Source: Podarcis vaucheri
Lineage: Eukaryota
Length of the DNA stretch: 64,000 nt
Reading direction: 5' to 3' (one strand)
Assembly: GCA_965113315.1 (NCBI GenBank)
Contig: OZ220367.1
The notes below the pieces were generated by a model. The model saw only the letters and a list, made by a program, of their open reading frames with translations. It ran no database searches and was not told the origin of the DNA. Below are positions 1-64,000 of this stretch, piece after piece (position 1 is the stretch's first letter; each line of letters begins with the position of its first letter). The position numbers and the translations under genes were made by a program.

Positions 1-2619
1 ACTGGCATATTTTTGTTTCCAAAATTCAGACTATTCCTGCAGTAAAGATGGGTAGAAGATCAGAATTTCATCCAGCAATTGAGAGCACAGATTGTTGCCA
101 AAGTAGGTCAGTTTACTTGAACACTAATTGGTCAGAACTTCCCAGGAAGCAAGTGCACCCCATGTTATTTAGTTGAAAGGTAGAGCTGTTGCCAGTTTTT
201 GTGCATTTGTTCTTGTGCATCTGGGAAACAACCTGCCCAGACAACCCTCCTGAAAAGAGTCTAAGGCTGTGGGAGAGGAATCAATAGGTTTCCAATCCCT
301 CTCCTAAAACAAAGTTTGGGAAGGGAAGAAAAGAATACTATGCTTCAAGGTGTTAAGTGCAATGTTTAGGTAAAAGGAAGAATGTCCTTACTCCCCCACC
401 CCAAAAAAATCATGGGGTGCCACCATGTTTAGTTAGGGCAATAGGGCAGACCGCACAATTTCAAAAGCAACTTACACCGCCACATTGGATCTGTGACGGA
501 CCGAAGGTTTGAGAGAGAGGTGAATTAGTAAAGGACTGTGTGTAGTAAATGCATATGGGGAATATATCGGCGAAAGAACTGTACTCCAACTTGACAGATC
601 TTTAACACCTATATATAAACCACAATTCCCAAGATTCTGTGGCATTCTAATGTCACATTGAGAACAAAACTCTGGATGGGGACAGGCAAAGGGAAGGAGG
701 GGTAGCTTTAGTTCTCAAAAGACTTTCATTGTATTTTGTGAGACAAACTAAATGGTCTACAGTCTGGAACACCATCAAGAATAGATAGGCAACAGCAGGC
801 TTAGCTCTCATGCCACTATTGGGCCCCAAGTAGTTCCCTTTAATTTCTCCTATATAAGTAAATATTGGATGTTCATTGAGAAGGAGGGAAATAAAACATT
901 AAGACTTCTAGCCAGCTTTGCAGTGCAGGCAAAACCTTTCACCCCTGACAATAATAACCTAGTGTCTACTGATAAAGAATTGTGGGTGACACTGGGTTGC
1001 AATATACAGCTGCTGCCTACGTACAAGAGAACACAGTATAATGATGAACATTCTGCAAGTAATTCATAATTTGCAAAGTGTCTATTAGGGACAGACAGAA
1101 GAAACTGTAGGAAGCTGGGATAAGTAATATTGTTATGCAGAAACATTATGCCTCTATGCAGCTACACTATGGAAAATGTGATACCCGGCAGAGGCAAGTC
1201 TTTTTGACCCTATAACGGTGTACAACTGACCATGTCTAATCAGGAGTAGGTCCTATTGAATTCAACAGGGCTGACTCTCAGGGAGTAATCTTAGGACTGC
1301 AGCCTTAGTTTCTCAGAGGAAGCAATTCCCCTCCTCTCACAATGGACTAGTCGATTAAAAGTCCACTTATGATGGCCCATAGAATTTAAAGAGAGTTGTT
1401 GAAAATGAAGCCTTTTTCTGTCCACATAGCCTTGCCCTTGGTTGTGTTTGTTGCTGATGGAAAGTGTGTGACAAAGGAGGATCCCAAAAACTTGCAAATA
1501 TGTAATGACTTGAGAACTCAGCAAACACCACAGCTGAGGTAGTTAAGAGTGCATATTAATAGGAATATGAGATTAGAAGGAAAGTGCTGTAAATGAATCA
1601 TTGTGAGTGAAATATAGGATGGTGGAAAGGTTGTTTATAAAAAGTACAGGCATCACTAATATGGCCTTCTAACCAGCAGCTGCCGAAAACCATAGATCTA
1701 CTTCTTTGACTGACTTGGGGGAGACCAGACTATGTAGAAAGGCCCTATAACACTGATTTCAAATCAGTGCCTAGTGGCAGCATTGTGCTACACATAAGCC
1801 AAATGCAAAAGGGATTAACCTTTTATCCAGACATGTACTGTGTTGCTCAAGACTTTTGTCTTGCCCATATAAAGGCTCTTAGCAATTACAATTACAATAT
1901 TTCACAGTGTCTGTGGTTAGATTCAGATATTCATTTTTGAAAGAATGTAGCAAACACAAGTTCACACATTATTTTCATATGGTGTTAATTTCTTCTGAAC
2001 ATGCTCCCATGTGGCAGGCCTGAGATTTAGCATACCTCGGATAAAATGAAAACATACTGTATCTAGTAATAATACCTCACTACACTGAAAAGAGCATTCG
2101 GAAGAACCACAAGGAAGTGAAAGGTAAAAGACACCTTGTGGTGACATTTCTCATTTGGTACAATTTATTTTTAAATCTTGCATCCCAGTTCTATATAGGA
2201 GCTTCAAAAGAGCTAAGAATAAAAAAGATAAAACAATTCAATTTAATCAATTTATGTAAAAAGTTAACTCAACTACTAAAACTGATACAATAACAGTTTA
2301 GATGAATCGAAACCATAATAGCGGAGTATGTCATTGGATAGTGCTATGTTGCTAGATAATAAACCTACACATCAGCTAATCATTAAAAGGTGGCCAAAGG
2401 AGGGAACTGAAAATGTGGCTGAGAGGTAGTTACTGCATGACAAGAGTACATTTTTACATTCATGAGCATCTGCTCTGCTACTCAAATACAAAACACAGCT
2501 TTATTTGTATATATAAACATATATCGACCCACCCTGGTACTCCACTGAAAGAAAGCAACACAAGGAAACAGAACCATAGATATTTTAAAAAGACACTTTA
2601 GAAACCAGCGCTTTGAACC

Positions 2620-5600
2620 ATTCAAGTTTTCACAACAAAATTTATTAGAAGAATAGTGGTTCTGAAAAGTCTAGCATCCAGTGAAAACTACCATACACGT
2701 TACAGCTGGGAATGTGTTTTCAAAATGACATGGCCAAAGAATACAACAGGGCTGTTAAACCCTTACACATGCACAACGAGAGAATCAGCGCTTTTGACAT
2801 ACAATGCAAAAAAAAAGTGGACCACGTGAATTAAAAATTTATAAGTACTTATCACATACATTAAGACACAGCTTATTTAGTCCAGTCAAAAAATCAGAAC
2901 TGCATTAAAAATTAAATGTAGTGCAATCAAACCAAAACCTTAATTTGTGATCATAAGTGCTCTACTACATAAAATGTTGATCATAGCAAGGAACAAAAAA
3001 GTTCAAATCACACAGTACAAAAAAAATCTGTAAATAAATACAAACTACAGTACAAGAGAAATATTAAATTATACAATTCCGTCAAACTGTAAACAGTATA
3101 TTGAAATGAGGTCCATAGATTAAAAAGGGGGTTCCTGCTTTATTTTTCCATGACACTTGTACTTTTAGAGGTCTGTGAAAAATGCCATTTTTCCATACTC
3201 TACATAAATAGAACTTTCTAAGGTGTAAAGCATCAAATAATAAAGCAGAGGCATTGCTGACGCACAGTTACGGTGAAATTAATGCTGGTGCGAGCAGCAG
3301 GCTTTATTTTAATGTGTTACACACATGCTCAGCAAACAGACCCACCACTACAGGCGTGAAATGCCAACACACTCACAATTAGTGCGCGGCACAAGAGGTG
3401 GCACGCCCGACAAGGAGCATAAAGGTAGGCGCAATCATGTGCTCCCACAATCTATGTGCTGCTGCTGATTATTTGAAAGTTTTACACTCTTGCCATAAAA
3501 CACCAACTTTGGCAGAAGGGTTACTAATAAACTCAAGCCCATCTAGCCCATTGGCTTCCATCACAGTGGCCAGTGCACAGAATTCCTAGAGACATTGCAT
3601 AACTAGAATGTAGAGGTCAGACACCCAAGGGCCAGGGCTCAAGTTTAGAAGTACCTGGGATGAAGGAGAAACCACAGCCGTACTGAGAAGCTGCCCCTGT
3701 TCCATTTACAGGGACAGCCAGGAATGTATTTGACATTAGCTGTGCTGGCTTGGTAGTGGCATTTTTAAATATATACGTTTAAGATTACATATATAATATA
3801 TATGTATATAACATAATACACATACTATATATAGAAATTTCTTACAATACATAATTATCAGGAACCCCCATGCGATCTTGCTCAGTAGTAATAACTGAAT
3901 ATACAGAATGCCACTACGTGTCTGAGGCACTGCGTGCTGGAGAGTAATATGCAGCTTTAAAATCCGTTTGGCTGAGTTATACCTGGATACCTGAACTGAG
4001 TTTAAGTTGACATTCATCAAGGATGTGCTATTAGCACATCAAAAGAAAAGCAAAAACAAAATACAAGTCACTGCTAGGTTTAAGAATAGTGTACAAGTAC
4101 CTGAATTGAGTGAGGGTAGTGTGTAAACTGTCCCTGAGGGTTTTCAAACAGTGTGTGTACAAGCTGGAATCCTAAGCACGTTAGTTTATAACTTACACTG
4201 CGGACTGATAAAATACCAACATTTGACAATTTAACAAGTGGAGGTTAGAAAGAGTTATGAGCAAACACTCAAAACATATTTATACATGTTTAAGCAGCAG
4301 TAAGCTGCTGTAAGCAAAAATCCCATGGATATAACCACCCAATGGGACTCTGAGAGGCTGCAGTCTGTAATCTGTTTTTCTGATGCTAGGGCATATGACA
4401 GCCGCCATCTACCCTCTCTCAACAAGTAAAGAAGTTTCACCTGCTAATGTAGAATGCACCTAGTTACAGACTAGCAATTCAAGATTAGATTTTTAATCAA
4501 AGACTTTCCTATTACATACTAAAATCCCTTAAGATCACTAATGCTGGTATGCTAATCTAGTTAGTTTTTTTTTAATTTCCCCCTTCATTTAAGAAATATA
4601 CCATTCGACAACTTAAACATTAAGATCCATTTTCAGTCCTCTGATGTAAAAAGCATGTCAGTGAATTTATATTAAAAATTTACATGGTAAAAAGGCTTGA
4701 ATTTCAGCCAAAGATTCTAAATACTGCTCATTCCCTGAAGACAAAAGGGAGAGAGAATCCCTACCCATTTTCCTAGTGATATACTTTCAAACTGAGCACT
4801 ACACAATGGTCTAAAACTATTCTTCATTTGGGAAACTTTACCTAGCCTCCCCCATTTAGATCCCAAACCTTAAAGCCCTGAAATGGTCTACTGAAATGTT
4901 TAATTAAAATATCATGCGAGTACACCCAGAAGCTGCCTGAACATTATAAAATTCCTGGACTGAAACTTTTACAGTACCTTAGACTCTGAAGACCAGATAA
5001 ATTAAGACTCTAGTTGTAACAGTAAAAGTGCTGAAAGGTCCCTTTTCTGTCTTTTTTTTAAAAAAAACAACAACAGGTCAGACAAGTGCTTTAATGGTCT
5101 ATCTATCTTTCTATCAAGTCTGTAAAGGTCTGATGAGTGTAGCACCAAATGTGAGGTACATTAGAGGCTGAAGTGGCATGTCCACAATTTTAGAGTGGGA
5201 GAGGAAATACGTAAGTCAGATTTTTATAAACTAGCGACCAAAGACGCAATGTATTTATTGTATAGAGAGATGGAACATCTAATCTTCTAAGGATCTTTTT
5301 TTAAAAAACCTTTGTATTAATAAAAACGGATTGTGCAATCAGGTTAATAATTTGAGAATTTTATAATGAATGTTTTCAGGCCATTACCTAATTGCAGGTA
5401 ATTTTGCAGGCTTGAAAATATTACTGACTTATACAAACTGACTAAATCAAATCTAGATATCTGTCAGAAAGATGCTGCAGTGGCCAACAACTTGAGTTTT
5501 TATTTCTCTGGAATTTTGAGTGCATCTGTGGATTATTTTAGGTGCCTACATAGATTCATCCACAAATTTGCAAAAAGTAACATTACAATACTTGTTACAT

Positions 5601-8600
5601 CCAAATAAACTGCATCTGCATAATTTTAGACTTCAACAAAAGCTTGCTCACTTGCAAAATTTCAGTTTATGACTAGATATTCTATGGTGTATTTCCAAGG
5701 AAGTTGCCAAGTTCTACATTTGAGAACTCCATAAGGCTAAAGAGCCAAAAGACGCACATCTCCAAATCCTTCCCTCTCTTCCAAGCCCTAGATCAGGCCC
5801 AGACCCTGGTCAGTCTGCAGCTCCTTCCTTCTGCCTATCAGCCCACGATGTCAGAGGCCCAAATATCTACAACTGCATTCTTCTCTTTGTCTCCTTTGAA
5901 CCTAATGCGAAGCTGCAAGCTTTTGATGGAAGGAGTGAACAGAAAATCTCTATCTCTAGTACACCAAATTCTCCATCAGTGATTTTCTGTTCACAATCTT
6001 GAACTGCCCAGATTTGGCCAACCCTGGTATATATCACGACAATTTAATAAACTGTTCACTTATCAAAAAAACTTGGAAAGCACAGATATAATGACCACAT
6101 TTGGGCATAATGTTAAACTATGGTTTAGTATTATGCGAATGAGCCTCACCTCCTGCCGGGCTCATGTATTTCCTCTCCTCATTCCTGCTGCACAGCAGGG
6201 AAGAATTTAAAAGCTTTGGTTTGCTTTTAGTTAAGTAGGGTGTGCTGCTTCATCCTAACTGGGGATTGTTGTCTAACACTAACTTTGGCTAACATCACGA
6301 AGCCAGGTACTTAACTCATGGTTTGAAAGTGGCTTATTTTTAAAATAACCAGTCTGTGTTGAACCACAAACCCTAGCTTGAATGAAACATACCACAGTTA
6401 ACTAAAACCAAAAGCAAATGTTTCTGAGCTCCTTCTGTAGAAAGTGTGGAGAGAAGGAGAGAACATGCGAATTTAGAAGGAGACTAGACTTGTTAAAATG
6501 GTGCTAAATCACAGTGTTTTAAAATTCAACTATGAAAGCCATTAGACACCCATGTGTTATAAAAGCCAACTGCAAAATGTGTAATTTGCAGACAGCAGGG
6601 AAGTTGATTTTTTTAATTACATTTCTGAAACTGCAAGGGAGAAATGCAAAAGATGCCTGATCCACAAAGAATGGACACCCTATAACTTCCTAGAAGCACC
6701 TATTTTTTTGCCTGAAAACATATGGAAAAAATTATTTTTATGTCAAGTTTATCTTTTCAAGACTGCCCAAGTCCTTCAAGCAGCCTTGGCTAATATGTGA
6801 ACCATCCCACTATGGGGCTGAAAGCTAGACTTTTAAAAGTTTCTGTTTTAGAGTTCTAGCAAAGTGCTTTTGGATAAGAAAGGGGGATGCTAGGAATGCT
6901 TCCCCAACCCACTCAGGTGCCATGCCTTTATCCTCTTTATCACCTCTGAGACACTCAGAGACTTTAGGAAGATTTCATCCTAAATTTATTATACATGGAG
7001 GGTGGAATCTGCTTTTCCCTGTCAACACCTCAATGAAATTTGACTCCCTTTCCATTTTTTTGGCTTGCTAAGGCGCTTACCATGAGACATCAATAGCATG
7101 ATGTCAATGAGATCACAAATACAGCCAATGTGTGGAGGTTTTCATGGGAAAACATTTTTTTTAAAAAAAAAATGCATAAATAATTCCTGACAGTTTCTGA
7201 GCAATCATGGTGTCATCTGAGATCATAGTTCAAACTGCCTCATCATTTGTCAATATGCTTTGGGATAAGCCACAGGAAACAAAGCAGACCTGAACTACTA
7301 CCATGTTTATAAGGTACATCTCATTCTTAAAGGATAATGAAAATTTATTCCAGATTTGCATTAGAAAATATTTAAGAAAACATTCAGACTAGGCCTTTCC
7401 TTTGGAGGCAGAGCAGCAGGCAGTATGGAGCAGTCCTAGGGCCATACAGAAGCAAGGGCATATTCTTGGGGCATTTGGCTAATGCAAGAAGAGGATCTTC
7501 GTGCCCCTGGAGGAGGTATCTTTCAATTCTTTTAATAAACTCAGGAGTTTGGAGATTATATATATATATATCTATATATATATATCTATATATAAAGTAA
7601 GGGCAACAGTCCAAACCCTACAACTTCCATTCTTTATAGCTGTAGTGAAAACAAAAAGGCCTGGGGCACAGAAAATGAGGTTCTAGAATGGCTGACAGAG
7701 GTAATAGTGTATCAGATCGCCAGGAAAGAGCTTTTATATTTTACAGATCCAAGTAAAAACTGATACATTTTCTACACACTGGGCTCGCTCCACAGAACTG
7801 CACAATAATTAACTCCACACTTGTACCCCTACAACACTAAGCCTTACTCATCTGTATAACCTGCTGTAGCAAAAGGTCACCAAGCAACATCTAAATTCCA
7901 GTACAATAGTGAACTTGATTTTAAACGTTACACAAACACACTCTAACATTAGTCTTCTAGGCTGGGAGTAGAGGGAGAACCTATCCTTCATGATACCTGG
8001 TCTGTATAAGCAGAGGCTGCCACAAATACTGTTCACAGTTTCATTCTGTCATTCAGGTGCACATGACACCATCAACAGATACACAATAATTCCACCAAAT
8101 TTTGGTTCTGGATCTAACACACATGTGATCAAAATGTCCAGTTCTTCCTCCCAAAGACTTCACCATTTCTGGAGCATTGCACCTGGCTTGTCCCCTTAAT
8201 ATGCTCTCAAAAACGACAGGGAAAACAAGGCCTAAGCCCTATGTCTTGCGCAAGTTACATGAGCATCCATTTACTGGAAAACAGGAGAAAACAAGGCTTC
8301 TCTTACAAAGACAGCAGCGAACCACATCTTCCCACATCAAACTATGGTCAGTTGAGGATTTTGGCCATGCAAACTTCTGTTCAGCAGAAAATTAAGCATG
8401 CTAATGGATAAACACTGATTTCATTTTTTCCTAACAGCAAAGATGCTTCCAAATGCTACTCAAAGCTGCACCAAAGGCGTCTGTCAGAGCAGTCTTACTT
8501 CAGTGAATCACTTAGGATCTAGAGTGAGATACAGTCACAGGATGAGCCACCTGGGCAAAAACAGGTGAGATGAAGTCTTAAACAAAAGTTAAACATTAAA

Positions 8601-11443
8601 AAGGTGCACCTGAATATTACAGACTAAGTTTACAAAACCTACAATAAGGTAAAATATAGATATATTTATATCTTTTGAATATTCAGCAGCTTTTTGTTTA
8701 TTTTTGAGAGGCTTCTGAAATTTTAGAAAGGGACAACTAACTAATTTCAACCATGCTTCACAAAACAATAATGGCTATTTTATATTGCAATTACGAAAGT
8801 AATGCAATTAGTGCTTTAAAAATAACCTACTTTTTCCTTTTCTTTTTTTAAGCAGAGACCTTTTGAGGAAATATGGTTGTTCCAAAGCTTCTGGGATTTT
8901 TTTTTTACCTGAATAGGAAGTGATCACAGATATTAAGTGTTATATTTCAAAGCTTTGCAGATAGGAATCTTACAATCGTCAGGTCCCAGGACTTTTATCT
9001 GAGAAAATTAAGTGTTTGGTTGTTTAATTCATTTTCTAACCAAAGCAATAAGAATACGCAACTATCACTATCTATTTACAGTTCTCAACCTATGGTCTGA
9101 AATGACGTACAAGTAGTTCTCTTTCTAAACTGCAGCATTAAAGGGTAGGCACACCATTTTTCTGCTGCACGATTGTCATCCACTTAATGATACACATAGA
9201 AAATATTTAGGTAAGTAAAATGAGCACTCCACATACACTATGACAAGGTTTTACGGAACTCAACTCATACATCACTTAAATAAAAACAGCCACAAAAGGT
9301 TAAACCTCTGACAGTAAAACTCTATGCAAGTGTTACACTTCTAGCTTGCAGCAAATCTTCTCCCACACTTTCAATAGCAGATGAAACCACAAATTTAAAA
9401 CAGTGCATTTTTATTGCAATTTCCAGAAAAACTGGAGTATATTGCAGAGTTTCTACACCACTATGGAGCTTCAAACAGGTTTCTGTACTGAGATGACACC
9501 TAGATAGCTAAAGGAACTCTGCTTTTGAGTATGGAAACACATTAAGCTACCAAAACAAAAAGAAAAGTCTAAGAACAGTAGTACAAAGCATATCTGGGCC
9601 AAAAGCCCAGTCTCTCTCAAGAATGAGAAGTGCATATTTAACACGACAGCAATGGTGTGCCTAACCTTTGAATACAGTGGGTTACTGGGAAGCAATCAAC
9701 CAATCAAGAAGGCCAACTCAATTAATTGCCCCCAAATTCAAGCAGCAGCCCTGGGGCTATCTAGGCCTTCTTCCTATGAATCTTAGCATCCACTTTCAGT
9801 CATTAACACAGGATAACTAATTAAGAACAGTGCTCAAATGATGTCTCACATACAAATTCCATTGCCTCTTTTGGTTGTGCAAAGCAGTAGAGTGGAGTCT
9901 TACCAATCTTTTGCACAGCTAAGATTAAATTGTTTCTCTACCCAAAGAACCATTAAGTCTGATTCAGTGAAGCTGCAAGTCCAGAAAGCTTTATTTAAAG
10001 CTTAACATGTAAGAATGTTCAGATGCCTCTGCAACTAACAAGACTGAACTGTGGATTTAGGAGTGCTAGTGGTGATCTGCCTATGCGAGTGTGTGCTAGT
10101 CCCCTATTAAAATCAATAGTGGATGAAATAAAAACAGAAATTCAGGATATGCAAGCACATTTCCTGCTACTGGCAACTGTAGTATTTAAAAAGGAAACAC
10201 CCATTGGGTGTTCAACCCTGACAGTGTTACAACTAGATAAGATGCTCAGCCTAAGTCAGACCAGAGTGATCTGATAATGGGTTTTATTAAAATTTGTAAA
10301 AATTTCTTCCCTGAACATTAACATAGATCCTTCATTTACATGACTATTTAGGCAGACTATTGAGGTTGTATGTTTAGAGATCAGTTGGTTTGATGAGGAT
10401 TTTTGTTTGTTTTTTGCCCAAGATTACAGTAAGCTGTTATATGTATTCCTGACTCCCAGAAGAGAGTTCTTTAAACGAGATGTTGGAAACGCACAGTTTA
10501 GCAAACTCAGAATCCAGTCTGTTAAAAAGCACGTAGGTCACAAAAAAGCCATTATTTTGTTAAAGTGAGGAATACCCTAGTATATCATTCAATGTACCCT
10601 GATGCTCCTGAATGGAGTGTTGAGATAAGGCTACATCCTCAAGCAGGCAAGCTGAACTCTCTCGCCTTTGCAAAAGAGCAAACACAATTACAGTGAAGGT
10701 AGTGTTCCAAAGGAATGAACCAAAGCATTCTGAAGGTAGTGTATGTAAAGTTCCCCCATCCCACTCCCACCCGCCCCGCCGGGTGAGCACTAAGCAGATT
10801 GCAAATAGTAAAGGAGGAGTTGAATTTAAAACAAAATGGCTCCGATTAGACCCAATTGACTAGGAATCCAATCACTAATCACTGAATTCAAAATGACTAG
10901 CCATACTTAAAAAGGTTAAAACTCTCTTTCAAGCCAACTGGATCGAAGAAGAAAAAAACTGTGAAAGCCTAATTATAAGCAATTATCCAGTTTTTGTTTC
11001 ACAAGTCTGGTACTAGAGCTCAAGAAAGTGATTTTTTTAAAAAGGCCATATGAAGAAAGCAAACCCAATAAAATAACTGAAAGTCCATGCAGGCTCAAGA
11101 GGCAAACAGTCCACTTCCATGTCTGCATTCTTTGTGAGGTAACTCAATTCTCTATAGAATATTAGAGAAACATGCAAAAGGCCAAAAAAAAAAAATATCC
11201 CCCAACAACAAAACAAAACAAAAACACAAAAGAGGGCTCTAAGCCATTCCGGGCCAGAAAATTTACAAATATGCAACATTCAGAGCACCCTTTTCCCCCT
11301 GTGTCCACACAAGTCTTTGCTGAACTGCAAAGGAGCATGTCCTGCACCCAGTGACTGAAGAGGAGTTGGGTACATACAGCAGGAGTTGAACAATGCCATA
11401 GTGCTCACCCAGTTTATAATGTAATTGGCACTCTACAACATCC
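2620..11443 (-). other. LCOR: LCOR long 3' UTR (~8.8 kb)
   Basis: Continuous from the stop codon; poor in young TEs; dense miRNA seed matches near the distal end; ends at a candidate poly(A) signal. The exact end is inferred. Confidence 0.65.
2641..2646 (-). terminator. Candidate distal polyadenylation signal of LCOR
   Basis: AATAAA on the minus strand (plus TTTATT), followed on the minus strand by GU/U-rich sequence (ctgtttccttgtgttgctttctttc). Confidence 0.6.
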
Positions 11444-12413
11444 CTAATCATCCTTTGACTCATTCGCACTCTGTGCTGCCTCTCCCTGGGGATCTATCTC
11501 AAGCTTTACAGAGACATCCTGTCCCTCCGGCCGCATTAATTTCATTTTTTTCTTTGGAGGGTTTTTCAAAGTGCCCAGCCTCTCTTTCACTTTATATTCC
11601 AGGGTGCTATGGGGAATCCCATAAATACTCTGAGCTTTGGAGACGCTCATTTTCCCACTCATCACCACAGAGATCGCTTCTTCCAATATCTCACTGTTGT
11701 ACTGTCTGTATCTGCCTCTTTTCTTCCGAGGTTGCTTAGAGCCAGGATCTCCCTCTTGATCAGAGGTGGGATATGGCTGTCCAGAGGTAGATTGCTCAGC
11801 ATCTGAGCCCCAGGAGTCTGGTCCAGGATCCAGCAAGCTCCTTCTGTTTTGTTTCGGAAGGATAGCCCTTAACTTTTTACTAAGCGCGCTCTCCGTTTGT
11901 GAACCCATCACCAAAGAGCTATAGCTATACTGGTCGCCAGAACGTGACTCCCATGAAAGGTCCATGCCTCGAACTTGTGGTATCTTTAAATCCACAGGAG
12001 TTGAATGGCTCATGTCCTTTTTCCCATCCTGTTTAGTTTGAAGTGCCATTTTTTGAAAGGCTGAATTTTCTGTAAGAAAAGGAAGGTCACTGATGTTGCT
12101 GAGTGCACCGTTTCCCCTGAATTTCATTCGGGTGAAGTTGAATTCGTAGTGTGGTTTTGCCCAAGAAGCCTCCCTGGATAGTATCATGTGCTGTCCATGA
12201 TTCTGCAGCCCAGACGGCCCATGGCTGGCAGCTGTAGCATGCTGGTTTCTGCTCAGCAGTTCTTCGCTTATCTGCAGTGATCGAGCCAATGGAACTTTGA
12301 GAGATGTGGAGTGGCCAGACCCTTCCCTCGTTCCATCCTGCCAACTTCTCGGGGGCACCCCATCACCACTCCGAAGTCCCTCTGCATGGTGCTGGCTGGG
12401 TCTCCCAGGTCGC
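11444..12413 (-). CDS. LCOR: LCOR last coding exon (NLS RKKRGR and pipsqueak-type HTH domain)
   Basis: Acceptor ccaattag| at 12414/12413; RPGRPSQ...RKKRGRYRQYNSEILEEAISVVMSGKMSVSKAQSIYGIPHSTLEYKVKER...SKDD*; from ATG 20191 the spliced CDS is 238+94+970=1302 nt = 433 aa, the same length as human LCOR. Confidence 0.98.
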
Positions 12414-13517
12414 CTAATTGGATGGAAGGAAACTGATGTGAGCAGGACTTGCACAGGTAGGGAGGAATGGGTGAGGGGGCCACTCCTTTATTAGAAGACC
12501 TTGCTTGGGTAACATCACTTTTGTGGGTTTTTATTTTTATTTTTTTAAGTCTCAGCAGTCAGTTTTTTAAAAAATTGTTCAAAAATAAAGAGAAGCTTTT
12601 TGGGCAAAGAAAAACGAAACCTGTCAGCTGGTCTTTGGTTGGGTTCACAAAATCTTGGAGCAGAAAAGGCTTCGCGCAAGTGTCTGAAAATAGCATCTTA
12701 ATTATAGATTAGAAAGGAATAATCATTTGCTAGAGTCTATTCACGACTGTATTACTAGTGTGACGTTACCACTAAACAAGTACAGTAATAAAAGAGTAAG
12801 CCAAGTGACAAAATGCAGCAAATTCAACACGCATACTCTCACACACCAGCCACCTGCACTTTTTATAAAATGCTGAAAGCTCTGGAGGGCATGGATTAAC
12901 ACTATATATGCTAAAGTTGCTGCTCAGCATCAAGAGCGCTCAGCAGAACTCAAAGGTGTTTGCTTATTTTGCATTAAACATTAGAACAGAAAAACGGAAT
13001 GGTTCTCAAATAAAAATGTTGCACAAATTCAGACTCCATTTCCTTTTAAAATTAATCATAAGTCACATAAATATCAATTTGATTCTGTTTTTCACATGCC
13101 TAGGTAAAGAAGCAGGATATTTTCTTGCCACATATGTATTATTTATTACGCTCTTTCCAACTTTACTGATTAAACAGATCCAGGTTAAATCTATTTTTTA
13201 AAAAGAGTATGATATACAGTCTAATCAGACTATCAATCTTGTTTTATGCACACAATTATTTCAATTCCTGTAAATAATATGAACAAAAAGTATGCAATGC
13301 ATTCTTGGTACTTTGCTCATTAAGATGATTACTGTGTATATCCTATCTAGCAAACAGCCTTTATATATTCACAGACCCCTTTAACCTAGCCATCTGAGAT
13401 ATGTATTTTAGGACCCACCTTACTCTCTTTACTGTAATTTGTATTTCAATATTGTATTTTTACATTTTTGTAACCTGCCCTAGGACCTCATGATGAAGGG
13501 CAGGTAAGAAATCTAAT

Positions 13518-13554
13518 CAACAACAACAATAACAACGACGACAACAACAACAAC
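13518..13554. repeat. Imperfect (AAC)n microsatellite at the end of a short plus-strand LINE/SINE 3' remnant (~13420-13517)
   Basis: caacaacaacaataacaacgacgacaacaacaacaac preceded by tgtaacctgccctagg...gaagggcagg. Confidence 0.75.
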
Positions 13555-13817
13555 GTACAGAAGATTTGGATGCATAGCAAGGCAGAAGGAAGAACTTACA
13601 TTCAAGTTTGGACTTCCTAATTCTTTAGCCTATTAAACATTGCTCAGAATTTGAAGATTCTTAATTTGGTAACGAACAGTCCACATGAATTCTGAACAAG
13701 AACCACCCCAGTGTCAAGGGAAATAATAAATTTCTACCAGAACTTTAAACATGCATTGAATATTTCAGCTAGTTCTAAAACAGTGAAGCACTGTCCAGAT
13801 ATAAAGATTAACTAGCG

Positions 13818-13953
13818 CAGGCTTCTTCAAACTCGGCCCTCCAGATGTTTTGAGACTACAATTCCCATCATCCCTGAACACTGGTCCTGCTAGCCAGGGA
13901 TCATGGGAGTTGTAGGCCAAAAACATCTGGAGGACAGAGTTTGAGGAAGCCTG
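13818..13953. mobile_element. Palindromic hAT MITE
   Basis: TIRs CAGGCTTCTTCAAACTC/GAGTTTGAGGAAGCCTG; 8-bp TSD AACTAGCG/AACTAGCA; internal inverted symmetry (ccagatgtt...actacaattcccat / atgggagttgtag...aacatctgg). Confidence 0.85.
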
Positions 13954-15425
13954 AACTAGCACTTTGAGAGACAAAGGGCAATAGTTAACTGGCATTTAAC
14001 TTAACAGTACAAAGCAGAAACACATGCTGATCTCTTGAAGATGCTTTCAGTCAGCCATGTAGGAACACTTTTTTGTTTTAAATGCACAGAACCTGTTAGA
14101 ATATTCAGAAAGGGAACAGAAATTGATAATTCTCCTTCACAAGACAGTATTTAGAGTTCTGACATACAGGGTTAAGTAATATATCCATGTTGTGAGGAAT
14201 TTAAATGTCTCTTTTGCAGTTATAAGTCAGTGACTGTCAACAATGGTTATTTTTATATCACTAGAAGTCCAGCAACTTGAAGATTATGTAATTCCACATC
14301 TATATTCAGCCGCTTAATATTCTAAAGGCTGATTAGCTTTAAAAATATACAAAAAAATGTATTCTATCGCAGCATTTTAAAGTATCACCCCAAATTTCTT
14401 TATTCTCATGTATCTTCTCCCTATCAGCACATGCAACAAAAAATACAAAGTTGATGGGATTGTATAACCTTCACCAAAAAAAATTTGCACCCAGAAACTG
14501 TCTACTAGTCTAATAATAGTATAGTATTTGGAATGTTTGAATTATTGAGTATTCATCTTGGAAACAGCTCCAAGGTAAGTAACTACAAATCCGTCATATA
14601 TCTAATGAGCCATTAGAAAACAAATGGAATTATAGCACTGTACTATAATAGTAGGTTATACAAAAAAAAATCCTAACAAATATTTTACAATTCTTGCTCA
14701 ACCACTATCTTTACTTTAGTGGCCTTGCCTAGACATTATGACTACTAAAGGAAACACTGTTTGGTTTGCTGATCTATTCAAACTAGGCAGCCATCATCCC
14801 ATCCTATCAAAGGCTGAGATCGGGTTCAGATACTTATCAAGCCTCATGTGATCACCTGTGGGATGTGCATGGAACTACCAATGGTTCACAACCCAACAAA
14901 GATCATGTGCAGCCACTGGTTGTATGACCTGATACCCCCATACATGAAGCCACTGAAACTGCATTGTGATAAAACTTTCTGACTCGCTACAATCATGAAA
15001 ACTGCAGTAGTCATTTGTATAAGCTTCAAGGGGAAATGGTTGTTCATACAACTGGCACCCAACATAACCCCTGCCAAGTTGTTAGCCCCCTCATAGGCCC
15101 AATGCTCCCATAGTCAAATGCACAGGTGTGGCTGAGCATGTGAACAAAGTCAAAATAGTCAACTTTTTAAAAGGTTGAAAGATCATAGCTCTACATTTCA
15201 CATATCAGGTACAAAACCAAAGTATTCCTGAAATGGAATTAATTTTTCAGTTGACTTCATATTTAAGGATTGGAAGAAGGTGTTTTAACAAGATGTAATT
15301 ATACTCTGAAGGGTTAAATCAACCCTGTCTGTGGAAGCAATAAGGAAGAATTTGACCCTCAGTTTGTTGTTATGCAAATAACTTGAGGGGGGTTTTAGCT
15401 TAAAAATACTAATAATTTCCCTTAC

Positions 15426-15519
15426 CCATTCCCAGGAGTAGCGGAGCAGCCAGGTGAATGGCTCAAGGAGGCGCTGCCTGCACATGGACTTTTCTTAGTG
15501 GACAGATCAAGTACTCCGT
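15426..15519 (-). CDS. LCOR: LCOR coding exon 6 (second CtBP motif VLDLS)
   Basis: Acceptor tctctgcag|, donor GG|gtaagg; 94 nt; encodes (D)GVLDLSTKKSPCAGSASLSHSPGCSATPGNG. Confidence 0.96.
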
Positions 15520-16209
15520 CTGCAGAGACATGAGAATTACTTGAGAATAGGAAGAAATTAATAAAACTAAACACACACAAACATACAACTTGGTAAGTTT
15601 TTATGGCTGAAACGCTGTCTCAGTTAATCTTGGGTTGCTTTGGAACTTCCTACTGAACCTCAACCAAAGTCTCTTGACACATCAGCCATTATTTTATTTT
15701 CTTTATTTTGTTTTGTTAAGGACATATTGATATTATGACTTTCATTCAATAAAATATTAATGGTAGATTAAACAGTATGAACACATTATATCTGAGAGCA
15801 TAGAATGCAAGTTAATTTCAAAACATAGTTCTCTGCATATACTTCATAATGTCTGAAAAGTGGATCAAGTTACTTCTTTTTGAGCATGTATACTTCTTGT
15901 TATCCACCATACATTCATTAAGATGTAGTCAATGTACTGATAGTTTCAAGTAAGACACAAAGGAGAACAGGAAAGAAAAAAACATCTTAACAAGCAGAAC
16001 CGAAGTTCATGTACCCATAAAAGAAAACTCAACAAGTGTTTAATTCAGGTACTACAAATAGGAGCAAGAGTGGAGAATTTATTGCCTTACAATTATTACT
16101 GCAAACAAACTGCAGCTTTCATATTAAGTATTTTCTTGGTACACTTCATTTTATTTAATATATTTATATTCCATCTTTAAATTTAGCAAAAACAATACAA
16201 TTTAATGGG

Positions 16210-16338
16210 ATAGCTTACAGGGCACTCTCCAGATGCTATAGACTACAACTTCTATTATCCCTGACCACTGGCCATGTTGGCTGGGGTAATGAAAGTTGTA
16301 CCCCACAATATCTGGAGTGCACCACTTTGGCTACCACT
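16210..16338. mobile_element. Degenerate palindromic MITE related to the 13818 element
   Basis: ctccagatg..gactacaac...ccctgaccactggcc...gttgta...atctggag, the same layout as 13818-13953. Confidence 0.6.
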
Positions 16339-18574
16339 AATCTTGCTTTTTAAAAAGTGCTGCAGTCCAGATATTCAGTCCATGAGCTATTCAGTTAGAA
16401 CAGAGATAACTAGTTCAGCAATGCTAGCCTTGCATGTTCCAAGGCAGTAAAGAAGATGCTAGAAAGTCATGTGACTGGATTTTTAAAAAGTCATGTAATA
16501 ATATATTTTGCATTTATAAGATAATTGTTAGCCATTAGTGGAAGACTAACTAGTAAGCTTGATGAAACCATTTTTTCTACACAAAGACTACTTACTGCCT
16601 ATCTCCCATGAAGCTTAAGTATAAACATTCTTAAAAGCTGCACAATTCTGGAAGGTAACAAGCTACTTGTTATTACTAACAACTTTTAAGAGGTAGTCAG
16701 TGGGAAAGAGGAAGGGTAAGTGGTGGCAAGTGTAGTTACCAGACAATTTGCCAACGTGTACATTTACAGATGCCCGCATCCTACAAGCAGGATAGATTCT
16801 CTCTTCTTTTTCTTAATAAGCTGGGTAGATTCTCAATGAATTATTGCTGTGTTTCATATAACACCTAAACTCTCAAGGGATCCAACTCCATTCCCAGCAT
16901 ATGGAGTATACAGCAACTTCTAATGCACACAGGAACTCACTTTTTAGCAACTGCAGCTCAGTGAAACAGTGTCTCCTTTTCTAGCAAAAAAGTAACAAGC
17001 TATGGTTGTACAGACCACCTTTAAGACTCTTATCCAGAACTTTATTATGAATCTAAATCTTTCTGTTCTCTCCTCCATCAAAACAGTTTTGGAACTGTTT
17101 CAAGTCTGTTTGTAACTACATTATTAGTACAGTTAAGGAGGTTTGTTAATATTTGCTGTCCATGCATTTATATGGTAAAATGTACTATTTGGCTCACAGA
17201 AATGGAAAAGTTCATAATTATTCAAAGCGATGTTATTTAAAGCAAACCTAAATTTCAAGATCATCTATACTGTTTAACAATAAAGAATATTTAGTTTTTC
17301 AACATGTATTTTTGCAATTTAAGGGGCCAGAGTAAGGTCTGAAAAAGGTCTACTTATTATTAGAGAGATGGGGCAGTACTTCGTTACACCTTGTCCAATT
17401 AAATACTTATTTGGTTCTGCGAGAAAACCAACTAGAAGACCCATGTTATACTTCCAAGGTAGAGATTCACAATCCTTTTCACTATCACTTTTCATCTGTG
17501 TCTGGTGTAGGTGAAGTTTTACACATATGAAATAACATGCAGAAGTGGAGAATAGCCAGCTATGCATGCTTACAAGGATTTGAGGCTTACAGTAGCTAAC
17601 GAAATTACGTGTGACTCAACAACATCAACCTGTGACAAAGATTAATTCTAATTTGCATTACATTAAGACTTAAGTAATAACAGTATTTGTCGGTTAGACA
17701 TTCTTTCTAGTGGGTCAAGTTTTTGGTTCAATATCTTAAGAAAGTGTTTAAAAGCTAGTGGATTCTGTATATATGTGGAACTCTCTCTGGTAAATTATAT
17801 GAGGAAATGCTACAGGAATAGGTATATGTAGCCTTGAGACCAGAAAGGCAAGTGGGCAAACAAATTATGTTTTCAAGAAATACCAGAATGGAAAGAATGA
17901 ATGGTTTTTTCAGCTTTCTATGAAAACAAAGCAGTTACAGGTTTAAAGTGGGAATTTGATGCACACTCCCTTAGGAGAAAGCACAATTGAACACAGTGGG
18001 ATTTTATTTAGTAAACATGTATCAGATTGCACTGTAGATTACCTAACTGTAATGATTTAGAAAATGGACAAGTTGCTTAAGCTGTATGTGAAAATTTCTT
18101 AAAGTCTTTAAGAAAGCTAAAAAGAAAATGCTAGACAATAATATTTTAAAGTGCTTTATTTTCTAACACATATGTATTGACTTTTCAGCAAAGTCCAAGT
18201 GGCATACAAAATAATCCAACTTTAGGGCAGACAACTGCTTTCAATAGCTTATGGATTTCTCTTGTCTCTAGAATGCATTAAAATAAACATACATTATAAT
18301 GTAAGATGAAGGGCAAAATTCTTCAGGTCCATTAAAAGTACTGTGTATATGTTCACTTCCAAGGGAAAAGAACAAAATATGCAACTGCTTCAACCTTGCA
18401 TTTGCTCTTTCAAAAGCACTTGGTCAACACCAAGGTTTTCTTTTAACATAAGCACCACAATCAGAGGTTGACAAATGCAGTTACCATATCTTAAGATGCT
18501 GGCAACCACCTGCTACCTCCAGCATAAGATGAGAAAGGTGGGGCTCATCTCTGATGATGTTCGGGACTTTGGAA

Positions 18575-18665
18575 GAATGTAAGAGCCTCCTGGATCAGGT
18601 CAATGACCCATTAAGTCAAGCATCCTGTTCTCACAGTGGCTAATCTGATGCCTGTGGGAAACCTA
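18575..18665 (-). mobile_element. Short CR1-type 3' end remnant
   Basis: taagagcctcctggatcagg...cagcatcctgttctcacagtggc-like squamate CR1 3' terminal sequence. Confidence 0.5.
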
Positions 18666-19087
18666 CACCTGGAATCAATGAGAAGTTCCTCTGCTTCCAA
18701 GTGTTCCAGAAGGTCAGGAACAAAATTCCATCTTTCTTCTAGAACACCCAAAAAGCGTTGATTTCACCTGACACTGGACGGAGCATCAGTATTTCCAAAG
18801 TCTGGTGAGGCAGTTACAGTAATTTAACTAAGGCTGAAACTTGGGGGAAAGGTGAAGTCTATTGTTTGACTTTGCCCTAGACTTCAGAATCACCTGGAAC
18901 CAGTGAGAAGTGCTAATGCTTCTGGGGCTCAGAATGACACAAGCCACAAATCTCCTTTGCATGTCAGAAGAACAGGTGGAGAACAGGGTCAGTGATAACC
19001 ACAACTGGTTCCTGGCTACCAAGGGCAGTCAAAATCTGTGGATCTTGTTTAAAGCCCTTCACCAGAAGACACACTCTTATGTGTAGG

Positions 19088-19440
19088 GTAAAGGTAAAGG
19101 GACCCCTGACCATTAGGCCCAGTCGTGACCAACTCTGGGGTTGCAGCGCTCATCACGCTTTATTGGCCAAGGGAGCCTGTGTACAGCTTACGGGTCATGT
19201 GGCCAGCATGACTAAGCCGCTTCTGGCGAACCAGAGCAGCGCACGGAAATGCCGTTTACCTTCCCGTCGGAGCAGTACCTATTATCTACTTGCACTTTGA
19301 CATGCTTTTGAACTGCTAGGTTGGCAGGAGCAGGGACCGAGCAACGGGAGCTCACCCCGTCGCGGGGATTCGAACTGTCAGCTTTCTGATCGGCAAGTCC
19401 TAGGCTCTGTGGTTTAACCCATAGCGCCACCCGCGTCCCA
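19088..19440 (-). mobile_element. Sauria SINE, full length
   Basis: (ACCTTT)n tail seen as ggtaaaggtaaaggg on plus; tRNA-derived head at the right end; 9-bp TSD ATGTGTAGG (19079-19087 and 19441-19449); highly similar to the copies at 30.9 and 35.5 kb. Confidence 0.92.
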
Positions 19441-19953
19441 ATGTGTAGGATACCACATACTTAAAAGATGTCACACACAAAGAACTAAACACACAAAGAA
19501 AGTTACAATTGACATGAAGGACTATATTTTAAGTAAATAAAACAGCCTTTACTAAGCGGCTGCTGTAAGACAATCTGAGTATTCAGCTCCAATTACAGGC
19601 ATTCTGCTTATGAGCAAATTGCCAAAATACTTGCCAAGTGTGATTACAGGCACAATTCACTACATGGAGGCTGGAAGTACACTATCAAACCCATTAATTC
19701 AGCATAAGTAAATTTCCCAGAGAGTAAGTTTCTTTTCTGGCAGACCCAGCATCCATCTGGAATATGCTTAATAAAATGAGGGCACATAGCTGTTAGCACT
19801 TTCGCACCATTTTCAGCACAGCTTTTCTCCATTCCCTTATGCACTACTAATCAATCCATGCGTCTCTTCTTTCCGTTCTATGATTTACTTAGTCATTAAT
19901 GGCCAGCAAATTGCAAATGGTTGCAAGGGGCTATGAACAGAAATGTGGCATAC

Positions 19954-20241
19954 CTTGTTCGCTAGGATCCAACTGAGACTTTCTGACAGTGAGGTCCAAG
20001 GGCGAGTCCTGGTCAGCCATGAGAAGTTTGCTGAGCACAGGATTTTGAGCCGTTGCACCCACAGGGGATGAGGCTACCAGAGATGCTTTCAGCAGGCTTT
20101 GGTTCTTTGTGCTATTGGGCGAGCTGGAGTCCTGAGTAGAGCTAGTTTTTGAGGTATATTCAGCAGCAAACTGTCGAATCATCCGCTGCATGATCTCACG
20201 GGCCACTAGGGGAATGTTGGGGTCAGAGACCCTATGACTGT
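19954..20241 (-). CDS. LCOR: LCOR coding exon 5 (contains the classical start MQRM at 20191, the NR box LSKLL and the CtBP motif PLDLT)
   Basis: Acceptor ccatttag|, donor G|gtatgc; 288 nt; translation DSHRVSDPNIPLVAREIMQRMIRQFAAEYTSK...NPVLSKLLMADQDSPLDLTVRKSQLDPSEQ closely matches human LCOR as recalled. Confidence 0.97.
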
Positions 20242-21024
20242 CTAAATGGTAAAATAAAATAAAATAAATAAGAAGGAAGTTTTATGTAGAACAAATTTTA
20301 AAGCAAGACAACTTCCGATAGTGAGGGTTGTGTGTTTTTTTAATTAAAAAAGCTACAATATTTTAACGTGCAAGTGCAAGACAATAAAAAGGCACAGATC
20401 TTACATCAGGGGCTCTCTTAATTGCATCTTCAAAATCTGAAGCAACTTACAGAATTGTGACCCATTCCCTACAGCTCCCTCTCTTAACTGCATTTAAAAG
20501 AGCCACTATGTCTGCACCAGCTCCTTAAGATCACAATGCCCAATTTTTAACACAGAGAATTTAAAAATGATATAATACATTCACAAGAATGAAATAATTT
20601 CTTCAATGCTGAAATGGGAAGAGGGAGGCAAATTAAGCATGTATTTCTTTGTACAGAGGTTTAAAGAATCACCTCCAGTATAACAGCCCTTTGCCAACAT
20701 AAGACAGAGACCCTATGTATGTCCCCAGATAGAATTCTAGGTCTACAATAATCTGCCAACCAAAATAAGCTGAGCTAAAGAGAACGAACTAATAAATTAT
20801 CAATGTGAATCTCATTTTAGTCAAAAGTCTCTAGGTAGAATTAGACACGCCATCTTAAATCCATAATTCCTCTTACCTTCCCCACAACCACATGGATATA
20901 ATATTTGCCTATTTACTGGTTCTGAGATATGTGCAGTACTTTGAACACAAACTCTGCTGTGTAAATGCTATTATTAGTAACTCCCCCAAATTCTTCTCTT
21001 CCCACCAGTCCAGCTAGGCACTAC

Positions 21025-21138
21025 CAGGGCTTTTTTTCAGCTAGAACGCACCAGAACTCAGTTCCAGGTGGGTGTGACTGCCATTATAAGAGAAAAAGAG
21101 AAGTGTTCATGGCACCTCTTTTTCTAGAAAAAAAGCAC
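21025..21138. mobile_element. Short hAT-like MITE remnant
   Basis: CAGGGCTTTTTTT...AAAAAAAGCAC inverted ends with internal ccagaactcagttcc. Confidence 0.4.
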
Positions 21139-21639
21139 ATGGCACCGCTGCATGGAGACAAAATTTAGAGCACAAACTACCCAGAGGGTGGTGAGCCTTT
21201 CGGGCCCAGTGGAACAGAACTTTATCTTCCCTCAACTCTGTGAGCCAACTTCTAACAGGTGGGTAGGATTGCCCAAATGTCAATCATTTAACATCACAAT
21301 AACACCGGCGGATTGATACATCAACACTGGGCCACAGGAGTCAGAGGACTCAGAAGATAGTTCAAAAGTCTTGTTCTTCCCTGTATGCAGCACTTCACAA
21401 ATGCCTGAAAACCAGGTAATTGTTTGGCCTCTGGGAAGTGCTTGGGAAGCATGTCGGGTGCAAGATATATTTAAAGGTGTCAACCAGTGTCCTTTTATAG
21501 ATTATTTGTACAGATAAAAAACCTTGAGATTCTATGGAAATAATACATGGCTATCTCAAAAAAAGTATTTTAAAAAGATCAGTTAGCCAAGCATGCAAGC
21601 CAGTTAGAGTATTGATTTCATTCTTTCATTATGACCAAC

Positions 21640-21772
21640 CTTTTCGATAAAAGACTGCATGGATAAATTCTTCCGCTTGCCTCTCGAACCGAATGATTTT
21701 CGCTTGCTCTTGTCTAAGCAGAGCTTGGTGCCCAACTTCCAAAGCTGGCTCATCCAGACTGACTAAGTGTTC
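21640..21772 (-). CDS. LCOR: LCOR coding exon 4
   Basis: Acceptor tttcatag|, donor G|gttggt; 133 nt; encodes EHLVSLDEPALEVGHQALLRQEQAKIIRFERQAEEFIHAVFYRK in frame. Confidence 0.9.
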
Positions 21773-24700
21773 CTATGAAAAATATTTAACACAAATGTAA
21801 AAATATAAACACCTCTTCTTTTTTATGCTGACTTTAAAAAAACTGCTCACTGTAAAGACAGTGATACAATTTGATCTGATACAATTTGGAATATATGTCA
21901 GAATTTGTCAGCCATCTCTCACTGCTTAACATTTAGGGCTGCACATTTATTAAGAAGCAGTTTCCACTAAACTCAGTGGCAGCTACATCTGAGTAAAAAT
22001 ATTCAGGATCTTAATTCATCTTAAATGATGAATGCAACTACAAAGTCACAATACAAAACAAGAAAGGCAGAACCATCTTTTCATTATTTAATAAAATTTA
22101 CCATATAAGGAAAAGTACTCAAAATTTTCACTCCAAACTGATCAAACACAGGGTTGTTCCAACCAAGGCCATGGGGGGGGGGTGGAGGAATGGCAACCTG
22201 CCTGGCTGCTGATTGCAACTCTACATTATGTGAAGGGGCAGGGGAAAATTGGTTCAAGGAAAATATGTGGGGGGATTATGTTGCCACTGCTGCTTTTACT
22301 ACTAAGTTCTGCGCCCCAGTCTTGAAAATTTTACCACTTTTTCATGCCCTCCAAAAAAACTACTTCATTTTTCTCCTCCCACCCACCTAAAAGTCCCTTT
22401 CCATCAAAATCTCTACCACACTACTCATAAACTATATTTAGGGAGAGTACATGCAAAGTAGCTAAGGAAACTGATCAACACTGAGGTCAAATCACACGCC
22501 CAGTTAGGCATGTAGGTAACCTATCCATTTTCTGTCAAAGTTGAACTTAAATCTCCAGAGTCAAGATTTTATGAAAAAATGACTGTCTGAGAACCCAGTC
22601 ATCAGCACACAATGAAATTCAGTTTGTTAATACTCTTACCCCTATTTAAGAAATTGGGAACTTTACATCTGAAATAGACCTCTTTAAAAGAAATCCCACA
22701 TCAAGCACAGCTGTCTGTAAAATCACTAATACAGGAAACAGTTACAAAGTTCCTACTTTCCATATGCAACCAGTAGATAGCACTCCTGGCCATGGTTGCC
22801 ACCTGGCCTTTCCAAGAAGAAACCTGGATTCAAAAGATATTGCCAAGCAGCAAACCAGGTTCTTTAAGAGTGTGATTACATTCAACAGGAATTTCCCCCT
22901 GTCTCCATTAAATCCCTGTTGATTAATTCTTATCCAAAATAGTCAGTAGGTATTTATGCAGGATGAGGACATCTGCTGCTGGATCCAAAATAAAGAAAAA
23001 TTGTAGTTTGATGTTATCCATACGCAACTCTTTCCAATAGTCTAACCATCTCAACCCAGTGACATTATGCAGCTGTTAAACCATACTGGCAAGTGAGTAT
23101 CTCCAAAAGGTATCACAGAAGTAGTAAAGGTGCAAAAATGATAATCAAGGTCACAGCCTTTAAAATATTGCTTTAACTATGGGAGCACATGTAAGTAGTT
23201 CCTAAAGTTCTGAATGTTATAGATGGAAATGAAAATAAATGCTCAGTAGAGTCTCTCTTGTACTATAGTGAAGAGAATGACAAGATGGGGTGCTCACCCT
23301 AGGTTTGATGTAACAAAATAAGTGGAGGGGGGAAAACACCTCTTTCCATTTGTAGGTTGTCATAAATAATTATTTCACCCCACACAATATATAAATAACA
23401 TGAAATTTCTATAAGACAAGATGGTTTCTAGTAGATATAAACCTATCAATGAGTATTAGACACAATACTTAAATGTTATGCTCATGTTCAAGAAGCAACA
23501 TACCCTTCAGAATTAAAGTCTAGAACTGAAACAACAGGAGACACCCATTATCATTCTGTTCTGTTCCTGAGCTTTCTAGTTATTATTCACCACTGTTGGA
23601 AACAGAATGCTGAGCACAACTGAATGGACAGATCCATTTTTAGGTTCTTAATCCAAAAAGTCATCAAAACATTGCCCTTCAACACACACACAATGGGAAC
23701 GAAGAAAAAGAAAGGACTTTAAAATATATGATCAGTGCCCGTTAAGAGGTTGGGTATGAGGTAAAGTGTCTAGCATGTCTTAAGAAACAATCTCCCAAGT
23801 GCTTCAGGCAACTTATACCTTTAATATCCCACATATGTCCTTGCCAGAATTATGCAAAATAAGCAGCATGGCTTAAGCTCTTCAACCTATGCATAATTTA
23901 TAAAGGCTAAATAATTTTATTTTTTCTTGGCACAATTTAGTTTACCTTGCTGCCTGTTTGATTCAATTTTTGAAACACATGAATTTTAAGACCCTACTTT
24001 ATTCTGCTCTGTCTGAAAATCCATCCTTTCCTTACAGGTAAAAATACCTTGCATAGAACAAGGTATCTAATGTTAGTATATATCAGTAAAGAACTCACGG
24101 CACTTTCAGTAACACTGGCTTCATTGAATAGGGTTGCTGCTGTCCACATATGCCAACTGAATATGGTTTATAACGGTGAAGGACAAAAATGGATCGAAAA
24201 ACAATTGTAAGGAAGGAATAAAGAAGTGGATCAATTACAGTTAGGCAGCAAATGTCTTCAAGGAATGAACCACCCTGTGTGCTGGTGTATAGCACACTGT
24301 CAAACATAGGCTAATAACACAAAACACAATATGCTCAGCAGTTCTAAAACATCAACCACCCTCAGACTAAGGCTAGGTAGGGTATTATGTAGCCCCAGCA
24401 AACCTTGGTACAAAAAAGCAACAGTGAAGGATATCTCATGTATCCAGATGACAGCGAGGGCTTACACCACTCTTGACCTATAGAACCACAATACGTAGGA
24501 TCACAAGAAAGAACTTGGCGATGCGAAACTTTAGTGAAAATGTACTGTACACAAACCCAAGGATAACAGGGTGCTGATAAAAAAGTGCTACAGAAAACAA
24601 AGAAAAATAGAACATTTGTGAGTTCTGACTTTCCGAAGGAATTCTACAGTATTTATTCATGTCATACTTTCTTCCACAAGGCAATTCAACAGTGCATAGA

Positions 24701-26499
24701 TAGGGTTGCCAAGTGCTTTCCCAATCAGGCACTGGCCAGAACCAATCCTACTTCAGCTTCAGCAAGGCTGTTGCAACATGTGCCCTCAAGCCATGCTAGG
24801 ATTTGCATTAGGATTCTGGACACAAATGCCAAACAGAAATTTCAACTCTTAAGCTGAAACACAAGATGCAACACGAAGCACCAGCACTGGTAACCAAGGG
24901 AGGGGGAGGGCAGTTTAACACCAAAGTGTATCTTAACATACACCCAGAACAGGGATGGGCCAATGATCATCACCAAGATCAAGAAATGTTTATACCCAGG
25001 TAAGCCCCCAAGAGAAGCTACTAAAGGAATGCCAAGCACAAACAACCAAGGCCTTGGATTTCAAGCACTCTGCTCACTAGCAGTGCTTGATCTAACAACT
25101 CTATACTATCCTTTCTTGCATAATAAGCACAACCAGAAAATACATGGCAGAATAATCATGACTAAAGTAAACTATGACTGCCTACTGTAAATCACTTAGA
25201 AGTCTTTTGTTGTAGTAGACTGAAAATAAATGTTAAATAAATAAAAAGTAACTTCAGTGCAATATGCTCCTCTGGAAAGATGCATACAGTCCCTAATATT
25301 AAATTTTCCAACATCTAAACCCCACCTCAATGATGGAGAATAAAAGGTGACCACAATGACAAGAGGAGCATGTATGGGTCTTTATAAAATAATCTGAAAC
25401 CAGAGTATAACACAATAAAATGAATTAAAAATCAAGCAATCAATGAACAATAAAACATACATAGTTCAATAGCTAGGATGCTTCCCTACCTGGTACTACA
25501 CAAACAGCTAAGATAGCCTGGAGAAGAAGCAATCCTTTGCACACTACTTGAAACCACCAGAAGAACTGAGGGAGCTGAAGCAGTTAATCCATTTACTTGA
25601 CACTATTGGAGGTGGTTCAAGCGCAGGCGCACCACCGCAGACTTCACACATATCATGTGTATGCAACAGTGCCCACGAAGGGATATCTGAGGCACTAACT
25701 GCCTTGCTGCAATAGCCACCAGAATGGGGTTTAACATCTTCCCAATGAGTAGTCATTCCTCATCAGCCATGATAATCTGGCAGGCCCCTCATTCCCGCCT
25801 CAACCAGAAGTGCCAACTTCTAGAATGTAGCCAAATAATTATTTTTATTTATAATCTACCAACTCATTAAAAATATGGTGGTGTGCAGTTAAATCATTAA
25901 AACACCTTAAAATCGTAGGCTCGTAAAATACAGAATGAATGGCCAACAGTGAAAATACAGGGGGAGGTGGAAAATGAACACAAAGCGAGAGATGACCTGG
26001 GGATATGAGCATTCACTGACTCATTCCATCCACAATGGTCACTGAACTGTCAACCACTCCAACTAGTTTCCCCATCCTCTGTGGGACTTCACAGTTGGGG
26101 ACACCAATAACTGCACTTGGAAACTATGTTATGGGGCAATGAACTCATGAACAAACAAAATATTGCACCCAAATTTTGTGGTCCACTTGTATAATTAGTG
26201 GAACAGGGCCAACAAGACAAAGCTCAGGAGTTGAGGTTGGGATGTTGCTCTGGCCCCACTGTCTCAAATAAATTGCCTTTCTGCTACCTCTATCCTTTAC
26301 CATCTGAAACTGTTGCCAGCAAGAAATCTATTCAGCATACTGCACCTTGTACAAAAACATTATCAGTGGCACCAGCATCATCTAAGAATGAGCTTATGCA
26401 AACCATACCCATATACTCCCAGGAACAGCCTAAATATCCTAGAGTCTCAAGTGTAATACACAGAAGCTACACCTAATATGCCATTCTACAAGGCATGGA

Positions 26500-27040
26500 T
26501 GACTAACTGGCTAGACTGCTGGTGCAGGCAAACTGCCAATGGCATGTATGAACTCTGCTAAACTATCTGCACTGGCTGTCCATTTGCTACTGGGACCAGG
26601 TTCCAGGCTCTTGTGGTAATATATAAAACCATGAACAACTCAAGTCCAGGATACCTTAAGGACCACCTGAGCCCTTATATCCAAACTCAATCATAAAGAT
26701 AATCCAGAGGAGCAATTAGTTGTTCCCTGAGTTAGAGAGGTCCAACTGGCTTCAACCAGAGGTTGGGCATTTAGTGTTGCCAGGCCCATGCTGTAGAATA
26801 TTCTTCCACCACAGATTCATGAGGTATCCACGCTACTGACTTTCGGGTGTCTCATGAAGAACTTTTTATGCTGACAGGTTTATGAATTTATTTAAACTTT
26901 CCTGATTAGCCAGTCATTTTAACAATTACTATTGGGGGGGGGTTAGTTTTCATGGCATGTTATGTTTTATTGTATATACTGTTGTACATCACCTTGATAT
27001 TTTATGAGTTGGCAGTATATAAATATTTCTATAAATAAAA
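26500..27040 (+). mobile_element. Old L2-like LINE 3' fragment
   Basis: ctgcactggctg (LHWL)...ccaggataccttaaggaccacct (PGYLKDHL); A-rich end near 27035. Confidence 0.65.
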
Positions 27041-27371
27041 ATGATAAAAGCAATGCAAAGCAACACCATTATTGCACAACATAGCCATCTGCAATGCAGA
27101 TACTTTGGTTACAATCTTAACACCCTATCACTGATCTATGACAGAATCTCTGTGAAACAGGCATCATCATTGCCTTTTGTCTAAGAGAAGGGAAGAGTAC
27201 AAAGAAGGTTCCACATATGCAATAAGGAAACTTCTGCTAAGCTTGGACACTTGTGGATCAAAATGAGCACTCCACACAGATCCCTATCCAGCTTCTTAAA
27301 AATGACATGGGACTGATCTACTTCCCTCAGTGGACTCAGGCATAACTGCACAAAGGGTCATGGAGTACAGA

Positions 27372-28090
27372 CCACAAGTACATGCATGCCATCAAAGTTT
27401 CTTAACACCTACCAAAATAGCTAAAATGTATAAGACAAAAACAAATCTGTGCTGGAGGTGTGGTAAAACAGAGGGGACACTTATACATGTGTGGTGGACC
27501 TGTGAAAAAAATCAAAAGCTTCTGGAACACAGTGTATGATAAGCGTAACAAAATGTTTAAGTATAACTTTATGAAAAATACAGAAGCTTTTCTACTAGGG
27601 ATAACGGACACAGGCATAGCAAGAGATGATCAGAAAATATTCCTTGATGCCACAGGAGCGGCAAGGATCCTAATTGCTAAAAACTGGAAAAAAGAAACTG
27701 TGCCAACAAAAAAGGAATGGCAAGATAAACTTAGAGTATATTGAACTGGCGAGATTAACAGAGGCAATTATAGATCACACTAGACAAATTTCAAAAAGCA
27801 TGGGGGGGAATGCATAGAATACTTCACAAAACAGTGCCCTAAAATACATACCTGGACTTGTTTCGATTAATGTCAGCAGGAGACTTTGTGGATATTTAAG
27901 TTATAATTAGAAAAATCTTAATAATTATTCATAAAGGACACAATTTATAAGAAGTAAATAAGGAGGCCAGATACAGGATAAAGAAAGTCTTTTATTTGGT
28001 TGTTTGTATTGTTGTATGTTATGTTCACTGTGGAGTGGGGGTGGGGGGGTTGTGTTATGTTGTAAATAAAATTTCAATTAAAAAAAACAA
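27372..28090 (+). mobile_element. L1-clade LINE 3' fragment
   Basis: LTPTKIAKMY...CWRCGKTEGTLIHVWWTC zinc knuckle; LLGI...AARILIAKNWKK...PT..EW; AATAAA and poly(A) at ~28065-28087. Confidence 0.85.
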
Positions 28091-28214
28091 AGTTTCCCCA
28101 TAAAATATGTAAAAGGAATATAGATAATAAAAAGGAATTAAGGCCAAATAGAATTTTTTGAGAGTGTTGATATTTTGTATCTGACAAAGAGAAAGAATGA
28201 TACCTTGATGTTAG

Positions 28215-29408
28215 TATTTATTGATTTATCCCCTGCCTTTTTCTCTGACGGAACTCAAGGCAGCTTACAGATAAAAGTAAGAACTGCTAAAAACATAACA
28301 ATCATTAAAAAAATGAAACATCAATAGAATTAAAACTATATACATATATAGAATCTGTTAAAATCATATCAATAATTACAACACAGCATCAGCTCTTTCA
28401 TTAAAACAGTCAGTTCACAAAAACATGTTGAAGCAAGGAACTCTTCACCTGCAGGCAGAAATACAACAAGGAGTGAGCCAATGTAGCTTCTCTAAGGAGG
28501 GAATTCCAAACTCTGGGAGCAGCCACTGAGAAGGCTCCCTACCAAGCGCGCCTGCCAGGCTGGCAGAACTGAGAGAAGAGCCTCCTCTGAAGTTCTCATA
28601 TGAACCCAGGAAGGTTCATATGAGGGAATACGGTCTTTCAGATAGCTTGGGCTTTATAGGTTGTAACCAGCACTTTGAATTGTGCCTGGAAACAGACTGG
28701 TAGCCAGCAAAGCTGTTATAGCAAGGGAGACATATGCTTCCTATAACCAACCCTGGGCCCCAATCTGGCTGCAGCTCTTTGAGCCAGTTGAAGTTTCTGA
28801 GCACTTTGCAAAGTGTAGAGTGTGTTACAGGAATCCAAATGGGATGTAACTAAGGAGTATGTCACTGTGGCTACTGATCAAGGGGTACAGTTGGCACACA
28901 ATCTTTAACTGTGCAAATGCACTTCTTGCCCCCACAGAGACATGGGCATCCAGGCCCAGGGCTAAGTTCAAGAGCACACCCAAACTGCAAACCTGTGTCT
29001 TCAAGGAAGTGTTACCCCCATTCAGCACAGCCTGAATCCCTATTCCCTGTTCTGCCTTCTGAATGACCACTACTGTCTTGTCTGGGTTCAGTTTCAATTT
29101 GTTCACTGTCACCCAGTCCATTACTGATGACAGGCACCATTTGAGAACCAAGACAGCTTTCTTGGATTTAGATGGAAAGGAGAAATAGACCTGGGTGTCA
29201 TCAGCATACTAGTGACACCGAGCCCCCAAACTCTAGAAACCTCTCCCAGCAGTTTCATGTAAATGTTAAATAACAGGATAGAACCCTGAGGAACCCCGCA
29301 GGTCAACAGCCAAGACATCAAACAGAAGTCCCCCAGCACCACCTTCTGTGTTTGTCCCTCCAGGAAGGGATCCGCTGTTAAAGAGGGTCCCATCCCAGCA
29401 AGGCAGAT
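28215..29408 (-). mobile_element. Degenerate L2-like LINE with RT-domain remnant
   Basis: GVPQGSILLFNIYM; YADD codons at 29197-29208; WVTVNKLKLNPDKT; SLGVLL; frameshifted. Confidence 0.85.
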
Positions 29409-30131
29409 CTTTTTTTAAAAAATATTTTTTTATTGTTAAAATAACACACATATTACAAATATACAAGCATATATTTCATACAATCCTTAAAAGTGTTCAA
29501 ACATACCTACACTCATTCCCACAGATAATTCCTTTTCCCATCACCATCCACCACCCCTCACCCCACCTTTGTGTTAGACTTCCAATCTACTCAGTTGCAA
29601 TTTCTTCCCACTTCTATTACTTTCTTTCACACACCTTTAAGTTAATTTCATACTTCTTTTTCTATTACACATTGTTATCCACCTTGTTTAGTATTTCAGT
29701 ATTTGAAACGGAACTTGTTTATTCTAATAGGAGTTCTGATTTTTCGATATGGTTTTGCAAGTATCTTTTAAACACCTTCCAATCCCTGTCTATCTTCTCT
29801 TTTGAGATCTTTCCAATTTCTCCCATTGTTTTGGATATATTGTAGTACTCCAATAATTTGGCAAGCCACTCTATTTTTGTCGGTACAATACCACTTTTCC
29901 AATTTTTCGCAATCAATAGCCTTGCGGCTACTGTTGCTTATAAATATAAGGTCTTGTCTTCTTCCTTTAGGCTTCCTGGTACTATTCCCAATAGAAAACC
30001 TTCTGGTGTTTTCCTAAATGAATATCTGAACATTTTTTTCATTTCGTTATATAGTGTTTCCCAAAATTGTTTGATGTTTAAACAATTCCACCATATATGT
30101 ATCATAGTACCTTTTCCAGTGTTGCATCGCT
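29409..30131 (-). mobile_element. L1-clade LINE 3' fragment (diverged from the 27.4-kb copy)
   Basis: Minus-strand RCNTGKGTMIHIWWNC...IAKNWKSGIVPTKIEW; T-rich plus-strand tail at 29409-29433. Confidence 0.85.
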
Positions 30132-30908
30132 AATCAGTCTCCTCCACTCAAACTGAGGTGCCACCACACACTCTAGAACCTTGCCCAAAAATGGTATAAA
30201 GCAGATTGGAAAAGTTTTCTTTTTGAAAAACAAAAGTCATATTATATTTAATGTTACATTTACACTGACAGTTTACCTTAAAATAAGTGTTCTGTGCTCA
30301 TCTAAAATACAAAACTAATTATAGAGCTCCTACCAAATATATTTCTATTTTTAAAACTCTTTTATGTATATTCTGGTGGGAAAACACCTTTCTTATCAGG
30401 ACATTCATCCCTCCAGATTTTCCTCAAATGTCTTATTATCTAACAGTGATATCCAATGCAGTGCTCACACAAGAGGGCTTCTCCTTTCTCTCCTCCCCCT
30501 GCAACCTCTTATAAACCTCCAATCTGTTTCAGAGGATTGAGACACTCTCCAGAGCAAATACTGGGGGCACACAGAGGCAGTAGGGGGAGAAAAGAAATCA
30601 GAAATCCTATTCTGCAAGCAGATGAATATATTGGATGTTGTCCTAAAGTTATGCTTGTTAGAGCTTTTGTCTCTAAGTGCCTTGTTGAATTGTCTCTCCA
30701 TCACCTGAGAGAAAATACATTTAACAAAGCTCAAAAGAGAATTGCAATCATAACTTAGGATGGCAACTGCATAGTAACACTAGCCATGTAACATATCAAC
30801 CCAGCTTAAATTTATTTTATCTAGCATTCATTTTTCACAGGACAAAAACAATCTGCAACTTTAGAACTGAGCTAACAGACAAAATGTTCAATACCATCAG
30901 CATGACTG

Positions 30909-31256
30909 AGTAAAGATAAAGGTAAAGGGACCCCTGACTGTTAGGTTCAGTTGCGGATGACTCTGGGGTTGCGGCGCTCATCTTGCTTTACTGGCCGAGG
31001 GAACCGGCGTACAGCTTCTGGGTCATGTGGCCAGCATGACTAAGCCGCTTCTGGCAAACCAGAGCAGCGCACGGAAACACCGTTTACCTTCCCACCAGAG
31101 CGGTACCTATTTATCTACTTGCACGTGCTTTCGAACTGCTAGGTTGGCAGGAGCAGGGACCGAGCAACGGGAGCTCACCCCATCGTGGGGATTCGAGCCG
31201 CTGACCTTCTGATCAGCAAGCCCTAGGCTTTGTGGTTTACACCACAGCGCCACCCA
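30909..31256 (-). mobile_element. Sauria SINE
   Basis: Colinear and highly similar to 19088-19440 (taaaggtaaagggacccctgac...cacagcgccaccc). Confidence 0.9.
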
Positions 31257-31325
31257 CAGGGACACTGCAAATTCATATCCATCGTCCTGAAAACAGATTA
31301 ATATTCACTGCATAAGGACATAAAT

Positions 31326-31427
31326 CAGGGGTCTCCAAACTTTATGAGCCCCAGGACCATTTCACAGAAGAATAGGAAATGGCCAGGACCCTCCAAAAAC
31401 AGGCCAAACACACCTACATGGACAAAG

Positions 31428-31478
<51 letters not shown>

Positions 31479-31640
31479 AAAACAAACAAAATTCAGGCCA
31501 AAGAAAAAGCAGGCAACTTTTCCCCAAACAAAACAATTATCAGTTTTTTTAAAATTAAATATTAGGCAGGGCAGCGGGTCTTGGCAGGCACCAAGGAAGT
31601 GTCTGAGGGCACCACAGTCCGCACACTTTGGACCCTAGGC
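31326..31640. mobile_element. Degenerate hAT-like MITE containing a (CA)n tract
   Basis: Left end CAGGGGTCTCCAAACTTT, right end ACTTTGGACCCT; TSD not clear. Confidence 0.45.
31431..31477. repeat. (CA)n microsatellite
   Basis: Direct observation. Confidence 0.97.
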
Positions 31641-32643
31641 TTAAGGATATGTACCCTACATGCATCAGCTCAAGCGCCGCCTAATCCTATAATAGCCATA
31701 TATGGATTCAGAATGGAAACAAGAATGAATTAGGTAGAGAACTTGCAGTGAGGTGAGAAGTGCCATAAGCATAGTGCTGTTCCTACACTTAAAATTAGGG
31801 TCACTAGCATCTGCTTTCCAAGCAGTCCACATTCTGATCTGCCTAGATTACAAAATACTTTCTTCTCCTCGCTTTAATAATGATACAAAAAAGGACAGTG
31901 GTGGTGTGTACAGTGTGAAGGTATTTCCAAAAACAGCAAGGCACTTGTCGCTCCTCTAGACACTGGACTCCGCACGTAACTGCAGTATCTCCTGAGTTTA
32001 CTGACAAAGGTGCATAGCTTATTTAAAGATTAGTAGAAACGCTTGTGAATGTAGTACACAGTCCACTATGCCAAGAAAAGAAGGTGCAAAGCTAATAATA
32101 TCTATTGGTAATTGTGGATTAATGTGTGCGGAGAATGAAACAGCTGCCATCAGACTGAACTCTACCCACATGCTAGATACTTATACAAGAACCACAACCA
32201 AGCAATGAAGTTAGATTCTGGCAGATATAGCTTTCTGTTGTTCTTATGGCACAACTTCATTGCAGTGAAGCAACAGATCTCCACAGAGTGCACATAGGAA
32301 AAATGACTCTATATTGCAATCACAGACAAAGTGACATGCTAGGTAGCTCCTATAGACTGAACCTCACAGTTGGCAACCACTGAAGGAATTGAGTACCATT
32401 TGCCTTCACATACAACATAGAATTTAAGCACCCCTTGACAATACAGATTCCTCTAAATAGGAAATGAGTAAAAGAAAAAGACCTCCACTGCCCAATTTTC
32501 TTTTTCTTTTTCCTTTGTTCGATGTCCTTTTACTTTAAGGAAGCAAATGTAGGTTCCTCTACCCATTACTATTTTGCCAAACTAAAACCAGATAAAAACC
32601 CAAATCCTTTTTTAAAAAAGACTGAGCATATTTGCATTGTTAC

Positions 32644-32723
32644 CTTCACTTTCTCTCGTCTCAAACAGCAGAAAAGACAATTTTCATCAAAAGACCAATC
32701 AGAAACACCTTCAGGCTCAAAGT
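32644..32723 (-). CDS. LCOR: LCOR coding exon 3
   Basis: Acceptor cttcttcacag|, donor AAG|gtaaca; 80 nt; encodes (D)FEPEGVSDWSFDENCLFCCLRREKVK in frame. Confidence 0.92.
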
Positions 32724-33132
32724 CTGTGAAGAAGAAGATGCCGTTACTTCATATCTATAAAGACCACAACTTGCTTATGGCTAAAGCTCATTCCCAATTC
32801 ACTACATGATTTAGAAGACACTTGGTGAAATTCAGAAAACACAAATTTGATTTTTGTCATGCTTTTAATTCCACAATGTTACAAAAGTATAATATTTGCC
32901 TACACACAAAGCTGATTTTCCTAAGCAACACCAAAACCACTGCCAGTTATACAGAGATGAAGGCATGCTCATTAGTAATTTTAGCCAATATGAAACTAAC
33001 TGTGAGCATTGCCTGGGGGGAGGGAAAAAGCACAAATCACCAAGGTAACATACATTTTCTAGAGGCAGAGCAGAGGTTGATTTTGTCATTAGAAATGCAG
33101 ATCAAGGCAAAAAAGGGGGGGAGATGTAATAC

Positions 33133-33198
33133 CTTTAAACAAACTCAGATCTTTTAATAATTCAGGTCCAAACAGCCCTTCTAGAATACTTTCAAATC
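33133..33198 (-). CDS. LCOR: LCOR coding exon 2
   Basis: Acceptor ctttgcttttag|, donor G|gtatta; 66 nt; encodes (G)FESILEGLFGPELLKDLSLFK in frame with exon 1; matches the LCORL motif GFESILEGLYGP. Confidence 0.92.
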
Positions 33199-33530
33199 CT
33201 AAAAGCAAAGAAAGAATAGTTAGCTTTCTCTATAGTATATGTTACTGTCAGAATATTGAAAATGGTTCTTTATTCATCCGTTCCTAGCATTCTTTTATGC
33301 AATGAACTCAAGGCCTCCTGGTCAATCATGACAAATAAACTGGGGGAGGAGAAATGAGCCTTTATGTATATTATCTTTAACAGTTACACTAAATAACTAT
33401 ATTAATAATTAAGAAGTATATGGTAGAAAAAAGGGAAATGATTGTGTATCAATGCAATTAATTTTTCCACAAAAATCTACCACTCTTTTTAGGTTATAAA
33501 AAATATGTCTTTTTGCCTCATCTTATAGAT

Positions 33531-34050
33531 CAGTGTTTCCCAAACGTTTTTGGGCAACGGCACACCTGTTTACCGGAAAAAAATCTCGCGGCACACCACC
33601 ATTAAAGCCCCGCCCCGTGACGTCAGCGCGCAGCGTCACGCCGGGAGGGACGCACAAAAGTGAACGTTTTTTCCCTTCCCCTTGCCGGGGTGGGAGGAGG
33701 CAGCAGAGCGAGGGACTGAGGGACGGCGGCAGCTGAGGCGGCGGCGGCTGTTGTGGTGGTGGCGGCGATAGCGGGCGGAGGAGGAGCCGTCGCCGGGAGT
33801 TGCTGCTGCTGCTGTTGCTGCTGCTGCCCGGACATGCCGGCCTCCTCCTCCTCCGCTGTCTCGCGCTCCTCCCTTTTGCGCGCGCTGCCCCGCCGCTCGG
33901 CACCACCACCGCGGAGCCGCCCCCGACTTGACGCGGATCCTCGCCGCCGCCGCCTCTCGCCGCCCGACTCGCCCGCCTCCCTACCACGGCACACCAGCCG
34001 GTGTCTCACGGCACACTAGTGTGCCGCGGAACACCGGTTGGGAAACACTG
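33531..34050. mobile_element. Non-autonomous hAT (Charlie-like) element carrying a captured GC-rich gene fragment
   Basis: TIRs CAGTGTTTCCCAA/TTGGGAAACACTG; perfect 8-bp TSD TTATAGAT (33523-33530 and 34051-34058); repeated subterminal CGGCACAC motifs at both ends; interior of CpG-island character. Confidence 0.93.
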
Positions 34051-35545
34051 TTATAGATCACATTTTTAAGCAAAGATTTTGAACTTGAAGCCTTAGAATT
34101 TCTTAGAAAAAGGAAAGCCACTAAGGTGCAAAGGAAACAGCAAAATACAGTGTGCATGCATTGTGTATGAGCTTGTTTATTACAGAGAAGATTTTCTATG
34201 CCTTTTTAAAGAGTGCAGAGTGTTTGTGTTCTAAAAGATTCTACCACCACCACCCAATTATTGCCACTATTTGTAAATGTAAATTCAGTGTTAATCTAAA
34301 TCATGGCTTGCAGCTAAAGAGATAGCCAAACTAGCTACCCGTTACCCATACCATAAGGAAAGGGGCACATTCTAGAAAATATACCAGGGACATTTTAGGA
34401 GACATTTGTTAATTCTGCCAGAGTTTGCTCTGAAAAATAAGACACATTTTTGGGATTTTATAGTACAATCTCCACATATACTTAACAGTATTGTACTTGT
34501 ATAATTTCTACTTTTCCTACAATATTTGAAGTCAAGAAAGAAAATGTTTTTTTTCAAGAAAGCCTTGGAAAAAAGCAATGCAACAGCTATTTTTGGAGCC
34601 ACAATAGAGTGCAATATAGGGCAATTGCTTTAGAGATGCATGACTCTCTCTCTCTCTCCAACAAGCTTCACAACCCAGTGGTTGTACTTTCATTTATAAA
34701 GTATACACAAGAACCATATTGCAAATTTGGATGTGTTACAGTCATTAGCTATCAGATGTAAAACTTAAAACACACTTCTATCATTTAACGTTAGTAAGAG
34801 GTTAAAATTGCTACTGTGGATTGAAACTGCTAACAGAAACATCTCTTGATCAATGTTGATCAGCTAACAACAAATCTATCAGGGTGAAGCACAAACACAG
34901 AAGAGACAAAAATACAGAGAAAAGAAGGAGGGAGTGTAATAAATATACATGTGTGTAATGCAATGAGCACACAATAAGCCAAAATACAATGGATGCAGCT
35001 GGACATCATTATCTTACAGTTACTCTGCTAACTTTTAAAAGTTACAAAGCAAAACTGACAGAAATATAAGTCACAGTCAAGTCTGGGGAAACATCATTAC
35101 TAAGAAAAAGTTAAAATTCTAAAATACTATTCTAAAAGACTTATGCACATGTTTGCAACAGAGAACCGTTTGCTTTATTATTATAAAAAATAAAAGCCAG
35201 AGAAGAATCTGTGAAATGCAGAAATGGCAAGCAGAGAAACGTCCCTTCCTGCAAATGGCAACTAATTATTTATTTTTAAAGAAAAAAGTGTTGGGGCACT
35301 CTTGCACATATGCATGTAACATGTAGATGTTATATAAATATTTGTAACTCAATAAACAAACAAGTCATGGCCTGTTTCTCCACCTGCTCTTGCCTCATGC
35401 CTTTGTAACTTGGTGAGTGAGGTGGGGTGGCAAAACAAAGCATTGTTAAGTGAGGATATAGAGTATGGACATAATATGAAAGCATAGCCCGAAAAGAAAC
35501 CATGGTTAGTCTCTTGGGTTGGGTCTGCAAGTTCAGCAAACCATA

Positions 35546-35903
35546 AAGGTAAAGGACCCCTGACAGTTAAGTCCAGTCGCGAACAACTCTGGGGTTGCGG
35601 TGCTCATTTCACTTTACTGGCCGAGGGAGCTGACGCTTGTCCGCAGACAGTTTTTCCTGGTCATGTGGCTAGCATGACTAAGCCGCTTCTGGCGAAACCA
35701 GAGCAGTGCATGGAAATGCCATTTACCTTCCCGCCGGAACGGTACCTATTTATCTACTTGCACTTTGACGTGCTTTCAAACTGCTAGGTTGGCAGGAGCT
35801 GGGACCAAGCAATGAGCATTCACCCATCGCGGGGATTTGAACTGCCGACCTTCCAATCAGCAAGCCCTAGGCTCAGTGGTTTAGACCACAGCGCCATCCA
35901 TGT
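35546..35903 (-). mobile_element. Sauria SINE
   Basis: Same family; TSD CAGCAAACCATA/CAACAAACCATA; more CpG decay than the 19-kb copy. Confidence 0.9.
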
Positions 35904-38337
35904 CAACAAACCATACCTAGGCTAAACAAAGCATTGCTTTACATTATATGCAAAGCAGGCCAAATATTATTAAGTTCTACTTATACATGCATGTAATTTT
36001 GTTCCTGTTCATTATTCCATGGTGACGTCCTATGTTACTCTAAAGTATAAAATACTTCCACTATTCAATAAAATCATTTTTATTTTCCTGCCTCAATCAA
36101 TGGTTTTGTTAGCTTTGCCAATAGCCTGCTTTCCAAAGCTTGCAATACCATTGTTCTAGCAAGATTTACTTATGTCTTCCAGTTTCTCACAATGATCTAC
36201 AACTTGCTGTGAGATAAACAGTAACATTTCTTTGTATCACATAGTTTTGTTCTGCCCTTCAAATCACATGGTAGTTTGGGCATACATCTATGCATTGCCC
36301 TAATATTTTTACACACAGGAAAAAAATGCCAGAAATTGTTTTTCAAATTGCCAGAAATTTTTTTTTCCATCACGTGTGTTAGAACATTGCCACTTCTAGG
36401 CATCCTCTGTAACACTGAGGGCTTGGCAAACTGTATATGTGGCGTATTTCTAATGGCGTTAAATATCATCTGTGATTTTGACTGCATTCTAATCTTTGTT
36501 GACACAGATTTAAAGGGTCTTTTAGTCCATAGATTCCCATTGTTCTCCTTGTAGTTGATCCCCCATGTCTTTTCTCTCTATAGCCACTATACCTTCTGTT
36601 GTGTCGTAGATTATTTTACTATTCTTCTATATATGAAACCATCCCTATATGCTTAGTAGTTGTTAATATTCTATTACAAGTCTGATTGCATCTGCTCTTA
36701 CTTTAATGTCAGAGGTAAAACTAATTTGTAGTCAGCTACTTTATATTTTACAATTGTTATTTAAATGGCTATCCTGGTTTTTTGTTTGTTCAGGTATATT
36801 AGTTTCCTAACCTGTATAGGTCCTTAACCTCTCTATCTTCATATTGTTGATTCTTTTCCTGATAGAATAGCAGGCAATATAAAAATGGGATAAGCTGAAA
36901 TATACCCAGGGATATTTTTTAAAACCATTCCCTTCCTCATAATTGTAATGTTAACAGGATAAATGGATAATGTATTCTGCTGATGTTATTTTATCCGTTA
37001 TCTGGGATATCTATTGTTTTCCTACATCTCTTTCTGTACCATTGCTATCAGAAGCTTTAGTTGGTATGCTGCATCAGACCATCCAAAATTAGATATTCCT
37101 ATATCACTTTATGTTTGTTTTTCTTCTAAATCCATGCACTCCCCTCCCCTAAAAAATGTATACATGAAATCCGCAGCTTTTGCTAGGTTTTTAATTTCTC
37201 AAGAATATAAACTGGAAAAACTGGGTGGGGTAGACAGAAAGCTTGGATACAAAAGCATGCAATGTGTAGTTAGGATCTAAATGTTACTACTTAAGATTAC
37301 AGTCAGTTTAGTTCTGTGCAAGGCCGAATGCTTTAAAAAAAACACCCAAACCTCTTACAATATCTGTAATAGTAATTACCAATGATTCATGTCCCATGGA
37401 GTTTGCTATGAATGCAATAGAAAATTCACAATGTCTGCCAAGTGGGTTACACAGCCTGGACAGTATAGAATCCTACCTTGTTCACTGTTCTCACCAATGG
37501 TAATGCCACTTGATTTTTATTAATATTAAATATTAGATTTAACAGTTGCATAGCAACAGCAGAAGAGCTTATATGTAACACTTGTCACCAAAAACGCCAA
37601 ATAAGGCAAGAATGAATATATTCAAAAATTATTTTAAAGGACTTGGCATAATGCAGCAGCAAACAACATGCAGCAAGAAGCAACACAGAAATGAAGGGAT
37701 ATGACCTGCCTGTTACTTTCAATCACTTAAGAGTCCAGAAAAAGCATGTGCACGTATCGGCAACAAATACCCTGAAAAGATCTTGAAAAATGAGATCCTG
37801 GCTAGTTTTTACTAGGATTTGTCTCAATCACTCTTAGGAGATAGGAGAGAACATTCCTTTCTCCAATGATATTTTCCTTCCTTCCCTATTTGACAGATTA
37901 TGTTTTCTCTATATTTCAAAGGAAAAGAATTAACATGGCTGTCTGTTAAATTCCTGGATTCATACCTTCATCATTCACATGCATGTTTGATCATTTACAG
38001 CTGCTGAAGAGAAGCAGTTGTACAACAGTGACAAGCATAAGAGCACAGGAATTGTAAGAGACTCAGGATGTTTCAATTGTGATATTTTTCACAACATTTC
38101 ACAACTGATTTTACGTAAGAAGACTAGGCAATAAGAGAAGGCCATTTACAATGAAAAACAGGCTTGCTGGTGTTTTCATTCTACAAAAATGAGTAAGGGT
38201 ACCTGGATTTTCTAAAGTTTCCTCTACAAGAAATTAGCTATTATTTACTATAGAAGGACCACTGATTATTGTAAGAGTTGCTTGAAAGGAAACTGTATCT
38301 TGATGAATGCATATACACACATTTTCTTGCACTTTGG

Positions 38338-38340
<3 letters not shown>

Positions 38341-38387
<47 letters not shown>
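38341..38387. repeat. (AAT)n microsatellite at the end of the L2-like element
   Basis: Direct observation. Confidence 0.95.
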
Positions 38388-39207
38388 GTTTATTATTTGT
38401 ACCCAGCCACTCTGGGTGGCTTCCAACGAAGACTAAAAATACATTAAAATGTCACAAATTAAAAACTTCCCTGAACAGGGCTGCCTTCAGATGCCTTCTA
38501 AATGTCAGGTAGTTGTTTATCTCTTTGAAATCTGATGGGAAGGTGTTCCACAGGGTGGGCGCCACTACCAAGAAGGCTCTCTGCCTGGTTCCCTGTAGCC
38601 TTGCTTCTCGCAGTGAGGGAACCGTCAGAAGGCCCTGGGCACTGGACCTCAGTGTCCGGGCAGAACAATGGGGGTAGAGAAGCTCCTTCAGGTACAGTGG
38701 TGCCTCGCAAGACGAAAAGAATCCGTTCTGTGATTCTCTTCGTCTAGCGGTTTTTTCGCCTTGCGAAGCAAGCCCACTGGCGGATTAGCGCTATTAGCAC
38801 TATTAGCGGCTTTTAGCGGCTTATCGGATCAGCTGATAAGCGGCTTAGAAAAAGGGGGGAGGGGAAAAAACCCGCAGGAACTCGCAAGACATTTTCGTCT
38901 TGCGAAGCAAGCCCATAGGAGATTTGTTTTGCAAAGCACCTCCAAAACGGAAAACCCTTTCGTCTAGCGAGTTTTCCATCTTGCGAGGCATTCGTCTTGC
39001 GGGGCACCACTGTATACTGGGCCCAGGCCATTTAGGGCTTTAAAGGTCAGCACCAACACTTTGAATTGTGCTCAGAAATGTAATGGGAGCCAATGTAGGT
39101 CTTTCAGGACCGGTGTTATATGGTCTTGGCAGCCACTCCCAGTCACCAATCTAGCCACCGCATTCTGGATTAGTTTTAGTTTCTGGGTCACCTTCAAAGG
39201 TAGCCCC
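38388..39207 (-). mobile_element. L2-like LINE 3' fragment (interrupted by MITE 38695-39012)
   Basis: Minus-strand translation KLKLIQNAVARLVTG...DHITPVLKDLHWLP, typical of the L2/CR1-group ORF2 C-terminus; ends at an (AAT)n tail. Confidence 0.8.
38695..39012. mobile_element. Tc1/mariner (Tigger/pogo-like) MITE nested in an L2-like LINE
   Basis: TIRs CAGTGGTGCCTCGCAAGACGAA/TTCGTCTTGCGGGGCACCACTG; TA TSD (38693-94 and 39013-14). Confidence 0.9.
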
Positions 39208-40439
39208 TTAAGCAGCTCTTTTTTCAAACTAAATTGATCTTGGTTTTTGAAAAACAACTTAAAACAATTTGCATAGTTAAATTTGGTAGTAAATAAATTT
39301 CACTGTGGGGTGTGGGGGTGCGCGTGCACATATATGCACCTAGAATATGAAAATTGGCCATTTCCCCTATTATCTAACCTTGTATTTTAGGCTAATGGTT
39401 TAATGACCTGTTTCCCTTCTTTGATAATTAAATCTTTTGGAAAATTTTGATGTACACATGCACACACACATTGCATCATGTAGGCTAAAACAAACACAGT
39501 TCCTTTAGCTTTTCCTAGTGTAATGTGTTGCATTATCATCTTCAAAGCTCAACACAGTTCAGCACAGAATCTAGGCTGGCACTGGTCTTTTGAGTCCAAT
39601 TCATCACACTGAAGACTCATAAACCCTAAAATATCTCTCAATTGCTTTACTTAGCCAGTTATCTCTTATTGCATACCCTGGCTTTACATAGCCATTTGTC
39701 TAGTCACCTGTAATGAGCAAACACTATAAAAAGAGGGAGACTGGGTACCTACACAAGTTCACAATGGAAATAGGATTACTTTGTGGCACAGAATAAAATG
39801 CTCTATTACAGCCCTTTAGAGACTAGACAGAAAGCCCTCTCTCTGAGTCCTAGAACCCCTTCTACTGCTCCTGGAGTGTTCCCTAGCCACCGAAGAGCAG
39901 AAACCAAGCAGCTTAGTCCTTTCCTTCCAAACTTCATACAAGAAGTCTCAAATGTCTGTCAAGAAGCACTGTTTTTCGCTGGGTTTCACATGAGAGACTG
40001 CATGTGAGCCAAGCCAGCCTGTTTCCTTTCCAGAAAAGTGAAGACTGGAATGCTAGCCAAGCCAGGGAATATGAGCCTAGGTTTGCTTCTCAGAACGTGT
40101 TGTGTCATAATGTGTTCTCAGTGATGTGGAGTAGATGGCCAAGGCAGCTGCAAGAAATTAATGGACTTATCATTGGTTCTTTCAAACTGTACAGAATACA
40201 GAACACCTTTAGGTATATGACTCAAACTAGTAATCTGCTATAATATTGTTCTTACAAAGTTGCAGTAAGAGCTTTGTGCTACTATTCTTCCTTCTCACTT
40301 GCCTCAGATTACTCAGTCTTCTGTATCAAGTGGAATAAACTCACAAATTTTTGATACACTTACACACTCACATTCAAAGAACTAACATGCAAATAGGTAG
40401 AAAAGGTTCCTTTCATGTATTTTCTGAAGACCATGAAAA

Positions 40440-40950
40440 TAAGAACACTGCTGGACCACATCAACTGTATTTCTAGGCTACCACAGGGTTTCCCAAGGTG
40501 GCCAACCAGGTGCCTGTGGGAAGGCCAAAAGCAGGACGTTTCTCAGCAACTAGGATTCAAAGGCATGCCACCTCTGATCCTGGAAGTAATGTTTAGCCAC
40601 CAGGACTAGTAGCAATTCATACTAGTATGATGAGAGAGAAAATTTCCACACCATGCACAACATTATGCACTTCTATCATCCCCCACTAACTCACCTTTTT
40701 TCTAAACCAAACAGAACCTAACGTTCAAACTTGTCCTCATAAGAGTTGTTCCAGCTCTATGGCTGCACCATAGATTTGTACAGACACGTCGAGATCACAA
40801 GGGGTTTTAATTTTTGTCTCTTTCCTGCTGATCTCCAACACGGAATTTGCCTTTTTCACAGCTGCAGTACACTGGATGGTCCCAAAGCTCTCCATCACAA
40901 CCCCAAGATCCTGTTTCTCATCATTTACTAGCAGCTCGGTCTCCATCACT
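40440..40950 (-). mobile_element. Old CR1 LINE 3' fragment
   Basis: EKQDLGVVM...QCTAAVKKANSVL, the CR1 ORF2 C-terminal motif; the 3' end resembles the short fragment at 18575-18665. Confidence 0.65.
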
Positions 40951-41656
40951 GCATATATATGAAGTTACAGAAAGCTGTGGCACTGAGTGGGTAGAGCGTA
41001 TGTGAAGCATTCTCCACACAGGCCATGTGCTTCTTCCCCAGTACTTTAGGCAATTTAATACAATCCACCCAGTAACAACTCCACAGGCAGTCCAACGCAC
41101 TCACCAAACCAAAGGCCAAGACTTCACTCATTAATAGATGGTGGCAGTGCGTCAGGGTGCATTGAAAGATACCATAGGCTTGCTAGGGGGATGAGGAGTC
41201 AGTCAATGTGGCAAGCTTTCCCTTCGGCAGACGGATTTATCTCCAGCTGACCAAGCACACTCTTGCTAACTTTTAATCTAAAGGGAAATTGCAAAACATG
41301 TTCCAATGACTACTGCCCAACAAAGCATCTAGACAAGATATGTAGTCAAACTCTAGTTATTCTCAATAAGAAACTATTACACAGTTTGTGTTGTATGCTT
41401 CAAAAAGATTTACAGTATGTATAAAGTGGGATACCAGTCACAACTTCATACAAATAAAGATGCTACACCTGAGAAAGAGGTAAAACAACAAAGCTACAGA
41501 ACACCTGCAGCTGGCACCAACTCCCACTCTCCTTTGCTGCTTAGGAGCAGCAAGTACACTACAAGACATGTATGAGAGGTGGGGCCTCAGTTTTTACTTC
41601 AGTATTAGCAAATAGGATACAAGGGAATCAACATTCTAATCCAGCACACATAGGTA

Positions 41657-41823
41657 CCGTACTTTTCCGTGTATAAGAGTAGGTTTTTTTACTTTAAAAT
41701 AAGGGTAAAAATCTGGGGGCGTCTTATACACGGATAGCGCAGGTGTCCATTTTCTAAATTTGGGGTCCCCCAAAATAGGGGGCATCTTATACATGGGAGC
41801 ATCTTATAAATGGAAAAATACAG
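41657..41823. mobile_element. Tc2/pogo-like MITE
   Basis: TA TSD; TIRs CCGTACTTTTCCGTGTATAAGA vs CTGTATTTTTCCATTTATAAGA; internal ggggc[g/a]tcttatac repeats. Confidence 0.8.
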
Positions 41824-43154
41824 TAATTATCAAAACAACTGATTACATGGGGGGAGACAGGGCCTGGACAACATAGTGTAGTGGACACAGGTTGGCTTTG
41901 GACCAAAGACATGGGTCCCACTGTCATAAAGCTCACTCGCAACCTAACCTCATTTACAGTGTTGTTTGGGATAATTCCCCCATGTATGTCATACTGAGTT
42001 CCTTGGAACAAAAGCAGAATACAAGTGTGAATAAAGACAGCGCTTTGAAAGGGTGCTCACAGCCCCAGATACACACAATCCTGACATGAGAGTGCGCCTA
42101 TCTTTTAAATCTAATAGTTTCACAGTTGTTGAAGTCTGACTTCACTGTTCTTGCAAATTTAGTATGTAGATATGTTGGCTCCTTTGGGTAAAGTAATTTT
42201 GTAACTTTTGGCTCTGTTCATCAAGAGATAAACTGCCTTTGTTATTTCTGTAGAGATTATTCAAAATGAAGAACTTCATACCAAAATGTATATATGTAAT
42301 GCATATATATTATAAATACATGTAGGAATGTGACCTTAGCAAGTGGTAATATTTCATATAAATGATTGTGTGAAAACAGGATAGATGTTTATCAGGAATT
42401 GTGTAAATTAATTCATTCAGCCACAGGGCAGGACATGAGTTATATTAACTCCATGAGTGTCTTTGAATTCTTCCAAGAGATTCACATCAGCATCACTTCC
42501 ACCTTCACTAAGATCCTATTAATGACAAACATCTAATATAGATGTTGTATAGCCTCTAAGGATCATATCGACTTCTCACTTTAAGAACATCCTTCACATA
42601 AATTGCACATAATTCCTATGTACACAGCTACATGTGTCAAATGCACACACTTCAGTATATGCAACATAAGTTATACATATTAATAATCATATGTGATGAA
42701 CATGTACACAGAGTTTTTTTATTTAAAAAGAAGCATTAATGTTGCAAAGATATGCTTGAAAATGTGTGGGTGTTGCTTGTTGAAATGTCGGAAGCTAGAG
42801 GAATTGCAGAATATGATTTCCAGTAGTTAAGAGAGCAGCACTTCAGCACACTGTAAAGCTTTGTGCCTTCTCCATGACAAACAAAAAACAATGTAAGTTA
42901 TGCAGAAGAGTAAAAATTGCAGAATTATGCAAAGTACAGTAAGAGGAATCATGCATATCTGCTGAATATTCAGAATTTATAGAAGTTGTAGAATTCAGCT
43001 TCCCTTATTACAAGAAAGAGAGAATGAGAAAAGCGAAACACATTCAGCCTCTTACTGAAAACATTCAGTCTCTTCTAAAAATATATTATATAGCAAAGCA
43101 TTCAAAGAGTTTCATCTTTATACACACACCTTGAATACAGATATTTTTTATAGT

Positions 43155-43295
43155 AAAACAGCATTATTACCCCATGTTGTGGTTAGGTGCTAAGGCTGAG
43201 AGAATGTGACTTGCCTAAAGCTATCAAAATTCAAGATTTGAATAAAGGGCTTCCTGATTTGTAGCTCAGTCTCTTAGTCACTATACCACCCCAGC
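43155..43295 (-). mobile_element. Old MIR-like SINE
   Basis: aggctgagagaatgtgacttgcctaa...tcttagtcactatacca, the reverse of a tRNA/CORE SINE. Confidence 0.5.
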
Positions 43296-44961
43296 TCTCT
43301 GCTGACATCATGTAATCACCCGCACATCCCTATGCAAAAACCTAATTGACATGGATGAAACAAATCTGCAGATCCTAGGTAATCGTTGCCTTTACCTTCA
43401 CATGAAGTGGTAATTGCTTTGGCAGACTGTGTCTTAATCTTCTAGATTTGAAGGGGGTGGGGAGCAAAAAACCAACACATCCTTTGGCTTTAACTACTTT
43501 TGACTTTTAATCTACCTAACTGTAAATGCTTTTCTCTCACTTTCTACATCCAATCAACAACCTCTTCTACTCAGCATACAAGATATAACTACTGTCCCTT
43601 CATCATGCTCACAGAAAAAGCATAATGGATTATTAGAGGAATATTGCATTTTTTCTCCATTTGCTTTAATAATATTTAGACTAGAAACAAAGATTCTTAA
43701 ATAAGAGATTATTCTGCTGCCCAGACACAACTTCACAGGCCACAGTCAAGGATTTTACTTTTTTTATTACAAGTGTCTGGCTCTCTTTACATGCAACAGC
43801 AAATGCAGTCTTATGAATTCAACAATATGGAAGCCAGAATTTCTAAAGCACCATGCACAGCAGAGTTCTTTTCCTAGTTCTGCGCTGTTCTGCCTAAGAC
43901 CCCTGCTGGCAGTCTGCATATTCTTTACACTGGATAATAACAGTTTTACTTCTCATTTAAAATTAGTTAAGAGTGGTCCAATAGAATGAAATCTAATTTC
44001 TTCCTGCACAGCCATAGCAAGAACTAACCAGTGAAATCCATTCCTAGAAGTAACAGCAGCCTTTTTAGGACTAATGGCTTCTAAATTGTCTGGGCTGGTA
44101 CTGTCAGCCAATCCAAAAATTGTGATTGTGAGGGTCTTCCCCACTGCTGGCTTGTTAGAAGCAAGTACCTCTGCCCAACACCAACAAAAGTTCTCCCCCT
44201 GCCCAACCTTTCCTGCAAGCCAGAAGCTTGTGAATTTCAGCCAATGCTTAGTGATAGAGCTCTGGGCCTTCCACCAAGCAAAGGCTCAAGAAACATCCCC
44301 ACCTTCCTCTCCTTCAGGGAACATGCAAACATCAGCCACTACTCAGCAGGGGACCACCATCATCAAGCAGTGGCTGGAACCCCTACCACCTCTTTCTTGC
44401 AGAAAAGAGTGCTTAGGATCATGTCAGCTTTATCAGCTGCTCAGAAGCTGAGCTCCGGACCTGTCTCCCAAGCAACAACTGTAAAGGCCTCTTTATCTTG
44501 TGGGAAAGAGAGGCAGGAATGTGTGGGATTCAGCTGGTGAAGGCAACAGCACTTGCTTTCAAATAGCACCCAAGACGTCCATAAGCAGGAAGGGAGAGGT
44601 ATTGCTGGTTTGTCCCTCTGGGACCAAGAACTCCAGGGGGCTTGGATAAGTGTTAGAAACTCAGATATATAAGCCAATTGACAAAAGGCACCTTTAAACC
44701 TAGGTTATGGTCGTGTGTTTGTTGTTGTTAACTTCATTTCTATACCACATTTCTATACCACTATACCACACATATGAGATTTTTTTTTAAATCTCAAAGT
44801 GGTTTACAACTCATTAAAACATCAAATAAAACAATCCAGAATAAAACAAATTCAAGATCCAAGGAAAATATTTAATATCCTTCTCTAAGAATTGTTTTGC
44901 TTTCCCAATATTTATTTACCAATTTAATTTATACAGCAGCCCAATAGCAGAAGTACTCTAG

Positions 44962-45165
44962 GAAGCCAGTATGGTATAGCGGTCAGAGTGTGGACCTGGG
45001 AGATCAGAGTTCAAATCCCCACTCAGTCATGAAGCTCACTGGGTGACCTTGGACAAGTCACAGCCTCTTAACCTAACCTCACAGGGTCATTGTAGGGATT
45101 GACTGAGGAGGAGGGTGAACCATGTAGTCTTTGGAGAAAAGGGTGAGATATAAATGCAGTAAATA
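44962..45165 (+). mobile_element. tRNA-derived CORE/MIR-like SINE
   Basis: A-box-like tggtatagcggtc, B-box gagttcaaatccc, core ctgggtgaccttggacaagtcac, A-rich tail; a partial second copy lies at ~47684-47840. Confidence 0.7.
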
Positions 45166-47041
45166 AGCTCTTCTGCTTACCTGCTCAAGAAAACTGGAGG
45201 AGCAAGCCAGATGGAGATGTAAGTTGCCAACCTGGCATCCACAGATCTCCACATGGTCGCAATTGGACCTGCACCAGTCACAAAATGCGCCTGGTGAATT
45301 TCTAGCACAGGCTTGAATCACACAACTTCAATACCATCCCTAGCCTTCCTCCCAACTTTAGAGAGGTGAAGGGGGCAAAGATTGCCTGGACATTTCTGGG
45401 ATGATCCTTCTCCATTCCCTGGTTTTCAAAGTTGGGAGGAAAGCTGGCCACTCCTCATGCTTGCTAGAGGGTGGTGCCACACTTGCCAATGCAAGAGTAA
45501 TTGCTGAATCCTGCTCTGCTTGAAGCAGCAGATACCATTTCTCCCTACCTGCCTCAGCAAAAGAATAGGAAACAGTTGGTGGCATTGGATGAAAGAGCAA
45601 ATGGGCGCATCTCTCTCAGTCAGCCAGCAATTTGTCATTCAGGACTTTCTTGTGTAGTTACCAGAATGAACGCCTTTATATTGCTGACATTCTTATGGTC
45701 AGCAAGGATAAGTGCAAATTAAAAGCTTATTAACACATGGTGATTTTAACAGGAACAAAGGAATCACACACATAGAAGGATTTATTAATCCATAGAAATC
45801 ATCCCTGCGCTAGACAAATATAGGGCTTCCCTTCCCTGGGTAGCAAAATATAACACACAAACAAAAAGAGGAACTCTGGCCTGATGGCACAGCATGCAGT
45901 GTAGTGAGAAGTTTAAAATATCTAGCATGTGCCATTCTTGTCAGTAGTGTAAATCAACATCCAGGAAGAGGTTATACATTATAATTCCCACTGCTTGATT
46001 GGTTGTACTTTGCACCCCAGTATGAGATGAGCTCTCATACTTGTCCCATGGGAACAAGAACCCTGAACTACTCTGAGTAGACCCACCAATATTAATGAAC
46101 ATTACTTCATTAGGTACATTCATTTCAGTGTGTCTACTCTTAAGTAAAAGTTGACTATTACCCCTGAGTTTTTTACTCACATCAGCCCTGCTTAACATAT
46201 AATGAAGCTCCAGATAAAAGTATCTTGTATTAAAATGTGAAAAATTGGGGTGAAGCTGCAACAATAGAATGTATAACTCTGTTCGTAAACAGGGCTCCGG
46301 ACTTCATACCAACTTCTAAGCACATCTATTTTCAAGCCCCAAATTTAAAGCCCAAAACAATGGAAGGCAAGATTCTCAACATGAATTTTGAGCCAGAGTT
46401 ACCCCTGCACAGCCCTGTGTATTATCTTCACATTAGTAATCTTCAATACTCATATAAAAAAGAAGAGACCTATGAACATATCACATGTGAAAGGGAGGGG
46501 GGTCAAGTAAAGTTTGCTCTGGGAGGCTAATTTACTTTCCCCATCTTGTGATCCTTCAAGCTGCAAGGAAGCAGCCCCACTTTGTTTGGAAGGGTAGCTT
46601 GGCCTCAGAGAGTATACATCCAATTTCCCCTATATTTGGTCCCTAGGCAGCTGGCCATTTGCCAAAACTCTTTAGCCTAACTCCCAGCACCAGCTGGCTA
46701 AGGGCTCTTGCATACATGCTGCTCCCTGCTGCCAACATTCCCTGGCAGCCTGCAAAGAAAACCATCAGCTTCCACTTGTTTGGGGGGTTGAGGAAGAGAT
46801 GGAGGGTCATTTGCATCCTAATGCTTTTTCCACAAAGGTAGGAGATCTGAAAATTCTAATGTGGCCATCTCTTGTCCTACTGCCCTATCCCAAGCACACA
46901 TACATAATCTAAAACCTTAATTTACTAAGAAAATGGGGGGGGGGCAGGGAGAAAGCAAGGCAAATAAGAAGATTTTCCCCCTCCTCTAACTTTCCACCCC
47001 AAAACCCTCACTGACAGACATGCCAGGGACTAATTTTTCCA

Positions 47042-47100
47042 GAGAGGTAGCTGTGTTAGTCTGTTGCACCAAGAAGAACAGAGTCCTGTGGCACCTTAAA
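47042..47100. mobile_element. Penelope-like terminal remnant (related remnant at ~61394-61452)
   Basis: gtagctgtgttagtctg...agagtcctgtggcacctt, recalled from sauropsid Penelope-like repeat ends. Confidence 0.4.
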
Positions 47101-50100
47101 AAGAATAATTGTGAGATCTGAGTTGGCAAATATTACTGTATACACAAAGGTTAGGGAAAATAAATATATAAAGTGGGAGCTAAATGGCAATGTGGTGCAA
47201 AAAATACAATCAGTAGTAATTCAACCAGAGCTTAGATGTGTGTTAAACAGGCACAATATAGGAAAGCATTGTGTCTATTCAAACCAAATTAATGTTACTG
47301 AGGCATGGAGCCAGCTCTGGAAAGGGCTTTGGAGCCCTTCTGTAATCAAGGCCAAATACAACTGTGAATTGCATGAGCATTATGCTAGAAATCATTCTAG
47401 CCCACTCTTATCCCTGCTCTTTGGGGCCAAACTGTTGTGGCACACAAAGTATAAGAGGCTTCACTTTCTCAGCCCTTTTGTCCCTGATATTTGCCTCAGA
47501 TCCTATTCTACTCTACTCCTTGGCTGGACCTGATCTGCCTTGCTCCTTTAAATCCATCTAGGCTTGGTGGCTCCAGCTTTGACCAGAAAAGGGCACAGAG
47601 CTCCAGAGAAGGAATGCCAAGTGCCCCAGAATTGCCACTGAAACCACAAGTTAATCACTGCACATTGCTCCTTATTTACAATAAACTCACTGGGTGACCT
47701 TGGGCCAATCAGTCTCTCATCCTTCCCTACCTTCTATGGTCGCTGTGGGGATAAAACAAGGAAGAAGACAATCATGTACATCACCTTGTGCTCTTTGGAG
47801 GAAAGGTAGGATATAAACATAATTAATTAATTAATTAATATTATTCTATGCGTGGTGTAGCGTTTTATAAAACTATCTTCTCTAAACCGCTTTCTGGTTC
47901 TATTCCCTTAGCGTACAGCCCCTCTCGTCTGCTGCAGTGATATGCACAATCTTACTGCAATGCTACTGTTCCCCAATCACCCTTCCATCTCCTTCTTTCC
48001 TTTACCCATTCACAACTCTCTGCTTTTTTCAACCACTTTCAAATACTCCACTGGTTCATTCATTCCTCCTCACCACAGATTTCTGCATCTTGAACTTAAC
48101 CATTTTTCCACTCACCCCATACAATATTTCATTCACTCCTGTTAAACACTTCCAAACAAAATATATGAGAGATTCGTGTCATTTCCACTTGATGTTGGAG
48201 AAGCTCTGCCGGTAACTAGATGGACCAGTGGTGTGTCAAAGAATAGGAAGTTGGTAAGTAGCAATTGCCCCTGGACAAGCAGCCAAGTGGCAAAAAGGAC
48301 CACATCCCATGCTTCCCCTTCACCCTCCCACTCCAATGAACTTCCCCTTTGACTGCATTGCCTGTTCACTTATTCTTATCACTGCCCCTTATGATTCCAG
48401 TTATAGCAGGACACCTCTATTATGTTTTCCTGTATGTTTGCTTTCTCTTTCATTTTATGCTTTATGTGGAGACTGAACAAAGGGAAGCAAAAGATATTTC
48501 TGAAAAGTTATTGACAAAGCTAACATTACTGTTAAGAGAAAGTTCTAGGGATCTGACCATTTACAAACTGCTTTGCATAGCATTTAGAATATGGTAGGAG
48601 AAGCATGTTTTCATCTTAGGCTGATTCAGCTATGCCCATCAAATTATTAAGTTTTCAGTCAATCCCTCACATTACAAAATAAAAAGAAATAAAGCAGACA
48701 CCAAAGTCGTGTATTTCATGCAATTTGCAGCTCTCCTACTTAAGATGGAGACTTTACTGAGAAAGACTGGTGTTAAACTGTGGAGCACAGACTATTCTGA
48801 ACCAAATAAAAATAATGGGAAAAACCAATGCCATTATTTTTGTGTTTTAGATATTAAAGTCTCTACAGACTAGAATCATCTCAACATATAGCCACTATTT
48901 AAAATTATATTGCACAAAACACCTGAATGCAAACCATCTTATAATACCATAATCACAAAGTTTTTATTCCATTTTGGGGAAACAGACACCTAAAATCAGA
49001 CCCCCAAGTACATTTGTCTTTATTTTAGTTAAAAATACTGAGCTTTCTCAACTCTCATTTGATAAAGGGAACAGACAGTAGTCAGTGCTTCCAAGAACCT
49101 ATCATATTGGGATTAATTAGGCACTAGGCTTTTGGCACACATTTTCAACATCTTGGCCAAACTTTACAGAAGCTCTGTAAGTTAACTTATTTTACTACTG
49201 CTATTTATAAAGTGCCACAATAGCCAATCATAGCCAAACAACCAACATACAAATAGTTATTGGCAACATAACAAAGGAAGGAAAATGGTTTAAATATACT
49301 AACATCCTAGTCTTGGGGCATCCAGTCAAGCTACGCAAAGAGGTGTTTTTGTCCCTTGCATACTCCCAAATGTGGAAGTAGGATCAGAAACGGGATCTGG
49401 AAGAAAGGGTAAACAGCATGTTAGTTAAATTCACAGATGGTACTACACTGGGTAATGTTGCAAACATTAGCAGGAACAAAAATATAAATGAATTTAGGAA
49501 CATACGAAGGAAAACACATCACATTTCAGGAAAGTGTGCTAATGACATGTAATGAAATTCTAGCACACAACAAAAATGTTCAAAGGAAACAAAGGATTAG
49601 TTGTAACGGATGAAAAGTAGATAAAGGGGACTGCAAGAGATCAAGAAGTTAGAAAAAGTGATGTGCTGTATCTGAAGTCAGTGTGCAAGCAGGACTAACA
49701 CTGGCACAACAGAAAATCCCTTCCCTCACCTCCCCCCATGCAACCCTCTCATGGGAGAGAGAAGTTCTGTTGCAAAAGCAGAAGTTGTTCTACTCATGCA
49801 ATGACTTCGTTGGATACAACACTGTGCCTTCAAGCCACACTAAAGACACTCTTGTCTCATTGTGCTAGAGTCACTTGCTGTAAGCCATTGTACCAATCAG
49901 CTTTCTTCACTCTTACACACTGCTTATCTGACTAGTAGATTAGAACAGGGTGGGCAGATCTTATCAACTGGTGTTTTTTCACTAGAGTCCTGAGATCTAC
50001 CAACCAGAGCCGTGTGCAAGGCACACAGAATTAAAGAACAAAGTGCCTTTGAGCATATTCTGAGCATTTTCAGGATCACAACAAATTGAGTTTAGTGTCT

Positions 50101-50374
50101 TTTCACACAACAGTCCAATCCTGATTAATCTTCATTTCAGCAGACTAATTTTGGTAGGGAAAGTTGTTTTGTTGCCATTGTTTAATAACTGGGAGTCAGA
50201 AATACTTGCTGATCTACCAAAAATCATTGAGAGATCCTGAATTACCGTCTGTCTACCCCAGCTCAGACAATGATACAGTACTACATATTGATTTATTTTG
50301 TTTCCCTGGAACTTTTTTTCTTTTTCTTTTTTTAAGAAAGTTTGGCTTCAACAGGAAATAAATAAAATTCTATA

Positions 50375-50728
50375 CAGTGGTGCCTCGGAAGACGAAATTA
50401 ATTCATTCCGCGAGTTTTTTCGTCTAGCGAATTTTTCGTCTTGCGAAGCACGGTGTCGGGAAAGTTTTGGAAAAGCTTCAAAAATCACCAAAGTCTTCAA
50501 AAACCTCAAAAAAAGCTACCACACCGCGTTCTATGAGTTGCTCCTCGAAGTCAAGTCGCAACTGTATTAACGGTGTTAAGAAAAAGGAAACAAACTTGCA
50601 AGACGTTTTCGTCTTGCGAAGCAAGCCCATAGGGAAATTTGTCTTGCGAAGCAGCTCAAAAAACGCAAAACCCTTTCGTCTAGCGAGTTTTTCGTCTTGC
50701 GAGGCATTCGTCTTGCGGGGCACCACTG
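50375..50728. mobile_element. Tc1/mariner (Tigger/pogo-like) MITE, same TIR family as 38695
   Basis: TIRs CAGTGGTGCCTCGGAAGACGAA/TTCGTCTTGCGGGGCACCACTG; TA TSD (50373-74 and 50729-30). Confidence 0.9.
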
Positions 50729-51470
50729 TACTTCAATTGTTTAATTCTCAGCAAAGCATATTCCAGGAACTTAGAAGTTTATGTGGTAAATTTGAACTTA
50801 AGATTGACCCTCAGGTCAATCCAGAGTTTCACTTATATATACTTTTAAAAGTCACTGAAGTAGGGAGATTTTGCCAGTGGTCAGCATGCAGCAAGCTAGG
50901 CATGAAGATGTGGTGGGGGAAAGAGTCATATGATGTAGTATTGAAATAAAGGATTCAGAACTGAGAATGGAAGATGAAGCAGGGGAAATAGTTAGATGTC
51001 TAAAGGAGGAAATGGGATTAGGAAGGAAACACCCAAAAACAGTGGCAAGGAAGCAAGAGATGCACATTCCCCTTTAAAAACGTAACCCGAAAATGAATTT
51101 CTACAGTTGTTTATTCCTTTGAACATTACTGGAGGAGGAAACAAAAGGGTCAATTTATATTAGGGTTGGCTGCCTCCCCCCCCCCCCCCAGAACTCTGGC
51201 CAATTAGTATTGGACCAACTTTTCCAAGTTGGTCTTAATGTAGATAAGAAATTAAGTTCAGTACTTAAATACAAGAAAAATGAAATGTAACTTTTTCACT
51301 CAATATAATCTCATGGGATTCAAGATGAAAATTTTTGAATAAGCATTTTCAGAATAATTGCAATGGTAAGAAGAGCTTCAATTTATTTCCAATGATCAGG
51401 AAACAGAACATTTGTGCAATTTACCTTCCCTATGCTGCAGTCCCTCCCAGCTCTTTCTCTCCCCAAGAGA

Positions 51471-51474
<4 letters not shown>

Positions 51475-51504
<30 letters not shown>
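51475..51504. repeat. (CA)n microsatellite
   Basis: Direct observation. Confidence 0.95.
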
Positions 51505-51506
<2 letters not shown>

Positions 51507-53731
51507 AACCAAGCCTTATTACTATACTAGAATGTCAAGAATTAAGCAAGAATTAACCAGAAGCACCAGTGACCATGTTTTGGACCTTTTTGTACATAAT
51601 CTGAATAGTTTATAAAATCTCATTATTAAATGTGCACAGCTTTTTTTTTCTTGGCCAAGAAAAATTGGAATAAGTGTATGAACTAATAATGGCAAGGTCC
51701 TCAGAGTTAGGTTTCATACTTTTAACACCCACTGAGCTCTCATAAGAGACACAAATCCTGTAACTAACTTTATATAATTTAGACAAAGTTCAAAGCACAA
51801 TGCAACATATACCATATATTCTTAGCACATGTCTGAGAAACCACAAAAGATGCAAAAGAAAGGGGTTTCCTTCTTTAGTCAAAGAAAATCCCAATGAGAA
51901 GAAAACATTTCAATATCTGTATATGCTACTTAACCATGGCTATCTTAGATCAGAGGACAGTGTTAGAAGGTATTTTGTACACAGGTTGAGATGGCTGAAT
52001 AGAACAGTTATATGTATGTCGTGTATGAAAAGCATATTCTATTTTTATAACACATGAAAGCTGGGCTCAATTATTTCTCAGTTATCACTTATAGATCCTT
52101 CACATAGACATTTTGAGAAGAGAACGCTGGTCTCTGTAGCTAGAGCATGTGCAGGCCTCTAAATGTTGTGCATTTTGTTGAAGATTTGTTGTTTTAACAT
52201 TTTCCACTGCTCTGCAAGTCCCGAGTTACCTGCATATTTAATGCTGAACAACCAGAAAAGCCTACAAACAGAAGTCAATGAAAACAGCCTCTCTAGTCAC
52301 GATTAAAAAAATAAGCATGACTGTTTTACATCTTGGGAAGAATAACCATCAGGCTATTCAAGGTTTGTAAGTGTATGCATCTATAGTAATACCAATTCCT
52401 TATTTTAACTTTTATACAGTATCTAGCACTGTAAAATGATAACTAGATGTAATACTGAACAACCTATACTTGCACACCCACTCACAATGTTCCCAAGTTC
52501 AGAGGTACTTGATTTACAATCTACAATGCTACTATTATGTAGGCCATACATAATGATGAATTTTAGTTTCCTGTGATGTTCATGATTTTTAAAAGGCTTA
52601 GAGCCAAATCCAGCAGGGTATAGCATTTACAAAAAAGGAAACATATGGGAACATTGAAGGTTTATGGGGTCATTTTTCCTTCACTATTCAGGAAAGTGTA
52701 TGAAGTAGGTTCAGGGGTATATTAGTGGCGCTCTTATGAAAGGGAGAAGGTTGAACAAAATATTGGCATGTACACTATTGACAGGAAACAAAATATACAT
52801 TATAATGCACTTTCATTAAGATTCAGAAGAAAATCGTGATTTTATTTTTCTGACAGATTATTAAAATTTACCAGAATAGTGACAGAACATCTTTCCTTGT
52901 CTTCACTGTGCTTCTAATTTTAAGTATCATACTTCAGCTTCACAGAATTACATCTTTTGGAATCTGGAGCCAGGTAAGTGTGAGTGTCACTATGATGCCT
53001 GCATGAAGGTCTGGTGCATATAAATTCCAAAGGAGCACTTATACGGACATTCGGGTATTAGGTAACCAAAGGTATCTTGTGAATTACTTTTTATCAATAC
53101 CAAAAGCAACCATAAAAATAAAGCTTGTCGACTTTGTTCCCTGTTAGAAAGTAGCCCTAAGTATCAAGCCTCTATCTGAAACTTCCATTATTCCCTCAGA
53201 GCATTCCAAATTAATGAGATTCATATCAAACCCTGAAAAACACACTCCTAATTTCTAAAACATGCAAATCAAAACTACAACTCAGCACTACACTATTTGT
53301 ATGTGATCCTCTCTTATAGTCATATCACTTCACAGATGTGTAGCTTTCAACATGAAGATGAAAATCTGGCTATCTTAGCATGTAACCTTCATGGCACCAA
53401 TTATAGCACTTTTTATTACAATACATAGAGCACAGATATCTGATAACTTGTAAAATGACAAGTGGTTATCATTTCAAACTTAAACTCGCTGGCCTGGCAT
53501 CCAGGCAAATGACCTCATTTTTAACAATGCAAAATATATATTTGCTTCCACATCCTGAGCAATAAGGAGAGCTCACTTAATTAAAGCATATTTTGGTAAG
53601 AATAGAACTAAAGATTTCCATTCCAATTTTTAATACTCTCAGCTAAACTTCATTAGAGTATAGTTCTATCAAAACAACTGACTTGCTAACTTTTAACAAC
53701 TCTGTTCTAGTAAAATTCAAAGCCTTTAAAT

Positions 53732-53952
53732 CAGTGTTTCTCAATCTTTTTTTAACTCATGCCCCCTTTTAGTAATATAAAAATCCCACTCTCCCCCTTC
53801 AAACCTGGCTCCTACATTGTTATTTTTTAATTGTCAAATGGATTGAAATTTTGTTTTTGTTTTTTTACTTACACTGTACATATTTTGGGAACACTTCTGT
53901 CCCCACTCAAGATCATCATATGCCTCCCTCCCGCCCTGGTTCACAAACACTG
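53732..53952. mobile_element. Older hAT-Charlie-like MITE
   Basis: Ends CAGTGTTTCTCAA ... TTCACAAACACTG; imperfect 8-bp TSD CTTTAAAT/ATTTAGAT. Confidence 0.6.
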
Positions 53953-54662
53953 ATTTAGATGTTTAAAAATCCCAGTTGGACTTTCACCATACTTCCTCCA
54001 AGACTTCTATTAAAAATGTTGTTACTGCAATATGGCCTAACCAAAGACCATGAACACAAGATAAAATTAACAGTTTTCTTATGGACTTATTGGCCCAGAT
54101 CAGACCAATTATAGCTGCCACACATAATCAACCTGTCTTCCATTGGAACTGGAACCTTGCCTCTGAAGCCACAGGTAGTTCTCTTTCCCAGTACTGTTAC
54201 CTGAGACAAAACCTAAAGTCCTGTATGCAAACCAAACCAATCCTCCCACCCACTAAAGTTTTATTTGGAATGGACTCATAAACTCAAATATTTTACTTCC
54301 CCAGAGAAAGATCAGGGGAAAATATCACCAATACTTATTGCACCCTGGAAGTTTATGAAGCTAAGACCTCATAAAACTGATCAATTTGAAGTTCAAACTG
54401 TTAGGTGCAATGCTATCAAGATAAAATGCTACAAACACAATTATACTTTGGACCTTCTAAAATGTTTTTGTACTTTACCTCAAAAAATAATCTGGATAGC
54501 TAGGTGATTAACCTTCACAGCTTAGTCATTTCCTTCATATCTTCTGTTTACACAAAAGGGGGGAAAGTGCACCCACATAGATACCAAGACTACAGGGGTG
54601 GAGAGAGAAGCAAAAAGAATTGTTCCCCCTAGATGCTATGCTCATTTTTTCCAAATCGGCAA

Positions 54663-54700
54663 CAGAAGTGCTCCAACATATCAGAAGTGCTCCAACATGT
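54663..54700. repeat. 19-bp tandem duplication
   Basis: CAGAAGTGCTCCAACATAT followed by CAGAAGTGCTCCAACATGT. Confidence 0.9.
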
Positions 54701-54723
54701 TTCCTTTTTGTGATATCTGATTA

Positions 54724-54784
54724 AGTCATACTCAGAGTAGACCCACTGAAATCAATACTTAAGTGGTCTACTCTGAGTATGACT
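54724..54784. repeat. Perfect 20-bp inverted repeat (short palindromic squamate repeat family; relative at ~46068-46145)
   Basis: AGTCATACTCAGAGTAGACC (54724-54743) / GGTCTACTCTGAGTATGACT (54765-54784). Confidence 0.9.
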
Positions 54785-56479
54785 ACCACTGGATATTATT
54801 TTTTTGAGTTTGCAGATATCCTTAGTATTTCTGACCAATCTTGAGTAAAACATCAGTAGCAATCTCCCCTGCAAATCACAGAATTTAAAACAAATGTCCA
54901 CAAGTACTAACAGGGATACATAACAACTCAAGTAACTGATGACCTGAAATAATTGGAGCAGATATGTGCAATGATTGCTAGCCTTTAACCTTCTAGTATA
55001 CTTTAACACTCGGACACTAACACCACCATTCAAGTACATAAAAAAGATACTAGAATGAAGAATAAATTTGTGTTCAGTTCCATCAGAAGAGGAAGTAGTA
55101 AAATGATCTTCCAGAGACAGGCACCTAACTGATAGCTGCTAATACAAACAAGCACACTCACAGCACATATTTCTCCTGAAGAAATATTCTAATGCATTAC
55201 CTGCTGAAGCTTTTCCAAAAGGCAAGAAGCCATTCCTTCTTTTAGTCAACCAGTTAACTCTGAACCACCTTCTAACCAGTGACATCATTCAGATGTGCTT
55301 GTGGTTCTCTCCCAAGCCCTGGTCTATTTTTTGATACAGTTAAACAAATATGACAATGTACTGAATGCCATTTAATACATGCACTAGTGCAACAAAAAGT
55401 GTTTCTATTTTTTAAAAAAGAAGACAATTTCAGTGTTTTCTATTATACAGGTTAATATTGAGAAATTACTAACTACAGTTAAAAAGGGGCTACTGTTTAA
55501 GCAAGAGTTCTAAAGGCAGTTAAATTACAATTAAGAAAAGCAGGCACTGCTACAGAATTTTAAGGTGACTTGCTGGATTACAGTTAACATGATCAGCATC
55601 CTTCTTTTGCTGTCTAGGAAACTAGAGTTCAACTTAAAATGATCTGCTTCTACTGCCCTTGCTTTTTTACTCAGGAAATACTCAGTGTTTCAGGATAGTA
55701 AAGCTGCTATCCCTAAGTCACATTTAAGGGATAAACCTCAGTGAAAACGGTGGTATTAATTCCTAGTAAGAATGCATGACTGCATCGTAAGTTTAATAGT
55801 ATGTAGTCCATCTCTGTGTATTAACAAAGCTACTGTCTTAACATGTTGGAATGATGTATTGTTATCTAAATAAATCAAAGGAGAAAGCACATGGGATTTT
55901 TAAGACATTTAAATGAGCAGAAAACACACTTACATGTTGAAATAAACCTGTATTTCACATGAAAGGAGCTTTGTCAGTTCAACGTGAAGACTGAATTCTA
56001 AATAATATCGCCTTCCACATAACTGCACCTTTTCACCTGCTTCTATATTTTATAAAAAGTAAATGTGCTTTCCCTAGCACAGTGGTTCTCAACCCTAGCA
56101 GCTTATGAAGATTCCAAGGCAAGTTATTCTGTCATCTTCACAATCCAAAAGATTTAGGGGAATACTACCTTTTCAACAAGAGGTATCATGGCAATAGGGT
56201 ATATTTTTCCTAACATCTGAGAACATTCTGCAAGGTAAATCGGTGACTAATATTTCGACACACACACACATCCTTATACACAATTCAGCACCAGGGGATA
56301 AACGGAGAAGGATCCTAGCTCCTTGGCCACACGGACACAATGTGGCTGAACATAGGAAAGCAAGGAGCAAACCGATTAGGCGGACGGGGAAGCAAGAATG
56401 ACCTGTGTGCAAAATTCTGGAAATGGGAGAGGGGCGTGGTCACCCGGGAACAATCCTGCTCTCGCATCATCCCCAGCAA

Positions 56480-57660
56480 GGGTAACTTTCCCAAGCCGAA
56501 TCAGCCTCTGACCGGGGGCGGGATAGGGGGGGCGTAATATATATATAAATAAATATATAGTCGGGCGAGGGGGGTTGGGGAGGAGGCCACCCGAAGCACT
56601 TCCTTCCCTGACCCATTCGGGCGGACACAGCCCAGCTCACCCCCTTCCCCCAAACAAAGGGCCCTCTTCTCTCCCCCGTCCTCCCACCTTCCCGAGAGGG
56701 GGCGGGGGAGGGAGGGAGAGGAGAGACCAGGCCGGAGTGGGCGGGGCGGAGCCTAGGCCGCGGTTGCTCCGTGAGGCGCGAGGAAGGGGGAGGGGTGTGA
56801 GGCGCGCGTGGAGCGGCTAATCCGCGCGGGAGGGAGCGAGCGAGGGCGCGCGCGCGGTCAGCCGGCGGGCGAACCGAGGAGTGGGTGGGGGAGGGGCTCA
56901 GCGCTCTCTCTCCCCTCACTGTGTGGAGAGAGATGAGGGGAAGTGGGGCGGAGGTGAAAAGAGGGGGGGGGTTGTCTCCACACAAGCGGTCCGCTTCCCC
57001 TCCGCCCGCCTGTCCGCCCGCCCGCCCGGGCTCCGCTCCCCTCTCCGCCCCCCCCCCATGGTCCCTCACCCACACAGCGCAGCAGCCGGTGTCGCCACGA
57101 GTCGAGCTGGTGGCGGAAGCCGCGCCTCTCGATGGAGCACTCCTGCCTCCCGCACGGACTCGCCATCTTCTGGGGGAGGGGCCCCGAGCCTCCGCCGCCG
57201 CCGCCGGCACGCCCGCCGTTTGCGTCACGCGCACGTCATCGCGCACGGCCACGCGGAGGCGGGGGGCCACCAGCGGGCGCAGCTACCGCCCAAACCTGGC
57301 CGCGCGCGGAAATGCGGCGGGGGGGGGGCAGGGAGGCGCCGACGGTTGGCCATGGCAACGGTGGAAGGCGCAGCAGGAACCGGGGGAAAGGGCTCCTCCT
57401 GGTCCGCGCGCCGGATCCTCTGGGGGACCCCTGGGCTCCGGGGGCGCAGAGAGGAAACGAGGAGAAGCAGAGAGCGGAGGTGCGCGTGGAGCCTAGTTCA
57501 CGGGGCGAATCCAGGGTATCCAGGGTATCCATGGCTGTGTCTTCAACCCCACTGATGCCAGCGAGTCTGCCCTACGCATGAGTAACACGGGATCCAGCCC
57601 TCCGTGCAGTAATGCTTGGGTTGGCAACATCTAGGCTGGCGTCCTAATCGCGCTTAACAC
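56480..57660. promoter_or_regulatory. CpG-island promoter/first exon of LCOR
   Basis: Very GC- and CpG-rich compared with the CpG-depleted flanks; several GGGCGG boxes; CRE-like half sites (TGCGTCA ~57221, ACGTCA ~57232) just upstream of the ATG at 57166. Confidence 0.92.
57070..57166 (-). CDS. LCOR: LCOR coding exon 1 (long, N-terminally extended isoform)
   Basis: ATG at 57166 inside the CpG island; encodes [33 protein letters not shown], similar to the LCORL N-terminus ([29 protein letters not shown], recalled); donor G|GTGAGG at 57070/57069; 97 nt, phase 1. Confidence 0.9.
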
Positions 57661-57760
57661 AGGGAGTCCGTCCTAGTGAAACCCGGGGAGAGACTTGCCG
57701 CTGCCGCCGAGTAAATCTGGCGGTGGTTCTGCTATTAAAAGAGAGAAATCTGACATGAGG

Positions 57761-57814
<54 letters not shown>

Positions 57815-57856
57815 TCTTTATTGTCATTGCCCCCTCTCAGGGACAACGAAATTACT
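57761..57856 (-). mobile_element. 3' terminus of a Rex1/Babar-like LINE (stem-loop, AATAAA and (ATT)n tail)
   Basis: Minus strand AATTTCGTTGTCCCTGAGAGGGGCAATGACAATAAAGAT(ATT)n fits the recalled Rex1-type 3' end AATTTCGTTG...CAATGACAATAAAG plus microsatellite; hairpin TTGTCCCT/AGGGGCAA. Confidence 0.6.
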
Positions 57857-57890
57857 TGCTGCTGTCCTCTCCTTCCCACCCGAAGGAATA

Positions 57891-59098
57891 TTATGGTGCA
57901 TCCTTTTCACTCTCGGGCATCATTTCACCTCTATTTGGAAAGAAGCCTTGCAATGCTTCTGGCACCTCTCTGAGTATCTGAAGCTTGTAGATCTGCTGGT
58001 ATATCTTCTCCGCTATGTCTTCTGCCTTATCCGCCATTTTCTCATTGGCCTTCCCCAGGTGGGAAAACACTAGGAGGATCCCAGCCTCTCTTATCCTTAG
58101 CTCAGGATTATAAATGGCCCGCAAAGATGTCTCCAGAAAGGTTCTCTTCTGATCTTCTGTGAAGATGTTTCTGAACAGCTCACCCACCCTGCAGGAATCC
58201 ACGTAAGCCAGCATTTTCTGGTCTTCATAACTGTGGCACCACAGTTCTTCAGCCTCACTCACGCTCAGCCCCATCTGATCGAGCAGCAGCTCATAAAGGC
58301 AGCTGATAGTCAACCTGGCCTGATTGCTCACATCTTCCATCGTATCTGTGATACAGATTCCAAACTGTGCCACGTGGTGTCCCAAGGCAGGAAGCTCACT
58401 GGACTTGTTGAAGTCTGGCAGCAGAAGAGCATGTCGCAACACAGTGGTGCTGCAGAGGACAGACCTATACCTCTCTTGGGGATCGTTGGAATGAATCCAG
58501 AAGTTGATGTGCTTCTAAATAAACATCAGGTGGCTTGTAGTTGGAACCTCAGACAGTAAGCCCTTCAGCATGGCCTCCATTGTGTCTGCAGACGATTGGT
58601 AGAGAGCCTGGCTGTGAGGATTTTCCAAATCTGTATCCATGTTAAAAATGCCATGGAGAGCCAGCCGCAAGATACCAGACAATTGCTCAGGATCAAATGG
58701 GGGCTTCATTTTGCTGAGGTTGTAGACCGTGAACATTGAGCAGGTTTTGTGTTTTATATCAAGCACCTTTATAAAAAGCTGTAAAAGTCAGCATTCCTAG
58801 TAAAAACAAAAACCATGGTGTAAAAAGCTCTGCTGGATCATACCAAAGGCAAGCCTTCTACCCCAGCAGCCTGTTCTCCCAGATGTTGATGATAAGCTTG
58901 CAAATGGGACCTAAGTCCCACAGCATCCTCACCAGTTGCAATGCCCAGCAACTGGTACAAAGAGGCATGCTGCCTGTGCCAGTGTTGTTGGAGCATAACT
59001 GTCATGGCTAGGTGCAGGATGCCTCTGGAAATCACATCTCTCTTGGATATCACGGATGTCATGGTGTCTTCATCAGGTTTAGCAACAATGTCTTTCAT
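57891..59098 (-). pseudogene. MROH (maestro HEAT-like repeat)-like compact gene or retrocopy with one in-frame TAG
   Basis: ORFs 58515-58766 and 57891-58442 share a frame and are separated only by TAG at 58515-58517 (LMFI*KHINFWIHSNDPQERYRS). Motifs LSKMKPPF...MLKGLLSEVP...HINFWIHS..QER.RS..LRHA resemble sauropsid MROH2/MROH7-like proteins. The upstream ORF 58844-59098 joins in frame through a short GT-AG intron. Confidence 0.7.
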
Positions 59099-60049
59099 AT
59101 TCTCACATCCCCTTGCCGCAGCGATCTCTCAAAGCGTTAACCATTGTGAGCCATGTTTATTGTGGCAACAAACTCACCATACCGATGCCATGCTGACATT
59201 GCGCATTTAAACCCAATAAACTCGTAATCCTGCTTCCTCCTTTCCAGCTATAATTCTGCTCTTTTTGCAGCAACAGAAAAGGACACACACACACACCAAA
59301 CTACTAATAGCTGGAAAGAAAAAATCATTTTGAATTTGACCCCCCCAAGTTTACCTGAGCCACATAGGACACCAGAAAATGGACAGGTGGGCATGGTTTG
59401 GGCCAAATACTCGGACCAAATATAGAGGCCTGGAAGGCATAATTAGGTCCATGGGCTGGAGGTTCCCCACCACTGAGAAAGCTGATATGTAGGAACCACA
59501 TTCACATTTTCAGCCCCACTCCTTTTATATTGGTCTGCACACTATACAGTTGTTCAAAAGCCTGTTGTTCAAACATTTCCCACTTTCCTGAGTAGTGAGG
59601 AATTCCGGGAACAGCACTAACATATTTAGTTCCTTTTGAAGAGAGAGAGCTAAAAAAACCTAAGGTGTTTTCAAAATAGTGCTTTAATTACAAATATACA
59701 AGCAGAGCATAAGTAGCAGACAGACACACATAAGGCAGAAGATTCCCCATAGAGCAGAGAAACCCCTGATGCAGCAATTGCATTGCAGCCCCAAGCTAAT
59801 TTTTCTGCTGCATCTCTTTCACTTACTCAAGCACAAATATCTGTCTTCTTAGCTGGAGGAGTGCCATCTTCTCCCAAGTGCTGACAGTGGATTACTCATG
59901 CAAAAACCTAGGTTCTCAAGTCAACTATCAACCATATCCTAACTGTAACTACCTACCTACCCATCCTATGAACTCACAATCCACTGAACAAATAAACTGG
60001 TCAGCCAGCAAATACTGTATAATACTGCCATAAGCTACGTGAAAGTTGA

Positions 60050-60180
60050 TGGCTGCTGAGATAACTCAGTAGATCACGAGGCTCTTAATTGCAGGGTTGT
60101 GGGTTCCATGTTGGGCTAAAAGATTCCTGCACTGCAGGAGGTTGGACTAGAGGACCCTCTTCAATTCTAGTATTCTATGC
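60050..60180 (+). mobile_element. tRNA(Lys)-like-headed SINE with CR1-like tail
   Basis: taactcagtaga..gaggctcttaat..cagggttgtgggttc head; ggttggactagaggaccc...tattctatg CR1-like 3' end; too decayed to be a tRNA gene. Confidence 0.6.
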
Positions 60181-60584
60181 TGAGGTTGTAGAAATACGCT
60201 TCTCTTGCTGTTCATGAAAGGCTTTGCAGCTGAGGCCAATTGTGTGCATACAATGTATAGTTAAAGTATTTAAGGACCCACACACGGAGATCCAGTTTCA
60301 CCAAGTTTGTCCTGCACTGATTCAGTATTTCTGTTTTTATTTTCTGTTTTAATGTGAACAACCTTAGGAGGGTTTTCCTGAAAGGTGGCATACAAATTCC
60401 CTTCATCTCCTGATTTCAGATTCCATAAAGATAGTTGCCATTTTTGGCACACTTGTATCAGAAGGAACAGTATCATTTGCTATAATTTATTGTTGTTGTT
60501 GTTGTTGTTATTTATACCCCACCCATCTAGCTGGGTTGCCCCACCAACATCACCACATAATTCTGAGAAGCAAGTTGTAGGGCA

Positions 60585-60710
60585 GGGACGAGAAAGCTAT
60601 GGCCCTCCAGATCCTGCTGGACTAAAACTCCTATGAACATTGGCTGTGCTGGCTGGGGCTGATGGAAGTCTGAGTTCAGCAATACCTGGGGAAGCATAGC
60701 TTCCCCAGTC
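60585..60710. mobile_element. Degenerate palindromic MITE related to the 13818 element
   Basis: ggccctccagat..gctggactaaaactcc...gctggctggggctgatggaagt...acctgg. Confidence 0.55.
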
Positions 60711-63463
60711 ATGGTTAGGGTGATGCAACAATTTTTGTTTTGCACAAATTGAAATTGTACCTCATAACCATAAGATAAAATATAAACTTTCATATTAAAA
60801 AAACCCAGATCCCTGTTCTAGAAAAAAATAGGGCTGCAGTCACACAAGGGAGGAAGCCCCCATTCAACATAGTGCAACTTACTTTCACATAAGCATGCAT
60901 AGGATTGTATTATTGGTTAGGATTGTTAATGCATCTGTTAACTTCATATCAGATGACACAGGCTTTCCCCATTGCAAAGGGAACATATCTCAGTGATTGA
61001 AGACATTTTTGTATGTAGAACATCCCAGGTTTAATCATTGGCATCTTCCATTTTAAAAACCCACATTCATATATCAAGGGTTAGGAAAGATCTCTGCCCG
61101 AGAACTACTTCAAACCTCTTTCCAAATTTGTTCCATCATCAAATCTGACAAAGTAGAGCCCCTCCTAAGATGAACATCCTTAATTTGGTCAGTGTTGTAG
61201 ACTCAATAAATTAATGTGATGTCCAAACTTGCTTTTCAGGTTTTCACATGCTCTCTCTTTAAAGAGAGCAGAGAGTTCATATCAAATAATATACTTGAGG
61301 TAGTCTGCATTTCTTTATCCAGTGGCTATCAGTCACCCAGAAAGAGTGGCAGCACCCATATAAAGTATTTCACCCATATGAACATTTTTGTATGAAGTGG
61401 ATTTTAGTCCACAAAACTTTATGTGATAATAAATTTGTCTTCAAGGTGCCACAATGTTGTTGTTGTTTGTTTGTTTGTTATTTATTTTTTTAATTTCTAT
61501 TTTGTATTTTAGTATTGTATTTTGTATTTTCAGCAAAGCAATGCCACACATATATTTCGTGAAGTAGATTGTTGACTAATGGCTCAGGCATGGTGACCAA
61601 TGTTTCCCTAAGGAGAACTAATGGTTAGAGGATGGTTTCTTGATCATCCCTCAATATATATATATATTTAAAGCAGTTTTTTGGAGGATGACTAATCCCT
61701 CCCCAGCTAAGCATGGGTCTTAAAGTCTGTGGGTGGGAAAACTGTGGTTTAAAGAGCAGCAAGAAAGAGGCAGAGCATGAGACAGTGATGGAATCAAAGA
61801 AAGAGAGATTAACTGGAGGCTAGAAAGCACCTTGGGGGTAGAGGCACATCTCTCTGGGGTGTTGATGTGGGACAGTGAATCTACTGCCTTCTATGACTAT
61901 GGACTGCTTACCTCCACATGTAACTGCTTGCATAACTATATCAAATATTACAGTAATACCATCAGTCTCCCCTGCAAAAGAAAGCTAAAACCCTGATAGC
62001 ATTACCCTTTGACAGCTAGGGAAGTGAGAAATACACATCAGTATTATAGCTCCAATTTCTTCTGCTTCCTCTTCATATTTAATGGCATCTCCAGCCAAGT
62101 TGCTCACTAGATGTTTGGGGCTCCTATGATCGGCATGCTGAATATGCTATTCCCTTGCTTGTGCCATTCAAGGACAAATGGAGCAGAGTTCCTTCTGGCA
62201 GAAATGAAAGAAGCGAGCTCCCTTCTGTTCTCTGCCAAGTGACCATGGTCAGTCAGGTCTTCTTGCCACTAGTCTTCCCAGAAGGGACAAGATATAACCT
62301 TCCAATAGCCTTGTGTTCTCTGGCCAATGGCAGCAATATCAAAGCATCTTCCCCATGTGCCCTAGATCTAGGACACCATACTGAAGGTATCTGTTGTTCC
62401 TCATTAAATACCAATAGCATAGCAAAAAAGCCAGTAATGGAGAAGTGAGCAAAGGTTTTGACATTTGAGTTCAAGAGCATAACCACCTCAGTGTGGTGCC
62501 CCATGACAGCAAACAGAGGACAATTTTGCTGCAAACCTGAGTATTGGCAACTCCCCATTTACGCGAGGGTTATGTTTTGAGGCACTGCACATTTCAGTGA
62601 AATCACATATATTGGGAGCACCATTGAAAAACAATGCAAACACCACAATCGCTCCCATCAAACCTTCTTGCTCAAACTCCAACTCTCCACAGGCCTCAAA
62701 AGGTTGGTGCAAGGGCTCCTGCACTTGCAATGGCTTGTGGGATTGCTAAGCACTGTTTTTGTGCCGTTTTGCAGTTTACATGCTTTTTAGGGCCATTTTT
62801 GCCCTTTGTGCCATTTCCAAGTTCACAGCGATGCATGCATGTGCCGTTGCACATGTATTGAATGTGCATCAATGGGAGTTCCCCGTACTGCAGTTCTAAA
62901 ACATAAGCACATAGGTAGCACCATGAAGCCACTTTGTCGCTGAGCTTAGATGAGTGTGCACATCAATTATGTTAGGTGTCTTTTGAATAATTTTAACTCT
63001 GCTCTGGTTCTTCAGTTGCATTTTTGTCCTGTATTGGAATGGATATGTTAATATTGTTGAACATCGCCTCAAAACTTCATGGGAGGCGATAGAAAAATGT
63101 TTTAAATAAATAAATAAATAAAACAATGAGTGTAAGAATAGCAGAATATACTCAATCATGGTTGGAACAGTAGCAGTGAGTTCCACAGGCTCATTTTCAG
63201 CTTGCAGTGCTCATGCTGAACACACAAACACTCCTTGGGCACCATATTGGGAGAGTGTTATGCCCAAACCAAACTTCCCAACCAGACCTCAATACTGTTA
63301 AAAGCAGAAAAGAGAAAGTCATTCTTTTGGTATTTATGTTATGGTTTGGGATCACTTGAGTTATTTGGAAGTACTGAGCTGTGAACTGAAGAGCACAGGG
63401 ATACAACACATGAAAATATGTTGAACCAAAGTGATATTCTAGACATTGCTTCAGTCTAATATA

Positions 63464-63722
63464 CAGTGGACGCTCGGGTTGCGAACGTGATCTGTGCGGG
63501 ATGCACATTTGAAACCCACAGTGTCTGCAACCCACAGCGTGCACGTGCAGGTTGCGATCCGGCGCTTCTGCGCATGCGCAAAGCACGATTTAACGCTTCT
63601 GCACATGCACGACCACTGAAACCTGGAAGCAACCCGTTCCGGTACTTCTGGGTTTCGGCAGTCCGTAACCCCACCCCAAAAAACAACGCAACCTGAAGCG
63701 TCTGTAACCCAAGGTATGACTG
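63464..63722. mobile_element. Tc1/mariner (Tigger-like) MITE
   Basis: TA-flanked; imperfect TIRs CAGTGGACGCTCGGGTTGCGAACG vs CAGTCATACCTTGGGTTACAGACG; CpG-rich interior. Confidence 0.75.
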
Positions 63723-64000
63723 TACTTCACCCAGGGCAACCTTCTAGTGATATGAATATACAATTTGGGGTGGCTAAATTCAGCACCCCACGTTAGCATG
63801 GTTGGGCACCTGTCAACATAGGAGCCAACCCCTAGGGGCTGAGGGGGCGTTGCCCCCCAGTAAAATCTTTGAGAGGGCTGCCATCCCCCCCAAAAAGTTA
63901 TTGGGCATTGCTATTCAGATAGTGTGCATACACTGCATCGTGTAATTGATTATGAGGTGCAGGGCTTACCTGGGCCCCCCAATATTTTTTTCAAGCTGGC

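Follow-up and report, generated by a model that had tools for sequence, protein, structure and literature searches.

A young non-autonomous hAT copy in an LCOR intron of Podarcis vaucheri, from an amplified family with a probably captured gene fragment in its core

A 520-bp element occupies positions 33531-34050 of the window, i.e., the whole stretch of 64,000 nucleotides of the Podarcis vaucheri contig OZ220367.1 analyzed here, and lies in an intron of LCOR. With moderate confidence, we favor the explanation that it is a young, unfixed copy of a non-autonomous hAT family, whose amplified core holds a probable gene 5' fragment captured once, with RANBP9 as the candidate donor.

Structure of the element and its insertion site

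The element is bounded by perfect 13-bp terminal inverted repeats (TIRs) and a perfect 8-bp target site duplication (TSD), and its subterminal arms carry short repeated motifs (Table 1). The 8-bp TSD on both sides and the YARNG-type motif CAGTG at both TIRs (YARNG as defined for hAT in PMC3014272) place it in the hAT superfamily. The target TTATAGAT fits the logo nTnnnnAn; its second and fourth letters are T, the fifth and seventh A and the sixth G. Exact TIR matches occur only twice in the 64-kb window, at the two element ends; when up to two mismatches are allowed, 9 matches appear where 2.7 are expected, and 0 of 100 shuffles reached 9. All five occurrences of CGGCACAC or its inverted form GTGTGCCG in the window fall within the element (mean 0.11 and maximum 3 in shuffled versions of the element), and the CGGCACAC subterminal motifs are presumed transposase-binding sites. 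The right subterminal arm, with a palindrome of 24-nt arms at 33994-34041, is the canonical end of the family. A Pfam search found no transposase gene within the element, which is thus a transposase-less TIR/TSD element, as Pack-TIRs are. It is also MITE-like, being 520 bp long, TIR/TSD-bounded, present in high copy and without a family or database match.

Table 1. Features of the element and the adjacent LCOR exon (window positions)
Feature	Position	Strand	Remarks
66-nt LCOR exon	33133-33198	-	332 nt downstream of the element in gene sense
Left TSD copy	33523-33530		TTATAGAT; abuts the left TIR directly
Left TIR	33531-33543	+	CAGTGTTTCCCAA; terminal motif YARNG = CAGTG
Left subterminal arm	33544-33611	+	Two CGGCACAC motifs, 33558-33565 and 33589-33596
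Segment with GC-box and CRE-like motif	33604-33664		GC-box CCGCCC at 33610; palindromic CRE-like TGACGTCA at 33618-33625
70-codon ORF	33623-33835	-	MSGQ(Q)9LPATAPPPPA..., plus stop
GC/CpG-rich core ("cargo")	33665-33985	-	Common to thousands of family copies
Gene-start-like segment	33730-33896	-	61-nt GC-rich leader, ATG at 33835, 35 codons; two contig breakpoints
Right subterminal arm	33986-34037		CGGCACAC at 33987 and 34009; inverted GTGTGCCG at 34019
Right TIR	34038-34050	-	TTGGGAAACACTG on the + strand; exact reverse complement of the left TIR
Right TSD copy	34051-34058		TTATAGAT; abuts the right TIR directly

GC content is 0.68 and the CpG observed/expected ratio (o/e) 1.02 for the whole element, 0.735 and 0.95 for the interior (33665-33985), and 0.34 and 0.06-0.14 for the flanks in the LCOR intron. 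By sequence, the 520-bp element is a CpG island (at least 200 bp, GC at least 0.5, o/e at least 0.6), and we regard the CpGs of the core as undecayed because the copies are young. The window contains no N stretches. TIRs, TSD, subterminal repeats, the GC- and CpG-rich interior and an ATG on the minus strand all lie where a preliminary description of this DNA had placed them.

The host gene, LCOR, is on the minus strand, with its HTH_psq exon at 11444-12454. A search with LCOR matched broad amniote clusters, none of them listing a squamate. A spliced contig of data set X15 exactly matches the exon nearby (Table 1), which has AG/GT borders. The insertion site is empty in three DNA data sets, X1, X6 and X13, two with the same species label and one from a sister species. 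A 3,047-nt X1 contig with 0 mismatches in 992 flank bases passes directly from 33522 to 34051, thereby skipping 528 bp, and one X13 contig skips exactly the same 528 bp (520 + 8) between the same positions; one X6 contig over the empty site skips 533 bp. The X1 and X13 contigs contain a single copy of the TSD, as had been predicted for relatives or other individuals. The empty site in X1, X6 and X13 shows that the insertion is derived and has not reached fixation, which bears out the earlier suggestion that it is young. The empty-site contigs may reflect heterozygosity or population polymorphism, two states that contigs do not separate.

The preliminary description had also raised the prospect of a family that spreads a ready-made start codon. 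For this copy, that prospect fails at LCOR: the ORF of the element ends within the element, ahead of any good splice donor, and LCOR therefore cannot obtain a start codon from it. A candidate splice site, CAG|GTGTGC, lies at 33565. Given that the ORF stops before a good donor and that other individuals lack the copy, the element is most reasonably seen as an intronic polymorphism, neutral or mildly deleterious, and not as a functional part of LCOR.

Amplification of the family

The element belongs to a highly repeated family. In X1, 4,233 contigs align to it, 1,351 of which are at least 99% alike, and the summed k-mer depth is 5×10^5 to 2×10^6 in the element versus 104 in the flanks. Across public contigs, the whole element is ~3,000-20,000 times as deep as its flanks, a contig-derived depth that differs from true copy number and makes copy numbers rough. 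The left arm reaches ~9,000-11,000 times flank depth in X1, with a subfamily breakpoint at 33612, and the core (33665-33985) reaches ~4,800-7,100 times in X1, 2,900-5,700 times in X6 and 85-760 times in X13. Family copies have at least 28 different right flanks, and the copy in LCOR departs from the family majority at just three sites (33665, 33926 and 33983). The preliminary description had suspected an amplifying family, and the k-mer depth, thousands of times above that of the flanks, agrees with it. The family is ~10 times as abundant in this species as in its sister species, in which the core also occurs; the burst was much larger in this species, rough as the copy numbers are.

The depth of the core, thousands of times that of the flanks, identifies the "cargo" as the standard interior of a hugely amplified family. 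The preliminary description had this very copy as the captor of the gene fragment, a proposal to be given up if the interior proved to be the family consensus, and the consensus interior is what was found. A capture, if there was one, would have happened once, at an earlier time, in the founder of the family.

Origin of the core

On the minus strand, part of the core resembles the start of a gene. The 70-codon ORF, running from an ATG at 33835-33833 to a stop codon at 33625-33623, stands as first read. Its ATG has a purine at -3, and its CAG run is interrupted twice, each time by the synonymous codon CAA. Both strands of the element have several open frames. Contigs diverge at two breakpoints in this region. 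At 33730, four X13 contigs and one X15 contig continue the ORF in frame with G-P-M-P-A-G-S-G-G, and at 33896, contigs of X6 and X13 run upstream into sequence with a CCAAT box. The breakpoint at 33730 is carried by four X13 contigs and may therefore mark a multicopy subfamily rather than a single-copy donor. The segment at 33604-33664 is placed downstream of the ORF, the stop codon of which lies within the CRE; a functional GC-box and CRE may be conjectured here from the motifs themselves.

The ORF follows, in the same order, what we take to be the N-terminus of human RANBP9, i.e., M-S-G-Q, a Q run, L and PPPPA. The in-frame Gly/Pro/Ala/Ser extension past 33730 presumably also resembles RANBP9, and we know of no other vertebrate protein that starts with MSGQ and a Q run followed by L..PPPPA. 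The core is probably mosaic, one of its pieces (33730-33896) being the 5' fragment of a host gene, and RANBP9 is plausibly the best candidate donor, as judged from the presumed N-terminus and the breakpoints at 33730 and 33896. The N-terminus of RanBPM is proline/glutamine-rich (PMC5493780).

Database searches returned little for the ORFs. Against PDB chains, the 70-codon ORF and its first 35 residues gave chance matches only (E above 2) and no RANBP9, a null result that is uninformative given low-complexity filters and PDB constructs that may lack the N-terminus. A 128-aa ORF compared with a set of 5.8 billion proteins gave 1,065 candidates, none at E ≤ 0.01, in a search that covered lengths of 70-224 aa, a range outside which full-length RANBP9 falls. 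The ESM atlas gave no usable match for the element ORF, and Pfam assigned neither of the two long minus-strand ORFs to a family. A literature search found no described lacertid hAT or MITE family and no RANBP9 N-terminal string.

These blank searches (PDB, the 5.8-billion-protein set, the ESM atlas and Pfam) would also fit a core that is not derived from a gene at all, a reading that we consider less likely but give real weight, in which the core is filler that arose within the family or low-complexity GC-rich DNA, and the likeness to RANBP9 is a coincidence of composition (polyQ, then Pro/Ala runs). The ORF is of low complexity, and GC-rich DNA commonly has more than one open frame, as the element does on both strands. 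Furthermore, a CRE and GC-box downstream of the ORF, not upstream, sit poorly with a collinear promoter-to-exon capture, and the contig breakpoints could merely mark subfamilies. However, what matches the presumed start of human RANBP9 is the order of the features, beyond their composition. The in-frame lengthening of the ORF by a Gly/Pro/Ala/Ser stretch in the variant contigs, the synonymous CAA interruptions and the ATG with a purine at -3 likewise speak against this reading. If the fragment was captured from a gene, that gene could be one other than RANBP9, to which the same structural evidence for capture would apply, the assignment to RANBP9 being tentative; we consider this improbable, as no alternative vertebrate protein with the MSGQ-Q run-L..PPPPA start is known to us.

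Two further explanations concern this particular copy. Its perfect TIRs and TSD and undecayed CpGs would fit a recent event in which the single element captured the exon itself, as a fresh single-copy Pack-hAT at or near the locus. This is very improbable, since the core is far deeper than the flanks in X1, X6 and X13 and is also present in the sister species, and the window, including the CpG island of LCOR, contains nothing similar elsewhere. The CpG island of LCOR (56.4-57.6 kb) was also considered as the source of the core and was rejected, the BLAST comparison of the element with the window giving only GC-rich matches of 13-21 nt. The element might instead be ancestral at this site, with the "empty" contigs arising from precise deletion or assembly artifact. 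This is a formal possibility of hardly any weight: De Bruijn contigs require reads that span the empty junction, and exactly one TSD copy at the junction in two species is the state before insertion, not the footprint of hAT excision.

Under the favored explanation, a young hAT copy with a once-captured 5' fragment in its core, the founder of the family would have picked up the fragment once, by template switching during repair or replication, and the GC/CpG-rich interior would then have been amplified as a shared core to thousands of copies. A hAT transposase (BED/DUF4371 plus hAT dimerization domain) encoded at another locus would recognize the 13-bp TIRs and the CGGCACAC motifs, and the element would be cut out and pasted in, with duplication of 8 bp of the target. 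An autonomous partner was searched for in this genome and none was found.

Related elements and significance

The right end is 90-93% identical over ~46 nt to ends at more than 100 metagenome loci (JGI contigs), and the target logo nTnnnnAn recurs at 119 related metagenome ends, as it does in Anolis hAT families. At two loci, L016 and L095, the matching end is followed by an ORF for a DUF4371 hAT-type transposase, the two ORFs being >99% identical and possibly one site sampled twice. This metagenome hAT family (L016, L095, L001, etc.), with a DUF4371 "zinc finger MYM-type 1-like" transposase and an unrelated eukaryote host, has the same spacing of GGCACAC/GTGTGCCG motifs in its terminal ~46 nt and the same target preference, nTCTAGAn. 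Beyond that end, its contigs do not resemble the window; it has no counterpart to the left end of the lizard element, and its MITEs are AT-rich and lack a GC-rich core. An exact 27-mer of the right end had zero matches in metagenome contigs, and a degenerate pattern of the end had zero matches in viral contigs.

Among lizards, the hAT-HT3_AC and hAT-HT3N1/N3_AC elements of Anolis carolinensis have the TIR CAGTGRTTCCCAAA and the 8-bp TSD consensus NTCTAGAN (Novick et al. 2011, PMC3014272). Compared by TIR and target motif alone, the Anolis TIR CAGTGRTTCCCAAA is identical to CAGTGTTTCCCAA(A) at 13 of 14 positions, and the target TTATAGAT is close to NTCTAGAN. Both have a lizard host, and hAT-HT3 likewise has non-autonomous derivatives, of 300-800 bp and in hundreds of copies; however, the Anolis families, at 2-6% from consensus, are older and are not reported to have a gene-like core.

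Plant Pack-MULEs are TIR elements with gene fragments, as the lizard element may be, often GC-rich 5' ends, but they belong to another superfamily with 9-11-bp TSDs and long TIRs, and their fragments are usually in low copy. The preliminary description held that such capture is little described in vertebrates, which overstates the case: a list of 370 animal Pack-TIRs contains 208 hAT elements and a frog case with a captured 5'UTR (Tan et al. 2021, PMC8277862). This frog element, Pack-hAT-N8_XT of Xenopus tropicalis, carries 291 bp of the CAPSL 5'UTR (PMC8277862). It resembles the lizard element in being a non-autonomous hAT with TIRs, an 8-bp TSD, and an interior like a gene 5' end, and, if the lizard core is captured, in its spread by transposition after the capture, but it has three copies, whereas those of the lizard family are on the order of thousands and still polymorphic. 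Pack-TIRs are defined by a parental gene copy that lies elsewhere without TIRs, and the lizard element is a candidate for this class; it is possible to read the family as a mass-amplified Pack-hAT.

In Myotis bats, HelibatN3 Helitrons carry the NUBPL promoter, six codons and a splice donor, and amplification of promoters from 15 genes yielded 4,690 copies (PMC4778049). HelibatN3, as the lizard family would be if its core is captured, is a vertebrate family that mass-amplifies a captured gene 5' end, and both place CpG-rich, promoter-like DNA into introns. It is nonetheless a rolling-circle Helitron whose splice donor works and whose chimeric transcripts are proven, whereas in the lizard copy, a cut-and-paste hAT, the first good donor comes after the end of the ORF and no transcript start is seen.

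For the LCOR locus, nothing special follows, as the insertion is intronic and polymorphic and shows no sign of exonization. Still-mobile DNA transposons are uncommon in amniotes. Thousands of near-identical copies and an insertion missing in other individuals point to ongoing or very recent activity in the lizard lineage. If the core is a captured gene 5' end, the family would be by far the most amplified animal Pack-TIR known; only 4 of the 370 animal Pack-TIRs are multicopy (PMC8277862), and the published multicopy ones have a handful of copies each. We give only a small chance to the scenario in which an active lizard hAT captured the promoter-proximal RANBP9 leader and first codons and reached thousands of copies in a lineage-specific burst, seeding new CpG islands and alternative transcription starts or first exons genome-wide; if RANBP9 capture and burst are true, the family would be the TIR-transposon counterpart of HelibatN3/NUBPL in bats. 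If the capture is true, thousands of CpG-island-like fragments would make the family a natural experiment on methylation, new promoters and chimeric transcripts.

Structure and hAT affinities of the element

The 520-bp element had been described from sequence alone as a unit with TIRs, a TSD, subterminal motifs, a GC- and CpG-rich interior and a minus-strand ATG opening a reading frame, and every one of these details was confirmed in the sequence. The exact TIR 13-mer occurs in the window only at the element's two ends; allowing up to two mismatches gives 9 matches where 2.7 are expected, and none of 100 shuffles gave as many. All five copies of CGGCACAC in the 64 kb lie inside the element, whereas the shuffled element gives 0.11. 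GC content is 0.68 in the element and 0.34 in the flanks, and CpG observed/expected is 1.02 versus 0.06-0.14.

Features of the element, its host gene and related metagenome loci (window positions unless a locus is named)
Feature	Position	Strand	Details
Element	33531-34050		520 bp
TIR	33531-33543; 34038-34050		perfect, 13 bp; CAGTGTTTCCCAA, then its reverse complement
TSD	33523-33530; 34051-34058		perfect 8-bp direct repeat TTATAGAT, adjoining both element ends
Subterminal motif	33558, 33589, 33987, 34009; 34019		CGGCACAC; four direct, one inverted (34019)
Palindrome	33994-34041		24-nt arms; right arm of element
ORF	ATG 33835; stop 33625-33623	-	70 codons; MSGQ, nine Q, LPATAPPPPAIAATTTT...
Candidate gene-start piece	33730-33896	-	167 bp; 61-nt leader and 35 codons
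LCOR HTH_psq coding exon	11444-12454		E = 3.5e-15; 92-95% identity to amniote LCOR proteins
LCOR exon	33133-33198		66 nt; AG/GT borders; exact match to spliced X15 contig
Transposase ORF after similar end	L016:5451-7591; L095:5448-7589		582-647 aa, DUF4371

An 8-bp TSD and a YARNG terminus are hallmarks of hAT transposons (PMC3014272). The element's terminus, CAGTG, fits YARNG and together with the 8-bp TSD identifies it as hAT; the target TTATAGAT conforms to nTnnnnAn. Among published lizard families, hAT-HT3_AC of Anolis has the TIR most similar to that of the element (TIR CAGTGRTTCCCAAA, TSD NTCTAGAN; PMC3014272).

Metagenome contigs were scanned for the TIR followed, after a gap of 10-17 bases, by GGCACAC. 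Most of the matches listed (at least 120 loci) came from a few JGI samples of one eukaryote, in which no similarity to the window was found beyond the ends. The consensus end, CAGTGTTTCCCAAACTGTGTGCCGCGGCACACTGGTGTGCCGC..., matches the right end of the element at 90-93% over ~46 nt, a second GTGTGCCG motif lies at similar spacing, and the target logo is also nTCTAGAn. At two of these loci, L016 and L095, the end is followed by a transposase ORF; the two ORFs are >99% identical, and the loci may be one site from two samples. The relatives of these ORFs, described as 'zinc finger MYM-type 1-like', are hAT transposases with a hAT dimerisation domain. The shared ends and the DUF4371 ORF thus place the element's ends in a hAT lineage that is widespread and whose transposase is of a known type. 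MITEs of the metagenome family are AT-rich and without a GC-rich core (e.g., L001:1124-1341, 218 bp), and the element's core had no match in any of the at least 120 loci listed, which indicates a core peculiar to the lizard family. No autonomous partner was found in this genome. Horizontal transfer could account for ends so well conserved in an unrelated host; it has also been proposed for the Anolis hAT-HT families. At 53732-53953 lies a further MITE-like element, older and poor in CpG, whose end (CAGTGTTTCTCAATC... to ...CAAACACTG) is related and which is flanked by imperfect 8-bp repeats; it shows that the insertion of hAT elements with such termini goes far back in this lineage.

A recent insertion of an amplified family

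Public contigs were aligned to 33031-34550 from two DNA runs labeled as P. vaucheri (X1 and X6), one DNA run of a sister species (X13) and one run, probably of RNA, from a further species (X15). A 3,047-nt contig of X1, a run whose flanks show 0 mismatches in 992 bases, joins 33522 straight to 34051; the 528 bp skipped correspond to the element (520 bp) and one copy of the TSD. The identical skip was found in X13, which has five flank differences. A de Bruijn contig across an empty junction requires reads that span it. The junction retains exactly one TTATAGAT, which represents the pre-insertion state and not the footprint of a hAT excision. The presence of this single-copy site in X1 and X13 dates the insertion after the split of the sister species, in agreement with the young age and the empty site anticipated in the preliminary description. 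The insertion is either heterozygous or polymorphic in P. vaucheri. In X6, a second individual, the skip is 533 bp, i.e., the empty site with an extra 5-bp deletion (ATCTT at 33520-33524, with 2-bp microhomology). This deletion is most simply an ordinary indel, and it could conceivably be an old excision scar.

Summed k-mer depth of contigs on the element (not a copy number; order of magnitude only)
Run	Flank depth	Measure	Left arm	Core	Right arm
X1	104	Summed depth	0.93-1.14 million	0.50-0.74 million	1.24-2.09 million
X1	104	Times flank	~9,000-11,000	~4,800-7,100	~12,000-20,000
X6	23.1	Times flank	~12,000-15,000	~2,900-5,700	~11,000-17,000
X13	93.8	Times flank	~1,100-2,400	~85-760	~4,700-10,000

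The suspected amplifying family is borne out by these depths, thousands of times that of the flanks, and by 4,233 X1 contigs on the element, of which 1,351 match at 99% or more. Contig depth points, as an order of magnitude, to thousands of family copies, and at the right end 28 contigs exit into differing flanks. The core-bearing subfamily is roughly 10 times commoner in P. vaucheri than in the sister species; for the right end the two differ by a factor of only about two. Low-complexity misplacement does not explain the core depth, since bins free of simple repeats (33643-33693, 33847-33897) are equally deep. Compared with the family majority, this copy carries just three differences (33665, 33926, 33983), and internal deletion variants in other copies have joints at 33868/33912, 33908/33944 and 33972/34024. 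Other X1 copies carry internal deletions of 35-51 bp within 33868-34024 and GCC-tract indels (5 bp inserted after 33949; 9 bp missing at 33968).

The insertion within LCOR

The element sits in an intron of its host gene, LCOR (minus strand), 332 nt upstream of the 66-nt exon, and its ORF runs in the LCOR sense. This ORF closes within the element, and good donor-like sites (CAG|GTGTGC at 33565, CCG|GTAAAC at 33573) are found only past its stop; a fusion of the start codon to LCOR is therefore impossible in this copy. X15 RNA-like contigs touching the element enter from varied flanks (loose ends at 33526), which indicates read-through rather than initiation. Element pieces in X15 have a summed depth of 700-7,000, versus 17 for the LCOR exon; the family is abundant in these transcripts, most likely carried along within introns or UTRs. 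This copy is missing from other individuals, as the empty-site contigs show, and no function at LCOR is indicated for it.

A GC-rich island at ~56.4-57.6 kb is taken as the LCOR promoter and first exon. Just past it, at 57891-58442 on the minus strand, lies an ORF of 183 aa that contains a Maestro HEAT-repeat domain (PF21047, E = 8.5e-13); this ORF may be an exon of a neighboring MROH-type gene, or a fragment.

Origin of the core

The preliminary description envisaged a gene fragment captured by this element. A capture private to this copy is contradicted by the core depth, thousands of times that of the flanks in X1 and X6, which makes the core the interior of the family, the case that the preliminary description had named as refuting its capture. 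One older capture by the family founder would be compatible with a shared core, and the core probably originated from a gene. Four X13 contigs and one X15 contig follow it to 33730 and then diverge, and contigs of X6 and X13 follow it to 33896. The 167-bp piece between these breakpoints is therefore present in at least one other context, possibly the donor gene itself, possibly a subfamily that captured a longer fragment. That four contigs share one breakpoint suggests more than one copy and would suit a core of non-gene origin, as would the low complexity of the ORF, the several open frames in GC-rich DNA, and a GC-box and CRE-like palindrome that are located downstream rather than upstream of the ORF. 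Against such an origin, the sequence upstream of 33896 in the diverging contigs contains a CCAAT box, and past 33730 the minus sense continues GG CCC ATG CCT GCC GGG AGC GGC GGC, in frame ...A-S-A-G-P-M-P-A-G-S-G-G. This continuation resembles a stretch of RANBP9 that we take to read S-A-G-S-S-P-A-G-S-P-G-G. The order of features in the ORF likewise agrees with what is presumably the human RANBP9 start (M-S-G-Q, a Q run, L, PPPPA). RANBP9 is a reasonably likely candidate donor, if somewhat less secure than a gene origin as such. The N-terminus of RanBPM is disordered and proline/glutamine-rich (PMC5493780). The MSGQ ORF found no match in PDB, the ESM atlas or Pfam, nor, within the length window searched, in a set of 5.8 billion proteins; these blank searches do not count against RANBP9.

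Among 370 Pack-TIRs in 100 animal genomes, 208 are hAT-associated and only four are multicopy, e.g., the CAPSL 5'UTR in hAT-N8_XT, with three copies (Tan et al. 2021, PMC8277862). The lizard family behaves as an ordinary high-copy non-autonomous hAT; searches of a part of the literature returned no paper describing it. In bats, the Helitron HelibatN3 contains the promoter of NUBPL together with six codons and a splice donor, and Helitrons have amplified the promoters of 15 genes to 4,690 copies (PMC4778049). If the capture is true, the lizard family would combine the structure of a Pack-hAT with amplification on the scale of Helibat.
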